A stretch of 64,000 bases of DNA from Fidelibacterota bacterium (GTDB lineage: Bacteria > Fidelibacterota > UBA8477). Of the stretch, positions 1 through 64,000 are shown one piece after another; positions within the stretch are counted from its first letter, which is position 1; every line of letters starts with the position of its first letter. The translations under genes and the position numbers were made by a program. The stretch covers positions 1,497 to 65,496 of the forward strand of contig JAIPJQ010000003.1 in the NCBI GenBank assembly GCA_021734065.1, in the 5' to 3' direction. The notes under the pieces are model-generated. The model saw only the letters and a program-made list of their open reading frames with translations, was not told the origin of the DNA and searched no databases.

Positions 1-1
1 C

Positions 2-907
2 ATGAAAAATATCAATAACTCTGTCTACTATCACGCCATCAGCAAGTGGCTGGATCGTCCGGTGGAATGGACCTGGCCGCTCTGGGCAGGCTATCTATTG
101 GTATTTCTGGCAGGTGTTATGGCGGCTTTGATCGTGGCCGCTATCGCACTAAAACTACAGGTCCGCAAAATCACAAAAGAGCTCATGGCTGCTCAGGAGA
201 AAATCATTCAAAATCAGCGCCTTTCTGCTCTGGGTGAAATGGCCAGTGGTATTGTACATGACTTTCGGAACTACCTGACTCCCATTTTGGGAAATGTGGA
301 TATGTTGCTAATGCACACCGAAAAATGGACGGACAAATCCTTTGTGCAGCCCATTCTGGAACAGATTCGCAAGGTCGTGGGCGACTCGGAACAGATCGTG
401 GAGCGTCTGCAGGAATTTTACCGACCGCGGGAGGGTTCGGAAAGACTGGAACCGGTGGATCTGAATCTGGTGGTATCCGAATCCATGGACCTGGCCAGAC
501 ATCGTTCCCTGGACATGATGAAGCTGAAAATTGACCAGAATCTCACCAACCGCTCAAGGATCCTTGGCAAGCCGGGTGAACTACGCGAAGCCGTCATCAA
601 TTTGATTTTTAATGCCATTGATGCAATGCCGGAGGGCGGTACACTTTCCTTCACGACCCGCGAGGAGGAGGACCAGGTCATTCTCGCCATCCAGGACACG
701 GGACTCGGTATGGCTGAGGAGGTTAAAATTCGCGCGCTGGACCCTTTCTTCACCACCAAAGGTGAGGAGGGAACCGGCATGGGTCTGGCCATGGTGTATG
801 GCACTGTGGTGCGGCATAACGGAACCATCCAGATTGATTCAGGACCGGGTCGGGGAACCACCATCCTGATTACATTTCCCGCACAGAAAGCCTACACCGT
901 CACCTGA
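2..907 (+). CDS. membrane sensor histidine kinase (TM + HisKA + HATPase_c)
   Basis: 301-aa ORF. TM helix LLVFLAGVMAALIVAAIALKL, H-box SGIVHDFRNYLTPI, ATPase boxes NLIFNAIDAM, DTGLGM, GTGMGLAMV. The ATG is at nt 2, so the true 5' end could lie outside the window. Confidence 0.8.
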   Translation: MKNINNSVYYHAISKWLDRPVEWTWPLWAGYLLVFLAGVMAALIVAAIALKLQVRKITKELMAAQEKIIQNQRLSALGEMASGIVHDFRNYLTPILGNVDMLLMHTEKWTDKSFVQPILEQIRKVVGDSEQIVERLQEFYRPREGSERLEPVDLNLVVSESMDLARHRSLDMMKLKIDQNLTNRSRILGKPGELREAVINLIFNAIDAMPEGGTLSFTTREEEDQVILAIQDTGLGMAEEVKIRALDPFFTTKGEEGTGMGLAMVYGTVVRHNGTIQIDSGPGRGTTILITFPAQKAYTVT

Positions 908-1287
908 CAGGCTTCCTGCCACCTCGAATTAAAGTGCCAATTCACTTGGTGTTTGATCATGGCGAAAGGGCTTTTATGGCATTTCCTGCCCGTTGGTGCT
1001 TTTGTGTTCTGTGGCACCCCCGGCTTCAGGCATGGAGGCCGTGTTTATCACAATTGGCCTTATAATGGTTTTTCCATCAATATGGAGCGACTCAAATGCC
1101 AAAAAATGGACGCATTTTATCAATAATGGATTAAGTTTGGTTGAGCGTCTGTCAAATTATAAGTGTGGTGACTGACCGAAGGAGATACAACAACCTTTAT
1201 CTGTTTAATTTTATATATTGAATGGGTAATTGGTAGGTCAATCCGCAAATATTCGCCAGGAATCACTATCAAACTGAGGGACTGACC

Positions 1288-4200
1288 ATGAAACGTACAT
1301 TAGTATTACTGACTGTTTCCATTTCATTTTTTTGGATTGGGTCCTGTTCGTCCGATAAGGATGAGCCCGGGGAAATTGGTCAACAAGCAACCTCCCGGGC
1401 TATCCAGAAGGAGTTGGGACAAAAAATTGACCTGGATAATCTCGTGATTAATAAACCGCCGGCAATTTTGCGATCCACAGAGCCCATCATTCTGACTTTT
1501 CAGAAACCGGTCGTTCCCACTCATCTGGTCAATACGAATCTGGCAGATAATCCCTTCACTTTCCAACCCAAAATATCTGGTACAGCCTCCTGGCGGTCTC
1601 CCCGTGAATTACGTTTTATACCGGATGTCCAGCTAACTGCCGGAAAATTTTATCAGGGGACATTGGATGGTGAAAAATTGCTTGGAGATCCGGGCAAGGG
1701 ACAGGAAATCACATTTCAGTTTAAGATCGCCGAACAAGAAATCTTGCGCCTGGAAGGTGATTTCGAACCGGTGGGCGATGCTGAAAACACTGTGAGTTAC
1801 ACCGGGTCCATTATTTTCGCCCAACCCGTTGATGCGAATTCGGTCGGGAAGGAATTAACCTGCACTCTGGATGGACGCAGGGTCGATGTGACGGTTACCG
1901 CTCATAATTCATCTGAAAAAGTTAAAATTGAAACAGCCCCGATTTTGCGAAAAGCTGAAGGTCAAAATATTGAATTCACATTGCCTGAAACCTTCACCGC
2001 TGATAAAAAGGGATGGAAATCAAGCATCTATCTCGCCGGTATTGCTCAGTTCCGCATCCTCTCCGCCGGTGAGCGTGAAGGGGGTGAATCCAATCAACTA
2101 GGGTACGAATTTCGATTTTCCGATCTGCTGAAAAAGGACATGGATCTATCCGGGTTCGTTTCGGTAACCCCGACAACCAAACACAGCGTACGGATCTCAG
2201 GTAAAAGCCTGATTCTGGAGGGTGATTTCCAACCGGGTCAGGATTATACCGTTAAAATTGCAGCCGGATTACCAAGTGCATTTAAACAGAAATTACAGGA
2301 GCCCTACACATCACTCATCAGTTTCACAAATCTAAATCCGGAAATCCAGTGGTTATCCGAAGGGGTTTATTTACCAACCGACAATCATTATAAACTACAA
2401 TTTAAATCTGTAAATGTGAGACGCGCAAATATCCGGGTTTATGAAATCCAAAAGCAAAATGTGGGGTTTTTCCTTCAAAACAATGACCTGCTAGATCAGA
2501 ATCCGAGTGACGACAATTATCATTACAATCGGAACCGGAATTTTGCTGATCTGAAGCGCGTTGCTGAGAGTATCTATAATCAACGGCATGACCTGACATC
2601 TGAACGAAATCATTGGACTAAAACGGAGATAGATTTATCTGGTGTTTTCAGAGATAAACCCGGTTCGGTTTTCATCGTCGACATCACCTTCGATAGTCAA
2701 GATCTGTGTGGCCAGTGTACGAATTCGAAAAATGATGTCGCACCGAAATTTATCTACTACCCCAACAACAATTATTATGCGAATCCCTGTAGGAATGGTT
2801 ATTACTATAAAAATGGAGCCATTCGTAAGCTTCTGATTTCCACCAATGTTGGGCTGACATTAAAACAGGCAACAGATCATCATCAAATTATTCTGGCGAC
2901 CGATCTTCTCACTGCCCGTCCAATGCCGAATGTAAAATTAGGCCTTTATAATTACCAGAATCGTCTCATCGAAAGCCAGGTTACTGATAAAAATGGTGAA
3001 GCTGTATTCACAAATCCGAACGGGTACCGATTCTATGGCGAGACCAATCGTGGTGTGGCCATTTTACGGAAGGATCACAAAACCTGGGATTTGACCCGCT
3101 TTGATGTGGGGGGCAGTCAGGCAAGCCAGGCCGGCATTGATGTTTTTACATATACGGATCGTGGCGTTCACCGCCCCGGAGACACGATTTACCTCACGGG
3201 GATCGTCCGGCTGGAAAGAAAAAACCCGCCCAATGAGTTCCCGGTTCATCTTGTAATGTTCAATCCCAAACGTCAGGTTGTGTTTACCTCACGCACGAAT
3301 TGTGATCTGAATGGGATGTTTCATTTCAGCATAACGACCGACACCAAAGCAGAAACGGGCGACTGGCAGGCAAACCTTCAGGTTGGTGGAAAACTTTTTA
3401 GCAAAACCCTGAAGGTTGAGGCTGTCAAACCGGTGCGACTCAAGACTGAACTCGACTTCCCCGAAAAGGTATTTGCCGATGATCTGAACATCCGGGGTAA
3501 AGTCAAAACCCGCTTCCTGTTTGGGCAGCCGGCTGCGAATCTGCAGTACAAAGTTGAAGCGCGTTTAACAAGTCTGCCGCTCCGGTTTAAATCCTGGTCG
3601 GACTACACCTTCGAGAACCCTTTTACCCATTTCACGCTACGGGACCTGACGTTAAAAGAGGGAAAATTGGATTCGAATGGCGTGGCGGAAATTAATCACA
3701 ATCTCACCGAGGTTACCCAAGCGCCATCATTGGTACTGGCCAGAATCAAATCACGAGTGAATGAGCAGGGAGGAAACTTTCAGGAGCAGACAACTTACAG
3801 CACGATTTATCCTTATCATCATTTCGTAGGTGTAAAAAAACCCTTCCGTCGCCAATGGATCCGAATCGGTGAAGAATATAAATTGCCCGTTGTTGTCGTT
3901 GATACCGCTGGAAATGCTTTGCCAAACCAGCGTGTTCGGGTTCGACTCTATCTGAACAAACGCTGGTGGTGGTGGCATTACGACGATCGTGACCGGAAGG
4001 ATTTCACTTCCAGCAACACAACCTATTTGGTTAGTGAAAAGGAATTCACAACTGGAACCGAATTGACCGAGTATGACTTAAAACCCGACGATTATGGTCA
4101 GCATTATCTGGAAATAAAGGATCTAAACAGTGGTCACACAACCGGACTGTTCTTCTATGTTTCGAATTGGGGTTCAGGACCGGATCAGAGCGCTGGTGGA

Positions 4201-6843
4201 CCGGGTGCCAATCAGCTTGACCTGAAATTGAATCAGGAAAAATATGCACCCGGCGATCAAGTGACAGTCACGTTTGAATCGCCCTCCGAGGGCATGGCCT
4301 GGCTAAGTGTGGAACAGGACACTAAAGTATTTTTTACCGACTGGAAGCCCCTGAGCCCCGGACATACCTCATTCACATTTAAAACGACACCGGAAATGCT
4401 GCCGAATTGCTATGTGAGCATCAGCATGATCCAACCACATGGCCAATCGGAAAATGATTTACCACTGCGTGTAATCGGGATTAAACCGGTGTTTATTGAG
4501 GAACCGAAATCACATCTTGATTTACGATTGAATGCACCGGAAAAGTTGGAACCGGGTGAAGACTTCACCATGCGGTTGACATCTTATGCCGACCAACGCG
4601 TTTCATATACCGTTGCCGTCGTGGATGAAGGCTTGCTGAGTCTGACCGGGTTTAAAACGCCCATGCCGTGGGATCATTACTTTAAGCGGGTTCGCCTGGC
4701 GATAAAATCCACTGATAATCTGGAGGAAATTCTGGGCGCACTCTTCCCTGACATTGATAAATATCTTTCTATCGGCGGGGATGCGATGGCAATGGCTGAG
4801 GGAGCCGGTGATCTGAATCGACTCAAACGATTGGATTTAAACGATACAAAGCGTTTCAAGCCAGTCGTCCTGTTCCAGGCGCCCTCTATCGTAGAGCCGG
4901 GCGACATCAAGGATATTCACTTCACGATGCCCGACTATATCGGCGAGGTGCGCGTCATGCTTATCGCCACGGCAGGTGATGCCTACACCACAATCGAACG
5001 AAACATTCCGGTCAAGCAACCCTTGATGTTGTTGACCACAATTCCCCGGGTTGTGCGACCCGGCGACAAGTTCAGCGTGCCGGTGTCAATTTTTTCGGCG
5101 GAAGAGTCCATTGATACGGTCCAGGTTCAGATTGCAGTTTCAGACAATTTGAGCTTGGTGGGCAACCGCGAGCAAACCGTAACTTTTTCGAAAACCGGTG
5201 AGAAAGATGTCCATTTTAATTTGCGTGTCGGTGAACATCTCGGCGCAGATACCATCACCGTCACCGCCAGGAGTAAAGCCAACTCTGCGGTGAATGTCAC
5301 CCATCTACCGGTAAGCGCACCTAATCCTTTCTATACTCAGGTCACCGAGAAAGAATTATTGCGTGGTAATCCGGTGACTTTTACCCCACGAAAAGTTGGC
5401 CTGGCAGGGTCCAATGCCGCCCGATTAAGCGTCTCCCGAATTCCGGACATCCAGTTGGATGATCGGCTGAAGCGATTGATCCGATATCCTTATGGGTGCA
5501 TTGAACAGACCACATCGGCTATTTTCCCGCAAATTTATCTAAATTTCCTGACAGATTTGAAGCCCTACCAGAAACAAATGGTTTCAGATCTTGTCAATGC
5601 AGGTATTGCGCGATTAAGTGGGTATCAGACCGGCGATGGATTTGCGTATTGGCCGGGACAGTTAAGCACATCAGAGTGGGGATCTGCATACACCGGGCAC
5701 TTTCTCATTGAGGGTCGCCGACTCGGGTTTGCTGTACCCGATCAGCTATATAATCATTGGCTGAAGGGCGCACAGTCAAAAGCCCGCAGGGTTAATGAGA
5801 AAGATCATCGTATCCAGACCTATCGACTATTTTTATTGTCATTAATCGGAAAAGCAGATGATGGGGCCATGAATCTTGTGCGGGAGAATTATCTCGCCAA
5901 ACTTGATCCATTGTCCCGAAGGTTATTAGCCGCCGCGTACTATCTCAGCGGTAAACAGGATATTGCCGCTCAAATAGATGTATCGGCACCAACCATTCGA
6001 AATGATCGTGAATTGGGGAATACCTGGGCGTCACCCATCCGTGATGCAGCCTTGATGGGTTATTTGTCCCTGAAGATGGGCGATGAAAGGACCGCTGGGC
6101 GCTTATTGCGCGAAGTCGTCAGAAAGTTCCAGCCATATGCATGGTATTCCACGCACGAAACCGCCATGACGCTGCTGTTCATTGGGAATTATTACGAGAC
6201 GGTGGCGGTACCCGGCAATCATGCGGAATTTACCTTCCAAATGGGCGATACGCCGGCTCAGGCCATGACCTTGACCACGCCTCAATCCATAATTCCTTTA
6301 GAGAATGCCTGGGACATGGAAATCAAGCTGACCACCGACGAGCCTTCTGCGATTTTCCTGACTTTGTATGAAGAGGGTATTCCGTTGGACAACCGTATCA
6401 AGACAGAATACAATGGCATTGAATTGAAGCGGAATTATTACGATGAAGCCGGGTTGCCGATTGATGTTTCGGTGATTGAACAGGGGGCTCCTTTCTGGAT
6501 CGTATTCAATGTGCTGAATGTCAATCGAATCACGCTCAAAAATGTAGCTCTGACCTGTGTTCTGCCATCCGGCTGGGAAATCATGAATCTTCGCCTGACC
6601 GGTGAGTCGCCGCCAGACTGGATTAAACAGAAACGGGTCACCGAAGGGGATTACATGGATATCCGTGATGATCGGGTGAACTGGTTTTTTGACCTGAACA
6701 CAAATCAATCCGGGATGAATTTTGCGGTAAAGATCAATCCAACTTTCAAGGGACAATACCGAATGCCACCGGTTTCAGTTGAGACCATGTATTCACCGGA
6801 GTATTACGCCCGAATCGCAGCAAGCATGGTGACGGTGAAATAG
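1288..6843 (+). CDS. bacterial alpha-2-macroglobulin family lipoprotein with intact thioester
   Basis: 1851-aa ORF. Lipobox-like signal FFWIGSC. Thioester motif GCIEQ encoded at 5494-5508. Followed 31 nt later by pbpC, the classical A2M-PBP1C pairing. Confidence 0.9.
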   Translation: MKRTLVLLTVSISFFWIGSCSSDKDEPGEIGQQATSRAIQKELGQKIDLDNLVINKPPAILRSTEPIILTFQKPVVPTHLVNTNLADNPFTFQPKISGTASWRSPRELRFIPDVQLTAGKFYQGTLDGEKLLGDPGKGQEITFQFKIAEQEILRLEGDFEPVGDAENTVSYTGSIIFAQPVDANSVGKELTCTLDGRRVDVTVTAHNSSEKVKIETAPILRKAEGQNIEFTLPETFTADKKGWKSSIYLAGIAQFRILSAGEREGGESNQLGYEFRFSDLLKKDMDLSGFVSVTPTTKHSVRISGKSLILEGDFQPGQDYTVKIAAGLPSAFKQKLQEPYTSLISFTNLNPEIQWLSEGVYLPTDNHYKLQFKSVNVRRANIRVYEIQKQNVGFFLQNNDLLDQNPSDDNYHYNRNRNFADLKRVAESIYNQRHDLTSERNHWTKTEIDLSGVFRDKPGSVFIVDITFDSQDLCGQCTNSKNDVAPKFIYYPNNNYYANPCRNGYYYKNGAIRKLLISTNVGLTLKQATDHHQIILATDLLTARPMPNVKLGLYNYQNRLIESQVTDKNGEAVFTNPNGYRFYGETNRGVAILRKDHKTWDLTRFDVGGSQASQAGIDVFTYTDRGVHRPGDTIYLTGIVRLERKNPPNEFPVHLVMFNPKRQVVFTSRTNCDLNGMFHFSITTDTKAETGDWQANLQVGGKLFSKTLKVEAVKPVRLKTELDFPEKVFADDLNIRGKVKTRFLFGQPAANLQYKVEARLTSLPLRFKSWSDYTFENPFTHFTLRDLTLKEGKLDSNGVAEINHNLTEVTQAPSLVLARIKSRVNEQGGNFQEQTTYSTIYPYHHFVGVKKPFRRQWIRIGEEYKLPVVVVDTAGNALPNQRVRVRLYLNKRWWWWHYDDRDRKDFTSSNTTYLVSEKEFTTGTELTEYDLKPDDYGQHYLEIKDLNSGHTTGLFFYVSNWGSGPDQSAGGPGANQLDLKLNQEKYAPGDQVTVTFESPSEGMAWLSVEQDTKVFFTDWKPLSPGHTSFTFKTTPEMLPNCYVSISMIQPHGQSENDLPLRVIGIKPVFIEEPKSHLDLRLNAPEKLEPGEDFTMRLTSYADQRVSYTVAVVDEGLLSLTGFKTPMPWDHYFKRVRLAIKSTDNLEEILGALFPDIDKYLSIGGDAMAMAEGAGDLNRLKRLDLNDTKRFKPVVLFQAPSIVEPGDIKDIHFTMPDYIGEVRVMLIATAGDAYTTIERNIPVKQPLMLLTTIPRVVRPGDKFSVPVSIFSAEESIDTVQVQIAVSDNLSLVGNREQTVTFSKTGEKDVHFNLRVGEHLGADTITVTARSKANSAVNVTHLPVSAPNPFYTQVTEKELLRGNPVTFTPRKVGLAGSNAARLSVSRIPDIQLDDRLKRLIRYPYGCIEQTTSAIFPQIYLNFLTDLKPYQKQMVSDLVNAGIARLSGYQTGDGFAYWPGQLSTSEWGSAYTGHFLIEGRRLGFAVPDQLYNHWLKGAQSKARRVNEKDHRIQTYRLFLLSLIGKADDGAMNLVRENYLAKLDPLSRRLLAAAYYLSGKQDIAAQIDVSAPTIRNDRELGNTWASPIRDAALMGYLSLKMGDERTAGRLLREVVRKFQPYAWYSTHETAMTLLFIGNYYETVAVPGNHAEFTFQMGDTPAQAMTLTTPQSIIPLENAWDMEIKLTTDEPSAIFLTLYEEGIPLDNRIKTEYNGIELKRNYYDEAGLPIDVSVIEQGAPFWIVFNVLNVNRITLKNVALTCVLPSGWEIMNLRLTGESPPDWIKQKRVTEGDYMDIRDDRVNWFFDLNTNQSGMNFAVKINPTFKGQYRMPPVSVETMYSPEYYARIAASMVTVK

Positions 6844-6874
6844 CCTGACGGATCAAGGTAAGGACTGGAATCCC

Positions 6875-9259
6875 ATGACGGTCAATTTGAACCCAAACCA
6901 CCTGCTTTCGGAGCGGAAACGTTTGATTCGAATGATTGGCAACGGGCTGAGCTGGAAACGAATCAGCCTCATTCTGGCCGTTGTTTTTCTGATCTGGTTG
7001 ATTTGGCCCATGTCCTACCCATTTCCCGATAATACCTCACAACTAATCCGCTCCTCAGACGGTGATTTATTGCGCGTCACGCTGGCTACTGACGACCAAT
7101 ACAGGTTCCCGCCATCGAATCAACCTTTACCGGAAAAATACCGGCAGGCTGTCCTGTTGTGGGAGGATCATCGCTTTTATCGGCACCCGGGTGTTGATCC
7201 AATTGCACTGATTCGGGCGGCTTCATCGAATATTAAAAATGGACATTTGGTTAGTGGGGGCAGCACCATCACTATGCAGGTTGCCCGCCTGGCATGGCCA
7301 AAACCGCGTACATACTTCAACAAACTTCGCGAGTGCTTTACTGCGGTAAAGCTGACACGCCATTTTTCCAAAGCTGAAATTCTGAAGATGTACGCTGATC
7401 ATGTCCCCATGGGTGGAAATTTTGTGGGGGTCAACACGGCATCCTGGTATTATCTGGGTAAATCAGCCCAGCAGCTTACCTGGGCTGAAGCGGCACTTTT
7501 CGCGGTACTCCCCAATTCACCATCGATGATGAATCTGGAAAAGGATCGACGACTCCTGCAAAAAAAGCGCAACCGGCTCATCAATCGTCTATTTCAAAAT
7601 CATGTGATCAATCAAGCGACGTCCAGACTTGCCATGGAGGAACCACTGCCCGGTCATTCCGGAAAGTTTCCTTTTATTGCGCCGCATTTTACACAAAAGG
7701 TATTGACCCGGGCTCCCCATAAACCCGACATCATCACTACATTGAATAGTCACCTTCAGAACACGGTAGAGCAGCTGGCTGACAATTATCATACACAATT
7801 ATCAGTTAAGGGTATTTCCAATCTGGCAGTATTGGTTGCCGAAACCAGAACAGGAAAAGTTCGGGCTTATATCGGGTCAGCTAACTGGTTTGATTCAACA
7901 GCGAGCGGACAGGTAGACGGTATCCAGGCAGCTCGCTCAACCGGCAGCCTGTTAAAACCGATTCTGGCTGCTATGGCTTTGGACAATGGGCCCTTCACCA
8001 TGGCTTCACTGCTGCAGGATATACCCACAGCGTATGGTACATTCATCCCTAAAAATGCTGATCTAACATATCGCGGTATGGTGAGTCTGGAAGAGATGCT
8101 GCTCCATTCCCTGAATATTCCGGCGGTCAGGCTCCTAAAAACAATCGGCATTATCCCGCTATATGATCTACTTCACGATGCTGGTTTACAGGATTTATTC
8201 CGGAGTCCGGATGGCTATGGATTATCACTGATTTTGGGAGGAGCAGAAGCCAGGCTTGCGGAGTTGGTGCAGCTCTATTTAATGCTGGGTAATGACGGCC
8301 GACCACAATCGTTGGTTTACCTTGATGGCGTTGATTCAGAGGCAGAAACTCAGCCCGGCAATTTGGTGAGTGCAGGAGCCAGCTGGCTCACGCTTGAGAC
8401 GCTGCAAAATGTCACCCGGCCGGATGTAGATTTTTACTGGCAAAATTTTTCTCAACAAATCCCCGTCGCATGGAAAACCGGAACCAGTTTTGGGAACAAG
8501 GATGGTTGGGCTATCGGGCTGAATGCGCAGTGGACTGTCGGTGTTTGGGTTGGCAATTTTTCGGGTGAAGGGAATGTGGAGATCGGTGGCGCAAAAGCTG
8601 CTGCACCTTTGCTGTTCGATATTATTAACCAAATTACGGATCCGAATGCCACGCTTTGGTTTGAGGAGCCGGATCTGGATTTGAAATCAATCGAGATTTG
8701 TTCAGAAAGTGGCTACCCGGCCGGTCCAAATTGCTCCCAAAAACGACTGATTAGTGTACCACTGTATACAACAAAAAGCGGGATTTGCCCTTTCCATCGG
8801 CAGTTTATTCTGGACAAGGCAACTGGAAAGGCTGTCTGTTCACAGTGCTGGAACGGTCTTCAGACCGAACGGGTGACAGCATTTGTTCTACCCCCGGCAG
8901 CACAACGGATCTATCAGCGCAATGGTCGCACCGTTGATTATATACCGCAACATTTGGCCGCGTGTCCCACGAGCAGCAATCAAGACCGGTTGGAAATTGT
9001 CTATCCGGTCAATGGCATCAGTATTCTGGTCCCCCGGAATTTTGATGGCAATTATGAGCAAGTCGTATTTCAGGCCAATTCTCAGGTCAAGGATACACGC
9101 CTGTTTTGGTTGCTGGATAATTGCCTGATTGGTGAAACTGAGCATCATCACGAATTGGCTGTAGATCTGAAAGCAGGAGAACATACGCTGGTCATCATGG
9201 ATGATGAAGGTTTTACCCGTCGGGTCCATTTCAGGGCATTCAGGAATACACCGAGCTAA
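6875..9259 (+). CDS. pbpC: penicillin-binding protein 1C (transglycosylase/transpeptidase)
   Basis: 794 aa. N-terminal TM anchor. GT51 motifs EDHRFYRHPGVD and GGSTITMQ. Transpeptidase SxxK (STGSLLKP) and KTG (WKTGTS) boxes. Sits downstream of the A2M gene. Confidence 0.88.
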   Translation: MTVNLNPNHLLSERKRLIRMIGNGLSWKRISLILAVVFLIWLIWPMSYPFPDNTSQLIRSSDGDLLRVTLATDDQYRFPPSNQPLPEKYRQAVLLWEDHRFYRHPGVDPIALIRAASSNIKNGHLVSGGSTITMQVARLAWPKPRTYFNKLRECFTAVKLTRHFSKAEILKMYADHVPMGGNFVGVNTASWYYLGKSAQQLTWAEAALFAVLPNSPSMMNLEKDRRLLQKKRNRLINRLFQNHVINQATSRLAMEEPLPGHSGKFPFIAPHFTQKVLTRAPHKPDIITTLNSHLQNTVEQLADNYHTQLSVKGISNLAVLVAETRTGKVRAYIGSANWFDSTASGQVDGIQAARSTGSLLKPILAAMALDNGPFTMASLLQDIPTAYGTFIPKNADLTYRGMVSLEEMLLHSLNIPAVRLLKTIGIIPLYDLLHDAGLQDLFRSPDGYGLSLILGGAEARLAELVQLYLMLGNDGRPQSLVYLDGVDSEAETQPGNLVSAGASWLTLETLQNVTRPDVDFYWQNFSQQIPVAWKTGTSFGNKDGWAIGLNAQWTVGVWVGNFSGEGNVEIGGAKAAAPLLFDIINQITDPNATLWFEEPDLDLKSIEICSESGYPAGPNCSQKRLISVPLYTTKSGICPFHRQFILDKATGKAVCSQCWNGLQTERVTAFVLPPAAQRIYQRNGRTVDYIPQHLAACPTSSNQDRLEIVYPVNGISILVPRNFDGNYEQVVFQANSQVKDTRLFWLLDNCLIGETEHHHELAVDLKAGEHTLVIMDDEGFTRRVHFRAFRNTPS

Positions 9260-9468
9260 ATCACCAACAATCCGCCAATTACCCATCAAAGGTTTATATC
9301 CCAAATACTGCCGAATGAATTGGCATTCCGCTCGGGGAAATGATATACTTGCGGCTGTGAATAATGTCAGATACATACCGCATTACTCCTGCCCTCTCCG
9401 GTGTAAGGAAATGCGTTGTTCAATGACAAAATCTTAACCCCAACAAGAAACAATCGAACACACACATT

Positions 9469-9927
9469 ATGATTTACAGAAACACCTATAATTTAATTCG
9501 CGCGAAAATTGACGAGATTCAGGAAGCCATTAAGCAAAACAGCAAAGACATCAAACGGGCGGCTGATTTTGGCGATTTGAAAGAGAATGCCGAATACCAC
9601 GCCGCCAAAGAAAATCAGGTGCTGCTGCATGATAAACTGCGGCGCTATGAGCAATTTCTCCACAACGAAGTGGTGGAGCCCCATGAAATCGATCTGCAGC
9701 ATGTGGGTTTCGGGACCAGGGTCACCTACCACGACGGCCAGCGGGATGTGACCATTGCCGTGGCCGGTTCCGCCGAGTATGAACTGGACCTGTACGATAA
9801 TATCTGTACCACCCAATCCCCTCTCGCCCGGCAAATCCTGGGCAAGCAGATCGGCGAAAAATTTACCGTCACACTGCCGGGCGGCCAAAAAACCCTCACC
9901 ATCAAAGAGATCCAGCGGCTGGAGTAG
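9469..9927 (+). CDS. greA: transcription elongation factor GreA family
   Basis: 152 aa. Coiled-coil N-terminus with GDLKENAEYHAAKENQ and a C-terminal globular domain, typical of GreA. Confidence 0.85.
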   Translation: MIYRNTYNLIRAKIDEIQEAIKQNSKDIKRAADFGDLKENAEYHAAKENQVLLHDKLRRYEQFLHNEVVEPHEIDLQHVGFGTRVTYHDGQRDVTIAVAGSAEYELDLYDNICTTQSPLARQILGKQIGEKFTVTLPGGQKTLTIKEIQRLE

Positions 9928-10126
9928 TGCTTAGCCAGATAATCGCTTTCAAAACCAGGCTGGATAAACCCGCAATATTGGGGTTGTACACGATACATCT
10001 ATTGAGGCGCATTTGGTCTCGGCCGGAGCTAGTCTGGGTGACCTGGTCGGAAGCGAAACAAAGTACAACCCGTTGCCGCCTGATCTGACATCAACACACC
10101 GGGCGGGGCATCTCCGTCAGATAATC

Positions 10127-10154
10127 CCGGGGTCATAACATGTCCAGACCCCGG
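10127..10154. terminator. possible bidirectional stem-loop between convergent greA and the flgM-like gene
   Basis: CCGGGGTC-N12-GACCCCGG (8-bp GC-rich stem). No clear U-tract on either strand. Confidence 0.35.
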
Positions 10155-10231
10155 TAAGTTATGAGTTCACTGCATTAACAAATGTTTTGATCAGATATAG
10201 TGAAGTGAAATAATTGATGAGATGAATTGAA

Positions 10232-10744
10232 TCAATCACCTGGCCGAAGGATTCTCCCCGCGATATCTTCAATCACCCGGGGTTGTTCATAATATCCCTG
10301 CTGGATTTTTTCACGTATGGATTGGATTTCCTCATCGCTGAGCTGGTGCGGATTCTCACGCTGCTTTTGTAATTCTTCGAAACGCGCCGTCAGGATTTCC
10401 CTGATTCCCGGATCACCCATGATTCCCTCTGCGATCTTCTCGTGACTCTCGGGCGTATCGTATTTACCGGAGGTTATCGCTTTATTTATTCGCGCTATTT
10501 CAGCCGAATCTGACTCTTTCAGCACCTGAAGGTAGCGTCCCACCTCTTCCATTTGCTGTAACAGATTTCGGCCGGTATTGGAGATCTTCACACGGGCGGC
10601 GTTTCCGGATTCGGGAGGATCCGAATTTGTGGTCTCTTGCTTACCGACTTTCGATTGATTACCGGTACGATTGTTCGTGGCTTGGTTTTCTCGCAGGCGA
10701 CGAAATTCCGGTGGAAGGTTGTTTATGTCTTTAATTGGTCCCAT
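10232..10744 (-). CDS. flgM: anti-sigma-28 factor FlgM-like protein with duplicated C-terminal motif
   Basis: 170 aa. Polar, disordered-looking N-terminus. Two copies of the FlgM signature (EIARINKAITSGKYDTPESHEKIAEGI and EIQSIREKIQQGYYEQPRVIEDIAGRI). Last gene of the late flagellar block. Confidence 0.6.
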   Translation of the reverse strand: MGPIKDINNLPPEFRRLRENQATNNRTGNQSKVGKQETTNSDPPESGNAARVKISNTGRNLLQQMEEVGRYLQVLKESDSAEIARINKAITSGKYDTPESHEKIAEGIMGDPGIREILTARFEELQKQRENPHQLSDEEIQSIREKIQQGYYEQPRVIEDIAGRILRPGD

Positions 10745-10764
10745 GGTTCAAATCTTTCCAGCAG

Positions 10765-11244
10765 CTACTTCTGCTGAATATCTATAAGATGCGCTCGTTC
10801 CTTATCCATTGTCAATGTCATTGTCGACGGATCCCTACTACGATGATCGGCAAGGTGTGTCAAATCTTTAGCGATCCGCATTTTCTCCGATCGCAGGCGA
10901 TCATACAATTTCTCATTGGCCAGATTGAGTTGTTCCGCAAGCGTGCTGATCTTTTTTTGTGTCGACCTGTGGGATTGGAACCCACTTGGCAGCGCCGCTC
11001 TCAGCTCCTCCAGGGCTTTAATCCCATCCATCTCCGTCTCACGGTCAGAGAGTAATTCCCCGATTTCAGTAATCGTCAGACTCTCCACCCTTTCGAGTTT
11101 TTCCTCGGTCATTTTCAGTAGCCGCTGAAATGATCGATGTTCTTCCAGTAAGATCGCCTCGGCGGATTCAAAGGCTTCATTCTCATTGGAAGGCTTTGAC
11201 GTTGGTCTATCCTTTTCGTGAGCCATTTTTTCTCGATTCAGCAT
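10765..11244 (-). CDS. hypothetical coiled-coil protein of the late flagellar operon (FliT/FlgN-like chaperone candidate)
   Basis: 159-aa helical, charged ORF between flaG and the flgM-like gene with 20-24 nt gaps. The functional call rests on position only. Confidence 0.4.
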   Translation of the reverse strand: MLNREKMAHEKDRPTSKPSNENEAFESAEAILLEEHRSFQRLLKMTEEKLERVESLTITEIGELLSDRETEMDGIKALEELRAALPSGFQSHRSTQKKISTLAEQLNLANEKLYDRLRSEKMRIAKDLTHLADHRSRDPSTMTLTMDKERAHLIDIQQK

Positions 11245-11268
11245 TTTTTTAATTTCAGAGCGTGCCGG

Positions 11269-11655
11269 CTAACCCCGGCCCCTGAAAAGCATGCCATTTA
11301 TGTCATTCAGTTTATCGACCAATTCCAGCATTTCCTCCTGGGGGATTTGTCGTATCACCTCACCCGTTTCCTGATCGCGGACCACAATCACCGGACGGGA
11401 AACGCGTTCATCGTACTTGAAAGAGATTTTTATCCCTTTGGAACGAACATACCTATTCAAAGTATCGGTCAGTTTGGGAAAATCAACGGGCTCCTTTCCG
11501 GAACTCTCCTTATTCGCTTTATTAAAGCCTGTTCCCGTAGATCGGGAATCGGCGACCATTCTCGCCTGGGTTCTGACAACTTCTGGTTTTAGCGTTGTTT
11601 TGACATTGCTTTCCATCACCGTGTCAGTGCTGGTAATATTTTTTATTGGCTCCAT
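11269..11655 (-). CDS. flaG: flagellar protein FlaG
   Basis: 128 aa. C-terminal region ISFKYDERVSRPVIVVRDQETGEVIRQIPQEEMLEL matches the FlaG family pattern. Adjacent to fliD. Confidence 0.75.
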   Translation of the reverse strand: MEPIKNITSTDTVMESNVKTTLKPEVVRTQARMVADSRSTGTGFNKANKESSGKEPVDFPKLTDTLNRYVRSKGIKISFKYDERVSRPVIVVRDQETGEVIRQIPQEEMLELVDKLNDINGMLFRGRG

Positions 11656-11698
11656 TCTCCTTTCCTTTCATTCAGCATGTCTCATTACCAACTCTGGG

Positions 11699-13180
11699 TC
11701 AATAGTATGTAAATTGAGAAAGGAAATTCTGCTGATTTGCCAACATGCTCATAGCCGTTTGCAGGGAGGCAAATTCTTTACGAAGCTGGGCTTCCCGGGT
11801 TTGCATACGTTCTTCTACCCGGGAGATGTGCGTGTTTAAAAATGTAAGTTGGTTATCGATGCTTTCTTTGCTAGTGGCGATCTTCCCACCTGTTTTGCGG
11901 TATTTATCCAGATAGGTCTCCAGGGAAGTAGCAATCCCATCCGTACCCTGAAAAATATCGGTAACATTGCGAGAACTGTCTTCCAGAGCGGCGATAAATT
12001 TACTCTCGTCTTTCAGAGATAAATTTCCTGAAGAATCGGCTTCGATCCCGATGTTGTACAACTTAGAGTAGCTGCTGTTATTCACATCCGTTACTGTACC
12101 GGTGGTGTATTGACGCAGGTCAGTAATCATGTTTCTGTATGCATAATCCCGGGCTAACACACCCGGCGTATTGGTATCCGGATTGGTAATGGCATATTTC
12201 CGCAATGTTTTCATTACACCATTATATCCGTCCAGAAAGTTTTTGACTTCACTTTTCACCTTATCCGTGTCGACTGATACAGATAGGCTCTCCGGCGTAC
12301 TAAATGTGTCCAAAAGCCGCAAGCTTACACCAGCAAACATATCTGAAATATCATTGGAATCCCGGAAAAATGTTAATCCGTCCAGGGTAAGCTTTGAATT
12401 CAGCAGACTATCAGAAGAGCTCGTTCCGATATCTGTAATGTACCCTCCTGAAGTCCCGGAAGATTGAACGGCACTGTTCACCTCAAGGGCTTGTAAAAGA
12501 TTGTCCGCACTATCCGTAAAGTCCATTCGATAGGTATAGCCGCTCTCATTGGAGCGAAGCACCAGCCGAGAGACCCCATCCTGTTCGGACACTACGGATG
12601 CCCGTGCTATTTCAGTACTGTTGATTACATCATCAGCCACGGCATCTGACATGGCTGTGTTAATTGCCTCGGCAATAGCAGATAGTGCATCGTCATTGGT
12701 TCCAGCTAAATCAGCCGCGGCAACCGTAACATCAATGGAGACCCGATTGGTGCTGTCCGCATCTGTGGGATGTGCCAGAGTTATTGAAAATACCTGATCT
12801 GTTAAAAATCCGGTAAAGTCACTGTTGGTGCCGGTATATTGCATGGAGACCCGGGTGTCCACGGTGGCCAGTCGATCAACCGTTAACTCATGATTCCCTA
12901 ATTGAGCCGTGGATGATGCGGTAGCGGTGAATTTAGCTGAATCACTGCTGGTTGCTTTCTTGGCGGCCAGGTAATTGGTAATCGTATCATCCAACAGACG
13001 TGTGGATTTATTGTAGAGAGTTGAAACCTTGGAATTCAGATCAGATAACGCACCCTTCCGGTCATTTAATAATTCCCGCCGCTGCTCCAGTTGGTCCAGC
13101 GGTCGCCGCTCTATCTGCATCATCTGTTGGATGAGCTGGTCCACCGAGTTCTGGTTGCTAAAAACTGAACTGATTTCCAT
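11699..13180 (-). CDS. fliD: flagellar filament cap protein FliD
   Basis: 493 aa. N-terminus IDQLIQQMMQIERRPLDQLEQRRELLNDRKGALSDLNSKV and C-terminal coiled coil, typical of FliD. Sits between fliS and flaG. Confidence 0.88.
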   Translation of the reverse strand: MEISSVFSNQNSVDQLIQQMMQIERRPLDQLEQRRELLNDRKGALSDLNSKVSTLYNKSTRLLDDTITNYLAAKKATSSDSAKFTATASSTAQLGNHELTVDRLATVDTRVSMQYTGTNSDFTGFLTDQVFSITLAHPTDADSTNRVSIDVTVAAADLAGTNDDALSAIAEAINTAMSDAVADDVINSTEIARASVVSEQDGVSRLVLRSNESGYTYRMDFTDSADNLLQALEVNSAVQSSGTSGGYITDIGTSSSDSLLNSKLTLDGLTFFRDSNDISDMFAGVSLRLLDTFSTPESLSVSVDTDKVKSEVKNFLDGYNGVMKTLRKYAITNPDTNTPGVLARDYAYRNMITDLRQYTTGTVTDVNNSSYSKLYNIGIEADSSGNLSLKDESKFIAALEDSSRNVTDIFQGTDGIATSLETYLDKYRKTGGKIATSKESIDNQLTFLNTHISRVEERMQTREAQLRKEFASLQTAMSMLANQQNFLSQFTYY

Positions 13181-13235
13181 GACGAACTCTCATTCCCCGA
13201 TTATTAATTCATACCCTCATTCATTCACACCATAA

Positions 13236-13616
13236 TCAAACCAGGTTCATGGCCGTCACCCAGGACTGCCGAATCTCGGTCAACATGGCAATTGCCCGAT
13301 CCCATTCGTTCCGTCCGATAAGATCCGTAATGGCACTATAGGTTCGATAAAAATTCATGGCGATGTCACCCCCCTGATCAAAACGAAGGGCGTTGATCAA
13401 CTCTTGCAGAACTTCCAGTGCCTTTGACTTTTGTTTCCGTTTACAAGCAATAATACCGGCGTCATACAGGTACTTGATCAGCTCTTCCGGGCTGGCGGTC
13501 ATAATCTTTTGTTGCAGGTAAATATTCACGGGTTTGGTTGCCTCAACTGCCGGCGTGACCGTCTGTTGCCGCAATTGGGTGCCATACTGGGGATTGTTGT
13601 AAGGTTGATGTTCCAT
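13236..13616 (-). CDS. fliS: flagellin-specific chaperone FliS
   Basis: 126 aa. FliS four-helix pattern (IMTASPEELIKYLYDAGI ... LINALRFDQGGDIAMNFYRTYSAI). Confidence 0.88.
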   Translation of the reverse strand: MEHQPYNNPQYGTQLRQQTVTPAVEATKPVNIYLQQKIMTASPEELIKYLYDAGIIACKRKQKSKALEVLQELINALRFDQGGDIAMNFYRTYSAITDLIGRNEWDRAIAMLTEIRQSWVTAMNLV

Positions 13617-13774
13617 GGTCGTTCATTCTCCGTTGCATTCTGTTCCGGGGATTGGGGATGGGTTTTTGTAACAAGCGCCCTTTCCGCCTTTACCAGGAAC
13701 TCCCCCGGGATTTATTCGATCTTTCACTGTCAATAATCCTGATCCACTGTCTCAAATGCTGCAACCACCGTTTT

Positions 13775-13829
13775 AAACAAAATCACCGGAGACGGATAAA
13801 GGTGGGAGAACCCACCTTTATCCTCCCGG
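13775..13829 (-). terminator. rho-independent terminator downstream of flagellin
   Basis: Perfect 13-bp stem GGATAAAGGTGGG-loop-CCCACCTTTATCC (13794-13823), extendable by flanking CCGG pairs. On the minus strand it is followed by TGATTTTGTTT. Lies 18 nt after the flagellin stop. Confidence 0.75.
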
Positions 13830-13841
13830 AAGGTGTCCTGT

Positions 13842-14666
13842 TTACTGGAAGAGCGAGAGGACCGACTGAGGCGCCGTATTCGCTTGAGCGAATGACGACA
13901 GAGCGGTCTGCTGGAGGATCTGTAATTTCATTACCTCCATTTGCTCTTCAGCAAAGTCCGCATCTTCAATTGAACTTCTCACCGCTTCGGTGTTGGTGGC
14001 TGCCAATTGTAAAGTTGTCTCCTTGGAAGACAGACGAGACTGGTAGTTACCAACATCCTGCATTGAGGCCGCCAAAGTATCAATGGCAGAGCTCAGTGAG
14101 GAGATCGCTGCAGAAGCACTGGCCTGGGTGCTGATCGCCACTGAGTTAATGGACAGCGCTGCAGAATCGGAATCACCGAGTGTGACACTCAGGGTGTCAT
14201 TAGCGCCTTCACCAACCTGGAAATCATTACTGGAAACGCTACCATCGATCAGGGCTTTTCCATTGAACGTCGTGTTGGTGACGATGTCATCAACTTCTTC
14301 GATCAGAGCAGTGACCTGATCATTCAGAGCTGTGCGCTGATCGTCTGACAGGGTATAATCCGCTGCTTGGGTGGCTTTTTCTTTTACTGTTTGCAAAATG
14401 TCCATGATGCTCTGATAGCCACCCTCGGCCACATTCAGTACATTCTTGGCATTGGAAACATTCTGCAGAGCCACGTTCAGACCACGGCTGCGAGACTCCA
14501 GACCGCGTGCCAATTGATATCCAGCTGGATCATCAGCAGCAGAATTGATCTTCTTGCCCGTGGACAGACGCATCTGATGCACACCAATTTTGTTGTTGAT
14601 GTCCTGCATCGAGCTTAACGATTGCAGTGCCCGTACGTTTGTGAAAATCCTTGTTAGATCACCCAT
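13842..14666 (-). CDS. fliC: flagellin (short, about 274 aa, lacking large D2/D3 insertion)
   Basis: Conserved N-terminus (RIFTNVRALQSL..., LSTGKKINSAADDPAG) and C-terminus (MEVMKLQILQQTALSSFAQANTAPQSVLSLFQ). Start reassigned to ATG 14666, which is preceded by GGAGG. The ORF-track start at 14741 adds 25 non-flagellin residues. Confidence 0.92.
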   Translation of the reverse strand: MGDLTRIFTNVRALQSLSSMQDINNKIGVHQMRLSTGKKINSAADDPAGYQLARGLESRSRGLNVALQNVSNAKNVLNVAEGGYQSIMDILQTVKEKATQAADYTLSDDQRTALNDQVTALIEEVDDIVTNTTFNGKALIDGSVSSNDFQVGEGANDTLSVTLGDSDSAALSINSVAISTQASASAAISSLSSAIDTLAASMQDVGNYQSRLSSKETTLQLAATNTEAVRSSIEDADFAEEQMEVMKLQILQQTALSSFAQANTAPQSVLSLFQ

Positions 14667-14673
14667 AATAAAA

Positions 14674-14709
14674 CCTCCGTGTTTGTTGACAGATGATGTC
14701 CTTATCATC
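14674..14709 (-). promoter_or_regulatory. candidate CsrA binding sites in the flagellin 5' leader
   Basis: The minus strand reads GATGAT-AAGGAC-ATCATC (14709-14692), a 6-bp hairpin that presents GGA in its loop. A second GGA lies in ACGGAGG (14680-14674), overlapping the Shine-Dalgarno. csrA and fliW are present in the window. Confidence 0.55.
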
Positions 14710-14834
14710 CGCTGGGTTTCCGGTGGCATGTCCCATCTCACCCTTTTCGAGCGACTTCCGATGCCGACAATTCACTGGTATTCTCTTGTCAAGGCGCCCA
14801 TCTCCGTCTTGGATTCGCTGGGCTTCACTATCCA

Positions 14835-14861
14835 TTATCGGCTGGCTTCAAAAAAACTTTA
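14835..14861 (-). promoter_or_regulatory. sigma-28 (FliA) promoter of the flagellin gene
   Basis: The minus strand reads TAAA-N15-GCCGATAA, an exact match to the sigma-28 consensus, about 170 nt upstream of the flagellin ATG. Confidence 0.8.
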
Positions 14862-15163
14862 ATTTTCGCTGAAAATGATACCAGATAAGCCTTGAACAGG
14901 AAGTGTTTTGGTACCCGTCATATAAACGGGCATCAATCTCGGGCATTTCCCGCGACCTCCAGCCCCGGACATGAAACTCATGACCACCCCGTGAATCCAG
15001 CGGTTCACTCCGGCTCGTGAAGCTCCCCATAAACCATTAATAAATCAGGTTCCCCTTTACACCATTCTATACGTGAATAAAATACTTGCCTTGCGATTCC
15101 CTCGGGTTCCTGCAAAAGGAGCAACATCTTCCCGGATGAATGCAGAAACATGCAAATGCCTGC

Positions 15164-15190
15164 TAAAGATTTGCAAACTCCGGCCGATAA
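15164..15190 (+). promoter_or_regulatory. sigma-28 (FliA) promoter of the HTH/REC-HD-GYP/motAB operon
   Basis: The plus strand reads TAAA-N15-GCCGATAA (exact consensus), 33 nt upstream of ATG 15223 and divergent from the flagellin promoter. Confidence 0.75.
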
Positions 15191-15222
15191 TGGATAATGG
15201 GAATGAAAAATCGAGACACACC

Positions 15223-15456
15223 ATGAATGAAAATGAAGAAATACTGGATTTAGATACTGCCTGTGAACTCCTGAGAATTCGCCATCGCACCATGTATACC
15301 CTGCTGAAAGAGGGCAAGGTACCCGGGGTCAAGATTGGTGGCCAGTGGCGCTTCTCTAAAAAAGCCTTGCTGGATATGTTCAACACAAACAATCCCATAA
15401 GCCCTGTATCCGGTGAAGAACAACAAGAAGATACCGGAACGCCACCTCATGAATAA
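15223..15456 (+). CDS. small excisionase/MerR-type helix-turn-helix DNA-binding protein
   Basis: About 77 aa from ATG 15223. Motif LDLDTACELLRIRHRTMYTLLKEGKVPGVKIGGQWRFSKKAL is typical of the HTH_17/excisionase family. The longer ORF-track start (15073) lies upstream of the sigma-28 promoter. The stop overlaps the next gene's ATG. Confidence 0.65.
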   Translation: MNENEEILDLDTACELLRIRHRTMYTLLKEGKVPGVKIGGQWRFSKKALLDMFNTNNPISPVSGEEQQEDTGTPPHE

Positions 15457-16825
15457 TTCTTTACAGCAAAAGAACTCCGGAATCGTACGCTATAAAATAC
15501 TGGTGGTGGATGACGATCCGGCTACCCGTGAATTTCTGAAATTTGTTTTCAAAGAGGCTCAATACATTCTGAAAGAAGCAGTCAACGGCAAAGAAGGCAT
15601 CCAGGTGGCCCGTGAATTTCGTCCCGACCTTATTCTCAGCGATGTGGTCATGCCCGAAATGGATGGATTGGCGTTTTGTCAGGCTGTCCGGAACGACGAA
15701 AAGCTCCAGATGGTGATATTTTTACTCATGTCCTCTGTTCACCTGGAGATCAGTGACCGGGTTGATGGATTACGCGGCGGAGCCGATGAATACCTGTTGA
15801 AACCACTGGATGAAAATCAGATCAAAGCTCAGGTTCAAGCTTTTTTGCGTATAAAAATTCTTCAGGACCAATTGGTTTCCAAAAATGACCGACTGGAGGA
15901 AATGAACACGGCTCTGGAAGAGAATAAGCGTAAGGTTGAGGAGACAAACAAAGCCCTGGAGCACGAAAAAGAGCGGCTCACCTACTCCCTGAAGGAAATC
16001 TCGAAGCTGGCCGAGGAGCTGGAAAAATCACACAAAAACCAATTACAACTTAATATCACTTTAAAAGAGAGTTTTGATGATCTGGTGGCGCTTCTGGCGA
16101 CTATTGTAGAATTACGCAATCCCTACCAACCCGGTCACTCCAAGGAGGTGGCGCAGATTTCCATGTATGTTGGCGAACGCCTGGAACTTGACACCTCTCA
16201 GTTAAAAAACCTGCGGATGACGGCACTGTTACACGAGATTGGCATGATCGGTCTACCGGATGACATCATTAAACTAACACCGGATCAAATGTCGCCTGAA
16301 CAACTGAAAATATACCTTCAACATCCTGTTGTGGGTGAATCTCTGTTACTTAGCCTCAAAGGCTGCCAGCAGATGGCCAAAATTATCCGGCATCTGCACG
16401 AAAATCTGGATGGGTCCGGATTCCCCGATAAGTTGATCGGCGATGAAATTCCTCTGGAATCCAGGATTATTAAAGCCGCCGCTGATTTTAGTCGCGCACT
16501 TCAGAATGTCAGCGACCACGGCCAGATTTACCGGGTTTACCACGCGATGAAAAATGAAAGTGATATCCGCTACGATGCGCGGGTATTCGCCATTCTGAAA
16601 GATTATGTGGATACCATCGCCGACCGCAGGAAAAACCGAAAAATCGAGACCATCAGTCTGGCTCATTTACAGCCGGGAATGGTGCTGGCGGCAGACGTTT
16701 TCACCAATTCAGGTATTAAGTTAATACCGGAAGGTATTGTACTCACGGAAGCCTCCATCAAGGGTATTCTCAACTACAGTTACAACGATCCCCTGCCACC
16801 CGGGATCAAGATCATCGTGCAATAA
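15449..16825 (+). CDS. response regulator: REC + coiled coil + degenerate HD-GYP domain
   Basis: REC motifs VVDDD, LILSDVVMPEMDG, LLKP. HD-GYP-like core GHSKEV...LLHEIGM...HLHENLDGSGFP...AADFSRAL, with HD changed to HE and GYP to GFP. C-terminal LQPGMVLAADVFTNSGIKLIPEGIVLT module. Confidence 0.8.
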   Translation: MNNSLQQKNSGIVRYKILVVDDDPATREFLKFVFKEAQYILKEAVNGKEGIQVAREFRPDLILSDVVMPEMDGLAFCQAVRNDEKLQMVIFLLMSSVHLEISDRVDGLRGGADEYLLKPLDENQIKAQVQAFLRIKILQDQLVSKNDRLEEMNTALEENKRKVEETNKALEHEKERLTYSLKEISKLAEELEKSHKNQLQLNITLKESFDDLVALLATIVELRNPYQPGHSKEVAQISMYVGERLELDTSQLKNLRMTALLHEIGMIGLPDDIIKLTPDQMSPEQLKIYLQHPVVGESLLLSLKGCQQMAKIIRHLHENLDGSGFPDKLIGDEIPLESRIIKAAADFSRALQNVSDHGQIYRVYHAMKNESDIRYDARVFAILKDYVDTIADRRKNRKIETISLAHLQPGMVLAADVFTNSGIKLIPEGIVLTEASIKGILNYSYNDPLPPGIKIIVQ

Positions 16826-16894
16826 AATGAGATAAATAAGAGAGATAACATGCTGATTAAACAAACAAGATTGAAAAAATAGGCCGGAGTTCCA

Positions 16895-17707
16895 GTGGAC
16901 ATTGCCACCATATTAGGAATCATTTCAGGCGTGGGGCTTATCCTGATTTCAATCACCATGAACAGCGGCTTGGAGTTGTTTGTAAATATTCCCTCCATCA
17001 TGATCGTCGCCGGTGGCACCCTGGCGGCAACCCTCATTGCTTTTCCTCTCCATGAAGTCCTGATGGTCCTGTCGCTGCTCAGACGCATTTTCTTTCATAA
17101 ACGCTCCGATGCCCGGGCATTGATAACTCAACTGGTGGAGTTGGGTGTCCAGGCGCGGAAAGGTGGCGTGCTCTCGGTTGAGAATCAGCTCGCACAAATT
17201 AACAATGAATATCTGCGCAAGGGGCTCCAGCTGGTAGTGGACGGCGTCAGCGAATCCGGCATTATCAACATGCTTAAAATCGAAGAGGTCAATACGCGCA
17301 AACGACACCAGACCGGTTGGGAAATATTTGCTGAAATGGGTAAATACTCACCGGCATTCGGTCTGGTGGGCACCCTGATCGGGTTGATCCAGATGTTGGC
17401 GAATTTGGACGAACCGTCAACCATCGGACCCCGGATGGCCGTGGCGATGATCACCACCTTTTATGGCAGTATCATGGCCAATCTGATCTTCATTCCCATG
17501 TCCGTCAAACTCAAACGCCGTAGCCAGGAGGAAGCCATTCTCATGAGTCTGGTTATGGAGGGTATCAAATCAATCCGGTCGGGTGAAAATCCCAAACTCA
17601 TGGAGGACAAACTCAACAAATTCCTCTCGAATGAGCAGCAGAAAAAAATCGCAAAAAGTCTGAAAAAGGGCCGGGGGGCCAAGAAAAAGCCTGCGGACAA
17701 AACCTAA
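16895..17707 (+). CDS. motA: flagellar stator protein MotA (set 1)
   Basis: 270 aa with a GTG start preceded by GGAG. Four TM segments and the MotA/TolQ/ExbB signature (PAFGLVGTLIGLIQML, TTFYGSIMANLIFIP). Confidence 0.88.
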   Translation: MDIATILGIISGVGLILISITMNSGLELFVNIPSIMIVAGGTLAATLIAFPLHEVLMVLSLLRRIFFHKRSDARALITQLVELGVQARKGGVLSVENQLAQINNEYLRKGLQLVVDGVSESGIINMLKIEEVNTRKRHQTGWEIFAEMGKYSPAFGLVGTLIGLIQMLANLDEPSTIGPRMAVAMITTFYGSIMANLIFIPMSVKLKRRSQEEAILMSLVMEGIKSIRSGENPKLMEDKLNKFLSNEQQKKIAKSLKKGRGAKKKPADKT

Positions 17708-17725
17708 CCGGGAAGACCCAAACTG

Positions 17726-18586
17726 ATGCCAGATTCGGATCAAAATAACGACGATACTCTGTTTGAGGAAGTTATCGAGGACGAGGAGCAGGATGGATCA
17801 GCATCCTGGTTAATGACGTTCGGCGATATGATGACGCTGTTGCTGGCGTTTTTCGTCCTGCTGTTTGCCATGAGTGAGACCCAGATGGAAGATTTCGCTC
17901 AATTGATGGAATCGCTCAAAAAAGCAATTGGTAAGCAGGAGGTCCCTGAGGCCGGTACCCGTGTTGGCTTGAAAATGATGGAGATTAAGGCAGAAGAACA
18001 GCCGAAAGCGGTGGATGAATTGGGCGCTCTGGTTAAAAAGGAGATGGAGGACTTCGAGAGTCAGACCGAGGAGTTTATTCTTGCGAATACGCTGGCAGGC
18101 CAGGTGAAGGTTGAGGAGGACGGCCGGGGGGCTGTTATCACGATCTCGGATCTAATTCTTTTCCCATCAGGTGAGGCCGATTTTCTGACTGATGCCGAGG
18201 ACGTATTATTAAAAATCAAAGAATTGATCAATCAATTTAAATATCATGTAAAGGTTGAAGGACATACCGACAATGTCCCAATTAACACCCCCGAGTTTCC
18301 CAGCAATTGGGAACTATCAGCAAATCGGGCGAGTAAGATCGTGCGTTTTTTTATCGAACAAGGAGTTGATCCTGATCGGCTATCTGCTGAAGGTTTTGCT
18401 GAATATCGACCCATTGAAGATAACTCAACGATTGAGGGGCGCGCAAAAAACCGGCGGGTAGAGATTGTCTATCAGCGAGCGGATGTCACCCGGGCAATTC
18501 AGGATTCCCTGAACCAAGTTGATAACACCAACCCGATTGAAAAACTTCCAACCTCCACATCTCGGGACAGTACCCGCGCACCTTAA
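17726..18586 (+). CDS. motB: flagellar stator protein MotB (set 1), OmpA-like C-terminus
   Basis: 286 aa. SWLMTFGDMMTLLLAFFVLLF carries the conserved proton-channel Asp. C-terminal OmpA/peptidoglycan-binding motif (GHTDNVPI...NWELSANRA...NRRVEI). Confidence 0.88.
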   Translation: MPDSDQNNDDTLFEEVIEDEEQDGSASWLMTFGDMMTLLLAFFVLLFAMSETQMEDFAQLMESLKKAIGKQEVPEAGTRVGLKMMEIKAEEQPKAVDELGALVKKEMEDFESQTEEFILANTLAGQVKVEEDGRGAVITISDLILFPSGEADFLTDAEDVLLKIKELINQFKYHVKVEGHTDNVPINTPEFPSNWELSANRASKIVRFFIEQGVDPDRLSAEGFAEYRPIEDNSTIEGRAKNRRVEIVYQRADVTRAIQDSLNQVDNTNPIEKLPTSTSRDSTRAP

Positions 18587-18738
18587 CGAATTTCATCGAA
18601 TACCCGTTCACAGACCCTTCCACCGTCACCATGTGCCCCGAATGGACATCCGGTACTTTTCCAGTGGTATTGAAAAGGGAAAAAGAGGGCTCGGATGAAT
18701 GGAATGAGACTTTTCAAGGATGTCGTGTTGTATATCGG

Positions 18739-19413
18739 CTATTCGGAATCGTCCAGGCTAATCATTTCCGGACCGCGGGTCGTATACTTCTCCGAGCGGA
18801 TCTGGATCATGTTTTCCAGTTTTTGAGTCACGGTTCTGATACGAGAGACATTATCCAGGATTTTCCGTAAACTACCTAAGACATTTTCCGGTAAATCTTT
18901 ATGTTTAAACAAGATCGTCTCGGCGTACATCTCGATAGCCTGAAGTGGATTATTAATTTCATGATTTGAAGTAATGGCCATCTGATTCACGAGTTTGATC
19001 GCCTGGAGCCTGTCATTTTCACGCTGCAATCTTAAAATGCGCAACCCGGTGCGCACCCGCGCTAAAAGCTCTTTGATATTGCACGGTTTGATGATGTAAT
19101 CGTCAGAACCCTTCTCGAATCCCAGGACAATATCTTCGATGTCATCCTTTGCTGTGAGCAGGATGAAGTAAGTCCGCTTCAATTCCGGATTTTGTTTGAT
19201 TGCCAGACACAGTTCTTCACCCGTCATTTCAGGCATCATCCAGTCTGAAATGACCAAATCCGGCTTGAATTCCTTCGCCCGCTCGTACGCTTCGCACCCA
19301 TCAGTGGTTACGGCAAATTCCACATTCTCATCCTTTAAAAACTTTTGCAGAAGCTTCGTGTACATGGCGTCATCCTCGGCGATGAGCACCTTCAAGGTTT
19401 CCGGGTGATTCAT
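18739..19413 (-). CDS. response-regulator receiver fused to a HisKA/DHp domain, no ATPase domain
   Basis: About 224 aa from ATG 19413. REC (LIAEDD, LVISDWMMPEMTG, LLTAKDD, IIKP), then the H-box ITSNHEINNPLQAIEMY, and the protein ends about 70 aa later. No N/G1/G2 ATP-binding boxes. Confidence 0.75.
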   Translation of the reverse strand: MNHPETLKVLIAEDDAMYTKLLQKFLKDENVEFAVTTDGCEAYERAKEFKPDLVISDWMMPEMTGEELCLAIKQNPELKRTYFILLTAKDDIEDIVLGFEKGSDDYIIKPCNIKELLARVRTGLRILRLQRENDRLQAIKLVNQMAITSNHEINNPLQAIEMYAETILFKHKDLPENVLGSLRKILDNVSRIRTVTQKLENMIQIRSEKYTTRGPEMISLDDSE

Positions 19414-19629
19414 TATATACACATCCGATCTTTTAGACTGAAACCAGCTTTCTTCAAACCGGACCAGGACGTCCAACTTATCCTGCCCGGCGACAGCTCG
19501 CTGTTAAATGTCCCGCTCACTTCCGGGATCTCTACACAGATGTCGTGTGAAAGCTTAATTTTTCCGGTTTTAATCAGGGTACTCCTCATCCCTTCTTCCT
19601 TCTATTCCAAGCCGCTGATGGTATCCTTA

Positions 19630-19656
19630 TTATCGGTCAAAAATCAAGCTCCTTTA
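19630..19656 (-). promoter_or_regulatory. sigma-28-type promoter upstream of the REC-DHp gene
   Basis: The minus strand reads TAAA-N15-ACCGATAA (one mismatch to consensus). It overlaps the stop codon of the GT2-TPR gene, about 215 nt upstream of ATG 19413. Confidence 0.6.
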
Positions 19657-21089
19657 GAGCTTTCTGCAGACGAGGGGGATTCACGGTTTAATTCCTGTAA
19701 AAGCCGATGTGCTTTTTCAACCTCTCCGACTTTGCTGTACAAACCCACTAACCGTTTGAGCGCCAGTCGGTTTCCCGGATCGGCAATGAACATTTGTTCA
19801 TATAATTGAATGGCACGTGGAAAATCCTGCTGTTTGACCTTTAGGATGGCCAACAAGTTCAGATATTTAATCTCGTCCGGAGCTTCGGTTAGCAACGCTT
19901 CCAGCTCGGTTTCTGCGGTTGAATAATCGTTGGTCTTCAAACTGATATCCACCAGGGATTCTCTCGCCGAAATATGATGTATCCCCAAATTCCTTGCCGC
20001 TTCCAGTGCTGCCCTTGCTCGTGCCGGTTCCTCCATTTTTAGTAGAAGCATTCCCTTTGTATATAAAATCTGTCCTGAGTCGATAGAAACATCAACGGAA
20101 ATGTTCTGGTTCAAGGATGATCGGGCTTCGCGCAGAGTCAGCAATTTATCCAACCATCCCAAAGCACCGGACAATTCGCCGGCTTGTTCGGCCAGGCGAT
20201 ACCTGAGGTAAATTGCCGAAGTCTGATGAGGAACCAGAGCGAGAGAAGCATCGGTCATTTTTCTGGCCCGGTCGGGCTCACCCAATCGCAGGTACGTTTC
20301 TGCGGTCACATTGAATAATGATGCCTTCATCCCCGGTGTAAAGTTTTCACGCGACAGTGCCACTTTCAGATGTTCCAGAGCTTCTGCGGGTTGATCCAGC
20401 AGATTGTATTGCTCACCAAGCTTATAGTGAGCATAAGCATTGCCCGGATCCTCCGTAACCAATTGTTGCAGCAATTCAAGGTTACGCCGGGCTTTGCGCG
20501 CTTTGCGATCCCCGGTAAAACCATAGCCTAAATGGAGTAGAATGATTTTTGATTCAAACTCCACACCTTTGAGTTTAATAGCGCTGGGAACCAACTGTTC
20601 GTGGATCCGGCCACTGAATTGGAGTCCAATATTATTTGAAAACAGACGGTGCGCCTTTGATAACGAAAAGGTGCACCCGTCTTCTTTAATATTGCGAATA
20701 TGAACATTATACAACGTGGGTTTTTTAACCGGTTTTAAAAGTTTTTTCAATTGGGGAATGGATTCCGGGAGTAATCGTTCATCAGCATCCAGCCATAAAA
20801 TCCAATCACTTTTGGCATATTGGATCGATGCATTGCGGGCTTTGGCAAAATCGTCTTCCCACGCGGATTCATGTACCACCGCACCGAACGATCTGGCCAA
20901 CTCAATCGTACCATCGGTTGAACCCGTATCCAGGATCAGCATTTCATCCACCACATCTCTGACGCTTGCCAGACATTCCGCCAGCATTTCTTCTTCATTC
21001 CGGACGATCATGCACAGTGATAATGTTTGCCGGACCGGGAGAATCGGCTTGCTGGTGAAGCTCTTTTTCCTGGTCATGGGCACCGGCAA
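19644..21089 (-). CDS. family-2 glycosyltransferase fused to TPR repeats
   Basis: 481 aa. N-terminal GT2 fold (LSLCMIVRNEEEMLAECL...ILDTGSTDGT...WLDADE), then about 280 aa of TPR-like repeats. Confidence 0.8.
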   Translation of the reverse strand: MPVPMTRKKSFTSKPILPVRQTLSLCMIVRNEEEMLAECLASVRDVVDEMLILDTGSTDGTIELARSFGAVVHESAWEDDFAKARNASIQYAKSDWILWLDADERLLPESIPQLKKLLKPVKKPTLYNVHIRNIKEDGCTFSLSKAHRLFSNNIGLQFSGRIHEQLVPSAIKLKGVEFESKIILLHLGYGFTGDRKARKARRNLELLQQLVTEDPGNAYAHYKLGEQYNLLDQPAEALEHLKVALSRENFTPGMKASLFNVTAETYLRLGEPDRARKMTDASLALVPHQTSAIYLRYRLAEQAGELSGALGWLDKLLTLREARSSLNQNISVDVSIDSGQILYTKGMLLLKMEEPARARAALEAARNLGIHHISARESLVDISLKTNDYSTAETELEALLTEAPDEIKYLNLLAILKVKQQDFPRAIQLYEQMFIADPGNRLALKRLVGLYSKVGEVEKAHRLLQELNRESPSSAESSKGA

Positions 21090-21158
21090 AAAGTCTGCAG
21101 TTCTGATAATGGGAAGCTTGATTTCATCATTTTAAAAGCCTTGGCTGAATACCTGAAA

Positions 21159-22142
21159 TCATCCGAGGGATTCGGTGATCTTTTTAAATTCATCAAGTCG
21201 TTTACCCCGACCCAATCGTATCTCCAACAGCTCTCGATTGACGTCATAATACTTATCCATCTGCTGATCCAGTTTGATGGTCAGAATACCGGTTCGCAGC
21301 AGGCGTTGAATTTCCGATTCAAAATCAGCCGGAGAATGCTTCAGGTCACGTTGAAGGCGATCGTTGAAATAGGTTAAAGCCAGATCATTGGCGGACCCCT
21401 GCTCAGACAACAGGCTTGCAATGAACTTGAGCAACTTTAATTCTTGACGTGATTGTTCTTCGAATTCAGGCGAGATACTTTTCCCGATACGACTGAAATA
21501 CTGCTCCCGGCAATATTGGGCGAGACTTTGGAAAGTTACGATATCGTTCACAATAAACTGACGACCTGCCTCATAATTAATTCCACTTTTCGCAATGCGG
21601 CTCAAGGTCAATTTATTCATCACCTTCTCCACAAAAGTCTGGGAGACATTGGTTAAAAAGGCAATGGTCTCGGCCGTTTCCTTCCAGGTAATCTGAAACT
21701 GGTTGAATTTGTCCGGGTCACGATGGGAAACCAGGTAGTAGAGCAGATAAACAACCTGTTTGCCTTGATCAGCCTTTGAGAGTGTGTTTTGGGTTGAATC
21801 CGCCTGACGTAAACGATCCACCAAAATTTCATAAAATGCCTGCATCCAGGAGGGGACCTCTTCCATCCGCTGTTCAAATAATATCTTGTTGATCTCGATA
21901 CATTGTGTTGTTGTCCTGGCGGTAATCGTTGCAGATCGTTGGCGCCCGTCCACCATGGACATCTCCCCAAAAATAGCGCCCGCTGTGAGTGTCGCTAATT
22001 TTACCGGTCGATTATCCACAACTTTCGTGACTTCCACCTCCCCACTCTGGAGGATGAACATGGATTTTCCATCATCACCTTCCCCACAAATTACATCGTC
22101 GGGCTGGTAGGTACGAAGGGCATTTTTTTCCACAAAAGACAT
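21159..22142 (-). CDS. cyclic-nucleotide-binding domain protein, Crp/Fnr-like with extra C-terminal region
   Basis: 327 aa. cNMP-binding motif GAIFGEMSMVDGRQRSATITA. A probable wHTH follows (ETIAFLTNVSQTFVEKVMNKLTLSRIA), then about 110 aa of unknown sequence. Confidence 0.7.
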   Translation of the reverse strand: MSFVEKNALRTYQPDDVICGEGDDGKSMFILQSGEVEVTKVVDNRPVKLATLTAGAIFGEMSMVDGRQRSATITARTTTQCIEINKILFEQRMEEVPSWMQAFYEILVDRLRQADSTQNTLSKADQGKQVVYLLYYLVSHRDPDKFNQFQITWKETAETIAFLTNVSQTFVEKVMNKLTLSRIAKSGINYEAGRQFIVNDIVTFQSLAQYCREQYFSRIGKSISPEFEEQSRQELKLLKFIASLLSEQGSANDLALTYFNDRLQRDLKHSPADFESEIQRLLRTGILTIKLDQQMDKYYDVNRELLEIRLGRGKRLDEFKKITESLG

Positions 22143-22147
22143 CTATT

Positions 22148-25100
22148 CTATGCTTTCTGTTGAGCCAAAACAGCCTGTTTCAATTCACGGGCTGATGGAT
22201 TTTCCGGATCCAGCGCAAGCACCTTCTCACTCCAGGATACCGCTTCATCCTTATTCCCCGCCTCTTCATGGAGCTGGGCCATCCGCAGTAAGCTGGGTAT
22301 ATCATCCGGGTTCCGATCCAGGATTGAGATATAGGTCTGAACACCACCAGTGTAATCTTCCTGTAGTAGCTGTATCTCTGCCAGATTACGCCGGGCATCG
22401 ATAAATGTCGGTTCCAGGTCGATGGCGTGGCTGATCAGAACATGAGCCTTTTCCAGATCCCCGGTTTCCGCTACAATAATACCACTTTGGTTATACGCCG
22501 CCGCATCGGCTGGATTGAACTTGAGAATTTTGTGCAGCAGACGTAGCGCTTCTTCAGAATGATCCAGGTTACGGGCGCAAATCGCCAGACCGAATAACGC
22601 CTCTTCGTCGAGTGGGTTTTCCCGGTAAATCTCCCTGAATAACGCATCCGCCTCGGGGAAATGTCCCTCGGCCAGTAACGCGGTCGCCCGCTTGATTTGA
22701 TAAGGATGCATCTCCTGCAAACCATTCCGAATTTCCAGCAATTCTTCGTAATCCACATCCGGCCATTTCGCGTGAAACAATTTCAGGCGTTCTTTGAGAT
22801 TTTGCTGGTAATCAATCCGGTTGGCTTTAAAGGTTTGGCTGCCAAAATGGTGCAACAGAACGGATTCATCAACCATGAGGGCCAAACCCTTTTCCCGAAT
22901 CCGTAAACTCAGATCATCATCTTCAAAATTACCCACACCAAACGAGGTGTCAAATCCACCGATCTCATCATAAAGTGATTTTTTCATCAATACCGCAAAA
23001 CCAGCCAGTCGGCGACGGGGTGTGAGCCGATTTTGATTTTGTTGATGGAGCGTTGAGGCGAATTGGAAAAATTCCTCGTCCGTGTCATAGGGTACTTCAG
23101 TCAACGCCTGACGACCACTGATATAGTTGGTGATCGGTCCCACAGCCCCGATATTTTCATCCCTTTCCAGCGATTCAACCAATGACCCAAGCCAACCTTC
23201 CGGAACGAGCACATCATTATTGAGCAGTATGATGTATTTTCCGCTGGCTATGGCAACACCTTGGTTATTGCCTTCAGCGAAGCCCATATTTTTCCTGTTT
23301 CTGATAAGCTTGTAATGCGGGTTCTTTTTAATCAGGGTATTCAGATATTTAACAGTGCCGTCAGTGGAGGCATTGTCCACAAAAACGATCTCAAACGGAA
23401 TGCTTGTATTTTTTTCAATCGATTTCATGCACTTTTTCGTGTATTCCAGAGCATTCCAGGTGAGCATGATGATTGAGACGAGGGGGTGGGCATCCGCATC
23501 CTTCATTTGGTCATGGTCATGATCAAACTTGGCTGTCATCAACTCCCGGATACGACCCGTACTCCAATTCCGCTCAACCAGGGCTCTCCCATTTTCAGAT
23601 AAGATTGTCCAGAGTGGTTGATCATGATACAGTTCAACCACAGATGCTACAAAATCTTCCGGTTTATCAGCCACCAGTGCTGTTTTACGGTGCTCCAAAC
23701 TCATACCTTCGGCACCGATCGAAGTAGTTACCACCGGGATCATCCAGGAGAGGGCTTCACCGATTTTACCCTTCATGCCGGCCCCATAGCGCAGTGGTGA
23801 AATAGAGATACGAGCCTTTTGAAGGTACGGTGTGAGATCTTCCACATAACCGGTCACGATTATCTGATCATTCGCCAGACTTTTGATCGATTCCGGAGGA
23901 TTGTTTCCCACGATGTACCACTTGATATCCGGAAGTTTTACCAGGATCGCCGGCCACATATTCTTATGAAAATGCAGAACAGCATCCACATTCGGGGTAT
24001 GGGAAAAATTCCCGACGAACAACAGATCGCTGGTTTGATCAAAGAGCCTTTCGACTGTCGGCATTTCATGGATATTGGGTATGATGTCGATGGGAATATT
24101 ACCGGTTTTGGGTGCAATGGATCGCCTGTCATTCTCGGTTACCACCCACACCTCATCCGCCTGATTATAAACGGCCAATTCCTGTTTTTGCTTTTGTTTG
24201 GCGATCTGTTTTAATTCTTGATCTTGTTTTAATTCCGCTTCCCGAATCTCACGAATAAAATGAATGTCAACCGTATCAACGATAATCTTAGTTCTGGATG
24301 TGATCTTGCGTAGACGTGGAATGAAATACTGGGCAATGTACCAGAAGGAAAGAATGGCGTAATCAAACTGGCGCGGTTTGAAAATCAGATCATAATTGAT
24401 GGGTGGAAATTCACGATTCAATTTGAATCCGGCCATTTTTAAGGCCTCGCCGTCATTCCCCCAGACCTCCACACCAATATTTTGTAGATCCCGAATGTAC
24501 CGGACATCGGGCGATAAAAGGCACGCCATATAGGTGACATGATAACCCATCTCACGCAAAATTTTGATATAACTAAACAATCGGAGGGAACCAGAAGCTC
24601 GATCATAGGCCGGCAGAAATTGATCAGCGATAAAGATATTACCCTTGATTCCACGCTGGGAAGCCCTTACTACATTCGATGGTCCCGGAGCAGATTGTTC
24701 TGACAATTCGGCTCGCCACTTGTCTAAAAATTTAGCAGCGTTGACTTTCTGGTAGCGTTTGAAACCAGTATTCAGATCGGTACCGGCCGTTTGCCCTTCA
24801 TAATGGACAACAACACTTGCCGGCTGGTAATAAACCTTAAATCCATTTTTTCGTACGGCAAAACAGAGGTCGGTATCTTCATAGTAAGCCGGAGAATAGC
24901 GTTTATCAAAACCACCGATAGTGTCCCACAACGATTTTCGAATCATTAGTGAAGCACCCGAGCAGTAATCCACCTCCCGGACAAAATTGAAAGCCGGGTG
25001 ACCCGGATTGTTACCACGGCCAAAATTCCAGCCACTCCCGTCCGAAAAAATGATCCCGCCGGCTTCCTGCAGCTTGCCATCGGGATACACGAGTTTTGAG

Positions 25101-28100
25101 CCAACTGCACCGCAATCAGGCCTTCTTTCAGCTAGTTGGACGAGCGATGTTAACCATCCGGGTTGAACCTCTGTATCGTTATTAAGGAAAAGTAAATATT
25201 CGCCCTCAGCTTCTGTTGCACCATGGTTACAGGCCTTAACAAACCCATGATTTTCATCATTAGAAACGACTTTATAATTCGAGATTTCGGACTGTTTTTG
25301 TAAAAAGTCGGGGGTATTGTCTGTGGACGCATTATCTATGATAATAACTTCATATTGGGAATATCTTGTATTCTCTTTAATCGCTTTAAGACACTTTTTT
25401 GTTAGCTCCAATTTATTGAAAACCGGAATAATGATAGACACTAAAGCTGTACGATCAACTTTTTTCTCAACGCTCCCCAAATCGCCGGAATGATCCAATT
25501 TACGATCGACAACTTTTTTTACGATCTTTTCCAAATCCACGTCAATCTCCAAGAATTTTTGGATACCTTTAAGAAGATCCGATCGGTTTTCTGAGAGAAG
25601 CGCTTTATAACTCACATTAAAGGATTCAAAAGGTTGGATATATTTGTTCATTCTTGCAATATACTCATCGTAGAGATTTTCGGCTTTGGCTCGCGTAAAT
25701 TTATTCCGCTTCATCAATGAACGAACAACGGCTTCTTTGTCCCTGTCCATTACGATTATTTTTAAGTTTTGCGGCAGAACTTTCCGCCATACAGGAAAAG
25801 TGAGACAGAGCCGAGGATCCTTCAGCGCTATCAAAGAATTATTTTGATAGCATCCGGTCACACGCTCCAACAACGGATCAACCTTGATAGATGAAATATT
25901 ATCTGGAGATGGCGGCTCATCCCAAGCACCGCCAGCGATTGATAATATCAGATCATTTGTTCCCACCACACTCTGTCGCTCAAAAAATCCATTAGGGTTG
26001 TCTGGTCGGGGACCCATAATATCATCCGATTCACCAATATAAAAACCGGCCTTATTGAGAACATTCATCATCATTGAGGTACCACTTCGATGCATTCCCA
26101 TAACCGTTACAAATTTCGTAATCGAATCAGACTGCATTTTTTTCTCATAGATATGGATTGTGCCGGCTTCATTTTCTCTGATCTGTTTTTGACTTTTAAT
26201 CTTAACGAAGTGATGTTGTCGAATAAATTGGTCTAAGTTTTCATCGACAAAATAATTCTCCGGGGTACGAATAACGAAATTTTTACGAGCCAGCACCAAT
26301 AAATTATTTAAAACTTTAGGTCGGGTTGAAACGGGCAGATGGTGATAAAGTCCTAAGAAAAGAACCGTATCATAAGCCGTTTTTAAATGACCTTGAGAGC
26401 TACTTAAAAAACGTTCCCAAGAAGAAAGATCGGCTTGATAAAGCTTAGCATTCGTTACATTATTTTTTCTCAGCAGTTCATTACCAAATTTCACTCGGAC
26501 GGCATCATACTCAAATCCATCAATCCATTTTGCCTGTCCTTCTGTTGCTAAAAATTTTGTAATCAACCCCTCTGCACACCCTGTATCAAGAATCGTGTGA
26601 TCCTTAACCTGCTCCTTTATTTGGTTTAAGCCTGAAATACGACGACTAAATGGTCTTTTGCCAAACAGTCCCAATTTGGGGTCTCTAAAATAGTGTGTCC
26701 ATTGTGGTCGCTCTAATAATTGGACGAGTATTTTACTGTACTTTCCCCAGGTATAGTTTTGCATATCACTAAATGCAGCTTGTCCAATCCTCACGCGTAA
26801 ATTATTATTATTCATCAATAATTTAATGCTTTTACCAATCTCATTTGGTGTGATGTTCTTTAAACAAAGGGAATTGGTATCGTTGGCAAAATCAATTGTA
26901 CCCGCCTGGGTCAAAATAACAGGTTTACCTACAGCCATGGCTTGTGCAGCGGTATTACACCAGCCAGCATGGGTTTCTGTTGTGACAACAATATCCATAG
27001 AACGATAGAAATTTGTCAGTTCGTCGTCGTAAAGTTTTCCCAAAAATTTAAGTCTGCCTTGATTTACAAAATGGTCTGCATCTCTATGTTGGATTCCATC
27101 TGATCCATATAGGCTCAATTTGACATTGTCTGGCAACTGATATAATGACTGAATTAATGGTATCGGGTTTTTCAATGCATATCCACCAATGTTCCATTCA
27201 CCCGCTTTTACTGACTTACCATCCACCAATACATTAGGTTTTGGGTTTGAGTGAATGGCACCGGGCAGGATATAAAAACTATCTGCCTGCAAATTGACAT
27301 AACTGTCCCAATGTGAATTATTGAAAATAACTACGTGTGGTTTAAAAACCTGATTAACTGCGTAGGCGCGTTTCTCAACACTTTTATCATTCAAGACATG
27401 CTGAATCCGGGTACCGAATCGATCATCAAGCAATAGTTCAATTTTTTTAACCTCCTTACCTTCTACACCCGCCCCAGGAATCATAACGGCATCCCACTTT
27501 GAAGTACCCAAATCAGATAAAGTCATAATGCGTTTTTCGAGATAGGGCCATTGTGTATTTGTCTTATTGGAGAGGGATAAAAATTCTACCTCATGCCCGA
27601 CTTTTTTCAAGGCTTTAGCAACCTCAATAAATCTGGCAATCCCACCATTAAGTGTAAATTCAAACCAGGCCACCAAAATTTTTAGAGTTTTTGTGTGTAT
27701 ATCTGAATTTAGTTCGGTAAATATTTTATCCAAATATTTGATATCCGAGGCTTTCAGTTCTGTACGATAATTACCAATTTTACCGTTTCTAACTTTAGGT
27801 GCTCCATTGCGGAGCCGTAACCAGGGATGTGGGAATTTACCACTTTGCTCAGTTTTTCGCATTTTTTCGATGGTTGAATTAGCAATTGCAGTGCGCAGTT
27901 CATCATCACTAACTGAAAAATTATAAAACTTGAGAAGTTTTCTTACTCCACCTTCAATATCGTGTTTACATTCTTCATAACTGAGGGTTAACACATTAAG
28001 TTCACTACTTAAGTGATGCCACATATCGCGAAAGCGTTTCAATGATTTGGCACCAAAATAATCATCTCGAATAAATTCTGAAATTGAACCTCTGTAGTTG

Positions 28101-28366
28101 AAAAAATCATCAAACCGACCTGTTATTTGGTGATACAGGCTTACAATTAAATCTCGGGGATCACGTTCCAGGTAGACAATTTTCTCCACATTTCGATAAT
28201 GTGTTAACCGCCTTGAAATGTCATAATTATGGGGAGGACAAGATCCATCATTGAACTCAAAACTATCATGTTGGAAAGTAATTTTGTTCTCCAGCCCCAA
28301 CTGAAAGAGGATGAATCTGATCCAAGACCTTCCTGATTTTGGGTATGAGATAAATTGTCTTTGCAT
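22148..28366 (-). CDS. 2072-aa multi-enzyme: sulfotransferase - GT-B - SAM methyltransferase - sulfotransferase - GT2 - GT-B - GT2 - TPR
   Basis: Uninterrupted ORF. Motifs: YPKSGRSW / ERDPRDLIVSLYH / RNGKIGNYR (aa 1-225); ETHAGWCNTAAQAMAVGKPVI (aa 229-553); ILDTGCAEG (aa 585-745); GMHRSGTS / KDPR (aa 750-960); VSIIIPVFN...IDNASTD...YEDTDLC (aa 975-1225); GAGMKGKIGEALSWMIPVV (aa 1240-1615); VSIIMLTWN...VDNASTDGT...FEDDDLS (aa 1627-1850); TPRs (aa 1885-2072). Confidence 0.8.
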   Translation of the reverse strand: MQRQFISYPKSGRSWIRFILFQLGLENKITFQHDSFEFNDGSCPPHNYDISRRLTHYRNVEKIVYLERDPRDLIVSLYHQITGRFDDFFNYRGSISEFIRDDYFGAKSLKRFRDMWHHLSSELNVLTLSYEECKHDIEGGVRKLLKFYNFSVSDDELRTAIANSTIEKMRKTEQSGKFPHPWLRLRNGAPKVRNGKIGNYRTELKASDIKYLDKIFTELNSDIHTKTLKILVAWFEFTLNGGIARFIEVAKALKKVGHEVEFLSLSNKTNTQWPYLEKRIMTLSDLGTSKWDAVMIPGAGVEGKEVKKIELLLDDRFGTRIQHVLNDKSVEKRAYAVNQVFKPHVVIFNNSHWDSYVNLQADSFYILPGAIHSNPKPNVLVDGKSVKAGEWNIGGYALKNPIPLIQSLYQLPDNVKLSLYGSDGIQHRDADHFVNQGRLKFLGKLYDDELTNFYRSMDIVVTTETHAGWCNTAAQAMAVGKPVILTQAGTIDFANDTNSLCLKNITPNEIGKSIKLLMNNNNLRVRIGQAAFSDMQNYTWGKYSKILVQLLERPQWTHYFRDPKLGLFGKRPFSRRISGLNQIKEQVKDHTILDTGCAEGLITKFLATEGQAKWIDGFEYDAVRVKFGNELLRKNNVTNAKLYQADLSSWERFLSSSQGHLKTAYDTVLFLGLYHHLPVSTRPKVLNNLLVLARKNFVIRTPENYFVDENLDQFIRQHHFVKIKSQKQIRENEAGTIHIYEKKMQSDSITKFVTVMGMHRSGTSMMMNVLNKAGFYIGESDDIMGPRPDNPNGFFERQSVVGTNDLILSIAGGAWDEPPSPDNISSIKVDPLLERVTGCYQNNSLIALKDPRLCLTFPVWRKVLPQNLKIIVMDRDKEAVVRSLMKRNKFTRAKAENLYDEYIARMNKYIQPFESFNVSYKALLSENRSDLLKGIQKFLEIDVDLEKIVKKVVDRKLDHSGDLGSVEKKVDRTALVSIIIPVFNKLELTKKCLKAIKENTRYSQYEVIIIDNASTDNTPDFLQKQSEISNYKVVSNDENHGFVKACNHGATEAEGEYLLFLNNDTEVQPGWLTSLVQLAERRPDCGAVGSKLVYPDGKLQEAGGIIFSDGSGWNFGRGNNPGHPAFNFVREVDYCSGASLMIRKSLWDTIGGFDKRYSPAYYEDTDLCFAVRKNGFKVYYQPASVVVHYEGQTAGTDLNTGFKRYQKVNAAKFLDKWRAELSEQSAPGPSNVVRASQRGIKGNIFIADQFLPAYDRASGSLRLFSYIKILREMGYHVTYMACLLSPDVRYIRDLQNIGVEVWGNDGEALKMAGFKLNREFPPINYDLIFKPRQFDYAILSFWYIAQYFIPRLRKITSRTKIIVDTVDIHFIREIREAELKQDQELKQIAKQKQKQELAVYNQADEVWVVTENDRRSIAPKTGNIPIDIIPNIHEMPTVERLFDQTSDLLFVGNFSHTPNVDAVLHFHKNMWPAILVKLPDIKWYIVGNNPPESIKSLANDQIIVTGYVEDLTPYLQKARISISPLRYGAGMKGKIGEALSWMIPVVTTSIGAEGMSLEHRKTALVADKPEDFVASVVELYHDQPLWTILSENGRALVERNWSTGRIRELMTAKFDHDHDQMKDADAHPLVSIIMLTWNALEYTKKCMKSIEKNTSIPFEIVFVDNASTDGTVKYLNTLIKKNPHYKLIRNRKNMGFAEGNNQGVAIASGKYIILLNNDVLVPEGWLGSLVESLERDENIGAVGPITNYISGRQALTEVPYDTDEEFFQFASTLHQQNQNRLTPRRRLAGFAVLMKKSLYDEIGGFDTSFGVGNFEDDDLSLRIREKGLALMVDESVLLHHFGSQTFKANRIDYQQNLKERLKLFHAKWPDVDYEELLEIRNGLQEMHPYQIKRATALLAEGHFPEADALFREIYRENPLDEEALFGLAICARNLDHSEEALRLLHKILKFNPADAAAYNQSGIIVAETGDLEKAHVLISHAIDLEPTFIDARRNLAEIQLLQEDYTGGVQTYISILDRNPDDIPSLLRMAQLHEEAGNKDEAVSWSEKVLALDPENPSARELKQAVLAQQKA

Positions 28367-28466
28367 CTTTTTAAGCCTTAATTTAACTGGATCTCATCGG
28401 ATCTTGTTTTTGGATGGTGATCTGAATACAATTAACAGATTTGCACTTTATTTAAATTTACCCCGA

Positions 28467-28691
28467 CTATAAAAATTGTCCTAATATCTCAGTTGAGAAA
28501 CTTCCTGATGCAGCGGTAGCAGCCTGATTCTCTTCCCGGATTTTCTGATAAATTTCTTCTCGGTGAACCGCAATGTTTTCCGGTGCGACAACGCCAAGTT
28601 TTACTTGTCCGGAAGATGTTTTAATGACTGAGATTATCACATTCGTTCCAATACGAAAACTCTCACCCGCTTTACGTGTTAATACCAGCAT
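28467..28691 (-). CDS. csrA: carbon storage/translational regulator CsrA
   Basis: 74 aa. [15 protein letters not shown]...[19 protein letters not shown] is the canonical CsrA sequence. Lies 2 nt after fliW. Confidence 0.95.
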
Positions 28692-28693
28692 GA

Positions 28694-29260
28694 TTAACGC
28701 TCCCCATTTGAGGTTCGCGTTGCCTGCTTGATCGTCGTGAAAGAATTTTCCTGTCCCGGGGTTGAAGTTGGTGCACTGGCTGATGAAGTGTCCGGTACCA
28801 ACGGATAAGAAATCGGCAGCGATTCATCATCCAAAATCACCTGGTATCCAGTTTTCTGCTCTGTTGAAACAATAATCGGCGCCCGCAGGTTAGCGGTGAG
28901 TTTGCCCAAACTGTGATTGAGCCGCAGGATAAAGAACGTGCAGATTTTCTCCTCCTGCGACAAAGAGATTTGGGTCAGTTTTTCAGGTGGTACGGTTACT
29001 TCAATCTTTTGAGAAATTACTTTGGGATCCAAAAGTAGCATCGCCACATGACTCGCATCGTCTGCAACCAGAAAGGCAAAGTGTGGATAATCCAGCAGTT
29101 CAAACAGATGGTAATGGTGCAGTTCTTCAAAGCCCGGAATTCCCCCTGGAAATTCTATTGCAATTCCCTGTTCTGCATCAATCCTGAACTGAGGACCTTT
29201 TTCAGGCTTTGGGGTTTGAGGTGATGAGTTTGGTTGTTGCATCATGCTTTCGTTTTCCAT
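28694..29260 (-). CDS. fliW: flagellar assembly factor FliW (CsrA antagonist)
   Basis: 188 aa. [19 protein letters not shown] and [12 protein letters not shown] motifs. fliW-csrA pairing. Confidence 0.9.
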
Positions 29261-29311
29261 CTGACACCTTATAGGTGCCTGTTCTGATTGTTCAGGTGCC
29301 TGCTTTGCCTT

Positions 29312-30187
29312 TTACAAATAATCCAACAGGTTTAACCGCAGTGATTCTGATGTCGTCTGAAGTGCGGCTTTGTAAGCAAGCTCTTCCCGGTTGTAGCGCA
29401 CAATGGCATCCATCAAATCAGCATCTTCAGTTTCAGACAAATTCGACAGCAGATTCGCATTGGCTGTTTCCAGGCGTTGCTGTGTCAAATCCAGTTGACG
29501 TATAAGCGACCCTTGCGCCGAAATAATGTTGCTCAATTGTTTCTCGGCCCCCTCCACTGCCCCCAGTGCATCATGGATGGCTGTGTCATCGTCCGCGCGT
29601 AATGCGTCCCGCAAGTCGATCATGTTCTGAAATAAACCGGTGTTAGTGAGTGTTTGGCCGGAGACGTTGATCTCCATGTTCTGATTCTCTGCGATGCGGC
29701 GCGTGATTTTATCAGTATTGCCTTGATAGGAAACTGATGTCCCATCGTAGGTAAACGGGTCGTTCCCCCTAGTCAGGGAACCACTAAAAATATACTTATC
29801 CATATACTTACCATTTGCCAGGGCAACTGTATCCTCAATGATACCATCCAGCCGGTTCGCTAATTCATTCCGCACATTTTGGTTTGCGACATCTGCAGAC
29901 TGGATGCCGATTTCACGGACCGCCATAATCTGATCTTCGAACGTTGAGAGCACCTGTAGAGAATTTTCCATCCAGGCCCGGGTACTGGTGATCGTATCAA
30001 TGTACTGTTTATTCTGCCCAATGGTTTCATTTAACCGACGACTCTTCATGTAGCCTTGTGGATCGTTACTGGGTTTTAGAATTCGTTTCCCGGTAGACAT
30101 CTGCTGTTGGATCTGGCCCATGTTTTCGCGTTTTTGATTTATCGCGTCCATCAGGTTGCGGGTGATAATCGAGTCTGTTACACGCAT
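29312..30187 (-). CDS. flgL: flagellar hook-associated protein 3 FlgL
   Basis: 291 aa. MRVTDSIITRNLMDAINQ N-terminus and a flagellin-like C-terminal helix. Downstream of flgK. Confidence 0.88.
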   Translation of the reverse strand: MRVTDSIITRNLMDAINQKRENMGQIQQQMSTGKRILKPSNDPQGYMKSRRLNETIGQNKQYIDTITSTRAWMENSLQVLSTFEDQIMAVREIGIQSADVANQNVRNELANRLDGIIEDTVALANGKYMDKYIFSGSLTRGNDPFTYDGTSVSYQGNTDKITRRIAENQNMEINVSGQTLTNTGLFQNMIDLRDALRADDDTAIHDALGAVEGAEKQLSNIISAQGSLIRQLDLTQQRLETANANLLSNLSETEDADLMDAIVRYNREELAYKAALQTTSESLRLNLLDYL

Positions 30188-30309
30188 AGGGCTACACTCC
30201 AGAGTGAGATTTCATTTATTATTTCAAGTCTATTGGCCCAATTCATCTCAGGATGAGAGAAGGACTTCACGGCGTTGATGAGAGTAAAAAGGAACATCTA
30301 TCTACCTGA

Positions 30310-31665
30310 CTAAACCATGTTAATAATTGTTTGCGTGATGTCTGAAACCGTAGAAATAACTTTGGCGGCGGCTTGGTAAGCCTGCTCAAACTCGATCAAC
30401 CGAGTCATTTCCTCGTCAAGTGATACGCCAGAAATCGCGTCCCGCTGATTTTTCAAATTGAGGACCAGTTTTTCCTGGCTTGTCTTGAGAAAATCCGCTT
30501 CCTGGACCTGCTTACCCACACCACTGACCATTTGGTTGTAGAATTGGTTTGCCGAATCACCGTGAATAATTTGGGCGAATTGCAAATCAGATATTGCTGA
30601 CGCAATTGCGCCCTCGCCGGGTTTATCTGAATCGCTAGCTGTTGCGATCAAACTCGCATCGTTAAGCACATCCGGGCTGAGGGTAAAGTTTTTGGCTCCG
30701 GTAATCCCATCTGCAAAAAAGTTTACACCGGTAACATTGTCCAAATTATAACCGGATTGATGCAATCCATTGACACGAACGGCAATATTTACGGCCAGTT
30801 CATCCAGCTGATTTCTGATCGTTTTTATGGATTCATTGTGGTGATCGAGAATACTTGCCAGCGCACCTGATTTGGGAACAACTGTCCGCTGTGAATTTCC
30901 CAGCTTCAACCCCAGAGTATATTCAGATGATTGGGAATTCCAGGTTGCCTCAGCCGAAAATGTGTTTACAATGCTCTGTGAAATCAACAGCGATCCATTG
31001 GATGCAATGGTCACCGTCCCATTAGCATTTTCCCGAACATCCATCTCCATAATGGGCGCCATTTCATTCAGGAGTGCGTCCCGTTGATCCAGCAGATCAT
31101 GGGAGGGTTGTTTGATAATTCGTCGATTGAGTTCACCCATCTGGGTCAACAGGCGATTCAGATCGTCAATTTTTTGTTGAAACTGGCTACGAAGTGTGCG
31201 CTGCAGGTCTCCCAAATCTGTATCCAGTTTTTGAAAAGAACGGACCAGGGTCTGCCCCTGACTGCGAACTTCTGTACGAGCAGCCTGACTTTCAGGGTCA
31301 TTGGCTATGGCGCTCCAGGAATTCCAAAAAGAACTCAGTACATTGGATAAGCCAAAATCACTTGGTTCCCCGAAAATATCCTCCACCTGTTGGAAAATGA
31401 TCTGATCGGATTCACGTCGTCCCAAATCCTGTTTTTCAAATCTTAATTGTGATTCGATAAAGGAATTTTGAACCCGGACCGTATCCGCATGTTTTATTCC
31501 ACCGTTCGTTGTCGAAAATCCCAGTGTCGATTCGGAAATCTTCACCTGACGCCGCTTGTAGACATCGGAATTCATGTTGGCAATATTTTTGGCCGAGGTG
31601 TTGATCGCCGATTGATTGTGTTGCAAAGACTGTTTGGCCATATCGAATATTTTTTGAATAGACAT
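30310..31665 (-). CDS. flgK: flagellar hook-associated protein 1 FlgK
   Basis: 451 aa. N-terminus INTSAKNIANMNSDVYKRRQV and C-terminus GVSLDEEMTRLIEFEQAYQAAAKVI. Confidence 0.9.
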   Translation of the reverse strand: MSIQKIFDMAKQSLQHNQSAINTSAKNIANMNSDVYKRRQVKISESTLGFSTTNGGIKHADTVRVQNSFIESQLRFEKQDLGRRESDQIIFQQVEDIFGEPSDFGLSNVLSSFWNSWSAIANDPESQAARTEVRSQGQTLVRSFQKLDTDLGDLQRTLRSQFQQKIDDLNRLLTQMGELNRRIIKQPSHDLLDQRDALLNEMAPIMEMDVRENANGTVTIASNGSLLISQSIVNTFSAEATWNSQSSEYTLGLKLGNSQRTVVPKSGALASILDHHNESIKTIRNQLDELAVNIAVRVNGLHQSGYNLDNVTGVNFFADGITGAKNFTLSPDVLNDASLIATASDSDKPGEGAIASAISDLQFAQIIHGDSANQFYNQMVSGVGKQVQEADFLKTSQEKLVLNLKNQRDAISGVSLDEEMTRLIEFEQAYQAAAKVISTVSDITQTIINMV

Positions 31666-31677
31666 AAATAATCGACC

Positions 31678-32256
31678 TTATCCTTTTCTGTCCAACAAAC
31701 AGGTATCGGTGGAATTTTTATCGGTTATGCCACGCGTATCGTACAGGGTCATGTCTGATCCCTGTTGCCGATATAAAAGGTTGATCATCCCTCGGGCATA
31801 ATCCATGGATGCCCGCAATAAATATTCATTCTGCTGGTTTGTTTCCGTGATTTGGTGTGCCACGGTTTCTGTTTGTTTGATCAGTTTGCTCAGTGCCGGT
31901 GAAAGATCCCGGGGAACCAGAGCTTCCAGATATCTCAACCGGGGTTCAGACATTTCCCGGCCATGGCATGTGGCAATTTTTTTCATCAGGCCGGCGCGCT
32001 CTTTCACCCTGTCCCCCAGTTGGTTTGTCAGCAGTCCCTCTTCGCCTGTGATCCGATCCAATTCATCCACATTCCCCGCAATGATGACCTGCTGCTTTTT
32101 CAGCACTATATCTTGCAGACGATTGCACCACATCAATTCCACCGAGAGCATTGATATCAGTGTTTGGAACATCTCATGGGTTGTGAGCGTGCTGCCCTGG
32201 TCATTGATAAATTCATCCACGGGCTTCAACAATTGATTCGTTTTTGCCTGCCCCAT
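31678..32256 (-). CDS. flgN: FlgN-family export chaperone
   Basis: 192-aa helical protein (LISMLSVELMWCNRLQDIVLKKQQVIIAGNVDELDRIT) directly upstream of flgK. TAATG overlap with the preceding gene. Confidence 0.65.
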   Translation of the reverse strand: MGQAKTNQLLKPVDEFINDQGSTLTTHEMFQTLISMLSVELMWCNRLQDIVLKKQQVIIAGNVDELDRITGEEGLLTNQLGDRVKERAGLMKKIATCHGREMSEPRLRYLEALVPRDLSPALSKLIKQTETVAHQITETNQQNEYLLRASMDYARGMINLLYRQQGSDMTLYDTRGITDKNSTDTCLLDRKG

Positions 32257-32675
32257 TATCGTGTGTCCTTGAGCAGGTCCATGCGCAACGAATGTAGGGT
32301 GTTGAAATCCCAGCTTTTCAATTCAGTAATGGCGTTTATCGGTCCGTGATCTTTTTCAGCCAGGGCACGGTAAAACATCTCTGACAAGCCCGTGGGATTA
32401 CCCTTCGCCAAAGCATCCCCCATCGTACTGCTGAAAAGCATGGAGGAAAGGGTATTCTGTTGGCCGGAAAGGCTGTTCTTAGGTACTGTTTTTTCCATCG
32501 CCTTAACGATCTGGGACAGAAAGGATGCTTCCAACTGCTCACTGGCTTGCCGGAGCTGAATATCCCGCACCTTTAGATTTTCAACGTCAAGGTTCTTGTT
32601 CTTGTATTGCTCCACCGTATTTTGACTGGAAGCTGAATGTGACTGAAGTTGGATTTGAGATGATATTGGATCCAT
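32256..32675 (-). CDS. flgJ: rod-binding protein (FlgJ N-terminal domain only, no muramidase)
   Basis: 139 aa. QLEASFLSQIVKAMEKT and MLFSSTMGDALAKGNPTGLSEMFYRAL match the rod-binding domain. Too short to carry a glucosaminidase domain. Confidence 0.7.
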   Translation of the reverse strand: MDPISSQIQLQSHSASSQNTVEQYKNKNLDVENLKVRDIQLRQASEQLEASFLSQIVKAMEKTVPKNSLSGQQNTLSSMLFSSTMGDALAKGNPTGLSEMFYRALAEKDHGPINAITELKSWDFNTLHSLRMDLLKDTR

Positions 32676-32697
32676 GGATTACCCCGTAATGGCTTGT

Positions 32698-33876
32698 TTA
32701 CATGATGATGAGTTTGGCGTTCAATGCACCGGCTTTTTTAATCGCTTGAAAAATGGCGATTATGTCCCGCGGCTTCACACCCATCTCGTTCAGAGCCGCA
32801 GCCAGTCCACTCACCGTTGTTCGGTCAGGCAGAATCGAAACGGTAGCATCTTCTTCCGTCACTTGCGTATCTGTGACAGGTACCACCACTGTTTTTCCGG
32901 CATTACTAAAAGCAGCGCCCGGCTGGGAAATAACAGGTCGTTTTTTCGTTTGGATTGTGAGATTGCCATGGGAAATCATGACTTCGCTAATCACCACATT
33001 CCCCCCGGCGACGATGGTTCCGGTCCGTTCATTGATAACGACCCGGGCTTCAACATCAGTCTGGACCCTCAGTGTTTCCACCTGGGCGATGAAGTACACC
33101 ACTTCAGCCTGGGAGGTTATGGTTTCAGGCAGGGTTAATTCCACCACACCAGCACTACGGGCCAGAGCCGGACCGGTGGACATTTCTGCCGGGGCACCCT
33201 CCGCCTGAACCGTGGGATCGAATTTTCCATTGATTGTATCGGCAATACGGGCGGCTGTGTTAAAATCCGCCTCCGACAGCAACAGGCGAATGGGTTGATC
33301 CAGCACAAATTCCTGATTGGGAATCTCCGTTTCCAGATTTCCGCCATTGGGAACACGTCCGACCAATGCGTGATTTTTCCGAATTTTCTCCCCGGCATCG
33401 GTCTGAATGTTATAGCCACCGATGGTAACCGGTCCCTGAGCCTGACCATAATACTTACCGGTGTTGGAAAGTAATGGCGTAACCAGAAGAACGCCGCCTT
33501 CCAGACTGGTGGCATCACCCAGGGATGAAACGGTCACATCAAAGTTTGAACCGACCCGGCCGAAAGCGGTGGTTCTTGCCGTCACCATTACCGCAGCGAC
33601 ATTACGGGTCCGCAAATAATCTTTCGGGACGGTAATTCCGAATCGCTCAAGCATATTTGAAATTGTCTGTACCGTGAAAACTGCACCACGATTGCCGGAC
33701 GAGCGATCACCGGTTCCATTTAAACCAATCACCAGACCATAACCAACCACTGGTATCTGTTGGGCATTTTCAATGGTGGTGATGTCTTTAATCCGGACCT
33801 GCCCCCAAGCCAGGCTTAAGATTCCAAGCCCGATAATGATCCACCGCAATCCCCTGGCGGCGACAGCCCGTCTCAT
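32698..33876 (-). CDS. flgI: flagellar P-ring protein FlgI
   Basis: 392 aa. Signal peptide, VGYGLVIGLNGTGD and AIFQAIKKAGALNAKLIIM, typical of FlgI. Confidence 0.92.
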   Translation of the reverse strand: MRRAVAARGLRWIIIGLGILSLAWGQVRIKDITTIENAQQIPVVGYGLVIGLNGTGDRSSGNRGAVFTVQTISNMLERFGITVPKDYLRTRNVAAVMVTARTTAFGRVGSNFDVTVSSLGDATSLEGGVLLVTPLLSNTGKYYGQAQGPVTIGGYNIQTDAGEKIRKNHALVGRVPNGGNLETEIPNQEFVLDQPIRLLLSEADFNTAARIADTINGKFDPTVQAEGAPAEMSTGPALARSAGVVELTLPETITSQAEVVYFIAQVETLRVQTDVEARVVINERTGTIVAGGNVVISEVMISHGNLTIQTKKRPVISQPGAAFSNAGKTVVVPVTDTQVTEEDATVSILPDRTTVSGLAAALNEMGVKPRDIIAIFQAIKKAGALNAKLIIM

Positions 33877-34502
33877 AGCGTGACCCCCAAACCAACGGCC
33901 AACAATCCCAACCCGATAGCCCAGGTCGCAACCTTTTGTAATCCCCCCGCAAATCCCAGTTTATGTTTGATACCCATTTTACTATAGGTGATTTCCGCAT
34001 TGGCAATTTGATAGGAATAGACGGTGTTATCGGTGGAAATATCCCGGGCACGCACATAACCCTTCAGACTGATGAGATTTTTCTCTCCATTTACCTCCAG
34101 GGTTCGACTCCCTTCCAGACGCAGCATACCACTGGATGTCTCTTCCACGATGGTAGCCGTGACTTTCCCTGTCAGATTTTCCCGCTGCTGCGTATCGGTT
34201 CGACCATCGAACGAATTGGAGATGTTTCCGGAAGAGCCGAAAAGCGGGAGAAAATTGGTCAGATTGCTATTAACCGATCCATCAATGGCAGCACCACTGG
34301 AAGTCGAATTGTTGGACTTGCTGGATTTGGATGCATTGGCGGATTCTGAAATTAAAATAGTTACCACATCGCCGACCTGCACACCCTTGATATCGTGGTA
34401 AAGGGAATTATAGGTCCCGGAAAATTGCTGGGCAGAGACAAAACTGATACTGTTCATCAGTAGAAACAGTGCTGTCAACACATGGACCGATCTGCTTTTC
34501 AT
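33873..34502 (-). CDS. flgH: flagellar L-ring lipoprotein FlgH
   Basis: 209 aa. Signal peptide. GDVVTILISE and LEVNGEKNLISLKGYVRARDIS motifs. ATGA overlap with flgI. Confidence 0.9.
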   Translation of the reverse strand: MKSRSVHVLTALFLLMNSISFVSAQQFSGTYNSLYHDIKGVQVGDVVTILISESANASKSSKSNNSTSSGAAIDGSVNSNLTNFLPLFGSSGNISNSFDGRTDTQQRENLTGKVTATIVEETSSGMLRLEGSRTLEVNGEKNLISLKGYVRARDISTDNTVYSYQIANAEITYSKMGIKHKLGFAGGLQKVATWAIGLGLLAVGLGVTL

Positions 34503-34505
34503 AGC

Positions 34506-35231
34506 TTATTGTGCCTCGATTATAACGGTGTTTGAATTTTGGACTTCACCGGTGAGATATATCCGGGTGGTTGTGCAGTAGACGCGGATTTTATCCCCGA
34601 TGGTCGCCGATTCGGTTGTGATCCCATCCGTGCTTATAACCAGAGCGCCCGTATGGAGCTCCAAATTAACCTTGTCACCCTTCATCACGTCCGGTGGATC
34701 CATAAACATATCCCGGGTGAGAATGCGACCGGCGGGAATGACCTGGTGCGTAATCTTATTAGGGAGTTCATCGGTGCTTCTCACTATTTTCCTGAAATCC
34801 CGGGATATTCTGGTTTTTTGAATGCGAAATGGAATTTTATCGCATGACACATATCGGCTCACCAGTTTTGTTGTCACCAATGCATCTGTTGTCACGGTAA
34901 TTTCCACTGAAACCGGATATTCTCCCTGCACCAGCGGACCCTTACGTGCCACCAACCACAAGGTTTGATAGCCAACATCCGTTGATTGACTCCGTCGCTC
35001 CACCGACCAGGAGTGGTTATTCCACCCCTTTTCCGGAATGTTAGACCAATGATGGACACGGAGCTGGATATCCTGTTCAGGCAAATCGAAAGTCCGCATC
35101 GCATAATCGAGAAGGATTCCGCCCAGTTCCTTCTGCATTGCAACAGAGGGATTTCCGGCCATTAAGAACATTGGCAGAACCAACAAAGCTCCTCTAATCC
35201 AACTCGCCCTTTCGTGGGGTTTGTTTTGCAT
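34506..35231 (-). CDS. flgA: flagellar P-ring assembly chaperone FlgA
   Basis: 241 aa. Signal sequence. C-terminal SAF-like pattern (IPAGRILTRDMF...MKGDKVNLELHTGALVISTDGITTESATIGDKIRV). Confidence 0.8.
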   Translation of the reverse strand: MQNKPHERASWIRGALLVLPMFLMAGNPSVAMQKELGGILLDYAMRTFDLPEQDIQLRVHHWSNIPEKGWNNHSWSVERRSQSTDVGYQTLWLVARKGPLVQGEYPVSVEITVTTDALVTTKLVSRYVSCDKIPFRIQKTRISRDFRKIVRSTDELPNKITHQVIPAGRILTRDMFMDPPDVMKGDKVNLELHTGALVISTDGITTESATIGDKIRVYCTTTRIYLTGEVQNSNTVIIEAQ

Positions 35232-35245
35232 ACGTACCGGGTTTA

Positions 35246-36034
35246 TCAGCGTTTGATATTATTGGTGATGGACAGAAGTTCATCGGAGGTTGTCACCGCC
35301 TTGGAATTGATCTCATAAGCTCTTTGGGAAATGATCAGGTTAATCATTTCCTGAACCACATCCACATTGGATTTCTCCAGATAACCTTGCACGACAGTAC
35401 CAAAACTGTCTTCTCCCGGGATACCAAAATTGGGGCGGCCTGATGCCTGGGTCTCCACGTACAGATTACCCCCTTCAGCCCTTAATCCAGCCGGATTCAT
35501 GAATGAAGCCAGCTCGATTTGTCCTACCTCTTCGGGTTCCGGTTGATTCGGAAACAGCACTGAAATAATACCGTTCTCACTTACATTGACACTGGTGGCA
35601 CCCAGCGGAACATCAATTTGAGGATAGACGCGCAGACCCGAGCCATTAACCAATTCACCTTCTGCGTTGACGCGGAGGGCACCATCGCGGGAGTAGGCAA
35701 TGGTACCGTCCTGGCGCATGATCTGTATAAAACCATTGCCATTGATGGCCAGATCCAGGCTGTTACCGGTTTCTTCCACATTGCCCTGAGTGAAAGAACG
35801 AAACGTGGCAACCGGACGATTTCCCATCCCGACCTGGATCTCACCGGGTTTTTTATTATTTCGGGCGGCATCGTCGTTACCGGATTTGATGGTGTCATAG
35901 AGCAGATCCTGAAATTCAACGGCGCTCTTTTTAAAACCGGTTGTATTCACATTCGCCAGATTATTGGCGACCACATCCACATTCATCTGCTGTGCGGCCA
36001 TACCGAGTGCGGCAGTTCGTAATGCACGGATCAT
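35246..36034 (-). CDS. flgG: flagellar distal rod protein FlgG
   Basis: 262 aa. ANNLANVNTTGFKK N-terminus and YLEKSNVDVVQEMINLIISQRAYEINSK C-terminus. Confidence 0.92.
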   Translation of the reverse strand: MIRALRTAALGMAAQQMNVDVVANNLANVNTTGFKKSAVEFQDLLYDTIKSGNDDAARNNKKPGEIQVGMGNRPVATFRSFTQGNVEETGNSLDLAINGNGFIQIMRQDGTIAYSRDGALRVNAEGELVNGSGLRVYPQIDVPLGATSVNVSENGIISVLFPNQPEPEEVGQIELASFMNPAGLRAEGGNLYVETQASGRPNFGIPGEDSFGTVVQGYLEKSNVDVVQEMINLIISQRAYEINSKAVTTSDELLSITNNIKR

Positions 36035-36055
36035 TGGGGGTCCTCCTGAATTAAT

Positions 36056-36772
36056 TTATGTTACACGGCTGATATCGTTGGCAGCCTTGTTCATCACAGA
36101 GTCAATGGCACTCATGGCGCGCTGGGAGCTTTCAAACTGCCGCTGGAGCTCAATGAGTTGAACCATCTCCACAATCGGATTCACATTGGAACCTTCCAGT
36201 TGCCCCTGCAGAACTGTGCTGGCGGGAGAGGCCGCCGTGGTATAGCCTGAAGGAGCCTTGAACAGGTTGTCGCCGGCCTTTTTCAGACGCGATGGATCGT
36301 CTACCTGTACCACTTTTAATTGACCCATAAATTGACTATCAATATAAATCTCACCTGAATCGTTCACCGATATATCACCCGCGGAGAATTCATCCAGGGG
36401 CAGGTTGATGCTCCCGCTCATTCCCTGTACGTAATGATTGCTCCCGTTGACTAAAAAACCATCTTCGGACACACTAAAATGACCGTCCCGTGTGAGCGCC
36501 TCTCCTGACTCAGTCTCCACCACAAAAAAACCATCCCCCCGGATCGCCAGGTCAAAAGGATTGCCTGTTTGCTGTAGCGGTCCCTGTTTATAACTGGTTT
36601 GCACCTGGACTTTTGGGGCTTTTGAATTTTCGGTCAGAATATCAAAAAAAGCTGTTTCCTTCTTAAAGCCGTTCGTACTCACATTCGCGAGATTATTCGC
36701 TACAACATCATTTTTATGAATCTGTGCGGTCATGATTTTTTGTAGCATTATCAGGCTGGTATTCATATCCAT
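36056..36772 (-). CDS. flgF: flagellar rod protein FlgF (FlgG paralogue)
   Basis: 238 aa. ANNLANVSTNGFKKE and LEGSNVNPIVEMVQLIELQRQFESSQ. The start may be the third codon, ATG 36766. Confidence 0.8.
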   Translation of the reverse strand: MDMNTSLIMLQKIMTAQIHKNDVVANNLANVSTNGFKKETAFFDILTENSKAPKVQVQTSYKQGPLQQTGNPFDLAIRGDGFFVVETESGEALTRDGHFSVSEDGFLVNGSNHYVQGMSGSINLPLDEFSAGDISVNDSGEIYIDSQFMGQLKVVQVDDPSRLKKAGDNLFKAPSGYTTAASPASTVLQGQLEGSNVNPIVEMVQLIELQRQFESSQRAMSAIDSVMNKAANDISRVT

Positions 36773-36798
36773 TTACCTCATTGTGTGCACCTTCTGGG

Positions 36799-36813
36799 GC
36801 AATTCGGGTGCCA
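36799..36813 (-). promoter_or_regulatory. sigma-54 type (-24/-12) promoter upstream of flgF
   Basis: The minus strand reads TGGCAC-CCGAA-TTGC, matching the TGGCAC-N5-TTGC consensus. It lies about 27 nt upstream of the flgF ATG, inside a 273-bp AT-rich intergenic region. Confidence 0.55.
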
Positions 36814-37045
36814 AGGACATTTTTTTTAAAAAATCCCCAACCCCTCCTTACATTTATTCGGCACTATATATATGTTATTTATATATTTATGATCCGCTTT
36901 TGTCTGTTTCCACACCGTTTTTATTATCCGGGATTTGGTCAATAAATGGGTGAAAAGCGGAAGGAATTCCCGACCGAAACGGAATTATTTTCCGTCGGCT
37001 TTACTGCACTTGATTGTGTGATTTTTTAATTAACGGTGTGGACGA

Positions 37046-37873
37046 TTATTCCGCGAGTCGCGTCATTTGGATATCGTCGCAATAATCATCACTTAACGAG
37101 GTTTCAATTTTTTTCAACTGATAGGTGATTGATCGAATTCTGTATGCCTGTGCCAGGATGATTTCCAGATGGTCCTTAACTGCTGATTTTCCGTTGATCT
37201 GTTTGTCCAGTTTGAGCTGTAATAATTCGGCATTGCCAATGATGGAAGTGAGGGGGTTGTTAATTTCGTGGTTCACGGTGACGGTAATCTCGCCGATGGC
37301 GGCCATTCGTTCCGATTCCACCAATTCGGCCTGGGTCTGCTGTAGCTTCTCCAAACTGTCCTGGAGCTCCTGATTACGTGCCTGAAGTTTTTTTCGCAGG
37401 AACAGTTGTTCAGCGGCGATGGAAAACTGGTTGGCGATCAGGACGAATTTTTCCAGATCCTCTTCCCGATAAACACCTTCCCGGGAATGACCCAGGTTCA
37501 TCACTCCCAACAACCTTTCACCCGCCCAGAGCGGGAGTGAAACAAAGGAATTAAAGAGATTCGCCTGGCCTGGCCTGGATTTCCTGAGTGAGGAAAGAAT
37601 GACCGGTTCCCTTTGATTTGCAATCCATCCCGACAATCCAGGACCGTTGTCAAATGAAACATCACGTATCAGGTCAACAACCGAATCGCCAATTTGGTAT
37701 TTGTGCTCCAGTTTTCCGCTGGCAGGGTCTTTCAGGAAGAGTGTCGCACAATCAAAAGAGACAGCGGACAGCAGGAGATCAAACAGCGCCCCAAAGAGTT
37801 GTTGATCCGATTCCCAGCTTTTTTGCAGGAGGGTCGCCAGGGTGACCAGAGGATTTTTATCGACATATACCAT
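37046..37873 (-). CDS. GAF domain fused to HisKA/DHp domain, no ATPase domain
   Basis: 275 aa. GAF region (aa 20-150), coiled coil, then H-box ITVTVNHEINNPLTSIIGNAELL. The protein ends 73 aa after the His. No N/G boxes. Confidence 0.75.
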   Translation of the reverse strand: MVYVDKNPLVTLATLLQKSWESDQQLFGALFDLLLSAVSFDCATLFLKDPASGKLEHKYQIGDSVVDLIRDVSFDNGPGLSGWIANQREPVILSSLRKSRPGQANLFNSFVSLPLWAGERLLGVMNLGHSREGVYREEDLEKFVLIANQFSIAAEQLFLRKKLQARNQELQDSLEKLQQTQAELVESERMAAIGEITVTVNHEINNPLTSIIGNAELLQLKLDKQINGKSAVKDHLEIILAQAYRIRSITYQLKKIETSLSDDYCDDIQMTRLAE

Positions 37874-37905
37874 GCGCTGTCTTTTTTTCTCCTTACTTAA
37901 ACGTC

Positions 37906-39150
37906 CTAATAGTGATGGTGGATCATCCCAATTAAATCCGTTAGTTGTTTGCGTTCATCGGAATGACCCGTGGGTAGCCGTAGCGTGAATTCGGTCCCTT
38001 TACCCGCCCAACTTTTAACGAAGATATCACCCCCCATGGAATCGACAATATTCTTGCAGATTGACAAGCCCATGCCGGTATTGCGCCCATTTTTCTTCGT
38101 GGAAAAGAAGGGGTCGAAAATTTTCCGGACGATCTCGTCGGGAATCCCGGCAGCATTGTCGGTGATATGTATTTCAACCCATCGACCATCCCGTGCAAGC
38201 GATGAAACATGGACAAACCTGTCTCTCTCCGAATCAGCCAAAACACCATAATCCAAATCGTCAAAGGCATCCCGTACATTTGCTAATAAATTCACTAAAA
38301 CCTGTTCAATATATAACGGATTAGCCAAGATGTACGGCAAGCTGTCATCTTTATCAACCCGGACCTCAATCTTGCGCTTTTCAAAGTCAGATTGAATCAG
38401 ATTGACAGCCATATCCACAACGGAATTGACATTCACTGCGGATAACAAATTTTCCTCCGTCTGATGCGAAAATTCGCGCATGGAATCAATGATCTTGGCC
38501 ATCCGATCAATGAGCTCATACCCATCATGTACCAATTGTTTCTTCTTTTCCGGATGATCAGGCTTCTCAATCTGGTTGTGAAGCATCTCCAGCTTTAAGC
38601 GTAAAATGCTCAAAGGTTGACTGATTTCATGCACAAGACCCACAGACAATTCTCCCAATGCCTTCAGCCGGTCGCGCGAAATAGTCGCTAACTGGTGCTG
38701 CCGTAGCTCCTTTTCCAGGATTTTCTGTTGGGTGATATCCTTGGCGGTAATAATAATGTACTGGACCCGACCCTTACGGTCCTGCACCAGATTGAAATTG
38801 AGATAGACCGGCGTTACCTGGTCACCGGCACGGAAACCGGCCTCAATGTTGTCTAAAACTCCCTTGTTGATGTATTGAACCACGCTGGATATTTGTTGCC
38901 CCGGCTCAGGATCATCACTCCAATCCCCCGGACAATCGGTGATGTATCGATCAATGGATTGTCCCACCAATGCTTCGAGGGTCGTGTCCAATAAGCTCAG
39001 GGCACTGCGGTTGGCATATTGAATATGACCGATGACATCTGCAATCAGGATGACATCCTGTACACTTTCCAGAATGGCAATCGTGGTTGAATAGTCTTTC
39101 AAATCCTGAGCATTCCCAGAATTGCGGGGAGAACGTTTATTGGGGGGCAT
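37906..39150 (-). CDS. PAS-domain sensor histidine kinase (complete HisKA + HATPase_c)
   Basis: 414 aa. PAS (ILIADVIGHIQYANRSALSLL), H-box LVHEISQPLS, N box NLLANVRDAF, G boxes DNAAGIP and GMGLSICK. Confidence 0.88.
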   Translation of the reverse strand: MPPNKRSPRNSGNAQDLKDYSTTIAILESVQDVILIADVIGHIQYANRSALSLLDTTLEALVGQSIDRYITDCPGDWSDDPEPGQQISSVVQYINKGVLDNIEAGFRAGDQVTPVYLNFNLVQDRKGRVQYIIITAKDITQQKILEKELRQHQLATISRDRLKALGELSVGLVHEISQPLSILRLKLEMLHNQIEKPDHPEKKKQLVHDGYELIDRMAKIIDSMREFSHQTEENLLSAVNVNSVVDMAVNLIQSDFEKRKIEVRVDKDDSLPYILANPLYIEQVLVNLLANVRDAFDDLDYGVLADSERDRFVHVSSLARDGRWVEIHITDNAAGIPDEIVRKIFDPFFSTKKNGRNTGMGLSICKNIVDSMGGDIFVKSWAGKGTEFTLRLPTGHSDERKQLTDLIGMIHHHY

Positions 39151-39229
39151 CGATTCTACATCCTCTGTTCGTGGTCCTGACCGGCGAAATGTCTGTCTGA
39201 ATTATGATAATTGGTCCGAGGAATCTCAT

Positions 39230-39514
39230 TTATCGCGATCTATCCTCTATGATTTTAAATATGGGAAAGGGATCCATTTCTTGTATGAGGACGGAAACCT
39301 CTTTCCGCTCTTCCAGATCCAGATTCGAATAAGCTATGATGTTGTAGCCGTAGATGCGTAGTATACACTTTGTTGGCGTTAATCGCCTGACAATTCTCCC
39401 CGGGATTTCCATCCCCTTCCTTAAGCGATTTAAAAGCGGATTCAATGATCCTTTCACGAAAAATCGTAATGGCTCGCCTGTGTCTGTGCGGTGTTGGCCA
39501 TCCGGTGAGGTCAT
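39230..39514 (-). CDS. hypothetical 94-aa protein, beta-rich
   Basis: ORF with an ATGA overlap to the upstream membrane-protein gene, co-directional with the flagellar genes. I could not assign a domain. Confidence 0.5.
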   Translation of the reverse strand: MTSPDGQHRTDTGEPLRFFVKGSLNPLLNRLRKGMEIPGRIVRRLTPTKCILRIYGYNIIAYSNLDLEERKEVSVLIQEMDPFPIFKIIEDRSR

Positions 39515-40434
39515 GATTCATCTCTCTCCTGCATCCAGATCATTAGTCGTGCCTCGTCATAGGTGATGCCCTGTTGCTTCATGGCCAGTCGAATCTCTGC
39601 GTCCGGATCTTTTCCCTGCACGGATTCGGAGGAATTAAATGGCATCCGCGGCTCCGATGATGGCGCTCCTGGCATCTCGGGATTCACATCCTTTGACGGT
39701 TGCGGATCCTCTACTGTTACCGGTTTGGGCGAAAGATTCTTATCACCGTCCTGACGGCGGGTCAGGCGTACCGCCACCATGATTAATCCGGTTACCAAAA
39801 CGATGATCAATGCTGCCAGCAACATTGCCTTGAGGAATAACGATTTTCCTCTCAGACCGGCAATATAGGCTGATATCCCCCGTGATTTTGACGGAACTGG
39901 TGCGGTGGAGGGAATGACATGGGTTACGCTCGGCTCCACCGGCTTAGGTGATTTCCGGACCGGTGGATTATAAATATTGATGAATATCTGATTCTCATCG
40001 TAAGCATAGAGAGGTTGAACCTTTGAAAAACCGGTGGTCTGGACCGCCAGGGACAGGGTTTGTGAATCAGGAAATGTGGCGCTGAATTTCGCCGGATGTT
40101 CGCCTCTGAATATGCCCCGGGTTCTCTTCTGCAGGCGACTGGTATCCAGTGGTGCGATGACAAGACTGAATTTTTTACCGCCCGAATCCATGATACATGA
40201 CACCAGGGGGGGTGGAAGGGTATCCAGGACACCGGTAATCACGATACGCCTGAATCCGGGGAATTCCTCGGATGATATCCCTGCTTGGATTTGACCCATG
40301 AGAGGGAGTGTTGCAACAAGGAGAAAAATCAATCCTATCCAGATCGACAGGCTCCATCGATGGAGGCAATGGTTTCCGGTGTCAGATTTTGACATCAACA
40401 TGTTGTCCCTTTTTCTTCTTCGGCGCATTTTCAT
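39511..40434 (-). CDS. hypothetical bitopic membrane protein (N-in, about 160-aa periplasmic domain, second TM, Pro/Ser-rich cytoplasmic tail)
   Basis: 307 aa. Basic N-terminus MKMRRRRKR. TM1 WIGLIFLLVATLPL and TM2 AMLLAALIIVLVTGLIMVAV. The start may be one of the internal Met codons at 40401 or 40395. Confidence 0.6.
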   Translation of the reverse strand: MKMRRRRKRDNMLMSKSDTGNHCLHRWSLSIWIGLIFLLVATLPLMGQIQAGISSEEFPGFRRIVITGVLDTLPPPLVSCIMDSGGKKFSLVIAPLDTSRLQKRTRGIFRGEHPAKFSATFPDSQTLSLAVQTTGFSKVQPLYAYDENQIFINIYNPPVRKSPKPVEPSVTHVIPSTAPVPSKSRGISAYIAGLRGKSLFLKAMLLAALIIVLVTGLIMVAVRLTRRQDGDKNLSPKPVTVEDPQPSKDVNPEMPGAPSSEPRMPFNSSESVQGKDPDAEIRLAMKQQGITYDEARLMIWMQERDES

Positions 40435-40696
40435 CGGTCTCCTCGCTGGACTTTATCACCGCTCCACCCTCACTGGCTTCAAAGGCATCTTCCTGTAAAT
40501 TATTGTCGGGGTGTGAAGTATCATGTTGGGGTGAATTTGAGTCTTCCCGCTCTTTCGGGCTCTTCTTACTCTTTGAATCACTGGTATCCTTACCCTGTTT
40601 TGCCTGATTACGCTCACCACCCCGTGATGGTTTTCCTATCGACTGAATGGAATTTGATGCGGATAAGGGGGGTGTGTTTCCAAGCTCGGATGACAT
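40382..40696 (-). CDS. hypothetical 104-aa highly charged, low-complexity protein immediately downstream of fliA
   Basis: Starts 12 nt after the fliA stop. Rich in S/K/E/D/N/P with no hydrophobic core. Coding status is inferred from operon context only. Confidence 0.4.
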   Translation of the reverse strand: MSSELGNTPPLSASNSIQSIGKPSRGGERNQAKQGKDTSDSKSKKSPKEREDSNSPQHDTSHPDNNLQEDAFEASEGGAVIKSSEETDENAPKKKKGQHVDVKI

Positions 40697-40708
40697 GCCG
40701 TCACGCCT

Positions 40709-41551
40709 TTATTTCCGGGTGGGTGCCAAATTTTTCTTCAGCTCCCCCAGGGTCTCCTTGAGGAGCTGGGAAATCCGGGATTCTGACACGCCAAGTACAC
40801 GTCCAATATCAATCAATGTTAATTCTTCATAGTAATAAAGTGCCAGAATCAAACGATTTCTCTCCGGTAACCTGGCGATTAGCTGTTTTAATTCTTCTTT
40901 TAATCCCATGGCAATGAATTCCTCTTCAGGTGAAAGCTGATCTTCATCAACGACCAGATCTTTCCGTACAACCGTCTCTGTTTCATCTTTAAATATTTCA
41001 TCATCGAGCGAAACGGATTGTTGCTGCCAAATCAGCATCCGTATCGATTCATAATCCCGGGCGGTGAGACCCATTTTTTCCTGAACTTCCGCATGGGTCG
41101 GTTCACGCCCCAGCTCGTTGCTTAAGGATTCCTGGGTATCCAATAAAATTCTAACCTGTTTGGATTGGGAGCGGGTAAGGACACCCGTTTTTCGTACGGC
41201 ATCAATAATTTCACCCTGGATTCTGAGATAAGCAAAGGTCTTGAACGTGGTGTGATGCCCCGCTTGATATCTTTCGAGCGCGTCCAGTAATCCCAGGATG
41301 CCCGAATGATACATGTCCTCCATCTGAAGGGCACCGGTTTGTGGCAGATGAATCCGCTTAATAATGTGTTTCACTAACGGCAGAAAGGCCCGCACGGCCT
41401 GGTCTTTGGTTTCACTGGTTGGATTGGCGAGATAAGCTTTCACCCATGCTTCACCATCCAATTCCTGCCGGCCGGCAATCACGCTTGGCCGGCCACCCGA
41501 TTCCACTGCAGAATCTGCAGCCTGTTGAAAATATGCGGAGCGGTGTTTCAC
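40709..41551 (-). CDS. fliA: flagellar sigma factor FliA (sigma-28)
   Basis: 280 aa. Region 2 (DMYHSGILGLLDALERY), region 3 and region 4.2 HTH (ELTLIDIGRVLGVSESRISQL). Follows flhF-flhG. Confidence 0.9.
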   Translation of the reverse strand: MKHRSAYFQQAADSAVESGGRPSVIAGRQELDGEAWVKAYLANPTSETKDQAVRAFLPLVKHIIKRIHLPQTGALQMEDMYHSGILGLLDALERYQAGHHTTFKTFAYLRIQGEIIDAVRKTGVLTRSQSKQVRILLDTQESLSNELGREPTHAEVQEKMGLTARDYESIRMLIWQQQSVSLDDEIFKDETETVVRKDLVVDEDQLSPEEEFIAMGLKEELKQLIARLPERNRLILALYYYEELTLIDIGRVLGVSESRISQLLKETLGELKKNLAPTRK

Positions 41552-41559
41552 GATTCAGA

Positions 41560-41754
41560 TCAATCCTTTATTTTTTCACGGGTAACGAACATGCCCAACT
41601 GAAAAAGCTGACCGGCAATAAAAAATGCGAAGAGAACGCCAACGAACACCACGCCAGTGCGAACCAAGCTGGTCCATAAAGAAATTCCGCCGAGGAGACA
41701 GGCTATCAGCGCGACCATCGCGACCAGGCTCGCGATACGATAAATCACCTTCAT
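41560..41754 (-). CDS. hypothetical 64-aa two-TM membrane protein
   Basis: ATGA overlap with the flhG stop; its own stop codon lies 8 nt before the fliA start. Two hydrophobic helices (IASLVAMVALIACLLGGISLW, VVFVGVLFAFFIAGQLF). Confidence 0.5.
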   Translation of the reverse strand: MKVIYRIASLVAMVALIACLLGGISLWTSLVRTGVVFVGVLFAFFIAGQLFQLGMFVTREKIKD

Positions 41755-42644
41755 ACTTCACCACCGCCGATCTGAAAATCCCGGTACTTGTACACTCCCT
41801 CGAAAAGGTTGGTTCGCCGGGATTGGGATCCGTTGGATGCCTCCATGATCTTGCGTGTTATAAACCGGATGGCTTTGGCTGGTGGAGAATTCGGGTCGGT
41901 CTGCAGGAGGGGTTGTTGATTTCTCACGGCCCAGGCGATGCGTGAATCTTGAAGGATCGATCCGATATATATTAGCGAATGGGAGAGGAAACGCTGGGTC
42001 ATGAGATTCATTTTGTGATAGATGGTCTGACCCTCATTTTCATTTGCCACCATGTTCAGCACCAGCATGACGGCAGCGTCCGATCGATTCCGCGTAATTA
42101 ATTTAATCATCCCATAGGCATCGGTGAGAGAGGCCGGGTCCGGCGTGGCAACAACAATGCTTTTATCGGCACTGAATACAAAGGATAAAACCTGAGTGGA
42201 AATTCCGGCTGCTGTATCCACCAGCACAATGTCATAGTTCTGCTGAAACCTGGAGTAGGAAGAAATGATATCCCGGAAAACATTCTGCTTTGTCTCCAAT
42301 AGATCAACGACCGCCGAAGCTGCCGGTAAAATGTCAAAATCTCCCGGAGCACGAAAAATGATCTCCTTCAGGGTTTTGGTACCCTCCAAGACATCCGCTA
42401 TGGTGAATTTCGTGCGAATTCCCATGAGCAGGTCCACATTCCCCAGGTGGATATCCGCATCAATAAGCAGAACCCGGTATCCCATTCTCGCCAGGACACT
42501 GGCCATGTTTACGGAAAGATTGGTTTTCCCCACACCACCCTTGCCGCTTGTGACTGCCCACACTTCCGGACGAATCCGGTCAACAGCTCTGGTGCCGGTG
42601 CTTGAATTAATGGACATTTGATTCACGCAAATTTCCATAACCAC
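41751..42644 (-). CDS. flhG: MinD/ParA-type ATPase FlhG (FleN/YlxH)
   Basis: 297 aa. Deviant Walker A TSGKGGVGKT. Downstream of flhF. Confidence 0.88.
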   Translation of the reverse strand: MVMEICVNQMSINSSTGTRAVDRIRPEVWAVTSGKGGVGKTNLSVNMASVLARMGYRVLLIDADIHLGNVDLLMGIRTKFTIADVLEGTKTLKEIIFRAPGDFDILPAASAVVDLLETKQNVFRDIISSYSRFQQNYDIVLVDTAAGISTQVLSFVFSADKSIVVATPDPASLTDAYGMIKLITRNRSDAAVMLVLNMVANENEGQTIYHKMNLMTQRFLSHSLIYIGSILQDSRIAWAVRNQQPLLQTDPNSPPAKAIRFITRKIMEASNGSQSRRTNLFEGVYKYRDFQIGGGEV

Positions 42645-42662
42645 TTTTGTGTTGCTTCAGGT

Positions 42663-43901
42663 TCAGGTTGAGTGTTCTGTTTCATTAATGATCTCCTGGT
42701 CAGTAAATAATTGAAGTTTGAAGGGTTTATATCGCCCGGTCACCTCTTGACCATCACAGGCAAAAACCACCGGCAACGACAAGGTCTTTGAAAGGGAAAT
42801 AACCTTGCCCGGACGAGTGGTTTCATCAAATTTTGTCGCGATCATACCGGTAGGTTTTAGAACGGAGAATCGTTCTCCACTTGCATACATATCCTCCAGG
42901 TCAGAACGCATATCAAAAACCACGTAGGATTCTGTCGGCTGAATGATCTGTAGCATGTGTCTCAGATTTCTTATGTAGTTGGGAAAGTTGGGGCTTCGTC
43001 CCGGGGTATCCACTAATATCACCTGCTTGTCACTCCAAAGGTTTAACAACTCCGATAGTGATTCCTCATCGGTAACGGTTGCTTCGGCAATCCCTGTAAG
43101 ACGACAAAATGTATTCAATGCCTTTCCGGCACCCATCCCATATGCATCCAATGAGAGAATACCGATGGAATCAATAGGCGCCATGGCCGGGTGCAGCGCA
43201 ATTTTCATCAGGGTTGTGGTCTTACCCACTCCGGGAGATCCAACAAAGGACAGAACACGCTGTCCTTCTCCCAACAGTATATCCGTCACGCGTTCATGCG
43301 GGGTGAAGGGGAAAACTTCTCGCCGGAGTGCCTGCCGGATATCAGCCGGATCAGGCTCCCGCCGATCACGAAATTCCGTCTGAACCATCCCGATGAATTC
43401 CAAAGCATCCTTCTGATCCATCCCCAGCCGGGTCATATTTTCAAACATGCCCGCGTAAGCACCTTGCAGGTTGGGTTGTACTATCCGGGCCAGTAGTCCG
43501 TGAAGATCATGGATCTGGCCGCGAAGCAACTCTACTTCAACCCTGGATTCCGGTTCCGGGCTTACCGGACGGACAGGCTCATTCTCTAAACTGGCTTTAA
43601 AAAAGGGGTGAAACGACTGATTTTCCCGGGTGACTTCCGGGATATCAGCACCGGCCTTTTCCTGTGTAGGCCATTGATAGGCATCCATTGCCTGTCTGCG
43701 CTGGGCGGCCTGTTTTGAATCAAACCCTACGGTTATCCGGGTGGTGTGATTTTCATCGTAATCGGGATCCCGTGGTGATAGCGTCTGGGTCTCCAACAGC
43801 ACAATGTCGTTTCCAAAAATGGACTTGGCCCGGGCCATGGCATCGTGCAGGGACCGACCCATAATTTGCTCATACTGCATGGGGCATCTCCACCATTCCA
43901 A
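42663..43901 (-). CDS. flhF: SRP-type GTPase FlhF
   Basis: 412 aa. G1 GSPGVGKTTT, G3 VDTPGRS, ATKFDET. The start may be an internal Met, because the ORF overlaps flhA by 32 nt. Confidence 0.88.
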   Translation of the reverse strand: MEWWRCPMQYEQIMGRSLHDAMARAKSIFGNDIVLLETQTLSPRDPDYDENHTTRITVGFDSKQAAQRRQAMDAYQWPTQEKAGADIPEVTRENQSFHPFFKASLENEPVRPVSPEPESRVEVELLRGQIHDLHGLLARIVQPNLQGAYAGMFENMTRLGMDQKDALEFIGMVQTEFRDRREPDPADIRQALRREVFPFTPHERVTDILLGEGQRVLSFVGSPGVGKTTTLMKIALHPAMAPIDSIGILSLDAYGMGAGKALNTFCRLTGIAEATVTDEESLSELLNLWSDKQVILVDTPGRSPNFPNYIRNLRHMLQIIQPTESYVVFDMRSDLEDMYASGERFSVLKPTGMIATKFDETTRPGKVISLSKTLSLPVVFACDGQEVTGRYKPFKLQLFTDQEIINETEHST

Positions 43902-45942
43902 CCGACTTTAAATTGGTATCCGCAGTCAGTTCAGAGTAGGACAGGATAAACAGTCCGGGCAAGACCGGTTCGATAAGTTTTCGGAAATGACGGCGAATCT
44001 GCGGTGATACCAAAACGATGGGCTTACTACCCGAAGCCACGATTTTTTCCACCTTTTCCGCCAGTGACTCAAAAAGTTTATTCAATTGCTGGGGTGATAA
44101 CCCCAGATTTTTTAACTGTCCATTAGACTTTTTAACCGCGTCGGCAACCGCATCTTCCAGCCGTGGATCCAGGGTCGTCACCATGATTTGACCATTGCCA
44201 CCAAAATAGGCCGTGATCGTTTCTGACAGGGCGGAACGAACATATTCAGTCAGCAGTTCCGGATCTTTGGTGAACGGTACATAGTCAGCGATAGCCTCCA
44301 GAATCGTCACCAGGTTGCGAATAGGAATCTTTTCCCTCAGAAGATTTTTTAATATCTGTGAGATAACACCCAGTGATACCATTTCGGGAACCAGACCGTC
44401 GACTACGGCTGTGTGACTTTCTTTCAGATGATCCAGCATGTGCCGTGTTTCCTGGCGATTGATAAACCGAAACGATTGGTTTTTCAAGACTTCCATGAGA
44501 TGCGTGGCAATCACTGCCGGAGGTTCCACCACCGTATTGCCGGCCAATTCCGCCTGCTCCCGAACAGTTTCTGAAATCCATTTTGCCGGGAGTCCGAACG
44601 TGGGTTCAATGGTATCGACTCCCTCGAACGCCTCGTCTTCACCCGTATTGAGCAACAGATAGGAATTCATCATGACTTCGCCACGCGTCACCTCCACCCC
44701 GTAGAGCTTGAAGATGTATTCATTGGATCGAAGCTGAATATTGTCCCGAATCCGAATTGGCGGAATGATCACACCTAATTCAAGCGCCAGACTTCTGCGA
44801 ATCGTTGTAATCCGATTGAGAAGATTCCCCCCCTGACCGGCATCCACCAGCGGTATCAGGCTATACCCGATCTCAATTTCAAAGGCATCGGGGTGGATCA
44901 GTTCCTCGATTTTCTCCTCCTGAACCTGCTCCACAGCTTCTTCCCCGGCCTGATCCATGAGGAGCTGTTGTTTTTGACTGTTCTCCATAGCGTAACCACC
45001 CACACCCAACGCACCGGCAATCAGGGCAAATGGAATGAAGGGCATCCCCGGAATAATTCCCATACCACCCAAGATCACCGCACTTACAATAACAGCACGG
45101 GGCTGTTTAGAAATCTGATTGGTGATATCAGAGCCCAGATTGGATTCGGAGGTCGCGCGGGTAATGATGATACCGGCGGATGTTGAGATAATAAGGGCTG
45201 GAATTTGTGCCAGTAAGCCATCGCCAATTGTGAGCAGCATATAAATACTGGCGGCTTCGGAGAGTGGTAACCCGCGCTGCATCACCCCGATTGTCAATCC
45301 ACCAACAATATTGACCAGTGTGATGAGTAGACCGGCGATGGCATCACCACGGACAAATTTCGCGGCACCGTCCATGGCACCATAGAAATCGGCTTCTCTG
45401 GAAATTTCGGAACGCCGGGCCTGGGCGTCACGATCATCGATGAGTCCGGCATTCAGGTCGGCATCGATGGCCATCTGTTTACCCGGTAAAGCATCCAGGG
45501 TAAACCGGGCAGATACCTCGGCAATTCGGGTGGAGCCTTTGGTGATGACCACAAAGTTGATAATAACCAGAATGATGAAAATGACAGCACCAACAACGTA
45601 ATTCCCCTGTACGACAAATCCCCCGAAGGTCTCAATAATTTCACCTGCATAACTGCGGCTCAGGATCAATCGCGTGGTGGCCACATTAAGTGAGAGACGA
45701 AAAAGCGTAATAATTAAAAGCAGACCCGGAAATACAGAGAACTCCAGCGGCCGGTAGATATAGAGCGATACAAATAAAATAATGAGTGCGCTCATGAGGT
45801 TCATGGCCAACAGAGCATCCATCATAAATGAGGGCAGGGGCAGCACCATGACACCCAGGATCAATACAATCCCGCCGGCCAGAACAAGGTTGCTGTTCTT
45901 GGACAGTTGAGTCAATTCGCGGGTTGTATCTTCAATACTCAT
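43870..45942 (-). CDS. flhA: flagellar export gate protein FlhA
   Basis: 690 aa. Eight-TM N-terminal domain, FHIPEP-like loop (RIAEVSARFTLDALPGKQMAIDADL) and a cytoplasmic C-terminal domain. Confidence 0.95.
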   Translation of the reverse strand: MSIEDTTRELTQLSKNSNLVLAGGIVLILGVMVLPLPSFMMDALLAMNLMSALIILFVSLYIYRPLEFSVFPGLLLIITLFRLSLNVATTRLILSRSYAGEIIETFGGFVVQGNYVVGAVIFIILVIINFVVITKGSTRIAEVSARFTLDALPGKQMAIDADLNAGLIDDRDAQARRSEISREADFYGAMDGAAKFVRGDAIAGLLITLVNIVGGLTIGVMQRGLPLSEAASIYMLLTIGDGLLAQIPALIISTSAGIIITRATSESNLGSDITNQISKQPRAVIVSAVILGGMGIIPGMPFIPFALIAGALGVGGYAMENSQKQQLLMDQAGEEAVEQVQEEKIEELIHPDAFEIEIGYSLIPLVDAGQGGNLLNRITTIRRSLALELGVIIPPIRIRDNIQLRSNEYIFKLYGVEVTRGEVMMNSYLLLNTGEDEAFEGVDTIEPTFGLPAKWISETVREQAELAGNTVVEPPAVIATHLMEVLKNQSFRFINRQETRHMLDHLKESHTAVVDGLVPEMVSLGVISQILKNLLREKIPIRNLVTILEAIADYVPFTKDPELLTEYVRSALSETITAYFGGNGQIMVTTLDPRLEDAVADAVKKSNGQLKNLGLSPQQLNKLFESLAEKVEKIVASGSKPIVLVSPQIRRHFRKLIEPVLPGLFILSYSELTADTNLKSVGMVEMPHAV

Positions 45943-45957
45943 TTATTCGGCACGCGA

Positions 45958-47037
45958 TCAGGCAAAATTCACCTTCCCCTGTTTCATTCGATAAACCTGG
46001 GCCAGGACCTCAGCCACAATCTGATAAAATTCCACCGGAATCTCTCCGCCCACCTCGGTTGTTACAAACAGGTGGCGGGCCAGGGGTTTATTCTGAATGA
46101 CCGGAATATTGTGTTCATTGGCAATGGCAATAATACGCTGGGCAATTTTGCGCTTTCCTTTGGCGACAACGATGGGAGCACCCTCCGTCGTGATGGATTG
46201 ATAACTCAGCGCAATGGCTATATGGGTTGGATTGGTAACCACCACGGCGGCTTCAGGCACGGCATCCATCATCCGTCTCCGGGCGGAAGCCCGCATCATG
46301 GACCGCATCTTCCCTTTAGTCTCGCCGCTGCCTTCGTATTGCTTTGTTTCGTCTTTCACTTCCTGCTTGGTCATGCGAAGATTTTTCTGGTAATCATATT
46401 TCTGATATAGAAAATCCGCTACAGCCAGGACGGCCAGGGCCAATCCAATTTTCAAGGCCATTTCAAAAATGACTTCTCCAAAGAAAAACAAAGCCTTATC
46501 GATGGTAAGGTGAGAAAGGTGGATAAAGGCATCCAAATGTTTATTAATGACCAAGTAAGCCAGCCAGGCAACAATGCCCAGCTTGACAAAACCTTTAACC
46601 GTTTCAACCAGTGACCGGGTGGAGAAAATCCGCTTAAATCCGGCGGCAGGGTTGATCTTTGACCAGGCTGGAATCAGTGCTTTGGAGGCAAAATTTATCC
46701 CGACCTGGCTGATATTCGCCAGCACACCCCCAACAACAATGAGCAGAAATAACGGCAGAACCACCTTTTGGAGGAGAGCGAACATGGCGCTGGTTTGATT
46801 CATAATCCGCTCGGTATTTCCGTCGATAAAGCGGATCTGCTGGTAGGTCTGACGCATAAAACCATTGAGACCTTCCAAAGCACCCGCGCTGACAAAATAG
46901 AGTGCGGTGATTCCCATCAGCAGAACGACGGCAGAGTTAAACTCCGCGCTCTTTGCCACATTTCCCTTCTCCCGAGCCTCTTCCAGCTTTTTAGGGGATG
47001 CCGGTTCCGTCTTATCCGATACGGGTTTCTCAGCCAA
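45958..47037 (-). CDS. flhB: flagellar export switch protein FlhB
   Basis: 359 aa. Autocleavage motif NPTH (VVVTNPTHIAIAL). Confidence 0.95.
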   Translation of the reverse strand: MAEKPVSDKTEPASPKKLEEAREKGNVAKSAEFNSAVVLLMGITALYFVSAGALEGLNGFMRQTYQQIRFIDGNTERIMNQTSAMFALLQKVVLPLFLLIVVGGVLANISQVGINFASKALIPAWSKINPAAGFKRIFSTRSLVETVKGFVKLGIVAWLAYLVINKHLDAFIHLSHLTIDKALFFFGEVIFEMALKIGLALAVLAVADFLYQKYDYQKNLRMTKQEVKDETKQYEGSGETKGKMRSMMRASARRRMMDAVPEAAVVVTNPTHIAIALSYQSITTEGAPIVVAKGKRKIAQRIIAIANEHNIPVIQNKPLARHLFVTTEVGGEIPVEFYQIVAEVLAQVYRMKQGKVNFA

Positions 47038-47040
47038 AGC

Positions 47041-47853
47041 TCAGACTCCTCCCAACTGTCTTGCCATTGTTCCGATGTACACATACATCTCGTGAAACAG
47101 GCTGTCAAACAGGGATTGAAAAATATCTACTGAAATAATCATGACGATAAAACCGATGCCAATTTTCAAGGGCAGAGTCACAAAAAAGACGTTCATCTGG
47201 GGCATGACCCGGGCCAGGAAGGCAAAAGCGGTATCGAGTAACAGCAGAAAGATCATTGCAGGCAAACTCAGCTTTACAGCATAGATCAGCGACTTGGACA
47301 TAACCCTCACTACGGTTTCTCCAGCGGCGGCCGGAAAAGCCCCCTGCCCCAGTGGCAACAGATTAAAATTATCATAGAGAGTGACCACCAACATGTGATG
47401 CGTATTGGTGACAAACAGAAGTGACACCATGATCAAAAACCAGAATTGGCTGTAAATAGGTTGTTGCTGCTGACTGCTGGGATCCATCACATTGGCGATG
47501 GCCATGCCGAGCTGGCGGGCGATGAGACCGCCGGCCATACTGAACGATTCAAAGAGAATATTGGCGCCCACCCCGATCAACATGCCAAAGAGAATTTCCC
47601 GCCCAACCAACAAAAAGAGCGCGAGTGGTTGAATGATTCCCAGGTTCGGTTCCGGTAGGATCGATACCAGCACAAAACTGAGCACGACGGCAAAAAGAAT
47701 ACGCACCTGATTGGGGATCAGGGACGCGCTTAACACCGGCATTGTCATCAACATGGCTGATATCCGGGCAAAGATCAACATGAACTGGGGAATGCTCTGA
47801 TAATATTGCTGGATCAGATCCATCGTGCTAGGGTTGGACTCCAATAGTCGCAA
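47041..47853 (-). CDS. fliR: flagellar export apparatus protein FliR
   Basis: 270-aa polytopic membrane ORF. The likely true start is Met-11 (47823), which removes the overlap with fliQ. Confidence 0.88.
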   Translation of the reverse strand: MRLLESNPSTMDLIQQYYQSIPQFMLIFARISAMLMTMPVLSASLIPNQVRILFAVVLSFVLVSILPEPNLGIIQPLALFLLVGREILFGMLIGVGANILFESFSMAGGLIARQLGMAIANVMDPSSQQQQPIYSQFWFLIMVSLLFVTNTHHMLVVTLYDNFNLLPLGQGAFPAAAGETVVRVMSKSLIYAVKLSLPAMIFLLLLDTAFAFLARVMPQMNVFFVTLPLKIGIGFIVMIISVDIFQSLFDSLFHEMYVYIGTMARQLGGV

Positions 47854-48112
47854 TCTGGTTGAATATTTCCTGGGTGAAGGAAATCAACACATCCAGGAAC
47901 CAGGGTGTGAGAATCATCAATATCAAGCCCACCACTGTGATCTTGGGGATGAAAGTGAGGGTCATCTCCTGGATTGAGGTTACCGCCTGGAAAATTCCCA
48001 CCAGCAAACCAACGGTGAGACCGGCTCCCAATATGGGTGCCAGGACATAGACGGTGGTTTTCAGTGTTTCTTTACTGATATACAGTACAAAATCTACAGT
48101 CATTTTAAACAA
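47828..48112 (-). CDS. fliQ: flagellar export apparatus protein FliQ
   Basis: About 90 aa with two TM helices (LAPILGAGLTVGLLVGIFQAVTSIQEMTLTFIPK). Confidence 0.9.
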   Translation of the reverse strand: MFKMTVDFVLYISKETLKTTVYVLAPILGAGLTVGLLVGIFQAVTSIQEMTLTFIPKITVVGLILMILTPWFLDVLISFTQEIFNQIATIGVQP

Positions 48113-48881
48113 ATCCTTTTACCAGCGACTCCATGATCAGATACCAACCGTCCACCAGAACGAACAGTAAAATCTTAAAAGGCATGGAAATCATGATTGG
48201 AGGGAGCATCATCATACCCATGGAGAGCAGCAGGCTCGCCACGATCATGTCAATCACCAACATGGGCAGGTAGAGTAAAAACCCAATCTGGAATGACGTT
48301 TTCAATTCACTGATGATGAATGCGGGAATAATGGTCGTGATCGGCAAATCGTCAACCGATTCGGGTTTTGCTTCACCTGAAAGATCAACGAACAATCCAA
48401 GATCCTTCTCCCGCGTATGGTTCAGCATGAATACGGCAATGGGCTTTCTGGCTTTTTGGAGTGCCTCTTTCTGGGTGATCTCCTCTTCCATTAATGGCTG
48501 CCAGGCATTTTCATAAACGTCATTGAACACCGGTTTCATAATGAAAAAGGTGATAAATAAGGCAAGGCTCACCAGGACCTGATTGGATGGCGTGCTCTGG
48601 GCCGCCAGTGCGGCTCGCAAAAAGTGAAACACCACAATCAGCCGGGTGAACGAGGTCATCATGATTAAAATCGATGGTGCCAGAGAGAGAACGGTCAGCA
48701 GTGCCAGGATTTGGATGGAGAGAGAAAATTCTCCCGGCTCTGTCGCTTCACCTACACTCAAATTCAATGAGGGAAGAGTTGACTGCGCGGAGAGCAGAGC
48801 AGGTACGATCAACAGCAACAGGAATAGAATCCACCTGGTGCGTGTCTGTCTTCGCTCCGGCTTCTGCAATGTTTGAATCAT
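48105..48881 (-). CDS. fliP: flagellar export apparatus protein FliP
   Basis: 258 aa. Signal-like N-terminus and conserved FliP core (ILIMMTSFTRLIVVFHFLRAAL..., FLLYLPMLVIDMIVASLLLSMGMMMLPP). Confidence 0.95.
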   Translation of the reverse strand: MIQTLQKPERRQTRTRWILFLLLLIVPALLSAQSTLPSLNLSVGEATEPGEFSLSIQILALLTVLSLAPSILIMMTSFTRLIVVFHFLRAALAAQSTPSNQVLVSLALFITFFIMKPVFNDVYENAWQPLMEEEITQKEALQKARKPIAVFMLNHTREKDLGLFVDLSGEAKPESVDDLPITTIIPAFIISELKTSFQIGFLLYLPMLVIDMIVASLLLSMGMMMLPPIMISMPFKILLFVLVDGWYLIMESLVKGFV

Positions 48882-49502
48882 CTAGCCCCGGTATTTCTGG
48901 GTAAGTTGCTGGACAATGTCAGCGAATTGAGGAGCGGTCTCAGCCGCTGAATCGAGGCCACCCGATGCCAAATCCAACTCTTTTTCAGAAAGGGTTGTAA
49001 GCAACCCGATATTTTGTTCGGTGACCCCCAGCAACATAATTTTTTCACCAACTTTCACGGCCGCCACGGATTGTTTGGGTCCTAAAAAGCGACGCCCGAT
49101 CACCTCCATGGGCAGAGCGGCCTGTCCGGTCGTTCCCTTGCGCGTTTTGAGCCATTTTGTCACCCACCAGAATGCGGCAACCAGTAAAATGATAAAGGCC
49201 AAAACCCGCATGATATATTGGGAATATTGACTGACTCCGGAATCCCGGGCTGGCGTACTCGCTGATTGTCCGCTGTGTTTTTCAAGACTCACCAACTGGT
49301 TGGTGAAAATTGTCACGCTGTCCGTGGCGGATGACGCAGCCTTCGCGGGTGAGGGGGAGACCTTCGTATCCGGTAACAACATGACCACTCCATACACGGC
49401 CACCAATGCGAAAAAGATTGAGATCAGATTGAATCGACTTGGCTTTTTACCACCCGGCAGGGTTTCGTTGGATTCAGATATCAGAGTTGAAGGATTTTTC
49501 AT
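48882..49502 (-). CDS. fliO: flagellar biosynthesis protein FliO (long form)
   Basis: 206 aa. TM helices plus the FliO C-terminal pattern MEVIGRRFLGPKQSVAAVKVGEKIMLLGVTEQNIGLL. Directly upstream of fliP. Confidence 0.75.
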   Translation of the reverse strand: MKNPSTLISESNETLPGGKKPSRFNLISIFFALVAVYGVVMLLPDTKVSPSPAKAASSATDSVTIFTNQLVSLEKHSGQSASTPARDSGVSQYSQYIMRVLAFIILLVAAFWWVTKWLKTRKGTTGQAALPMEVIGRRFLGPKQSVAAVKVGEKIMLLGVTEQNIGLLTTLSEKELDLASGGLDSAAETAPQFADIVQQLTQKYRG

Positions 49503-50476
49503 GATACCAGACCGGTCAGGCGTTCTTTGGGTCCAACGAGTTGTGTGATCCGGATACCGAACCGATCGTCCACTACAACCACTTCTCCTTCAGCCAGTTT
49601 TTTATCGCCGATGAAAATGCTCAGAGGTTCTCCGGCGGACCGGTCCAACTCAACCAGGGAGCCCTTGCCCAGCTTCAGCAAGTCCTGTATTTTCATCCGT
49701 TTACGACCGAGCTCCACATAGACTTCCAGCTCCACGTCCAGCAGCATGTCAATATTTCGGGATTTGCCATTGGAACCGTTCGTACCGCTTATGGTATCGA
49801 ATTCCGCTTGATGAACATCCACGATAGAGCCCGGATCCACGTCCTCATCGTCTGTCCCTTTCGGTTCCGGCTCGGGAGAGGCCTGGGAATCATCACCCGG
49901 TGCTGATTCCTCATCGGCATCCACCGGGTCGAAACCCTGAACGAAATGGTGAAGGGTATAAGTCTCCCCGGCAACCTCCAGGCTGTACGTCATCACCTCC
50001 CCGTCGTCCCCGGTAACCAATTCTGATAATTCGTCTTCACCCGCTACATTTTTTATGGACACATTTTCAAACTGAAATTGTCGGTCGGTGCCATCAACCG
50101 CTGCCTGCAATTGACCTAGTATCTGATTCGTGCCCTCCTGCAATCCTTCAATAACCTCCTCACTTACTGCTTCAGGTGGCTCCATTCCCAGCATCCAGCC
50201 ACTTAGGTTTAAAGCCAATGGCGTGGGTATGGTTATGTTATTCACCACGGAAGACTCAGCGCCGGCTTTGAGGCTTACCACAATGCATGGGAATTCCTGA
50301 CTGGCGACCTGGGATTTGATCTCTTCGGCGAAATCACCATCCGCAAGTTTGAATTCCTGCTGGAAGAGCTGAGTCAGTGCTTCGGTAAAAACGGGTTGAA
50401 ATTGCCGAATGGCTTCCCGAATCAGTTGTTCTTTATTTTTCACTGTCATTACCTTTTTCTCCTTCGATAATGTCAT
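49499..50476 (-). CDS. fliN: flagellar C-ring protein FliN with long N-terminal extension (FliY-like)
   Basis: 325 aa. C-terminal SpoA domain (LLDVELEVYVELGRKRMKIQDLLKLGKGSLVELDRSAGEPLSIFIGDKKLAEGEVVVVDDRFGIRI). The acidic linker and an N-terminal region of about 200 aa are unassigned. Confidence 0.85.
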   Translation of the reverse strand: MTLSKEKKVMTVKNKEQLIREAIRQFQPVFTEALTQLFQQEFKLADGDFAEEIKSQVASQEFPCIVVSLKAGAESSVVNNITIPTPLALNLSGWMLGMEPPEAVSEEVIEGLQEGTNQILGQLQAAVDGTDRQFQFENVSIKNVAGEDELSELVTGDDGEVMTYSLEVAGETYTLHHFVQGFDPVDADEESAPGDDSQASPEPEPKGTDDEDVDPGSIVDVHQAEFDTISGTNGSNGKSRNIDMLLDVELEVYVELGRKRMKIQDLLKLGKGSLVELDRSAGEPLSIFIGDKKLAEGEVVVVDDRFGIRITQLVGPKERLTGLVS

Positions 50477-51428
50477 GAATCAGGATGGAATACTGCCCGC
50501 TTGAGATTCCCACGCTGCCGTGAAATACTTCCCTGTTCATGAGATATACAGAAACATCCTGTTCTATATGCGTACCGGTGCAAATCACATCACCCACACA
50601 CAGGTTCAGAACATCATTAATTGTCATGGCGACATTCCCCAAACGCGCTTGCAAGTACACCTGGGTTCGGTGAAGATTTTGAACCATGAGTGATCGGTCT
50701 TCACGTGATCCACGATGAGCACCAAAGAGGATTTTTTCCTGAATTTCCGGCAAGCTCATGATATTGGAAATCCAGATATAGGGCATGCAGATGTTCAGCA
50801 TGCTGGTATTTCCATGAACTTTGATCTCAACCGAGATAACCACCACCGGCTCGGAACCGGGAACGATCTGCACGAATTCAGGATTGCTCTCAAACCGATG
50901 GATGTCACATTTGAGCTTTTTCATCTCCGCCCAATTATCCTGGAGTTCCCCTGCAAACCGATCGACGATGCGGCGCATGACCCGTTGTTCAATTTGGGAA
51001 ATGGGACGGGAAATAGGTTGGAAGGTTCCTTGCCCGCCAAACAGCCGCTCTACAGAGAAAGCGACCAGACGGGGATCAATTTCCAGAATGAATTGGGTGT
51101 AAGGCTCATCGATCACCCCCATATAGATTGCGGCCGGAGTCGTAATCGACATCATGAATTCGCTGTACATGATTTGGTCGATTGCCAATAGCTTCATATC
51201 CACGATCATTCGCAGTTGAGCGGAAAGAAAAACACTGAAATTCCGGATAAGCCCTTCGTGTATGGATTCCAATAACCGGAGTTGCTCTTTGGGCACCAGA
51301 TTGGGATGCTTAAAATCATAAAGGGCAATTTCCCCATCACTTTTGGCCGGATTTTTCGAATTTTTTTCTGACGAAGAAACCTTGGTCAACAGGGCATCAA
51401 TTTCCGCCTGGCTCAGTATCTTTGCCAT
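50433..51428 (-). CDS. fliM: flagellar C-ring protein FliM
   Basis: 331 aa. N-terminal CheY-P binding motif LSQAEIDALL. FliM middle and SpoA-like domains. Confidence 0.93.
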   Translation of the reverse strand: MAKILSQAEIDALLTKVSSSEKNSKNPAKSDGEIALYDFKHPNLVPKEQLRLLESIHEGLIRNFSVFLSAQLRMIVDMKLLAIDQIMYSEFMMSITTPAAIYMGVIDEPYTQFILEIDPRLVAFSVERLFGGQGTFQPISRPISQIEQRVMRRIVDRFAGELQDNWAEMKKLKCDIHRFESNPEFVQIVPGSEPVVVISVEIKVHGNTSMLNICMPYIWISNIMSLPEIQEKILFGAHRGSREDRSLMVQNLHRTQVYLQARLGNVAMTINDVLNLCVGDVICTGTHIEQDVSVYLMNREVFHGSVGISSGQYSILIHDIIEGEKGNDSEK

Positions 51429-51479
51429 GTTCGCGTCTATCTATATCCCGTGCAGCGGGTTAATCATGTTCAGAACCTT

Positions 51480-52019
51480 TTATTGCAGGATCAATTCGAT
51501 GTAATAAAGACTGTCAATGTCAGCCTGTTTGAGCAACGCATTGATCATTTCGGTTATCTCCCGGCGGGATTTTTCCTGAAAAACGATATCCAGCATCTGA
51601 TCGGCGGTATGCCGGCGGAAATACCGGATAAGCGCATCCCTTATCTGAGGATCCCGCGCTTTTAATTCCGTCTCCAGATTCTTGTGGGTGAACTCAACCG
51701 CCAAACCGGCAACGACAAAGCGTGATCCGTTTGAGTAAAGCGGATTGACGGAGATACTCTTCATGATATAGACCTGACCCATGGGAGCTCTTTCCGTTTC
51801 ACCTTCTTTAGTCTCCTTCTGGGCTTTGATCTTGAATTTAGTGTAATTCGGCATGAGGATGTATTTGGTAAGGCCAAAAGCGGCGCCACCCATGACAATG
51901 AGCAACAGAACCAAAAAGAAAATTCTCAATACCCTGGAAAGCATTGAGCGGGCGGGAGCCTCCGATTCTGTCTCAGTCTCAGGATTTGTTCCTGGTGATT
52001 TTTTTTCTTCTGCCGACAA
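51480..52019 (-). CDS. fliL: flagellar basal body-associated protein FliL
   Basis: 179 aa. Single TM (IFFLVLLLIVMGGAAFGL) and FliL C-terminal pattern. TTG start preceded by GGAGG. Confidence 0.85.
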   Translation of the reverse strand: MSAEEKKSPGTNPETETESEAPARSMLSRVLRIFFLVLLLIVMGGAAFGLTKYILMPNYTKFKIKAQKETKEGETERAPMGQVYIMKSISVNPLYSNGSRFVVAGLAVEFTHKNLETELKARDPQIRDALIRYFRRHTADQMLDIVFQEKSRREITEMINALLKQADIDSLYYIELILQ

Positions 52020-52747
52020 TTCTCAAATTCCTCCGGGTTGTTGCAATCTTAGCGTGGTTTTTTTCCTTCAGAACAGCACCATTTTATCGGTGGTGCCGGG
52101 AAAATCTCAAATCCCATGCCATTGAAAGGGGTGGGAATTTTCATCCATACGCGAATGTGCTACGTCAGGGATACAGGAAAGTAAAATTGTTCCCGTCTTT
52201 AAAATTACATCCAGGCGACACCAGACTTAGCCTATTTATTATTAATATCTTATAGGAATTTATTTTGGATATAATTCCGGAATAAATCATCGATTAATCG
52301 GTGATTTATTTTAAATAAAAATTTTTTTGGCGTGGGCAGAAAGCCAGATTGGCTCTCGTGATAGGGTGTGTTTTGTTCCGGGTAAGGAAATATTTTCCGT
52401 CAAGGTGATCTCACTGTCTCCATGGCCGGATCAGGAGGATTTCTCCCGGGTTCCGACTTGGGAGAAGGGAGCCCCACGGGTAAACCCATGTTATCCATTA
52501 CAAGACCCGCCTCCCCGTGTAAGCCCGGGTTTTTCGCGAAGGAATATGAATTTGAACGGTCCTTTTCTGTATCAACGCTTTTTTTATCAAATCACGCCTG
52601 GGTTCAATACTTCACACAGCGCTAAGCGGAGCCAAGCGGGGATGTTTGTAGAGATTTTTTTTAACCGCGATAACTGAGAGATGTAATGACACAATGAAAT
52701 GAAAATTGGAGTCCCCTGATTGCAGAAGGACAACGTTCCAGATGAAC
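52020..52747. other. 728-bp non-coding gap between motB and fliL (AT-rich palindromes plus GC-rich, structure-prone core)
   Basis: No minus-strand ORF of 60 aa or more. The only long plus-strand ORF has a non-protein-like composition. Contains a 30-nt near-perfect palindrome (52281-52310) and paired CCCGGG elements. Confidence 0.6.
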
Positions 52748-53461
52748 CTATTTCCAGGTCACTTCAAACTCGACCCGGCGGTTGATCTGACGATTTTCGG
52801 GGGAATTATTTGGCATGAGTGGTGAATATTCACCGTACCCCGCAGCCACTAGAATTCGCGGATCAATGCCATTATAATCAATCAGATACCGAACGACTTC
52901 CACGGCGCGAGTACTTGACAATTCCCAGTTGGATGGAAATTTTTCAGTGTGAATAGGGATATTATCCGTATGACCCGAAACCAGAATTCGTTCGGCATCA
53001 TTTTCCAGGGATTCCGCTAAAATATCCAAAATCGGTTTGGCCGAATCCAGAATTTTGGTTTTGCCTACATCGAACAGGACGCGGTCCCCCATTCGAATCG
53101 TAACACCATTCTCGGTGCCGGTCACCGAAACATCGTTCTGCATCCCCATCGCTTCCATTTTCTGATTCAATTCTCTGACCCGCTTTGCCCCGGGTTTTTG
53201 GTTCAAAAGATCGTATACCTGTGGCTTCTGGGCGTCCCGGAAAAAGGGGATTTTTTGATTTTCAAGTGCACCCAAAACGCCGCGCAGTGAAGAGGTTGCT
53301 ATCTCAAACTTGTTGGCATCGACCTTGGCAAAGGATAAGAGCAGTACAAAGAATGTCAGAATCAGGGTCACCATGTCGCCAAAGGTCACCATCCAATTCG
53401 GCGCGGCATTCAGAGGATCTTTCTTTTCCTCCTGATTCAGCAACTTGAATTTGGATTTCAT
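52748..53461 (-). CDS. motB: flagellar stator protein MotB (set 2)
   Basis: 237 aa. NWMVTFGDMVTLILTFFVLLL with the conserved Asp. OmpA-like C-terminus (GHTDNIPI...NWELSSTRA...NRRVEF). Confidence 0.9.
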   Translation of the reverse strand: MKSKFKLLNQEEKKDPLNAAPNWMVTFGDMVTLILTFFVLLLSFAKVDANKFEIATSSLRGVLGALENQKIPFFRDAQKPQVYDLLNQKPGAKRVRELNQKMEAMGMQNDVSVTGTENGVTIRMGDRVLFDVGKTKILDSAKPILDILAESLENDAERILVSGHTDNIPIHTEKFPSNWELSSTRAVEVVRYLIDYNGIDPRILVAAGYGEYSPLMPNNSPENRQINRRVEFEVTWK

Positions 53462-53498
53462 GGACTGACCGGTTTCGACATGATGGAAGTTTTCAAGA

Positions 53499-54263
53499 TT
53501 ACTTCTTTGATGCCACCCGATTTTTGGGCGGCAGGTAATTCATCAATTTTTTCTCAATCGTATTGGGATGTTCACCATTCTGAATCGCCAGAACGCCTTC
53601 ACTAATCATCTGTTTGCGTACAATTTCTTCGTTGGTGCGATTTTTCAGTTTACCCGCGATGGGCAGAAAGAGCAGATTCGCCAGGAATGACCCATAAAAA
53701 GTTGTGATGAGCGCGATGGCCATCCCTTCACCAATATTGGACGGATCGTCCAGATTCTTGAGCATGGAAATCAGTCCGATAAGGGTTCCCAACAGACCAA
53801 ACGCCGGGGCGTAAGCACCCAGGCTGAGGAATATCTGTTGTCCACGGGCGTGGCGCACCATCAGATAGTTTAATTCCGTTTCCATTACATCGCGAATCGT
53901 ATCCGGTTCGGCTCCGTCCACGGCTAGTTCCAGTCCGATTCGCATGAATTTGTCCTTGATGTTGGACAGCTCCCGGTCAATAGCCAGAATTCCTTCCCGG
54001 CGGGCAAGCAGAGAGAGGTTTGTAAATTGCCTGACAACCTCCATATCATCGGTTTTTCGCCAGGCAAAGGCTTTTCGTACAACGCCCAATACACCCAGCA
54101 CCTCTTTCGAGGTAAAATTGACCAATGTGGCTGCTGTCGCTCCACCCATCACAATCATCATGGATGGAATATGAACGAACGTTTCCAAATTACCACCGGC
54201 TACGATGGTGCTCCACACTAAAAATAAGCCGGAAAGAATCCCTAAAATTGTTGCCAGATCCAT
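53499..54263 (-). CDS. motA: flagellar stator protein MotA (set 2)
   Basis: 254 aa. MotA signature (PAFGLLGTLIGLISML, TTFYGSFLANLLFLP). Confidence 0.9.
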   Translation of the reverse strand: MDLATILGILSGLFLVWSTIVAGGNLETFVHIPSMMIVMGGATAATLVNFTSKEVLGVLGVVRKAFAWRKTDDMEVVRQFTNLSLLARREGILAIDRELSNIKDKFMRIGLELAVDGAEPDTIRDVMETELNYLMVRHARGQQIFLSLGAYAPAFGLLGTLIGLISMLKNLDDPSNIGEGMAIALITTFYGSFLANLLFLPIAGKLKNRTNEEIVRKQMISEGVLAIQNGEHPNTIEKKLMNYLPPKNRVASKK

Positions 54264-54287
54264 GGGTTAGGTCAGCTCCGTATAGGC

Positions 54288-54321
54288 AAGGCTGCACGGG
54301 TTTTTAGACCGGTGCAGCCTT
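54288..54321 (-). promoter_or_regulatory. strong stem-loop just upstream of the motA (set 2) ribosome-binding site
   Basis: AAGGCTGCAC-N14-GTGCAGCCTT, a 10-bp perfect stem. It ends about 11 nt before the GGAG of the motA RBS. No U-tract follows. Confidence 0.5.
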
Positions 54322-54540
54322 CCGGGGTTTGGAGAGTGAGAGAGCTCTTCAGACACCTGAAACGCATCCTGAATCCTGCTCTCATGATACATTCAACATC
54401 GGGGATTTACCCCCTCCATTATTTCAAGTCCTACTCATAGCCGAATTTTCGTCTCGTTTCATATCTACCTGCGAATTGCAGAAAAGACGGAACCGGGACC
54501 TTTAATAAAACCAACTATGCTGTCTACACAGCGGACCAGC

Positions 54541-56181
54541 TTACCGGCCAAACCGTGTGGTTTCTTCCAGGATTTGATCCAGGGTGCTCACAATTCGCGA
54601 AGCAGCCTGATACCCTTTCTGGGCATCAATCATCTGGATAAACTCATCCGCCAAATCCACATTGGATACTTCCAGGTTTCCAGACAGGATTTCCGAATCC
54701 TGACTAAAGGCACTGGTAATGCTGGCTTTTCCACTGAAGTTGGTGGGCACGAAATTACTGGCGCCAACCTTTTCCAGATTGGTGGGATCATCGAATGTCG
54801 CCATCGCCAATAAGGCAAGCCGCTTGACCACACCGTTGGAGAAGGATCCAATGATATATCCCTGTTTATCCACACGGATTCCATCCAGTTTACCACTGGC
54901 TTGTCCATCCTGTTTCTTAGCTGAAACGGATGTCACATCATCATACTGAGTCAGAGGCGACAATCCTTCGGCACCACCAAAATTAACGATGACCGACAAC
55001 GGCATTGACCCATTACCCGGATCGATCTCCAAAAAGCCTGATCCATCATCAAAGGTATTGGTGACAAACTGTCCGTTGGTGTCAAAGCTGATGGTCCCGG
55101 AAGCACCGGCCGTGATAGATTCATTTCCATCGGATGTGATTTCCCAGGCCCATTCACGATTGTTGGCGGTCTTGGTAAACTCAACGGTAAGTTGATGCGC
55201 TGTTCCGAAACTGTCATAAATGACAATCGACGTGGTTGCTTTGGGTGTATAACCCAAAATCGAATTGGCGAAAGCCGGGATTGTGATGGCACCTGTATTT
55301 CCGGCACCCGCACTAATATCAAGCGTCGATTGGCTATCACCGCCGGTGCTGTCTGTCAACATGATCTTACCCTCTTCCAACGTGGCCGTTGCTACACCGG
55401 AAAAGGCGGTGTTGATGACTGTCAGAACATCGCCCATTGTGGTTCCGTCATTCCCGGCACCATAGGTGAAGGTTGCCGTGATGTCATTTCCTTCATGATC
55501 GGTACCGGAAATTTCCAGCGTGTCCCCATCAACCAGAGGTGTTGTGGTTTGTACCAGATCATTTAATTCATCACCCACACTGGCGTTGAGCACCTCGCCC
55601 CCGCTGTTAACGCGGAATGCATCCGTTGTTGTGATGACATTCGAAATGGCCGAAAGGCCGGCGTTCAGGTTACCACTGACCCAGATATTCCGGGTTGCAA
55701 TGGCATTAACGGTCATCTCCGGGTCCAACACGATATCTTCTATGCCACCCAAATCCGGAGTCGCATCTTTGAGTGAGCTGGATTGATCATCGATGATCTC
55801 ATCCATTAGCCAGCCCTGAACCACATCGCGGTTCTGGGTGATAAACTGACCACTTTCATCGAAATAGAACGCACCTGCCCGGGTGAACTGCTGATCACTG
55901 CCACTTTGAACGACAAAAAATGCCCGCCCGTCAACAGCCAGATCCGTGGGGCTGTTTGTTGCCGAGAATTTCCCTTGTTCGAATGGTGTATAAACCATAC
56001 CCAGGGTTTGTCCCAGGGTTTCCAGAAAAGTCATCCGGCTGGCTTTAAAACCAATGGTGTTAATGTTGGCGATGTTATTACTGATCACCTCCAACCGGCG
56101 ACGCTGATTTTGAAGGCTGGATAATACAGACGTAAAAGCCGCGCCTACTCCTGAACCTTCATTTCTTTCCATACCAGACAT
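54541..56181 (-). CDS. flgE: flagellar hook protein FlgE
   Basis: About 546 aa. ISNNIANINTIGFKASR N-terminus and LEVSNVDLADEFIQMIDAQKGYQAASRIV C-terminus. Start set at ATG 56181, preceded by AGGAGG. Confidence 0.92.
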   Translation of the reverse strand: MSGMERNEGSGVGAAFTSVLSSLQNQRRRLEVISNNIANINTIGFKASRMTFLETLGQTLGMVYTPFEQGKFSATNSPTDLAVDGRAFFVVQSGSDQQFTRAGAFYFDESGQFITQNRDVVQGWLMDEIIDDQSSSLKDATPDLGGIEDIVLDPEMTVNAIATRNIWVSGNLNAGLSAISNVITTTDAFRVNSGGEVLNASVGDELNDLVQTTTPLVDGDTLEISGTDHEGNDITATFTYGAGNDGTTMGDVLTVINTAFSGVATATLEEGKIMLTDSTGGDSQSTLDISAGAGNTGAITIPAFANSILGYTPKATTSIVIYDSFGTAHQLTVEFTKTANNREWAWEITSDGNESITAGASGTISFDTNGQFVTNTFDDGSGFLEIDPGNGSMPLSVIVNFGGAEGLSPLTQYDDVTSVSAKKQDGQASGKLDGIRVDKQGYIIGSFSNGVVKRLALLAMATFDDPTNLEKVGASNFVPTNFSGKASITSAFSQDSEILSGNLEVSNVDLADEFIQMIDAQKGYQAASRIVSTLDQILEETTRFGR

Positions 56182-56345
56182 ATTGTCCTCCTGTTTTTCC
56201 ACGTCTATCATTCAGTGGAATGGGGACCTCCCGTAAGGGACCGGTCCTGTTGTTTGTGTTCTTCTTTTTGTCAATAAGGCTCGCGGATTGAATCCCTTTT
56301 AAAGAGCCTCGGTTACCCGGTGTCAACCTTGTCAAATCCATATCT

Positions 56346-56768
56346 CTACAGAAAGGCGACACTGTCGATATTGGTGAATACATTGTCACGAACCGTCTGC
56401 ATATCCATCGCGGTTACAACGGTCCGGTTTTTTACACTCACGATGTAAGCGTTGTCATCCATCAGGAGCAGAGAACTCTGTGCCCCCTTGTCTACCATTT
56501 TTTTAACACCAGATTCCAATCGGCTGACTTCATGGGAACTAAGCATAATTCCCCGGTCATCCAGGCGACGAACCGCGTGGGCGGAAAATTTCAACCCCTC
56601 AGTCTCCTTGATTTTCGTGTCTAAAACCTGGGAGAAAGGGGTGACATCCTTCGCCGCATTTCCCGCCTTACCCGCACCGGGATGACCCTGATGCTGGATG
56701 GAATGCGTCGGATCAAAGCCGGAAGTTGGCTGAGTCAGGCGTTGGATTTGAAAATCACCGGCCTTCAT
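56346..56768 (-). CDS. small flagellar operon protein found between flgD and flgE (TIGR02530-like, from memory)
   Basis: 140 aa. FSAHAVRRLDDRGIMLSSHEVSRLESGVKKMVDKGAQSSLLLMDDNAYIVSVKNRTVVTAMD resembles the family seen at this position in Firmicute-type operons. Confidence 0.6.
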   Translation of the reverse strand: MKAGDFQIQRLTQPTSGFDPTHSIQHQGHPGAGKAGNAAKDVTPFSQVLDTKIKETEGLKFSAHAVRRLDDRGIMLSSHEVSRLESGVKKMVDKGAQSSLLLMDDNAYIVSVKNRTVVTAMDMQTVRDNVFTNIDSVAFL

Positions 56769-56787
56769 AATCAGAATCTCCTTTCAT

Positions 56788-57477
56788 TCAGGACTCCAAT
56801 TCTCCCTGGGTGATTTCGATGATTTGTGAGAAAGGGATATCTACACCATTCACAACCAACATGGTATTTCCGCCTTCATACCGTACACCGGTAATGCGGC
56901 CGGATGTGAATGTGTCAACACTGATGGGCGCGTCATTTTCACCAAAAGCCTCCACTTCAAAAGTGTAGCTCCCTGCAGCCATCTGTTGACCGTCGCCGTC
57001 CTGACCGTCCCATTCGACGGACTGATCGCCGGCGATGTAGTTTTTCAGATCGATTGTTCTGATAACCTTACCGGCTTCGTTTTTGATATTGACCTTCAGA
57101 TGGTCTGCATCCGAGACCAGCCGAAACGCCAACGTGGTATCACCGGAACCACTGTAGGCCACCGTGTCTCCCACCGCCTTCACCGATTTGCCGATAAAGT
57201 TGGCAGACATGGTATTGTTGATCGCCTGGGTTAACATCATATCAATCTGAATACCCTGCTCCAGATTATCGTTTACAGCACGGAGCTCCTCCAATGAGGA
57301 GAATTCCGCCAATTGACTGGCAAAATCCTGATCCTCCATAGGATTCAACGGATCCTGGTGCTTCATCTGCTCAATAAGCAGGCGCAGAAAGTCATCCCGT
57401 CCCATTCCCGTGGGATTGAACATACTTTGGGCTGATCCCGCATTGGAGCTGCCGTTGTTTACATTTGTTACTTCCAT
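56788..57477 (-). CDS. flgD: flagellar hook capping/assembly protein FlgD
   Basis: 229 aa. DDFLRLLIEQMKHQDPLNPMEDQDFASQLAEFSSLEEL plus a FlgD Ig-like C-terminal domain. Confidence 0.9.
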   Translation of the reverse strand: MEVTNVNNGSSNAGSAQSMFNPTGMGRDDFLRLLIEQMKHQDPLNPMEDQDFASQLAEFSSLEELRAVNDNLEQGIQIDMMLTQAINNTMSANFIGKSVKAVGDTVAYSGSGDTTLAFRLVSDADHLKVNIKNEAGKVIRTIDLKNYIAGDQSVEWDGQDGDGQQMAAGSYTFEVEAFGENDAPISVDTFTSGRITGVRYEGGNTMLVVNGVDIPFSQIIEITQGELES

Positions 57478-57497
57478 AAGGATTACTCCTCCTTTTC

Positions 57498-59873
57498 TCA
57501 GGCCGTGATTTCCATCGTGTTATAACCAAAATCGCGGCTGGATTTACCGGGCTGGGAATATTCCCGGACAACCGAGCCGGATCCATTCCCCGTTCTACGG
57601 GGTGTTCCGGCTTCATGACGCCCATCCGAATCGGCGTGAGCGCCAAAATTTTTCTGAAAATTTTGATCCTGATTGCCCTGCGTCTGCTTATCGGCGCCAC
57701 CCTCCCAGGGCAACCGCACATCGATATTTTGGACCACAATGCCTTTCCGCTCCAAATTGGCCAGGAGCGCGGGCAGACTACCGCGAACTGCGTCCCTGGT
57801 CGATTCGTTTTCCACAATTATAGTGACTGCGCGGTTTCCGGTATCATGACTCAGTTGAATATTCAATGTCCCCCAACTCCCGGACTTCACCTGCATCTGC
57901 TGCATCCCGGGCTGTTGCTGGATCCGTCCTTCCAGCATGGAAAGGACACGGTGAACCATCTGGGGAAGAATTGTTGCCGGCTCACGCGATCCGGCAGATG
58001 ACGGTGTGCTCTGATGGATCGATGGATCAACCCGGTCGGGTGCCAGTCCGGTGTCACCATCGCCGGTTTTTGTTGTTGTGATGGTGGTCGATACTTGTGA
58101 TTCTGACGGGGTGAGATGTGGCGGTTGGGCGCTTTTCACGGATTCATGATCCGCAGGTTGTGTGTCAACTTTCACCTGATCACCCTTTTGAATCGTAGGT
58201 ACTGGCCCCTCCGGCTTTGTCGGTACTCCCGGAACATTCTGACTGGCTTGTTGCGACCGGGTCGTGGCGGTGTGAACGACCGGCCGTATGATCTTACCAA
58301 TTTCCGGATTTACGGATGATGCCTTTGGTGGATCACTTGATGGAACCTCACCCCTGGTAATTTTTCGTTTCCGATTGATTTCGAGCGTATCCGAAATCGG
58401 TTTCTCCAGTGTGACAGCAACCCGTGAAGTGATAAGGGGATCCGTGTTCATCTCTTTCCGAATGGCAGCATTTTGGACGGGTGCTGATTGAGACTTTATT
58501 TTCTTTGAGATGGGATCCGGTTGGGTTGTCAAAAGTTGGTCAACGGCCTGGCGCGCATCTGTCGTTGGGGGCGCCGGTGTCTTGATATCAGAAAGGCTCT
58601 TCTGGAGTGGTGCCGGCCGGTTCATCAAATTGTGGTCAGATTGCTTTGTTTCAGGTTCAAGCGTTTGAGGAATAGACGCGGCAGGCTTTCGCAGATTGGA
58701 TGTGTCGGCATCGGCCGGCTTTGAATTTACTTCGTTTGACTGGATGGAACTGATTGGTTTGGCGGCAGGCCTTCCGGGTTTGGGAGTATTTGCCAATGCA
58801 TCATTCAGAGCCGCTGTTCTATTGGTTGCTGGAGGTATCGATTCTCCCGCCCGGACAGGCTGTTTTGGTTTTCCGGGTTCGTCGATCTGAGGTAAATGAG
58901 TTGGTTTCGATGCCATACCCAAATCGATGGGCTTGCGGGGGGCTTTTCCCGTGTCCGTGGGGGAAGTTGGTTCAGCCAGGTATTTTTCCGGAGATTTCCG
59001 ACCCGCCGGCGACACCGTCTGGCGTCCTGAAGAGAGATTGGGAGTTGAAATCTCCGGAGACCTTGTCGGGGCTGACCCAATCGTATCGGCCCCTATGTTT
59101 TTTAGATTGTTCACATCAACCGGCACACCATGCCTTGACGTCCCCGCGCGATTCAGAATGTTTGATTCCCACTGAAAGCTGGAATCTTTTAATTCCGTGG
59201 CAGGCATAACTCCATTCACAAGGGATTGGGTCGGTTTTGTTGATTTTTCCAATGGTACAGCATTGATAACACCCGGAATGGATTGTTGCTGATTCGGAGC
59301 AGCGAACTGATGAATCTGGCTGGCTTGTGTTCCGGATAAAGCATGACCCGTCAAGGTCTGTTTCAAGGTACTTGTGACCGAGTTAACCGGCTTAACAACT
59401 TCAGCGGTTAAGCTTGTTATTGGAGAACGCTTTAGATTCACCGCATCATCTACCACCGGATTTGGGGGGGATTGGACCAGACCGTTGGGATTGGTGGATG
59501 CAACAATCTCCGGATTCACCGTCGGTATGGGTGTAAGAGCTGTTTTCACCGTCAAGGCTTCTACATTCTGCCCGCTAAGGGTTTCAGGAAAATCAACTTT
59601 TCCAGGTGTAATACCAGGAGGTTCGGTATTTGGGCGGTCTGGTGATTGAAGACCCGCTTCCCCTATGGCGTCAATCTGTTCGGCAACATTCTTATCAGAC
59701 TTATCGGACAGAGGCAGTTTTACCTGATTCGGCTTGGTTATGATTCTCGTCTGGGAGTGGAGTTGGTTGAAAATCTCCCCAAATGGAGCCATGGGCATGG
59801 TTCCGGACAGATTTTTTTCCTTCGGATTGGGGGCGTTGGATTCAGGGAAATCTTTAATCGGGGAGAGATTCAT
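57498..59873 (-). CDS. fliK: flagellar hook-length control protein FliK (very long, Pro/Thr/Ser-rich)
   Basis: 791 aa. Long low-complexity region, then a C-terminal Flg_hook-type domain (WGTLNIQLSHDTGNRAVTIIVENESTRDAVRGSLPALLANLERKGI). Confidence 0.8.
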   Translation of the reverse strand: MNLSPIKDFPESNAPNPKEKNLSGTMPMAPFGEIFNQLHSQTRIITKPNQVKLPLSDKSDKNVAEQIDAIGEAGLQSPDRPNTEPPGITPGKVDFPETLSGQNVEALTVKTALTPIPTVNPEIVASTNPNGLVQSPPNPVVDDAVNLKRSPITSLTAEVVKPVNSVTSTLKQTLTGHALSGTQASQIHQFAAPNQQQSIPGVINAVPLEKSTKPTQSLVNGVMPATELKDSSFQWESNILNRAGTSRHGVPVDVNNLKNIGADTIGSAPTRSPEISTPNLSSGRQTVSPAGRKSPEKYLAEPTSPTDTGKAPRKPIDLGMASKPTHLPQIDEPGKPKQPVRAGESIPPATNRTAALNDALANTPKPGRPAAKPISSIQSNEVNSKPADADTSNLRKPAASIPQTLEPETKQSDHNLMNRPAPLQKSLSDIKTPAPPTTDARQAVDQLLTTQPDPISKKIKSQSAPVQNAAIRKEMNTDPLITSRVAVTLEKPISDTLEINRKRKITRGEVPSSDPPKASSVNPEIGKIIRPVVHTATTRSQQASQNVPGVPTKPEGPVPTIQKGDQVKVDTQPADHESVKSAQPPHLTPSESQVSTTITTTKTGDGDTGLAPDRVDPSIHQSTPSSAGSREPATILPQMVHRVLSMLEGRIQQQPGMQQMQVKSGSWGTLNIQLSHDTGNRAVTIIVENESTRDAVRGSLPALLANLERKGIVVQNIDVRLPWEGGADKQTQGNQDQNFQKNFGAHADSDGRHEAGTPRRTGNGSGSVVREYSQPGKSSRDFGYNTMEITA

Positions 59874-59884
59874 CGTATTACTTC

Positions 59885-60442
59885 CTACCCTTCGGATTGT
59901 ATTCCGGCGAGTTCTTTGGTGATCTCTGCCGCGCGTTTGGTGGAGAGAGCGGTCATAATCATTTTCTTTGAGCGTGAGCCCATGTTTTGGTATATGGCAA
60001 TTACGGTGGCGTCATCCACGTTATTCAGGATGGGTCCCAGTTCGGTTACCTTCATGGTTTCGAAAGTCTTCGCCAGATCTTTGACATTTGCTGCCTGTTT
60101 TTGATCTTCATTCATTTTTTCTTTCAGTCCTGCCAATTGCTTCTCGTATTGAGACACAACGCTTTCCTGGCTGGCGATAACCCCATTCAGGCTGTCCACC
60201 TTTGTATCACGCAGGAAAATTTCATTTTTCAGGTTGGTGAATTCGGTTTTCAGGCTGTCCAGTTGTTTATCCCGGACCTCCAGCAACATTTCAGAAACCG
60301 ATTTTTGATCAGGATATTTTGATTCCCGGGTGACCTCTTCCGGTGCCTCTGGATTCAGTTGGGATAGAGCGAAAAAGATGATTACCACCAGCGTGAAAAA
60401 AACGCCGATACCTGCCGTTACCATGATGAGAATTTTCTTCAT
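59885..60442 (-). CDS. flagellar protein with MgtE-N-like domain (YlxF/FlbB family)
   Basis: 185 aa. N-terminal TM, coiled coil, then C-terminus ETMKVTELGPILNNVDDATVIAIYQNMGSRSKKMIMTALSTKRAAEITKEL. Sits between fliJ and fliK, as ylxF does in Bacillus. Confidence 0.6.
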   Translation of the reverse strand: MKKILIMVTAGIGVFFTLVVIIFFALSQLNPEAPEEVTRESKYPDQKSVSEMLLEVRDKQLDSLKTEFTNLKNEIFLRDTKVDSLNGVIASQESVVSQYEKQLAGLKEKMNEDQKQAANVKDLAKTFETMKVTELGPILNNVDDATVIAIYQNMGSRSKKMIMTALSTKRAAEITKELAGIQSEG

Positions 60443-60906
60443 GAGTCTTCCCGGTTCCTTTGTTGTGCTCCCCGCAGTCGCTGTGCAATTTCAGCTTCCT
60501 CCGATTGCTCTTTTTTGCGTATTTCTTTTCTATACTCAGTCAGATGTTTGCCTTTGAGAATTTCCAATGCCTTCTTCCTCTGATTAGCCTTGATCAGCGC
60601 CTGATGCTGGTCGGTGACACGTGAGGTGGATTCAGCCACGGTTTTTTCCTGATTTTCGATTCGGGTCGATAATTGAATCACATAATCCCTGGAGAGCTGT
60701 AATGACATTGGGTTCAGAGACGATCCCGGTCGTTGAATGGTTTCATTACCGGCCAGGGTTTGATCTTTGTTGACTTGCATGGATTCCAATTCATCGCGTT
60801 TTCCGTTCAGCTCCTGTTTCGATTTTTCCAGCTCCACCGCGTGGGTTTCCACCATCATTTCTTTGATGTCCAGAATTTTCTGTAGTGAAAAGCGTGGCTT
60901 TTTCAT
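60439..60906 (-). CDS. fliJ: flagellar export chaperone/stalk protein FliJ
   Basis: 155-aa coiled-coil protein directly after fliI, with overlapping stop/start codons. Confidence 0.8.
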   Translation of the reverse strand: MKKPRFSLQKILDIKEMMVETHAVELEKSKQELNGKRDELESMQVNKDQTLAGNETIQRPGSSLNPMSLQLSRDYVIQLSTRIENQEKTVAESTSRVTDQHQALIKANQRKKALEILKGKHLTEYRKEIRKKEQSEEAEIAQRLRGAQQRNREDS

Positions 60907-62240
60907 GGGGTCGTCTGACCTTCCCGGTTAAACATGGAAGCCATTCTGGATTTCGTTTCCGCAAATGATGTATTTTCACCCATATCCTGACGCAGGAATG
61001 TCTGCATTTGATCCAAATATTTGATGGCGCGATCTACCCTGGGGTTGCTGCCTTTCGTATAAGCGCCGATATTGATTAAATCTTCAGAATCCCGGTAACT
61101 GGCCAAAAGTTCAAGCATTTCACCAGCTTGCTCATTGTGGTCAGGGGTGATGATTTCGTTTTTTAAACGACTGACGCTCTCCAGCACGTCAATGGCCGGA
61201 TAATGATTGCGGGTCGCCAATTTTCGCGAGAGTACGATATGTCCATCCAAAATTGCCCGACTGGCATCACTGATGGGTTCATCCATATCATCCCCTTCGA
61301 CCAAAACGGTATATAACCCGGTAATACTTCCCTTCTCGTCCGTGCCGGCACGCTCTAAAAGTTGGGGTAAAAGGGAAAACACTGAGGGTGTATACCCCTT
61401 AGCGGTTGGTGGTTCACCCACCGCCAGACCGATTTCCCGCTGAGCCATGGCTACGCGGGTTAAGGAGTCCATCAGGAGCAGTACATTTTTACCTTGGGCG
61501 CGAAACGATTCTGCCATGGCTGTGGCTATCAAGGCACCTTTAATGCGCACCATGGCAGCCTGATCGGAGGTCGCCACCACAAGAATGGACCTTGCCAGAC
61601 CATCAGCCCGCAAATTACTTTCAATAAAATCACGTACTTCACGACCTCGCTCGCCAATCAGGGCGATGACATTCACATCCGCTGTGGTATAGCGGGCCAT
61701 CATCCCCAGCAGCACACTTTTGCCCACACCACTACCGGCAAAAATTCCAACCCGTTGTCCTTTGCCCAGTGTCAGTAATCCATCCACGGCTCGAACACCC
61801 GTAGCCAGCGGTTCTTTGATTCGACGCCGCTTTAATGGATTCGGGGGTGTGTTGTAAACCGGTGCCTGGTGGGTCGTCTGTAAAGGACCTTTGCCATCAA
61901 TGGGATTTCCCAATCCATCCAAAATCCGGCCCAGCAAACTCTCCCCTGCTGCGACAGTGAGTGGCGTGGGGCTCAATGTCACCCGGCTACCGGGAAAGAT
62001 CCCCAAAGTTTCCGCCAAGGGCATCAAGAGCACCTTTCCTCGCTTGAAACCAACGATTTCCGAGCGAATCGTGGAACCTGATCGCGTGGTAATATTGCAG
62101 ATGTCACCCAGTGTTCCCTGGGGTAATGAGGCTTCGATGACCATTCCAATCACCTGCGTGACCCTCCCATCAACATGGATGGAATCCTGTGCAGATAGCG
62201 ATTCGCTGTAACGGGCTAATCTGGCGGAAAGATTATTCAT
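60903..62240 (-). CDS. fliI: flagellum-specific ATPase FliI
   Basis: About 445 aa from ATG 62240 (8-nt overlap with the fliH stop). Walker A GSGVGKSVLLGMM and Walker B VLLLMDS. The ORF-track extension back to 62456 runs inside fliH. Confidence 0.93.
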   Translation of the reverse strand: MNNLSARLARYSESLSAQDSIHVDGRVTQVIGMVIEASLPQGTLGDICNITTRSGSTIRSEIVGFKRGKVLLMPLAETLGIFPGSRVTLSPTPLTVAAGESLLGRILDGLGNPIDGKGPLQTTHQAPVYNTPPNPLKRRRIKEPLATGVRAVDGLLTLGKGQRVGIFAGSGVGKSVLLGMMARYTTADVNVIALIGERGREVRDFIESNLRADGLARSILVVATSDQAAMVRIKGALIATAMAESFRAQGKNVLLLMDSLTRVAMAQREIGLAVGEPPTAKGYTPSVFSLLPQLLERAGTDEKGSITGLYTVLVEGDDMDEPISDASRAILDGHIVLSRKLATRNHYPAIDVLESVSRLKNEIITPDHNEQAGEMLELLASYRDSEDLINIGAYTKGSNPRVDRAIKYLDQMQTFLRQDMGENTSFAETKSRMASMFNREGQTTP

Positions 62241-63054
62241 GAGTCGATGGTGTGTCCGGTTGCGGCGGGTTGTCTGTTGAATCCTGATTGGCGAACAGTT
62301 CCTGCCGGAGATTCGCCAGTTGTCGATCCAAAGTGCCCTCCAGGATAAAATCGTCGGATTCGACCCGGCATTCGCCCGGTTTAAGTTTAGGATCACTGTT
62401 GAGAATGACGCGGGATGTGGATGACTGCCGGAGCGTGTCCAGCTCGTCACTTCCATTCAACCATGTGTGTTGGTCCGGGGAAAGGGTAATTCGAATCTCT
62501 TGTTGATCCATCAATCGGTTCAGGCACGAATTGATCTGATGCGATACAATCCGGCGCGACTTACCGGCATCGTTTATGAGGTCACCCACGATATTGTGAA
62601 CCGAGCGAAGGATTATATCGGAAATGACCGGTTCCAACTGATCGGGCAGGGTTTGATATTCATCACGCAGGGTTTCCAGTAGCTGGCGGAAATCCGCTCT
62701 GAGGATGTCGAGTTCCTGATCCTGGCGATCCAGATAAATTCGTTCCGCTTCAGAAAATCCGGATTTGAATGCTTCATCACGAGCATTTTGCAGGCTCTGT
62801 TCCAGGTATGAGATACGGTGCTTGAGCGTTTTTAAGCGGATATTGTCACCATTGTTGTTCCCATTCGGATAGTCGCCATTGGAAGCATGGTTGGCGGGCA
62901 CATCGCCGGATGAAACAGAGAAGTCCGATTCCCCGGAAGCCGGTGACACATCCTCATTACCGGTACGACCAAGATAATCCGGAGTTAATGGCCGATGACC
63001 AGTGATCCGAATATTGGTGACCGGTTTGGGTAGCGGGATTTGAATTAAACTCAC
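62233..63054 (-). CDS. fliH: flagellar export ATPase regulator FliH
   Basis: 273 aa. Positioned between fliG and fliI. Coiled-coil middle and a FliH-like C-terminus (RVESDDFILEGTLDRQL). Confidence 0.8.
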   Translation of the reverse strand: MSLIQIPLPKPVTNIRITGHRPLTPDYLGRTGNEDVSPASGESDFSVSSGDVPANHASNGDYPNGNNNGDNIRLKTLKHRISYLEQSLQNARDEAFKSGFSEAERIYLDRQDQELDILRADFRQLLETLRDEYQTLPDQLEPVISDIILRSVHNIVGDLINDAGKSRRIVSHQINSCLNRLMDQQEIRITLSPDQHTWLNGSDELDTLRQSSTSRVILNSDPKLKPGECRVESDDFILEGTLDRQLANLRQELFANQDSTDNPPQPDTPSTHE

Positions 63055-64000
63055 TCAATCACCTCCTCTTCGCCATGCCCCAACACAATTTCACCTGAAT
63101 CTTCCAGATCATGGACCACATCCAGAATCTTTTTCTGCGCGTCTTCCACGTCACGCACACGAACCGGCCCCAGATATTGGAGCTCATCTTTCAGCATTTC
63201 AGCGGCCCGTTCGGACATATTTTGATACACCTTCTCGCGCAATTCTTCACCGGTGGCTTTCAGCGCCAGAGCCAGAGTCTTGGAATCAATATCTTTCAGG
63301 ATCATTTGGATTGCGTTATCGGACAGCGTCACAATATCCTCGAATAAGAACATCAATCCGGTGATCTCTTCCGCCAGGTTCGTATCCCGTTCCCGCAGAT
63401 TATCCAATATGTTCTTCTCGGCTGAGCGGCTGCTGAAATTGAGGATTTCCGCCACCGCTTCCGCGCCGCCAGCCGCACTGAAGCCGCTCCCCAAAACTGA
63501 CCCCATCTGTTCTCGCAGGACCGCTTCCACATCATCGATCAATTCCGGAGATGTTTTTTCCATCCGGGCCAGGCGGAAAGCGATCTCGGCTTGCTGGTCT
63601 TCGGGTAAGTTGGAGATAATGGAGGCCGCCTGCGGCGGTTTCAAGTTAGCCAGAATCAGCGCCGCAGTTTGCGGATGTTCTTTCTGTAAAAAGTTCTGAA
63701 GCTGATTGTCATCCACCGTCTGAATGAGATAGAATGCACTCATCTCGGTCGCCGCTTCCACTCGTTTGATGACATCATCCGCCCGCTTCTGGCCCCAAGC
63801 GCTTTCCAGCACCTCGCGGGCATATTTGATACCACCTTCCATCATATATTGATTGGCCTGAAGCAACTGGTAAAATTCTTCTATACTGGCGTGGAGAATC
63901 TGAGCCGGAATCTCTTTCATCTTGGCGATTTCCAGGGTGATTTTTTCCACCTCGGACTCGTGGAGATTTTTCATCACCCGGGAGGCATTTTCCGCCCCCA
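63051..64000 (-). CDS. fliG: flagellar rotor protein FliG, 5'-truncated by the window edge
   Basis: C-terminal torque-helix region and MFLFED motif. The reading frame stays open upstream of the ORF-track GTG (…GAENASRVMKNLHESEVEKI), so the gene continues past nt 64000. Confidence 0.92.
   Translation of the reverse strand, partial: GAENASRVMKNLHESEVEKITLEIAKMKEIPAQILHASIEEFYQLLQANQYMMEGGIKYAREVLESAWGQKRADDVIKRVEAATEMSAFYLIQTVDDNQLQNFLQKEHPQTAALILANLKPPQAASIISNLPEDQQAEIAFRLARMEKTSPELIDDVEAVLREQMGSVLGSGFSAAGGAEAVAEILNFSSRSAEKNILDNLRERDTNLAEEITGLMFLFEDIVTLSDNAIQMILKDIDSKTLALALKATGEELREKVYQNMSERAAEMLKDELQYLGPVRVRDVEDAQKKILDVVHDLEDSGEIVLGHGEEEVIE

Follow-up and report, generated by a model that had tools for sequence, protein, structure and literature searches.

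Why would a bacterium that already encodes a stator in its core flagellar operon carry another one beside a response regulator of its own? The question is raised by a cassette in a 64,000-nt stretch of DNA from a Fidelibacterota bacterium (GCA_021734065.1 JAIPJQ010000003.1:1497-65496; hereafter the window), where an HTH_17 gene, a response regulator gene, motA1 and motB1 follow one another in a single orientation behind a sigma-28 site at 15164-15190. An earlier sequence-only reading had suggested that the cassette is a self-contained stator-swap or brake module, and the elements that it listed are all present, their positions agreeing to within one base.

Cassette layout and sigma-28 promoters

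The cassette promoter (TAAAGATTTGCAAACTCCGGCCGATAA, 15164..15190, + strand) lies 33 nt 5′ of the HTH start codon and, as had been claimed, is an exact sigma-28 (FliA)-type promoter ahead of four linked genes. The consensus TAAA-N15-GCCGATAA matches exactly twice in the 64 kb, where shuffled sequence gives an expectation of 0.02, and the second match is the divergent flagellin promoter (14835..14861, − strand) in the same intergenic region, next to the flagellin gene (13842-14666, −; Flagellin_N/C domains). With the relaxed pattern TAAA-N14-16-CCGATA, three matches were found against 0.27 expected, the third being a weaker sigma-28-like site (TAAAGGAGCTTGATTTTTGACCGATA, 19631..19656, −) 5′ of the REC-DHp gene described below. 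Beyond what the earlier reading had proposed, the cassette promoter is also conserved in position: orthologous loci L001, L004, L008, L013, L015 and L017 carry sigma-28 sites with 0-1 mismatch about 26 nt 5′ of the HTH start, a conservation confined to Fidelibacterota-type loci. The cognate sigma and anti-sigma factors are both encoded in the window, the former as a FliA/WhiG sigma-28 factor after FlhA-FlhF-FlhG (40709..41551, −; TIGR02479, 203.3 bits against a cutoff of 189.6) and the latter as a FlgM-like gene (10232-10744, −; Pfam PF04316, 34.7 bits, under the NCBIfam FlgM cutoff). The cassette is probably FliA-dependent.

The spacing of the genes is tight. In the window the HTH stop codon and the regulator ATG lie within an 8-nt gene overlap, in agreement with the overlap reported before; 69 nt separate the regulator from motA1, whose GTG start has a GGAG 8 nt upstream, and 18 nt separate motA1 from motB1. 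A scan of the intergenic parts between the cassette genes found no terminator-like site above chance level, and transcription of the four genes as an operon seems likely. An independent gene caller, applied to the public assembly of the same DNA, gave products of 77, 458, 270 and 286 aa, identical to the cassette calls.

Two flagellar stator sets

MotA1 (270 aa; 16895..17707, +) is a PomA/MotP-like stator A subunit whose PDB matches are exclusively flagellar stators, including MotA (6ysf) and PomA (8brd). Its segment ARKGGVLSVEN aligns with ARKGGFLALEE of PomA, so that the charges contacting FliG (PomA R88/E96) are kept. MotB1 (286 aa; 17726..18586, +; Pfam MotB_plug and OmpA, NCBIfam MotD/MotS/MotB) comprises a plug, a transmembrane segment whose Asp (FGDMMT) aligns with the MotB channel Asp of 6ysf, and an OmpA-like peptidoglycan-binding domain. 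The second MotAB pair that had been placed in the core operon (52748-54263, −) is indeed there: NCBIfam and Pfam models identify MotA2 (53499-54263, −) and MotB2 (52748-53461, −) within a FlgE-MotA-MotB-FliL-FliM operon. Identity is 46% between the two MotA proteins and 34% between the two MotB proteins. Judged by these comparisons, set 1 is a true flagellar stator, a paralogue of the core-operon MotAB. The non-flagellar TolQR/ExbBD identity, named beforehand as an outcome that would speak against the sequence-only reading, came out negative, with best NCBIfam scores of MotA1 for PomA (248.6 bits), MotP (244.8) and MotA (206.6) and only 21 bits for TolQ, none of them reaching an equivalog cutoff, and with the R88/E96 equivalents and the channel Asp retained.

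Conservation of the regulator-stator pairing

Is the proximity of regulator and stator a local accident? The regulator clade was sampled as 36 non-redundant loci including the window, 34 of which had enough flanking sequence to be informative. The loci are labelled Fidelibacterota/Neomarinimicrobiota, Desulfobacterales, Ignavibacteriota/Bacteroidota, Acidobacteriota and Syntrophorhabdaceae, and the organisms carrying them are all uncultured. MotA and/or MotB directly adjoin the regulator on the same strand in every informative locus (34/34), the stop and start codons often overlapping or nearly touching, and the coupling of a REC/HD-GYP-like gene to a stator that had been noticed in the window proves to be more than an accident of one locus. 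The pairing is kept at 26-33% regulator identity, in several phyla and amid widely differing flanks. Gene order is regulator-MotAB in groups A and B of the sample, with PomA/MotP-like stators, and MotAB-regulator in group C, with E. coli-type MotA (TIGR03818). In loci showing two MotAB pairs (the window, L029, L031-L035, L041, L091 and L092), the regulator stands beside the second. Stator-linked regulators also cluster together, separately from NosR proteins, which have no stator link.

A degenerate HD-GYP-like response regulator

The regulator (458 aa; 15449..16825, +; Pfam REC and HD_5) consists of a REC domain (PF00072, E = 1.3e-24) with phospho-acceptor D65 and K118, a helix of ~100 residues (122-223), a degenerate HD-GYP-fold domain (HD_5, PF13487, E = 4.7e-33) and a C-terminal beta/alpha domain of ~60 aa with a weak likeness to a small domain found in RNAP beta′ and in Lys/Arg decarboxylases. 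The family alignment shows near-invariance of REC residues D22, D23, D65, K118 and P119. The AlphaFold model (pLDDT 84.9) has as its best Foldseek matches PA4781 (4r8z, the top match), DvhD of Desulfovibrio vulgaris (PDB 9rbz/9rc0) and PmGH; TMt is 0.76-0.79 for two isolated HD-GYP-domain entries and 0.46 for PmGH, a 361-residue chain.

The catalytic motifs have decayed, reading LHEIGM, RHLHEN and DGSGFP in the window. The HD dyad has become HE, with a Glu that is invariant in a 22-sequence alignment and kept by nearly all clade members, L012/P0016 being exceptions that retain LHD. The double His of HHE is gone in most members (xxE, with IN, IY, LF, LL, QL or QM in its place), the window copy having a single His (LHE); the Lys of HDxGK is Met in the window, and group C is without the first His. 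DGxGxP is invariant and the middle residue of GYP may be F, Y, D, E, V, Q, S, M or H. Compared with a standard HD-GYP c-di-GMP phosphodiesterase, the window copy therefore fails at the HD dyad, at HHE and the HDxGK Lys, and at GYP. Its earlier description as a c-di-GMP-type domain protein is right as to the REC domain and the HD-GYP fold and too generous as to the active site (HE for HD, lost double His, GFP, LHEIGM). From these motifs the regulator is probably not a normal c-di-GMP phosphodiesterase, and hydrolysis of c-di-GMP, or even its binding, cannot be assumed. Random decay would not keep HE so consistently, and the metal site might instead be a modified one with some remaining or changed catalysis; a nucleotide-receptor role is weakened for the window copy because it is without the HDxGK Lys, a phosphate contact in DvhD. 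No GGDEF, EAL or PilZ gene occurs within the 64-kb window, and no cassette protein matches PilZ.

Gene adjacency could reflect co-expression alone, and the regulator might be an active, phosphorylation-gated phosphodiesterase for c-di-GMP or another cyclic dinucleotide that lowers the second messenger during swimming, after the model of the FliA-dependent PdeH of E. coli. The HD_5 domain with its HD-GYP fold, the sigma-28 promoter and the database name of relatives ('RpfG family c-di-GMP phosphodiesterase') speak for this, as do the His ligands still present in the window copy (H230, H262, H292, H315 and H317) and the fact that Glu can in principle coordinate metal. We nevertheless consider it unlikely, given that the HD-to-HE change is near-universal in the clade, that most members have lost the HH pair, group C the first His and the window copy the Lys, that DvhD, with comparable losses, is inactive, and that all 34 regulators adjoin MotAB specifically and never other late flagellar genes.

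Candidate phosphorelay partners and direction of signalling

Converging on motB1 is a gene for a REC and HisKA (DHp) protein with the H-box HEINN (18739..19413, −; Pfam REC and HisKA, no HATPase_c), which recurs in L001, L002 and L009-L011 and might serve the regulator as phosphotransferase or phosphatase. The regulator-stator module generally has phosphorelay genes on its flanks, which presumably feed the REC domain of the regulator. The module has its own regulator beside the stator, as had been proposed, but with such flanks it is not fully self-contained.

Could the signal flow the other way, the auxiliary stator acting as a load or surface sensor that reports motor engagement through the HD-GYP-like protein to the c-di-GMP or two-component network? 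Analogues would be MotC-SadC in Pseudomonas aeruginosa and stator-dependent surface sensing in Caulobacter; stator contacts with c-di-GMP enzymes are established in other bacteria, and the conserved adjacency and the flanking phosphorelay genes would suit such a role. MotAB-dependent surface sensing is also mentioned in PMC13432727. We find this reading rather improbable: the intact phospho-acceptor marks the regulator as a receiver at the end of a phosphorelay, and with a degenerate catalytic site it has no evident enzymatic output.

The HTH protein and its candidate operator

The first cassette gene encodes a 77-aa HTH_17 protein (15223..15456, +; PF12728, E = 1e-12; 37.1 bits against TIGR01764, cutoff 28.8), an excisionase/MerR-like winged helix with an acidic tail, whose core (…RTMYxLLKxGxxPxxKIGGQWRF…) is strongly conserved in 14 group-A loci. 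No link to a mobile element was seen: no integrase was found among the scanned window ORFs, the cassette has the GC content of its flanks and the position of the gene in this flagellar cassette is conserved. Three TGCA(A/G)A copies on the + strand (15141-46, 15151-56 and 15172-77; 15141..15177), spaced 10 and 21 nt, flank or lie within the −35/spacer of the cassette promoter and are a candidate operator for the HTH protein. Against a background of 0.09 per 60 nt, six group-A promoters carry a pair of these repeats at the same position with 20-21 nt spacing, the pair of L011 is spaced 10 nt, and no copies were found at flagellin sigma-28 promoters.

These features would also fit a transcriptional switch, in which the regulator modulates the DNA-binding protein, and this in turn controls stator or flagellar genes, with no direct action on the motor. 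The gene overlap in the window, the high conservation of the HTH protein and the promoter repeats point that way, and TorI, an excisionase-like protein, binds a response regulator. Such a switch is nonetheless very unlikely, since the HTH gene is absent from group B and C loci, where the regulator-stator pairing persists, and the overlap is not conserved, gaps of 18-53 nt being found in L001, L002 and L008. The HTH gene, previously counted as part of the module, is present in the window, but as a Fidelibacterota-type add-on outside the widespread core. That the arrangement has no special functional meaning, a paralogous stator and unrelated signalling genes being kept by descent, is hardly credible: many loci do come from related lineages and part of the conservation is inherited, but the pairing spans several phyla at low identity, both gene orders, both stator classes and unrelated flanks.

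A model for the cassette

The reading that we favour, and to which we give an even chance, is that the cassette combines an auxiliary flagellar stator, MotA1B1, with its own two-component-controlled, post-translational regulator. We prefer it because the linkage survives changes of gene order and stator class while the REC domain stays intact and the catalytic site is degenerate; because the regulator marks the extra stator, forms one clade and is flanked by phosphorelay genes; because the sigma-28 site matches the consensus exactly and is conserved, the window encodes fliA and flgM, and set 1 is a true stator; and because DvhD and NosR are precedents for degenerate HD-GYP signalling. According to this model, FliA would transcribe the HTH gene, the regulator gene, motA1 and motB1 late in flagellar assembly, together with flagellin. 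A dedicated phosphorelay would set the phosphorylation state of REC at D65; candidates are, in the window, the neighbouring REC-DHp protein and the PAS/GAF kinases of the flagellar cluster and, in relatives, a PAS kinase together with an Hpt and a REC protein, or else a hybrid kinase plus REC-Hpt. The long, probably dimeric helical stalk would carry the signal to the degenerate HD-GYP-fold domain, which would serve as effector or receptor and not as a phosphodiesterase of c-di-GMP. This domain would control the rotor engagement or torque of MotA1B1, which may work instead of or alongside MotA2B2, either activating or inhibiting it. The most likely route would be physical contact with the cytoplasmic part of MotA1, with nucleotide sensing or hydrolysis as other possible mechanisms. 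For the Fidelibacterota lineage, autoregulation of the operon by the HTH protein, through the promoter-overlapping repeats, is probable.

Comparison with known systems

The closest characterised relative of the regulator is NosR of Burkholderia pseudomallei/thailandensis (NF053512), a REC and degenerate HD-GYP regulator of the NosP-NosK nitric-oxide pathway. The likeness runs over the full length (model positions 1-415 of 422), small C-terminal domain included, and NosR-clade proteins also have LHEIGK and Q[LFM]E with a phosphorylatable REC domain. The window regulator falls outside the family (262.4 bits against a cutoff of 400, and a separate clade), true members such as L039 and L040 scoring ~540 bits. 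Unlike NosR, it has a much longer linker helix, is without the HDxGK Lys and adjoins MotAB; no FIST (nosP) match was found among the scanned window ORFs, and the cassette neighbours are HTH, MotA, MotB and REC-DHp, not nosP/nosK. NosR is phosphorylated by NosK, and mutants with predicted raised NosR~P swim further (PMC12570481). DvhD shares with the window regulator an HD-GYP fold that has lost metal ligands and a dimeric stalk helix before the domain; it is a non-catalytic c-di-GMP receptor with a degenerate HD-GYP domain that signals through its stalk helices (PMC13090378). It differs in its membrane location and PAS domain, in controlling an adhesin protease, in having SQ/MN instead of HE/xx, and in lacking both a REC domain and a stator link. 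RpfG, PA4781 and PA4108 share the REC and HD-GYP architecture, but keep HD, HHE and GYP, hydrolyse c-di-GMP and have no conserved stator linkage.

Dual stators are known from P. aeruginosa (MotAB/MotCD), Shewanella (PomAB/MotAB) and B. subtilis (MotAB/MotPS), where two paralogous sets serve one flagellar system and, as in the window, one set belongs to the core operon and the other is encoded elsewhere. A response regulator encoded with the auxiliary stator of these systems was not found in the literature searched, and the recurrence of the pairing with an extra stator across phyla suggests that the choice of the stator driving the flagellum is controlled in a way not yet described. YcgR, FlgZ and MotI/DgrA, which bind MotA or MotC, are c-di-GMP brakes or clutches of the PilZ type. 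They share the logic proposed for the cassette, in that a stator is acted on by a cytoplasmic signalling protein, FlgZ being selective for one of two. YcgR is described in PMC12943098 and PMC13432727. The window regulator departs from these brakes in having no PilZ domain, in taking REC phosphorylation as its predicted input and in being encoded in the same putative operon as its stator.

Results

At the auxiliary stator genes, the sequence-only reading had described an exact sigma-28 promoter followed by four linked genes, and this is what the region contains. In the 64 kb there are two exact matches to the motif TAAA-N15-GCCGATAA, compared with 0.02 expected from shuffles, and both lie within the 480-bp divergent region that separates a flagellin gene from the cassette, one on the flagellin side (14835-14861, minus strand) and the other on the cassette side (15164-15190, plus strand). 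Behind the latter follow, all on the plus strand, a 77-aa HTH_17/excisionase-type protein (15223-15456), a 458-aa regulator with REC and HD_5 domains (15449-16825), MotA1 (16895-17707) and MotB1 (17726-18586). The overlap between the regulator start and the HTH stop is confirmed and amounts to 8 nt, no terminator-like signal above chance separates the four genes, and the gene calls are identical in a public assembly of the same DNA. The window also has genes for a FlgM-like protein and for a FliA/WhiG sigma factor, which at 203 bits passes its cutoff of 189.6. Cassette GC equals that of its surroundings, and no riboswitch or other RNA element was found in the window.

The second MotAB pair, expected in the core operon, was located at 52748-54263 (minus strand) inside FlgE-MotA2-MotB2-FliL-FliM; MotA1 and MotA2 are 46% identical, MotB1 and MotB2 34%. 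As judged from its sequence, set 1 (MotA1B1) is a flagellar stator. Against the PomA profile MotA1 reaches 249 bits, against MotP 245, against MotA 207 and against TolQ 21; its PDB matches are flagellar stators without exception, and its alignment to PomA keeps ARKGG…E, the equivalents of R88/E96. MotB1 carries the plug, the transmembrane Asp (FGDMMT) and the OmpA-like domain. These scores, matches and features rule out a TolQR/ExbBD-type system, the identity that the sequence-only reading had named as fatal to its own proposal.

How conserved is the association between regulator and stator? Locus contexts (L numbers) were collected by exact-protein look-ups and by scanning a single genome of each species with an alignment of 12 closer sequences, and all ORFs were scored by phmmer; all organisms compared are uncultured. 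This gave 36 non-redundant loci, two of which stop at the regulator gene and were left out of the adjacency count. MotA and/or MotB lies adjacent, on the same strand, in every one of the 34 loci with flank. Three arrangements were found. Group A (HTH, regulator, MotA, MotB; regulator identity 41-74%) comes from MAGs labelled Neomarinimicrobiota, Fidelibacterota or FCB, and its cassettes either adjoin the flagellin cluster or have unrelated flanks. Group B (regulator, MotA, MotB, the HTH gene being absent; 35-39%) comprises Desulfobacterales/Thermodesulfobacteriota and some Fidelibacterota. Group C (MotA, MotB, regulator; 26-34%), in which the MotB stop overlaps the regulator start, is found in MAGs labelled Ignavibacteriota, Bacteroidota, Acidobacteriota, 'delta' or Syntrophorhabdaceae. 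The stators also differ in class, since group C MotA passes the cutoff of the E. coli-type TIGR03818 model and groups A and B have a PomA/MotP-like MotA. Among related loci, conservation of the pairing is partly inherited. Several group C loci have a second MotAB pair without a regulator just upstream, for example in the order FlgK-FlgL-MotAB-FliW-CsrA-MotA'B'-regulator. In two of them (L091, 1132-6194; L092, 1206-6191) FliW-CsrA sits between the two stator pairs, so that the checkpoint on flagellin translation falls between the core stator and the one linked to the regulator.

Sigma-28 sites with 0-1 mismatch lie about 26 nt 5' of the HTH start in L001, L004, L008, L013, L015 and L017. L002, L009 and L011 have degenerate versions; there the cassette comes after flagellin-FliS-FliD-FlaG on the same strand. 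Because no sigma-28 consensus was found upstream of group B and C cassettes, the FliA promoter applies only to Fidelibacterota-type loci. Six group-A promoters carry a pair of TGCA(A/G)A repeats spaced by 20-21 nt (a 10-nt pair in L011), one 5' of the -35 element and the other within the spacer; in the window and L001 a third copy precedes them by another 10 nt. In the window the phased repeats cover the cassette promoter (15141-15177), 10 and 21 nt apart; the other loci with such promoters are L001, L008, L011, L012, L013 and L015. The repeats are kept in most group-A loci, on a background of 0.09 per 60 nt, and are absent from flagellin sigma-28 promoters. The HTH core is very strongly conserved, and we suggest that the repeats are a candidate operator which the HTH_17 protein may bind, autoregulating the operon. 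Recent horizontal or prophage acquisition of this 'excisionase' was considered and rejected, given a GC content equal to the flanks, no integrase found and a fixed place in orthologous cassettes.

The module is flanked by phosphorelay genes. In the window, a REC-DHp protein with a HEINN H-box and a HisKA/DHp domain without ATPase domain (18739-19413, minus strand) converges on motB1, as it does in L001, L002 and L009-L011. In L004 and L008 the flanking genes encode a PAS kinase, an Hpt protein and a REC protein, and in L033 a REC-Hpt protein and a PAS hybrid kinase. Upstream of the REC-DHp gene, inside the 3' end of a GT2-TPR gene, is a weaker match to sigma-28 sites, the third in the window (TAAAGGAGCTTGATTTTTGACCGATA; 19631-19656, minus strand); the REC-DHp gene may therefore also be FliA-dependent. 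A GAF-DHp protein that likewise lacks the ATPase domain (37046-37873, minus strand) adjoins a complete PAS kinase (37906-39150), and both DHp proteins may serve the flagellar cluster as phosphotransfer or phosphatase components.

A 2072-aa fusion of sulfotransferase, GT1, methyltransferase, GT2 and TPR (22148-28366, minus strand), which has the stator cassette/flagellin cluster on one side and FliW on the other, may be a flagellin glycosylation enzyme. Next to it are the GT2-TPR protein (19644-21089) and, at 21159-22142, a cNMP-binding protein, an arrangement that recurs in L001; GC dips locally to 0.38-0.43 at 24-28 kb. Four minus-strand ORFs of 307, 104, 159 and 139 aa in the flagellar clusters (39511-40696, 10765-11244, 32256-32675) have no Pfam match, the 104-aa ORF having been scanned with NCBIfam only. 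The plus-strand pair at 1288-9259, a bacterial alpha-2-macroglobulin (1851 aa) and a PBP1C-type penicillin-binding protein, is a classic A2M-PbpC pair with no relation to motility.

The AlphaFold model of the regulator (pLDDT 84.9) consists of REC, one helix of about 100 residues (122-223), a domain with the HD-GYP fold and, at the C-terminus, a small beta/alpha domain, and its top Foldseek matches are PA4781, DvhD and PmGH. The 22 family members aligned (29-83% identity) have kept the catalytic residues of REC. All of them read HE (LHEIG) in place of the HD dyad, the double His of HHE has given way to variable residues and the Y of GYP varies, with DGxGxP, R314/H315, E318 and IP334-335 invariant or nearly so. 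In the window copy the HDxGK lysine is Met. The 120 best database homologues divide cleanly into proteins of about 390-460 aa with LHEIG, xxE and GxP, and canonical ones with LHDIG, HHE and GYP. As to REC and fold, the c-di-GMP-type REC/HD-GYP-like protein of the sequence-only reading is borne out; its HD-GYP motifs are degenerate. The present database label of the clade, 'c-di-GMP phosphodiesterase', is likely a systematic mis-annotation, corrected here.

The C-terminal domain (16622-16822, residues 392-458; about 60 aa, L..GMxLAxDxxTxxGxKLxP) had no Pfam match even at E = 10 and only weak ones in a PDB sequence search (a small domain of RNAP beta' and of Lys/Arg/Orn decarboxylases), and Foldseek on a model of this domain (pLDDT 84.9) returned nothing at E < 0.001, leaving no case for a PilZ-like or other known output domain. 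A profile search found it in about 2055 50%-identity clusters. Because nearly all of ten clusters checked against Pfam carry HD_5, with the domain at either end and in up to three copies, it is a generic HD-GYP accessory and not stator-specific.

Discussion

The best-supported reading is that the cassette combines an auxiliary stator with its own two-component-controlled regulator. The main evidence is that adjacency to stators is specific, survives rearrangement and spans two stator classes. Phosphorylation of REC would be relayed via the stalk to the HD-GYP-like domain, which would be non-catalytic, or weakly catalytic at most, and would govern whether MotA1B1 engages, or how much it puts out, in relation to the core MotA2B2. 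In this scheme a direct contact, the direction of the effect and a nucleotide ligand, if any, are inferences on our part.

An active phosphodiesterase that is co-expressed with the late genes would fit the promoter and the fold; set beside the lost HD-GYP motifs, it seems improbable. A mechanosensor passing stator output to signalling would be found next to stators and phosphorelay genes as well, and we consider it a good deal less probable, the regulator receiving through a conserved REC domain. Marginally less probable again is a transcriptional switch mediated by the HTH protein, for which the candidate operator speaks, the pairing itself extending to groups B and C, where the HTH gene is missing. 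That regulator and stator share no functional link is very hard to believe with 34 of 34 loci pairing them, even allowing for inheritance.

Returning to the auxiliary stator with its own regulator, we tentatively extend it, as a possibility that may well prove wrong. REC/HE-GxP proteins might form a widespread, unrecognised class of stator selectors, whose degenerate HD-GYP domain would bind the cytoplasmic face of the cognate auxiliary MotA and engage or disengage the stator by phosphorylation, without c-di-GMP hydrolysis; the increased swimming seen in Burkholderia would reflect the same direct route in the sister clade, NosR. Stator choice in multi-stator bacteria is partly understood, with PilZ-type c-di-GMP effectors and ion and load conditions known to contribute. 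If true, the idea would add a direct two-component input through a regulator encoded with the auxiliary stator, in a pairing that spans Fidelibacterota to Desulfobacterales, Ignavibacteriota and Acidobacteriota, and would supply a specific role for a large clade of response regulators with degenerate HD-GYP domains. A full-text literature search returned no description of REC-HD-GYP/motAB operons or of any clade of response regulators whose genes accompany an auxiliary stator.

Among curated families NosR (NF053512) comes closest; its model gives the window protein 262 bits, below the cutoff of 400, and the betaproteobacterial proteins L039 and L040 about 540. Betaproteobacterial NosR-family proteins (L036-L040, L043, L045, L047) share the LHEIGK and Q[LFM]E signature with the stator-linked clade, but motAB is not adjacent to them, and in a midpoint-rooted neighbour-joining distance tree the stator-linked proteins form one clade with NosR apart. 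The published B. pseudomallei NosR is described as having a degenerate HD-GYP domain (HG-GTP) and as phosphorylated by NosK, and ΔnosK and ΔnosP mutants show increased swimming distance (PMC12570481), an unexplained phenotype of the NosPKR pathway for which the idea provides a testable hypothesis. DvhD, whose losses (HD to SQ, HH to MN) are comparable to those of the regulator, binds c-di-GMP without cleaving it and signals through stalk helices (PMC13090378). Taken separately, dual stators, c-di-GMP effectors that bind stators (YcgR, FlgZ, MotI) and regulators with a degenerate HD-GYP domain, NosR and DvhD among them, are each known.

Follow-up and report, generated by a model that had tools for sequence, protein, structure and literature searches.

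The REC-DHp gene

The window, by which we mean the whole stretch of 64,000 nucleotides analysed here, carries on its minus strand a gene for a protein in which a receiver domain is joined to a DHp helical hairpin, the REC-DHp protein. The gene, its parts and the features immediately upstream are as follows.

18739..19413, minus strand: REC-DHp gene, 224 aa plus stop, ATG start; the translation begins MNHPETLKVLIAEDD
19051..19389, minus strand: receiver domain, residues 9-121
18964..19050, minus strand: signalling-helix linker, residues 122-150, running from receiver alpha5 straight into DHp helix 1
18814..18963, minus strand: DHp (HisKA) helical hairpin, from His151 (codon 18963-18961) to about residue 200
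18742..18801, minus strand: conserved C-terminal tail, residues 205-224 (…SEKYTTRGPEMISLDD), standing in place of a catalytic domain
19413..19589, minus strand: upstream ORF of 58 codons, its stop overlapping the REC-DHp start (TAATG); probably no gene
19414..19629, minus strand: putative 5' leader of about 210 nt, GGA-rich and not conserved
19630..19656, minus strand: candidate promoter of the sigma-28 (FliA) type, TAAA-N15-ACCGATAA, sharing bases with the stop codon of the GT2-TPR gene upstream

A preliminary description, made from the sequence alone, had read the gene as encoding 224 amino acids with the receiver motifs ISDWMMPEMTG, LLTAKDD and IIKP followed by an H-box, SNHEINNPLQAIEMY, at His-151. 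All of these are present in the translation, the three receiver motifs supplying D57, T87 and K109, respectively. It had also stated that there is no ATPase domain, and Pfam indeed finds no HATPase_c in the protein. A catalytic domain hidden in frame further downstream, raised at the time as a possible outcome of sequence correction, is impossible because just 152 nt separate the stop codon from that of the convergent motB gene. The ATG start is preferred to a TTG upstream at 19476 on alignment of the N-termini with 31 homologues. The start lacks an obvious SD, as had been remarked, yet an SD-like motif is also missing from roughly one in two of the window's clearly real genes, and its absence here is not unusual.

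The 58-codon upstream ORF was considered as a translational-coupling device on account of the TAATG overlap and was dropped, as it is not conserved: the L007 locus has no counterpart and the L006 locus only unrelated ORFs of 29 codons. In the L001 locus a 58-aa ORF likewise overlaps the REC-DHp start, without sequence similarity to that of the window. A long glycosyltransferase operon on the same strand precedes the REC-DHp gene, so that read-through into it is possible.

The receiver and the signalling helix

The N-terminal domain is a response regulator receiver (PF00072; Pfam Response_reg E 1e-26) with the catalytic set D14, D15, D57 (codon 19245-19243), T87 and K109. D14, D57 and K109 never vary in an alignment of 32 sequences, and D15 and T87 hardly do. 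The AF2 model shows the (beta-alpha)5 fold with pLDDT >90, and receivers in the PDB match it with TM-scores of about 0.9 when normalised to the target receiver domain. Receiver domains dominate the Foldseek matches of the model against the PDB, which are accordingly uninformative on the DHp.

From the last part of the receiver onwards the same model predicts a single continuous helix, residues 113-170, followed by a second at 176-200. The stretch from K109 to H151 is free of gaps in the 32 homologues, a spacing of 42 residues or six heptads. Among some 113 REC-DHp relatives, 92 have this same spacing between the KP of the receiver and the histidine, and the remainder mostly have other multiples of seven (49, 56, 63, 70 or 77). 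A heptad rule for the length of the signalling helix, together with an allosteric mechanism, has been described for Rec-DHp proteins (PMC13269768), and the linker of the REC-DHp protein, being a multiple of seven in length, has the form found in Rec-controlled kinases.

The DHp hairpin and the C-terminal tail

The second domain matches HisKA (PF00512) at residues 150-204 with E 6.4e-6 and 26.6 bits, 0.3 bits under the Pfam gathering score of 26.9; a precomputed Pfam HisKA match is listed for the protein's own cluster and for most homologues. A search with the DHp alone gives LvrB as its best match of solved structure; the phospho-accepting His161 of LvrB pairs with His151, and the domain also aligns to the DHp domains of ThkA and HK853. 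Profile and alignment therefore agree in bearing out the earlier reading of the C-terminal helices as a DHp fold. An HPt domain (PF01627) was not matched in the protein at E values up to 1, and Pfam found nothing below about 1e-3 besides Response_reg and HisKA.

The H-box is H151-E152-I-N154-N155-P156-L157 (HEINNPL). Across the 32 aligned sequences H151, N154, N155 and L157 do not vary, and in 106 kinase-less relatives the H, the E at His+1, both N (the second at His+4) and the P each reach a conservation of at least 90%, a figure that for His and Glu is partly circular because the query used to retrieve the relatives contained the H-box. Phosphorylation of the histidine depends on an acidic residue at His+1, and phosphatase activity on T or N at His+4 (Willett and Kirby 2012, cited through 10.64898/2026.02.27.708494). 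The protein has a motif of the phosphatase type, H151-E-I-N-N155. Residues 158-166 of helix 1, the usual positions of partner specificity, vary among the Fidelibacterota orthologues.

After helix 2 only 24 residues remain. They include a tail with the motif Y-x(3-6)-(GP)-x-M-I-D-L, in which Y210, D219 and L220 are almost invariant (32 sequences), and which AF2 predicts to be a short beta-hairpin of residues 207-209 and 216-218 (pLDDT about 77). Most of the kinase-less relatives listed end in this same tail.

A family of kinase-less proteins

The layout recurs in relatives of about 222 aa from Fidelibacterota, Ignavibacteria-like Bacteroidota, Kryptoniota and other phyla, and a REC-DHp protein lacking a catalytic domain is a conserved architecture. 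A search of 1.84 billion representatives showed that 129 of the best 150 DHp relatives stop right after the DHp. Among 106 relatives with the kinase-less module, Pfam finds HisKA in every one and HATPase_c in none; the REC-DHp protein, too, lacks the HATPase_c domain that follows the DHp of an autokinase. The inputs of these 106 are REC (32), PAS (about 32), GAF (about 15) and HAMP (8), the same set of inputs that real kinases use. By its sequence, the DHp is part of a large kinase-less clade with the shared tail Y-x-GP-x-M-I-D-L, and the window's gene by itself is an ordinary member of this group. In six close relatives (P0122, P0135, P0153, P0156, P0184 and P0243) the module is followed by a C-terminal receiver, again without an ATPase domain, an indication that receiver domains are what the module works with.

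A second member lies elsewhere in the window.

37046..37873, minus strand: gene for the GAF-DHp protein, 275 aa, Pfam GAF and HisKA, with the same kinase-less DHp-plus-tail module
37906-39150: gene for a PAS-HisKA-HATPase kinase, with the GAF-DHp gene directly downstream

Pfam finds no HATPase_c in the GAF-DHp protein, and its DHp is 35% identical to that of the REC-DHp protein (E 5e-8). A profile of the module built without either protein gives the two 99 and 88 bits, the 88 belonging to GAF-DHp with the whole profile covered, and the window's two true kinases, with the H-boxes HEISQPL and VHDFRNYL, only 30-32 bits. The preliminary description had taken two DHp-only proteins in one flagellar locus for a system. 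That they share one specific module is upheld by these scores; joint action is unsupported. Nothing supports a shared target of REC-DHp, GAF-DHp and the PAS kinase, since the three sets of helix-1 positions (His+4, +7, +8, +11, +12 and +15, compared by eye) all differ, and tblastn of the GAF-DHp protein on the loci of all fetched relatives revealed no co-located orthologue.

The candidate promoter and the leader

The preliminary description had placed the REC-DHp gene under a sigma-28 promoter. The element proposed agrees with the consensus, TAAA-N15-GCCGATAA, at 11 of 12 positions, and FliA and its anti-sigma factor are both encoded in the window.

40709..41551, minus strand: FliA (sigma-28) gene, Pfam Sigma70 r2, r3 and r4, in the order FlhA-FlhF-FlhG-FliA
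10232-10744, minus strand: FlgM, anti-sigma factor of FliA

The pattern TAAA-N14-16-CCGATA has three matches on the two strands of the 64 kb against 0.27 expected, a number reached in 0 of 100 shuffles, and all three sit upstream of motility genes or operons. At the locus with an 89% identical protein (L007) the motif is kept as TAAA-N15-ACCGATAAT; at two loci with 79% identity (L006 and L090) it reads TCAA-N15-(A/G)(C/A)CGATAAT within flanks that have otherwise diverged. The footprint thus comprises four loci, a metagenome scan having added one further close relative, L090. No sigma-28 motif stands upstream of REC-DHp relatives at 50-57% identity. With a consensus match, a motility setting and FliA in the genome, a sigma-28 promoter is therefore credible at the level of sequence, statistically and phylogenetically, as a property of the closest lineage only. 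A terminator-like hairpin over the -35 (19662-19646) was set aside, being weak (3 GC pairs), within the expectation from shuffles and absent in L007.

From the -10 element to the ATG there are 216 nt. This leader contains 11 GGA against 4.3 expected (Poisson P about 0.005), a count matched by 0.8% of equal-sized windows. The long, GGA-rich leader of the preliminary description is thus real in the window, but neither length, sequence nor GGA content is kept in relatives with 79-89% protein identity, whose leaders of about 105-125 nt are unalignable and contain one to three GGA. CsrA, at 28467-28691 of the window, and FliW are both encoded; the idea of regulation by CsrA nevertheless looks weak because of this lack of conservation. 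An Rfam scan of 18500-19900 at E values up to 1 gave no match, and the leader is therefore no known RNA element.

The neighbourhood

The convergent operon on the other side of the REC-DHp gene has the following composition.

15164..18586, plus strand: convergent neighbour operon, led by a sigma-28 motif at 15164-15189
15226-15456, plus strand: HTH_17
15413-16825, plus strand: REC-HD-GYP
16895-17707, plus strand: MotA2, second stator
17726-18586, plus strand: MotB2, second stator

The same genes, HTH_17, REC-HD-GYP, MotA and MotB, converge on the REC-DHp gene at L001, L002, L006 and L008, making five Fidelibacterota-type loci with the window. Relatives in the Ignavibacteria-like group, 40% identical, adjoin an NFACT/RqcH-like gene instead. 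In Kryptoniota the REC-DHp gene either overlaps the end of a PAS-GAF kinase gene (L005) or follows a kinase gene and a 133-aa receiver-like ORF, in that order; at the Fidelibacterota loci it has no kinase neighbour.

HDOD genes adjoin the REC-DHp gene at L001, L002 and L008. An ORF at 39511-40434 of the window (307 aa, no Pfam match) was considered as an HDOD protein and rejected, having no similarity to the HDOD proteins of those three loci.

What the protein may do

We tentatively favour a response regulator that forms a dimer and has as its output a kinase-less DHp (HisKA) four-helix bundle, which would work on the receiver of another regulator at a rate set by the protein's own receiver. 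The sequences give the domain content, the conserved residues, the module family, the spacing, the promoter motif with its conservation and the synteny; that the protein dimerises and is allosterically controlled, which way phosphoryl groups move and which protein is the partner are parts of the picture that we infer. Some histidine kinase would phosphorylate Asp57, and the receiver dimer would rearrange as in Rec-controlled kinases such as LvrB, the change passing along the rigid six-heptad signalling helix into the DHp. Having no ATPase domain, the protein cannot phosphorylate itself; the DHp would instead bring His151, Glu152 and Asn155 to bear on the receiver of some other response regulator, either relaying phosphoryl groups (as a His relay or a reverse-transfer drain) or serving as a HisKA-type phosphatase. 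If the FliA promoter operates in this lineage, the protein would not be made before completion of the hook-basal body, and at that point it would re-tune a motility phosphorelay. The most plausible target may be the REC-HD-GYP c-di-GMP phosphodiesterase beside it, encoded with MotA2 and MotB2, a link suggested by convergent synteny in one phylum.

Most likely the protein's own receiver regulates the DHp and does not feed phosphate to it in cis, because the 42-residue spacing is fixed on one continuous helix, as in LvrB.

Among the alternatives to a DHp that acts on another regulator, one is a split or heteromeric kinase, in which the ATPase domain of a true kinase, such as the PAS kinase at 37906-39150, phosphorylates His151 in trans. 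A mixed DHp dimer or a transient complex would serve, and that kinase would gain a second, receiver-controlled input. We think this distinctly unlikely. The Glu at His+1, needed for ATP-dependent phosphorylation of the histidine, is kept throughout the kinase-less clade; the sister GAF-DHp gene directly follows a kinase gene, the REC-DHp gene overlaps one at L005, and in P0216 a DHp of the kinase-less type stands in tandem with a full DHp-CA. Against this, both profile score and H-box set the DHps of the window's true kinases far apart from the module, and at the Fidelibacterota loci the REC-DHp gene has its own putative promoter and lacks a kinase beside it. Mixed dimers of paralogous kinases are, moreover, selected against as a rule.

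Equally improbable, in our estimate, is an output without any chemistry at His151, in which the DHp is a phospho-regulated dimerisation or coiled-coil surface that binds and titrates a partner, which could be a component of the motor or stator or else a kinase, in the way that GacS is blocked by RetS. Roles in protein-protein interaction have been suggested for REC-(PAS/GAF)-HisKA regulators (Galperin et al. 2018, PMC5847659), the conserved tail has no known catalytic role and stator genes adjoin the gene. Such a surface would hardly account for an H-E-x-N-N-P-L box that is invariant across phyla while the remaining positions of the helices vary, nor for the repeated fusion of the module to C-terminal receivers.

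Less probable again is the intramolecular relay likened to a fusion of Spo0F and Spo0B, from Asp57 to His151 in cis or within the dimer and then to a terminal regulator. A competent Asp and a competent His do lie on one chain, REC-DHp-REC relatives exist (P0122 and P0156), and Spo0B and ChpT show that bundles of the DHp type can be phosphotransferases. The preliminary description had compared the arrangement to such a phosphorelay step, but the geometry makes it unlikely: the predicted helix spans 113-170, the spacing from K109 to His151 is invariant, and His151 would be about 55 Å from the Asp pocket of the receiver (38 residues at 1.5 Å, an estimate from helix geometry). The same layout in LvrB sends an allosteric signal over more than 50 Å with no transfer of phosphate (PMC13269768). 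In sister proteins, furthermore, PAS, GAF and HAMP occupy the place of the receiver, which marks that position as a regulatory input.

A decayed or mis-assembled kinase gene, functionless after loss of its catalytic domain, deserves hardly any credence and is effectively refuted by conservation: although the tail …M-I-D-L resembles the …V-D-L that opens the catalytic domain of related true kinases, and the module probably arose through truncation, its length, stop position and tail are kept in dozens of clusters from several phyla, the mean column identity of the 32-sequence alignment is 50% with the catalytic residues intact, and there is no room downstream for a further domain. The conservation thus argues that the REC-DHp protein is no broken kinase.

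To return to a DHp acting on the receiver of another regulator, the wider reading of the family is more speculative, and we regard it as rather unlikely. The DHp-plus-tail proteins would constitute a large class of kinase-less transmitters, and the two in the window a late layer that drains or reroutes phosphate and so couples completion of the flagellum to the turnover of c-di-GMP and the choice of stator, the sigma-28-driven REC-DHp acting on the REC-HD-GYP/second-stator operon and GAF-DHp acting beside the PAS kinase. If this were true, the class, unrecognised so far, would be one of sensor-controlled histidine phosphotransferases or phosphatases with kinase-like REC, PAS, GAF and HAMP inputs.

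Two-component signalling is normally drawn as a kinase passing its signal to a regulator, and this group, widespread and conserved, keeps the histidine helix but drops the ATPase. Censuses have for years listed its members as ‘incomplete kinases’. Were a function to be shown, whether relay, phosphatase or inert partner, roles could be assigned to hundreds of annotated ‘histidine kinases’ that are unable to be kinases. The REC-DHp protein is well placed for experiment, being soluble and only 224 aa long, with a receiver as its input, a linker of fixed length and a catalytic box that does not vary, and its regulatory setting can be guessed from a likely late flagellar promoter beside a REC-HD-GYP/stator operon.

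Comparison with known systems

The architecture is already known from censuses, and the functional roles given to the class are proposals. Galperin et al. 2018 (PMC5847659) described REC-HisKA regulators and nonenzymatic histidine kinase-like proteins, ‘possible incomplete histidine kinase’ in P2CS, and proposed for them a role as phosphoacceptor, in phosphotransfer or as phosphatase; literature searches on REC-HisKA, HisKA-only and CA-less proteins found nothing on the class beyond this census. The REC-DHp protein belongs here, with a sensor or receiver followed by HisKA with the conserved His and no HATPase. The published class is archaeal, mostly REC-(PAS)n-HisKA, and a catalogue entry without an experimental member, whereas in the REC-DHp protein a six-heptad helix of fixed length leads straight from the receiver to the DHp, the module has a conserved C-terminal tail motif and the gene lies in what appears to be a bacterial flagellar regulon.

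LvrB of Leptospira (Rec-alphaS-DHp-CA; PDB 8vc9), the prototype of the Rec-controlled histidine kinases, shares with it the HEINNPL H-box and an N-terminal receiver continuous with a heptad helix (PMC13269768). In LvrB the catalytic domain is clamped on the helix when inactive and freed by phosphorylation. The REC-DHp protein has no catalytic domain to clamp or release, and the 20-residue tail found in place of the ATPase domain makes autophosphorylation impossible.

Spo0B of Bacillus and ChpT of Caulobacter are dimeric helical-hairpin bundles that use a phospho-accepting His to shuttle phosphate between receivers, without ATP. Both retain a C-terminal alpha/beta domain in degenerate form (pseudo-CA) and lack a receiver or other sensor input; the REC-DHp protein differs on both counts, with its short tail at one end and its receiver at the other.

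The isolated DHp of EnvZ (‘domain A’), a HisKA DHp without a catalytic domain, retains the ability to dephosphorylate its cognate regulator. The E/DxxT/N phosphatase motif of HisKA proteins (Willett and Kirby 2012, PMC3510030) is shared by the REC-DHp protein. Domain A is an engineered fragment of a bifunctional kinase, whereas the kinase-less state of the REC-DHp protein is natural and conserved, and is proposed to be under the control of a receiver.

The REC-DHp protein

REC-DHp, a receiver joined to a DHp/HisKA hairpin, is not a truncated or mis-sequenced kinase. Its gene and domains are as follows.

18739-19413, (-): REC-DHp open reading frame, 224 residues
19245-19243, (-): codon of Asp57
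18963-18961, (-): codon of His151
Residues 9-121: receiver (Pfam Response_reg, E 1e-26)
Residues 150-204: HisKA (Pfam E 6.4e-6; 26.6 bits, below the gathering score of 26.9)

The motifs quoted in the preliminary description are all found in the translation, and the start ATG at 19413 is favoured over an upstream TTG at 19476 by the N-termini of 31 homologues. The protein had been described as lacking an ATPase domain, and this holds: Pfam gives no HATPase_c match, and the convergent motB gene ends 152 nt from the REC-DHp stop codon, leaving no room for a downstream catalytic domain in any frame.

A search of 5.8 billion clusters recovered a family of ~220-235 residues, almost all members having precomputed Response_reg and HisKA matches. 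It is found in Fidelibacterota/Neomarinimicrobiota at 50-57% identity, in Ignavibacteria-like Bacteroidota and Kryptoniota at ~40% and, at lower identity, in Eisenbacteria, Nitrospirae and a few other phyla. In a 32-member alignment D14, D57, the WMMP motif, K109, P110, H151, N154, N155 and L157 are invariant, the K109-H151 stretch is free of gaps throughout, and the C-terminal motif Y210 … M-I-D219-L220 hardly varies. It is this conservation of residues, spacing and C-terminal motif that argues against a damaged kinase.

The receiver as an input

AlphaFold2 with the family alignment (mean pLDDT 89) predicts a receiver fold, a single unbroken helix at 113-170, a second helix at 176-200 and a short beta-hairpin at 207-218. 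Among solved structures the DHp is closest to that of Leptospira LvrB, the prototype Rec-controlled kinase, and His151 aligns with the phospho-accepting His161 of LvrB. In LvrB, receiver phosphorylation leads to a coiled coil in the signalling helix and a mechanical signal over >50 Å, and Rec-DHp linkers of its class prefer multiples of seven residues (PMC13269768). REC-DHp shares with it a receiver-linked DHp, the aligned histidine and a heptad-multiple linker: K109 to H151 is 42 residues, or six heptads, a spacing kept in 92 of ~113 relatives, with 49, 56, 63, 70 or 77 in most of the others. By helix geometry His151 would lie ~55 Å from the receiver active site, and in sister proteins the receiver's position is taken by PAS, GAF or HAMP domains. 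Taken together, we argue, these features make the receiver a regulatory input to the DHp rather than a phosphodonor in cis, and they disfavour the intramolecular relay that had been proposed. Phosphotransfer between REC-DHp dimers might still occur.

A DHp module without a kinase

A search with the DHp alone (residues 125-224) against 1.84 billion representative proteins gave 234 matches; of the best 150, 129 have no more than 25 residues between the DHp and the C-terminus. Pfam, run on 106 such C-terminal-DHp proteins including the window's two, found HisKA in all 106 and HATPase_c in none; the input was REC in 32, PAS in about 32, GAF in about 15 and HAMP in 8. Most of the C-termini listed for the kinase-less relatives close with a common tail (e.g. 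…EYIADGPQMIDV… or …KPYLKNSDLQMLDL…), and each of H151, E152, N154, N155 and P156 is conserved in at least 90% of these relatives. C-terminal receivers follow the module in REC-DHp-REC (P0122, P0156) and X-DHp-REC (P0135, P0153, P0184, P0243) proteins. The few longer relatives, likewise not kinases, are these and P0216 (485 aa), in which PAS and a tail-type DHp are followed directly by a full DHp-CA kinase core.

Eleven separate stretches of P0121 (1276 aa), which has no HisKA Pfam match, and seven of P0147 (3583 aa) match the DHp-tail query, which suggests tandem arrays of a helical DHp-tail unit.

A module profile built without the window's proteins scores REC-DHp at 99 bits and GAF-DHp (37046-37873), the window's other kinase-less protein, at 88 bits, both with full-length coverage, against 30-32 bits for the window's two true kinases, where coverage ends before the tail. 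The two proteins thus share a defined module, as their H-box flavour had suggested, whether or not they act jointly.

GAF-DHp is one of a pair at 37046-39150 (-), flanked by the FliA region and FlgF: a PAS-HisKA-HATPase kinase and, beginning 32 nt after it, this GAF-HisKA protein without ATPase domain.

Genomic context

The window holds a large flagellar cluster, running from FliG to FlgE, MotA1/B1, FliL to FlhA, FlhF, FlhG, FliA, the PAS kinase, GAF-DHp, FlgF to FlgL, FliW and CsrA. Past CsrA come a glycosylation block, a cNMP-binding protein and the REC-DHp gene, then a convergent operon of HTH_17, REC-HD-GYP (a c-di-GMP phosphodiesterase-type regulator) and MotA2/B2, then flagellin, FliD and FlgM. 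REC-DHp is again convergent with the REC-HD-GYP and second-stator operon in four Fidelibacterota-type loci (L001, L002, L006, L008). In Ignavibacteria-like genomes REC-DHp comes after an NFACT/RqcH-like (FbpA-type) gene. Of the Kryptoniota loci, L005 has it overlapping the end of a gene for a PAS-GAF kinase, and in L009 it is preceded by a 1234-aa protein and by a 133-aa ORF whose N-terminus is receiver-like. Since neighbours vary by lineage, the family acts like a response regulator whose partners differ, and the flagellar association is a trait of this lineage.

Of the window's two stator sets, MotA1/B1 (52748-54263, (-)) lies inside the main flagellar operon, and MotA2/B2 (within 15164-18586, (+)) shares its own operon, preceded by a sigma-28 motif, with REC-HD-GYP and a small HTH_17 gene. 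This unit recurs in L001, L002, L006 and L008; REC-HD-GYP then MotAB is found in Desulfobacterales (L070, L049), and L063 has all three genes, though there MotAB is ~3 kb away from the regulator and on the other strand. At 19644-28366 (-) a 2072-aa protein with sulfotransferase, methyltransferase and several glycosyltransferase domains and TPR repeats comes before the cNMP-binding protein and a GT2-TPR protein. These genes probably form a block for flagellin glycosylation, and they are arranged likewise ahead of REC-DHp in L006, L007 and L090.

In L003, L004, L011, L012, L015 and L018 (~position 10000) REC-DHp lies a few nucleotides from the end of a ~560-575-aa NFACT/RqcH-like gene, a conserved pairing. 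L013, titled as a Synechococcus sp. MAG, has the same arrangement and sequence as the Ignavibacteria/Bacteroidota MAGs (REC-DHp 41% identical to the query), and its contig is probably mis-binned. HDOD-domain genes (Pfam) adjoin kinase-less DHp genes at L001 2788-4801, L002 7858-9699 and L088 4978-5856, the Fidelibacterota loci having a REC-DHp gene and L088 a PAS-DHp gene with a neighbouring cNMP-binding protein, as in the window; two 306-aa ORFs at L008 6207-8037 are placed likewise. Two further ORFs of the window's flagellar cluster drew no Pfam hit with E of 1e-3 or below: 39511-40434 (-), of 307 aa and lying between the FliA gene and the PAS kinase, and 10765-11244 (-), of 159 aa and adjacent to FlgM.

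Putative promoter and leader

19656-19630, (-): sigma-28-type element TAAA-N15-ACCGATAA, overlapping the stop codon of the upstream glycosyltransferase-TPR gene
14836-14861, (-): sigma-28 motif 5' of the flagellin gene
15164-15189, (+): sigma-28 motif 5' of the HTH_17, REC-HD-GYP, MotA, MotB operon
40709-41551: FliA gene
10232-10744: FlgM gene
28467-29260, (-): CsrA and FliW genes, downstream of FlgL

Both strands of the 64-kb window contain three matches to TAAA-N(14-16)-CCGATA against 0.27 expected, a count reached in none of 100 shuffles, and the third copy is that upstream of REC-DHp. In L007 (protein 89% identical) the element is TAAA-N15-ACCGATAAT; in L006 and L090 (79% identity) it is TCAA-N15-(A/G)(C/A)CGATAAT at the equivalent position, directly past the upstream gene's stop. 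The DNA flanking the motif is unalignable across these contigs. The motif also stands 5' of the flagellin gene and HTH_17 operon in L006 and of the HTH_17 operon in L001, and no CGATA occurs within 350 nt upstream of REC-DHp in L001, L002 or L008 (50-57% identity). Kept in the closest relatives and absent from these, the motif makes sigma-28 control credible as a lineage-specific feature; the promoter originally proposed is thus plausible for this lineage only. Transcription may also reach the gene by read-through from the glycosyltransferase operon on the same strand.

The long, GGA-rich leader remarked on earlier is present in the window (216 nt from the -10 element to the ATG; 11 GGA against 4.3 expected, a count reached by 0.8% of equal-sized windows), but neither length, sequence nor GGA count is kept in L007, L006 and L090, where leaders are ~105-125 nt, unalignable and have 1-3 GGA each. 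No Rfam match was found in the leader. An upstream 58-codon ORF, ending in TAATG overlapping the start codon, is not conserved in relatives and is probably not a gene. An obvious SD is indeed absent, but unremarkably so, since about half of the well-supported window genes have no SD-like motif. The CsrA-FliW partner-switch pair is known from Bacillus flagellin control, and the window's CsrA has 74 aa (MLVLTRK…). CsrA control of the leader is conceivable, though without comparative support.

Possible function

The reading that we tentatively prefer, at a little under even confidence, is a dimeric response regulator. Its phosphorylated receiver would allosterically set the activity of the kinase-less DHp, which would act on the receiver of a second regulator, as either a His relay/reverse-transfer drain or a HisKA-type phosphatase. 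If the gene is transcribed from a FliA promoter, such an adjustment would come at a late stage. The neighbouring REC-HD-GYP would, on synteny only, be the most plausible target. An acidic His+1 is required for His phosphorylation and T/N at His+4 for phosphatase activity (Willett and Kirby, as summarised in 10.64898/2026.02.27.708494). Both are conserved in the family and the kinase-less relatives, so the H-box fits relay and phosphatase alike.

Two rivals are improbable to a similar degree: that His151 is trans-phosphorylated by a true kinase, or within a mixed dimer with one, and that the protein has a purely structural, titrating role. A cis relay from Asp57 to His151 is less likely still, given the fixed six-heptad spacing, the ~55 Å and the LvrB layout. 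Gene decay can be dismissed, as catalytic residues, spacing and C-terminal motif are conserved across the family.

Relation to known proteins

The initial observation is confirmed and its interpretation supported in part. Proteins with a sensor, HisKA and conserved His but no HATPase have been named “nonenzymatic HK-like proteins”, labelled “possible incomplete histidine kinase” in P2CS, and REC-(PAS)n-HisKA regulators have been described beside them; phosphoacceptor, phosphotransfer or phosphatase roles were suggested, no member having been studied (Galperin et al. 2018, PMC5847659). REC-DHp is like this census class in its HisKA with conserved His and absence of HATPase, and its architecture is already listed there. 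To this the analysis adds a tail motif that defines the clade, a receiver-to-His spacing fixed at six heptads, the finding that the module is repeatedly fused to C-terminal receivers, and a putative sigma-28 promoter specific to the lineage. The gene is a further case of a known, uncharacterised kind rather than a new kind of system, and as such a clean entry point to the question of kinase-less DHp function.

Follow-up and report, generated by a model that had tools for sequence, protein, structure and literature searches.

This locus raises the question of what is made, and on which acceptor, by a single 2072-aa protein whose gene lies between flgL-fliW-csrA and the flagellin gene of a Marinimicrobia (FCB-group) genome. 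The product is labelled 'glycosyltransferase' by NCBI (Candidatus Marinimicrobia MAG). An earlier note had described one uninterrupted open reading frame (ORF) with eight modules in a fixed order, and this arrangement was recovered by HMMs, motifs and two structure models, with Pfam/HMM searches of each segment finding all eight modules in place. Coordinates refer to the window, the whole 64-kb stretch of DNA that was analysed.

22148..28366 (-), 2072-aa eight-module ORF, ATG start, 0 internal stops
27692..28366 (-), module 1, ST1 (aa 1-225), cytosolic-SULT-type PAPS sulfotransferase (Sulfotransfer_1, Pfam 1e-23)
26615..27691 (-), module 2, GTB1 (aa 226-584), GT-B (Glycos_transf_1, 8e-13)
26120..26614 (-), module 3, MT (aa 585-749), class-I SAM methyltransferase (Methyltransf_31/25, 1.6e-8; ILDTGCAEG)
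25445..26119 (-), module 4, ST2 (aa 750-974), Sulfotransfer_3/TPST-like sulfotransferase
24650..25444 (-), module 5, GT2a (aa 975-1239), GT2 (1e-31; IDNAS, NNDT, YEDTDL)
23489..24649 (-), module 6, GTB2 (aa 1240-1626), GT-B (Glyco_trans_1_4, 7.6e-25)
22715..23488 (-), module 7, GT2b (aa 1627-1884), GT2 (6.8e-30; VDNAS, NNDV, FEDDDL)
22151..22714 (-), module 8, TPR array (aa 1885-2072; domain search)

The protein is soluble and cytoplasmic, with no transmembrane segment in a Kyte-Doolittle 19-residue scan (maximum score 1.25). All seven module junctions reappear in independent assemblies, which indicates that misassembly did not create the fusion. The ST1-GTB1 junction is also present in three other proteins (P0002, P0003, P0010), GTB1-MT in more than 50, MT-ST2 in P0003 and ST2-GT2a in P0004. 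Of the 120 top relatives of the GT2a-GTB2-GT2b core, 13 also have ST2 on its N-terminal side, all 120 contain GT2a-GTB2 and almost all contain GTB2-GT2b. GT2b-TPR recurs in P0002 and many other proteins.

The two sulfotransferases belong to different families, as the earlier note had held (Sulfotransfer_1 versus Sulfotransfer_3/TPST-like), and both were modelled confidently with matches to sulfotransferase folds. ST1 carries a 5'-PSB motif (YPKSGRSW), a 3'-PB motif (R68..S76) and GKIGNYR, and matches SULT2B1 at 1e-13 (motif alignment). Its H46 is invariant among relatives and probably sits where the catalytic His of a SULT would be. The AF2 model of ST1 (pLDDT 88.6) retrieved cytosolic SULTs in Foldseek at TM 0.70-0.75. 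ST2 matched Pfam Sulfotransfer_3 marginally (27.5 bits; cutoff 27), a profile from 9 sequences matched TPST1/2 at about 1e-7, and the top Foldseek matches of its AF2 model (pLDDT 88.8) were TPSTs and the CurM sulfotransferase domain. ST2 contains the motifs GMHRSGTS, FE, KDPR and R875-x7-S883. The window was found to contain neither an APS kinase nor any other gene for PAPS synthesis. GTB1 is a member of a conserved GT-B/MT/ST triad, and residues D594, E599 and H676 of MT are conserved family-wide. GT2a, GTB2 and GT2b, in that order, constitute a widespread core; GT2b is 34% identical to GT2a and is closest to generic GT2s, e.g., K4CP and GalT1. By analogy with FlmG and GmaR, the TPR array is probably a docking domain for a protein substrate, flagellin.

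The surroundings of the gene are flagellar. The window carries genes for flagellar structure, the motor and signalling from about 10.2 kb up to its 64-kb end, and no Wzx/Wzy/ABC-exporter, phosphoglycosyltransferase, oligosaccharyltransferase, polysaccharide-export or lipid-carrier genes were found in this part. The placement in the late flagellar block was confirmed (flgN, flgK, flgL, fliW, csrA), with a gap of exactly 100 nt from csrA (28467-28691) in which a scan found no terminator-like or promoter-like site.

28467..31665 (-), late flagellar genes flgK, flgL, fliW, csrA, upstream of the giant gene
21159..22142 (-), cNMP-binding-domain protein, 327 aa, 5-nt gap to the giant gene
19644..21089 (-), separate GT2-TPR protein, 481 aa, after the cNMP-binding gene
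19646..19662 (-), terminator-like hairpin at the end of the GT2-TPR gene
14836..14861 (-), sigma-28-type promoter match (TAAA-N16-CCGATA), upstream of the flagellin gene
13842..14741 (-), flagellin, about 274 aa, start probably M26 (nt 14666)

The GT2-TPR gene that had been reported to come next is present, but a cNMP-binding gene intervenes; its product is possibly regulatory, and two syntenic loci, L001 and L095, lack the gene. The GT2-TPR protein matches the GT domain of Listeria GmaR at E=1e-30 and the peptide glycosyltransferase SunS at 1e-25, and its orthologues adjoin the core protein in six loci (L001, L091, L093, L094, L095, L011), making it a candidate initiating flagellin O-glycosyltransferase. 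The hairpin at its gene end may mark the end of an operon, on weak evidence. Promoter and terminator scans of the window were at background level; the sigma-28-type pattern gave 3 matches against 0.27 expected. The flagellin, the proposed substrate of the glycosylation island, has a Ser/Thr-rich centre (29/100 residues in aa 151-250) and four Tyr residues in all, none of them in that centre.

Proteins with the GT2-GTB-GT2(-TPR) core form a very large family, and in Geobacillus, Ignavibacterium and Caldithrix the core protein and a GT2-TPR partner adjoin flagellin or flgKL, strengthening the flagellin-glycosylation reading of the earlier note. The order is flgKL-fliW-csrA-flagellin-GT2TPR-core-rmlACBD in Geobacillus zalihae and flgK-flgL-x-[2 x sulfotransferase + core + TPR]-GT2TPR in Caldithrix abyssi, the pair adjoins flagellin-fliS-fliD in Ignavibacterium album, and a Calditrichota MAG (L001) shows flgK-flgL-[2907-aa analogue]-GT2TPR x 2. 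Synteny of flgKL/flagellin with a GmaR-like, protein-directed GT spans Marinimicrobia, Calditrichota, Ignavibacteria and Bacillota. Among the eight closest sulfotransferase-bearing relatives, five adjoin genes for flagellin or further flagellar components (P0002, P0004, P0006, P0007, P0008) and three are direct neighbours of an APS kinase (P0004, P0005, P0007).

The triad has a wider distribution. In GTDB genomes, flagellar genes lay within 10 kb of 9/37 triad loci compared to 0/43 control loci carrying only a distant stand-alone ST1 homologue (Fisher p=5e-4); the other 28 of the 37 had no flagellar gene within that distance, and the triad is a mobile unit that is not flagellum-specific. Triad loci in a flagellar context often adjoin an APS kinase. 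In other flagellar loci the triad is accompanied by a different partner, an OGT-like GT41-TPR protein glycosyltransferase (L004, L008, L043) or a Maf-like protein (L002), a pairing that fits a tailoring role after initiation by another enzyme. In its proposed origin the giant protein is a fusion of two older units, a flagellin-locus core, (ST2-)GT2a-GTB2-GT2b-TPR, and the mobile GT-B/methyltransferase/sulfotransferase triad joined at its N-terminus.

We consider this locus a cytoplasmic flagellin O-glycosylation island in which the GT2-TPR protein initiates and the giant protein extends, methylates and sulfates the glycan, with a probability of roughly two in three. The GmaR-like protein would place the first sugar on flagellin Ser/Thr in the cytoplasm, and the soluble 2072-aa protein, held on flagellin via its own C-terminal TPR array, would lengthen the protein-bound glycan with its four glycosyltransferase domains. 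The methyltransferase domain would O-methylate the glycan using SAM and the two unrelated sulfotransferase domains would sulfate it using PAPS, all modification preceding flagellin export through the flagellar type III system. We infer flagellin as the acceptor, and likewise the order of the reactions, the sugars used and the placement of sulfate on sugar rather than on protein. The GmaR precedent invoked by the earlier note holds for the neighbouring protein and not for the GT2-TPR end of the giant protein itself, which is therefore probably elongating and tailoring rather than initiating. The proposal that one polypeptide makes a sulfated, methylated glycan keeps its sulfotransferase and methyltransferase modules and probably loses initiation to the separate protein, with sulfation a prediction. 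As an undescribed system, the locus is unique only in its full eight-module order, since the C-terminal half is widespread and flagellin enzymes combining GT and methyltransferase are known. A sulfated bacterial flagellin glycan would appear to be new: no description of PAPS-dependent sulfation of such a glycan, or of sulfate-ester flagellin sugars, was found in the searchable literature.

Two alternatives concern the protein itself. That ordinary genes were joined by misassembly or a frameshift is very improbable. The source is a single MAG contig and GC3 climbs from 0.30 to 0.54 along the gene, but against this stand the recurrence of each junction in independent assemblies, the 2907-aa analogue that takes the same post-flgL position in another MAG, and flanks that both belong to the same syntenic flagellar cluster. 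It is less far-fetched, though still improbable, that several modules are catalytically dead scaffolds and the product is simpler. The main candidate is GTB1, whose E-x10-E motif carries a lineage-specific E475Q where Glu is kept in 50/53 family members, making its activity uncertain. However, the four order-A proteins all share Q475 despite diverging by about 50% in sequence, which speaks against decay and for a function that has been modified but kept, and the cofactor motifs of all other modules are intact.

The remaining two alternatives concern the acceptor. The giant protein might build or tailor a glycoconjugate unconnected with flagella (LPS O-antigen, capsule/EPS or some other glycoprotein), its flagellar location being incidental. 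The triad does lie mostly outside flagellar loci, a few distant core relatives carry the JGI label 'O-antigen biosynthesis protein', and the triad of Desulfacinum infernum, the one such locus annotated in detail, beside a Wzx-type flippase, GT4s and another sulfotransferase, sits in what looks like a surface-polysaccharide locus. Even this locus has two GmaR-like GT2-TPR genes, pointing to a protein acceptor, and the absence of lipid-carrier, flippase, polymerase and exporter genes from the window, the solubility of the protein and the synteny kept across the four groups named above make this alternative unlikely. Slightly less likely again is that ST2 sulfates the flagellin polypeptide, on Tyr or another hydroxyl, with ST1 alone acting on the glycan. 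Because the nearest solved relatives of ST2, by profile and by model, are protein-tyrosine sulfotransferases, its acceptor could be protein and not sugar; the TPR array would bind protein, and tyrosine sulfation exists in bacteria (RaxST). The TPST match is, however, moderate (TM about 0.56, 17-21% identity, PAPS-binding core only), CurM and olefin-synthase sulfotransferase domains with non-protein acceptors score almost equally, many relatives have an ST2-like module and a GT domain fused side by side, and the few flagellin Tyr residues avoid the Ser/Thr-rich centre.

Read as a flagellin glycosylation island, the locus can be compared with several known systems. GmaR of Listeria monocytogenes, a GT2+TPR protein, O-GlcNAcylates flagellin (PMC9638930). 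The neighbouring protein shares the GT2 (full GT domain coverage) followed by TPRs in a flagellar locus, but has 481 aa compared to 637 and no detectable match to the TPR/linker/antirepressor part of GmaR, and the MogR system is absent from the window. The giant ORF does not itself resemble GmaR. In Caulobacter, the TPR domain of FlmG binds flagellin (PMC7591256), and as in FlmG, Maf proteins and OGT-like enzymes a TPR would dock the protein substrate beside a cytoplasmic GT domain; those enzymes, however, are of other GT families and transfer a single sugar type, and the only sequence relationship to the giant protein that was found is generic TPR similarity. Islands in Geobacillus, Paenibacillus and Clostridium occupy the same position after flgKL-fliW-csrA and flagellin, that of Geobacillus zalihae also with a core multi-GT protein and a GT2-TPR partner, whereas the available published descriptions mention no sulfotransferases (PMC5109656; PMC13317340) and the present locus has one 2072-aa chain with extra ST/GT-B/MT/ST modules. 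Two different sulfotransferases, Agl30 and Agl31, act on distinct sugars of the N-glycan of archaellins and the S-layer protein in Halobacterium salinarum (PMC11980604), resembling our proposal of two sulfotransferases for a motility-filament glycan, although this is an archaeal, N-linked system in which separate enzymes put the glycan together on a lipid carrier, and archaella and bacterial flagella are not related structures. Flagellin modification in Clostridioides difficile starts with GlcNAc added by GT1, and a GT2+methyltransferase protein attaches rhamnoses and methylates them (PMC5207246). By description, both loci combine an initiating GT with a multifunctional elongating GT/methyltransferase beside the flagellin gene, the glycan predicted here is likewise methylated, sulfur-containing and anionic, and rmlACBD flanks the core relative in Geobacillus just as in C. 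difficile. The type B glycan of C. difficile ends in a sulfonated peptidyl-amido sugar, and according to the authors a glycosulfotransferase gene is absent (PMC5207246); the two PAPS-type sulfotransferase domains found here, together with the APS kinase adjoining relatives, instead imply sulfate esters.

A minus-strand reading frame at 22148-28366 starts with ATG and runs uninterrupted for 2072 aa (the giant), and is entered at NCBI as 'MAG: glycosyltransferase [Candidatus Marinimicrobia bacterium]' on a 69.6 kb contig. Pfam scans of the giant at full length and as eight separate segments recovered all eight modules that had been read from the DNA, in the order proposed.

Modules of the giant, from N- to C-terminus
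aa 1-225: Sulfotransfer_1 (ST1), Pfam 1e-23
aa 226-584: GT-B glycosyltransferase (GTB1), Pfam Glycos_transf_1, 8e-13
aa 585-749: class-I methyltransferase (MT), Pfam 1.6e-8, motif ILDTGCAEG
aa 750-974: Sulfotransfer_3 (ST2), Pfam 27.5 bits against a cutoff of 27, marginal
aa 975-1239: GT2 (GT2a), Pfam 1e-31
aa 1240-1626: second GT-B (GTB2), Pfam 7.6e-25
aa 1627-1884: second GT2 (GT2b), Pfam 6.8e-30
aa 1885-2072: TPR array

The two sulfotransferase modules had been assigned to different families. ST1 matched human SULT2B1 (1e-13) over three motifs, with YPKSGRSW aligned on the 5'-PSB loop YPKSGTTW, RDPRDLIVS (R68..S76) on the 3'-PB motif RNPRDVVVS and GKIGNYR on the GxxGxxK motif. K10, H46, R68 and S76 were invariant across nine homologues. 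H46 is the candidate catalytic His, lying 22 residues before R68 as in the SULTs, although the stretch separating the motifs is ~20 aa shorter than in SULTs and was left unaligned by HMMER. The AF2 model of ST1 (pLDDT 88.6) gave Foldseek TM scores of 0.70-0.75 to cytosolic SULTs, and the module combines the 5'-PSB, 3'-PB and GxxGxxK motifs with the SULT fold of a cytosolic-type PAPS sulfotransferase. A single-sequence search found no PDB relative of ST2. With a nine-sequence ST2 profile, TPST1/2, which are protein-tyrosine sulfotransferases, came up at 1e-7 to 5e-5; GMHRSGTS falls on GVPRSGTT, and ST2 has an invariant R-x7-S 3'-PB pair of the same spacing as in ST1. Foldseek placed the ST2 model (pLDDT 88.8) closest to TPSTs (probability 1.0, TM about 0.56, similarity limited to the cofactor-binding core) and to the CurM and olefin-synthase sulfotransferase domains, giving PAPS-binding motifs and a sulfotransferase fold of the TPST-like/Sulfotransfer_3 kind. 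The SULT matches of ST1 and the TPST/CurM matches of ST2 therefore bear out two real sulfotransferases of different families. Because ST2 is TPST-like, this module may sulfate protein directly instead of a sugar. No APS kinase or other PAPS-synthesis gene was detected within the 64-kb window.

Both GT2a and GT2b kept the [VI]DNAS, NND and acidic EDxDL-type motifs, and MT residues D594, E599 and H676 were essentially invariant (53 GTB1-MT homologues). The second Glu of the GTB1 E464-x10-E475 motif was conserved in 50 of 53 homologues, where the giant has Q475 (codon 26942-26944). Q475 was present in all four proteins with an N-terminal ST1, and in exactly these: the giant (P0001), P0002, P0003 and P0010. 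Since all four share it, Q475 is a lineage character and not sporadic decay, and the substitution co-occurs with a circular permutation of the cassette. GT2b resembled generic GT2s only, and the giant's TPRs resembled OGT-type TPRs. A sulfated glycosaminoglycan-like polymer, considered because the best PDB match of GT2b was chondroitin synthase K4CP, was dropped as the match spans ~110 residues of the generic GT2 nucleotide-binding half only.

When checked for misassembly, all seven module junctions were reproduced in independent assemblies. More than 50 proteins have GTB1-MT; ST1-GTB1 recurs in P0002, P0003 and P0010, MT-ST2 in P0003, and ST2-GT2a in P0004, with ST2 N-terminal of the core (GT2a-GTB2-GT2b, with or without TPRs) in 13 of the 120 top core relatives. 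GT2a-GTB2 was found in 120/120 of these relatives and GTB2-GT2b in nearly all, while GT2b-TPR occurs in many relatives. In a Calditrichota MAG the corresponding place after flgL is taken by a 2907-aa analogue (P0002; L001:10001-18724). It keeps ST1-GTB1 and ST2, and its GT2b-TPR end is 60% identical to that of the giant; its cassette MT has shrunk to ~40 residues, an N-terminal Methyltransf_24 has been gained, and other GT modules occupy the middle of the protein. The difference between P0002 and the giant is one of module swapping inside one polypeptide.

GC3 rises along modules 1-8 of the giant (0.30, 0.35, 0.32, 0.40, 0.40, 0.49, 0.50 and 0.54), which suggests that the N-terminal cassette was acquired later than the C-terminal core. 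The C-terminal values (0.49-0.54) equal the level of the neighbouring genes, and csrA, just upstream, is low (0.32). A chimeric contig was rejected as the reason for this gradient, as the flanks are syntenic with the Calditrichota locus L001 and the Caldithrix locus L095 and the junctions all recur elsewhere.

The giant combines two pre-existing units, the C-terminal core and an N-terminal triad of GTB1, MT and ST1. A full-length search had returned nine matches, and the resulting idea that the whole giant was nearly unique was dropped when the C-terminal half alone gave at least 8000 relatives, with all scored candidates at E<=1e-20. Many core relatives were collinear over at least 99% of the query at 40-57% identity, and they include Caldithrix abyssi, Ignavibacterium album, Melioribacter, Thermodesulfobacteriota MAGs, Paenibacillus and Geobacillus, with variable N-terminal additions (sulfotransferases, methyltransferases, deacetylase or radical-SAM domains). 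The triad occurs in very diverse bacteria as adjacent genes or as fusions of ~500-1170 aa, usually in the order GTB1-MT-ST1; in the lineage of the window ST1 has moved to the front, a circular permutation. Collinear ST1-GTB1-MT-ST2 was found only in the giant and P0003 among 1.84 billion representative proteins, and none of the best 120 of at least 8000 core relatives carried ST1, GTB1 or MT. The full eight-module order is thus unique among the sequences searched, while its component parts are common.

The flagellar region of the window extends from about 10.2 kb to the 64-kb end.

Gene order of the flagellar region
FlgM-like gene (10232-10744, minus strand), flaG, fliD, fliS, flagellin
HTH gene, RR-HD gene and motAB, on the opposite strand (motAB at 16895-18586, plus strand)
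RR-HisKA gene, GT2-TPR gene (19644-21089, minus strand), cNMP gene (21159-22142, minus strand), giant (22148-28366, minus strand)
csrA, fliW, flgL, flgK, flgN, unnamed ORF (32256-32675, minus strand)
flgI, flgH, flgA, flgG, flgF, sensor kinases
fliA, flhG, flhF, flhA, flhB, fliR, fliQ, fliP, fliO, fliN, fliM, fliL
second motAB pair (52748-54263, minus strand), flgE, fliK, fliJ, fliI, fliG

The genes flgN, flgK, flgL, fliW and csrA were all identified beside the giant, and the gap to csrA measured exactly 100 nt, as the earlier note had put it. A GT2-TPR enzyme does follow the giant, but not directly as had been claimed, because the cNMP gene intervenes, starting 5 nt downstream of the giant. 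The cNMP protein (327 aa) carries its cyclic-nucleotide-binding domain at the N-terminus, the C-terminal two-thirds being uncharacterised, and the syntenic Calditrichota loci lack its gene; the protein may connect cNMP signalling with glycosylation or motility. The flagellin (~274 aa counted from M26) is rich in Ser/Thr at its centre and poor in Tyr. The giant (maximum KD19 = 1.25), the GT2-TPR protein and the cNMP protein all lack TM segments, as expected of a cytoplasmic, lipid-carrier-independent system. Genes for a flippase, a polymerase, an ABC exporter, a phosphoglycosyltransferase or an oligosaccharyltransferase are absent from the window, as are the wzm/wzt, wzx/wzy and initiating phosphoglycosyltransferase genes of the ABC-transporter- or Wzy-dependent polysaccharide type; a Wzx-like gene occurs only at the Desulfacinum locus.

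Three sigma-28-type promoter matches were found in the window (0.27 expected), one upstream of the flagellin gene and none before the giant. Sigma-70 promoter-like sites (38 vs 31.8±6.4 expected) and terminator-like sites (22 vs 19.5±5.2) were at background level; in these scans no site of either type fell in the csrA-giant gap, and a terminator-like site lay at the end of the GT2-TPR gene. A sigma-28-like match at 15164-15189 lies upstream of the first of the two MotA/MotB stator pairs, which is preceded by the HTH gene and a response-regulator/HD-GYP-type gene. The unnamed ORF sits in the flgM position before flgN; Pfam gives no match to it, yet the Calditrichota locus has a conserved counterpart (E=4e-16), and the separate FlgM-domain protein near flaG has 170 aa. 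Outside the flagellar region, 1288-9259 (plus strand) encodes the classic paired 'periplasmic defence' module, an alpha-2-macroglobulin of bacterial type (1851 aa) and, after it, a PBP1C-type transglycosylase/transpeptidase; it is unrelated to the giant.

The best solved relative of the GT2-TPR protein (481 aa) was the GT domain of Listeria GmaR (22ao; E=1e-30 over the whole domain), followed by the peptide glycosyltransferase SunS (1e-25). GmaR consists of a GT2 domain and then TPRs and O-GlcNAcylates flagellin (PMC9638930). The GmaR precedent that the earlier note had invoked for the giant was therefore the right lead for the gene at 19644-21089, a TPR-bearing glycosyltransferase homologous to an experimentally proven flagellin glycosyltransferase; it did not hold for the giant, whose GT2b resembles generic GT2s. 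The GT2-TPR protein differs from GmaR proper, a bifunctional glycosyltransferase/antirepressor, which has 637 aa and a C-terminal antirepressor domain binding MogR. Among the PDB chains searched, no GmaR chain beyond the 204-aa GT-domain chain matched it at E<=1e-3; the C-terminal GmaR fragment described comprises residues 141-637 (PMC9638930). Orthologues of the GT2-TPR protein were found in L001 (45% identity), L091 (47%), Caldithrix L095 (43%), Ignavibacterium L093 (34%), Geobacillus L094 (35%) and Desulfacinum L011 (34%), and these accompany a core or cassette protein (a relative with triad or ST2 modules) in the same locus.

The arrangement flgN-flgK-flgL-fliW-csrA-[giant]-cNMP-[GT2-TPR] ... 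flagellin-fliS-fliD of the window recurs in L001, L093, L094 and L095, with the glycosylation genes embedded in a flagellar locus by hook-associated or flagellin genes. Geobacillus zalihae (L094) has flgM-flgN-flgK-flgL-x-fliW-csrA-flagellin-[GT2-TPR]-[GT2b-GT2a-GTB2]-rmlACBD, and in Ignavibacterium album (L093) the core and GT2-TPR pair adjoins flagellin-fliS-fliD. The Caldithrix abyssi locus (L095), read from P0162, near-identical to P0161 of DSM 13497, runs flgK-flgL-x-[two Sulfotransfer_3 domains + core + TPRs, 1852 aa]-[GT2-TPR]. This species has a full flagellar gene set and tumbling motility was observed, with flagella unseen by electron microscopy (PMC5317091). In Ca. Desulfofervidus, fliD-fliS-fliT is followed by a Maf-like gene and by an APS kinase gene overlapping that of a 1639-aa protein, and L004 reads flagellin-APS kinase-[1788 aa]-WbsX GT-[TPR+GT41]-flagellin-flaG-fliD-fliS. 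Triad loci beside another protein-directed GT (GT41-TPR) or a Maf-like protein fit a tailoring role. Flagellin genes stand at the contig ends of L006, L008 and L010. In L005 a cassette protein lies between two APS kinase genes. The L005 contig (L005:1-13719) opens with a fragment of a flagellin C-terminus. After the APS kinase genes come those for a methyltransferase, a PPDK-like PEP-utilising enzyme, a glutamine amidotransferase, a nucleotidyltransferase, another sulfotransferase and TPR proteins, a set that resembles a richer modification pathway.

Of the 37 triad loci in GTDB genomes, 9 had core flagellar genes within 10 kb, compared to 0 of 43 control loci, in which only a distant stand-alone ST1 homologue was present (Fisher p=5e-4). 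Among the nine are Alteromonas aquimaris, where an ST2-like gene, GTB1-MT and ST1 precede flagellin in that order, as well as Hansschlegelia zhihuaiae and Rhodobacteraceae that have a TPR+GT41 protein. At the A. aquimaris ASW11-7 locus (L046:1-11629) a sulfatase gene heads the GT8/GT2/ST2-like/GTB1-MT/ST1 block that ends directly at flagellin, a hint of turnover or editing of sulfate groups. The other 28 of 37 triad loci had no flagellar gene within 10 kb. The cassette of Desulfacinum infernum occurs with a Wzx-like flippase, GT4s, another sulfotransferase and two GmaR-like GT2-TPR genes. At this locus (DSM 9756; L011:1-20651) it is split into GTB1-MT-ST1 (963 aa) and ST2-GT2a (989 aa) with no flagellar gene within 10 kb, and the same parts may serve non-flagellar protein or polysaccharide glycosylation. 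As a non-flagellar context the Mesorhizobium locus L016 (Ig-like repeat proteins, LysR, YkuD) was uninformative. Because 28 of 37 loci lack nearby flagellar genes and the Desulfacinum context looks polysaccharide-like, the triad is, on gene neighbourhoods, a mobile glycan-tailoring unit repeatedly recruited to flagellar loci and not specific to the flagellum.

We put at about even odds (roughly 0.5) the reading that flagellin in at least four phyla is decorated with O-methylated oligosaccharides that bear PAPS-dependent sulfate esters and are built by the GT-B/MT/ST triad, often with its own APS kinase, and that here the triad and the multi-GT core form a single eight-domain assembly line. The lineages concerned would be Marinimicrobia/Calditrichota, Desulfobacterota (Ca. 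Desulfofervidus), and Alpha- and Gammaproteobacteria including cultured Alteromonas. The analysis shows the domains, their motifs and folds, the solubility of the protein and the recurrence of its gene context; we infer the acceptor, the order of the reactions, the sugar identities and the attachment of sulfate to sugar, as follows. The GmaR-like GT2-TPR enzyme would put the first sugar on Ser/Thr of flagellin in the cytoplasm. The giant would dock on flagellin via its TPR array, for which FlmG is a precedent: its TPR domain is required for binding flagellin and suffices for it (PMC7591256). It would then extend the glycan with up to four GT activities, O-methylate it and sulfate two positions using PAPS, before export of the modified flagellin by the flagellar type III system.

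If true, the even-odds reading would give bacterial flagella their first described pathway for a sulfated protein O-glycan. Flagellin glycans influence how the filament assembles, recognition by phages and predators, detection by the immune system and the charge of the surface. Confirmation would add sulfation to the bacterial protein glycosylation repertoire, make the GT-B/MT/ST triad with APS kinase by flagellin a genomic marker across many lineages, and provide compact soluble multi-activity enzymes making sulfated glycans on protein, attractive for glyco-engineering. The reading is testable, since related loci are carried by the cultured organisms Caldithrix abyssi, Alteromonas aquimaris and Hansschlegelia zhihuaiae; Geobacillus, free of the sulfotransferases, can serve for comparison. 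The window locus also illustrates how glycosylation-island diversity can arise through module swaps within one polypeptide.

The known flagellin glycans of bacteria carry methyl, acetamidino or phosphate groups or, in C. difficile, sulfonated-peptide groups. Full-text searches of open-access papers turned up no account of a bacterial flagellin glycan being sulfated with PAPS, nor of sulfate esters placed on one by PAPS sulfotransferases. Sulfotransferases and TPRs are unmentioned in the Geobacillus glycosylation-island paper. The closest bacterial case is C. difficile, which differs in that its sugar is a sulfonated peptidyl-amido sugar and its authors report no glycosulfotransferase gene (PMC5207246). 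For C. difficile type B, experiments have established that one GT initiates and a multifunctional GT/methyltransferase (CDR20291_0242) elongates (PMC5207246), and the likeness to the giant, judged by architecture and context, is that of a GT and a methyltransferase in one chain near the initiating GT and fliC. The other closest case, the Halobacterium archaellins, differs in that the two sulfotransferases act on an N-glycan (PMC11980604). Compared to these systems, the window locus is a probable flagellin glycosylation island with added sulfotransferase chemistry and an extreme fusion.
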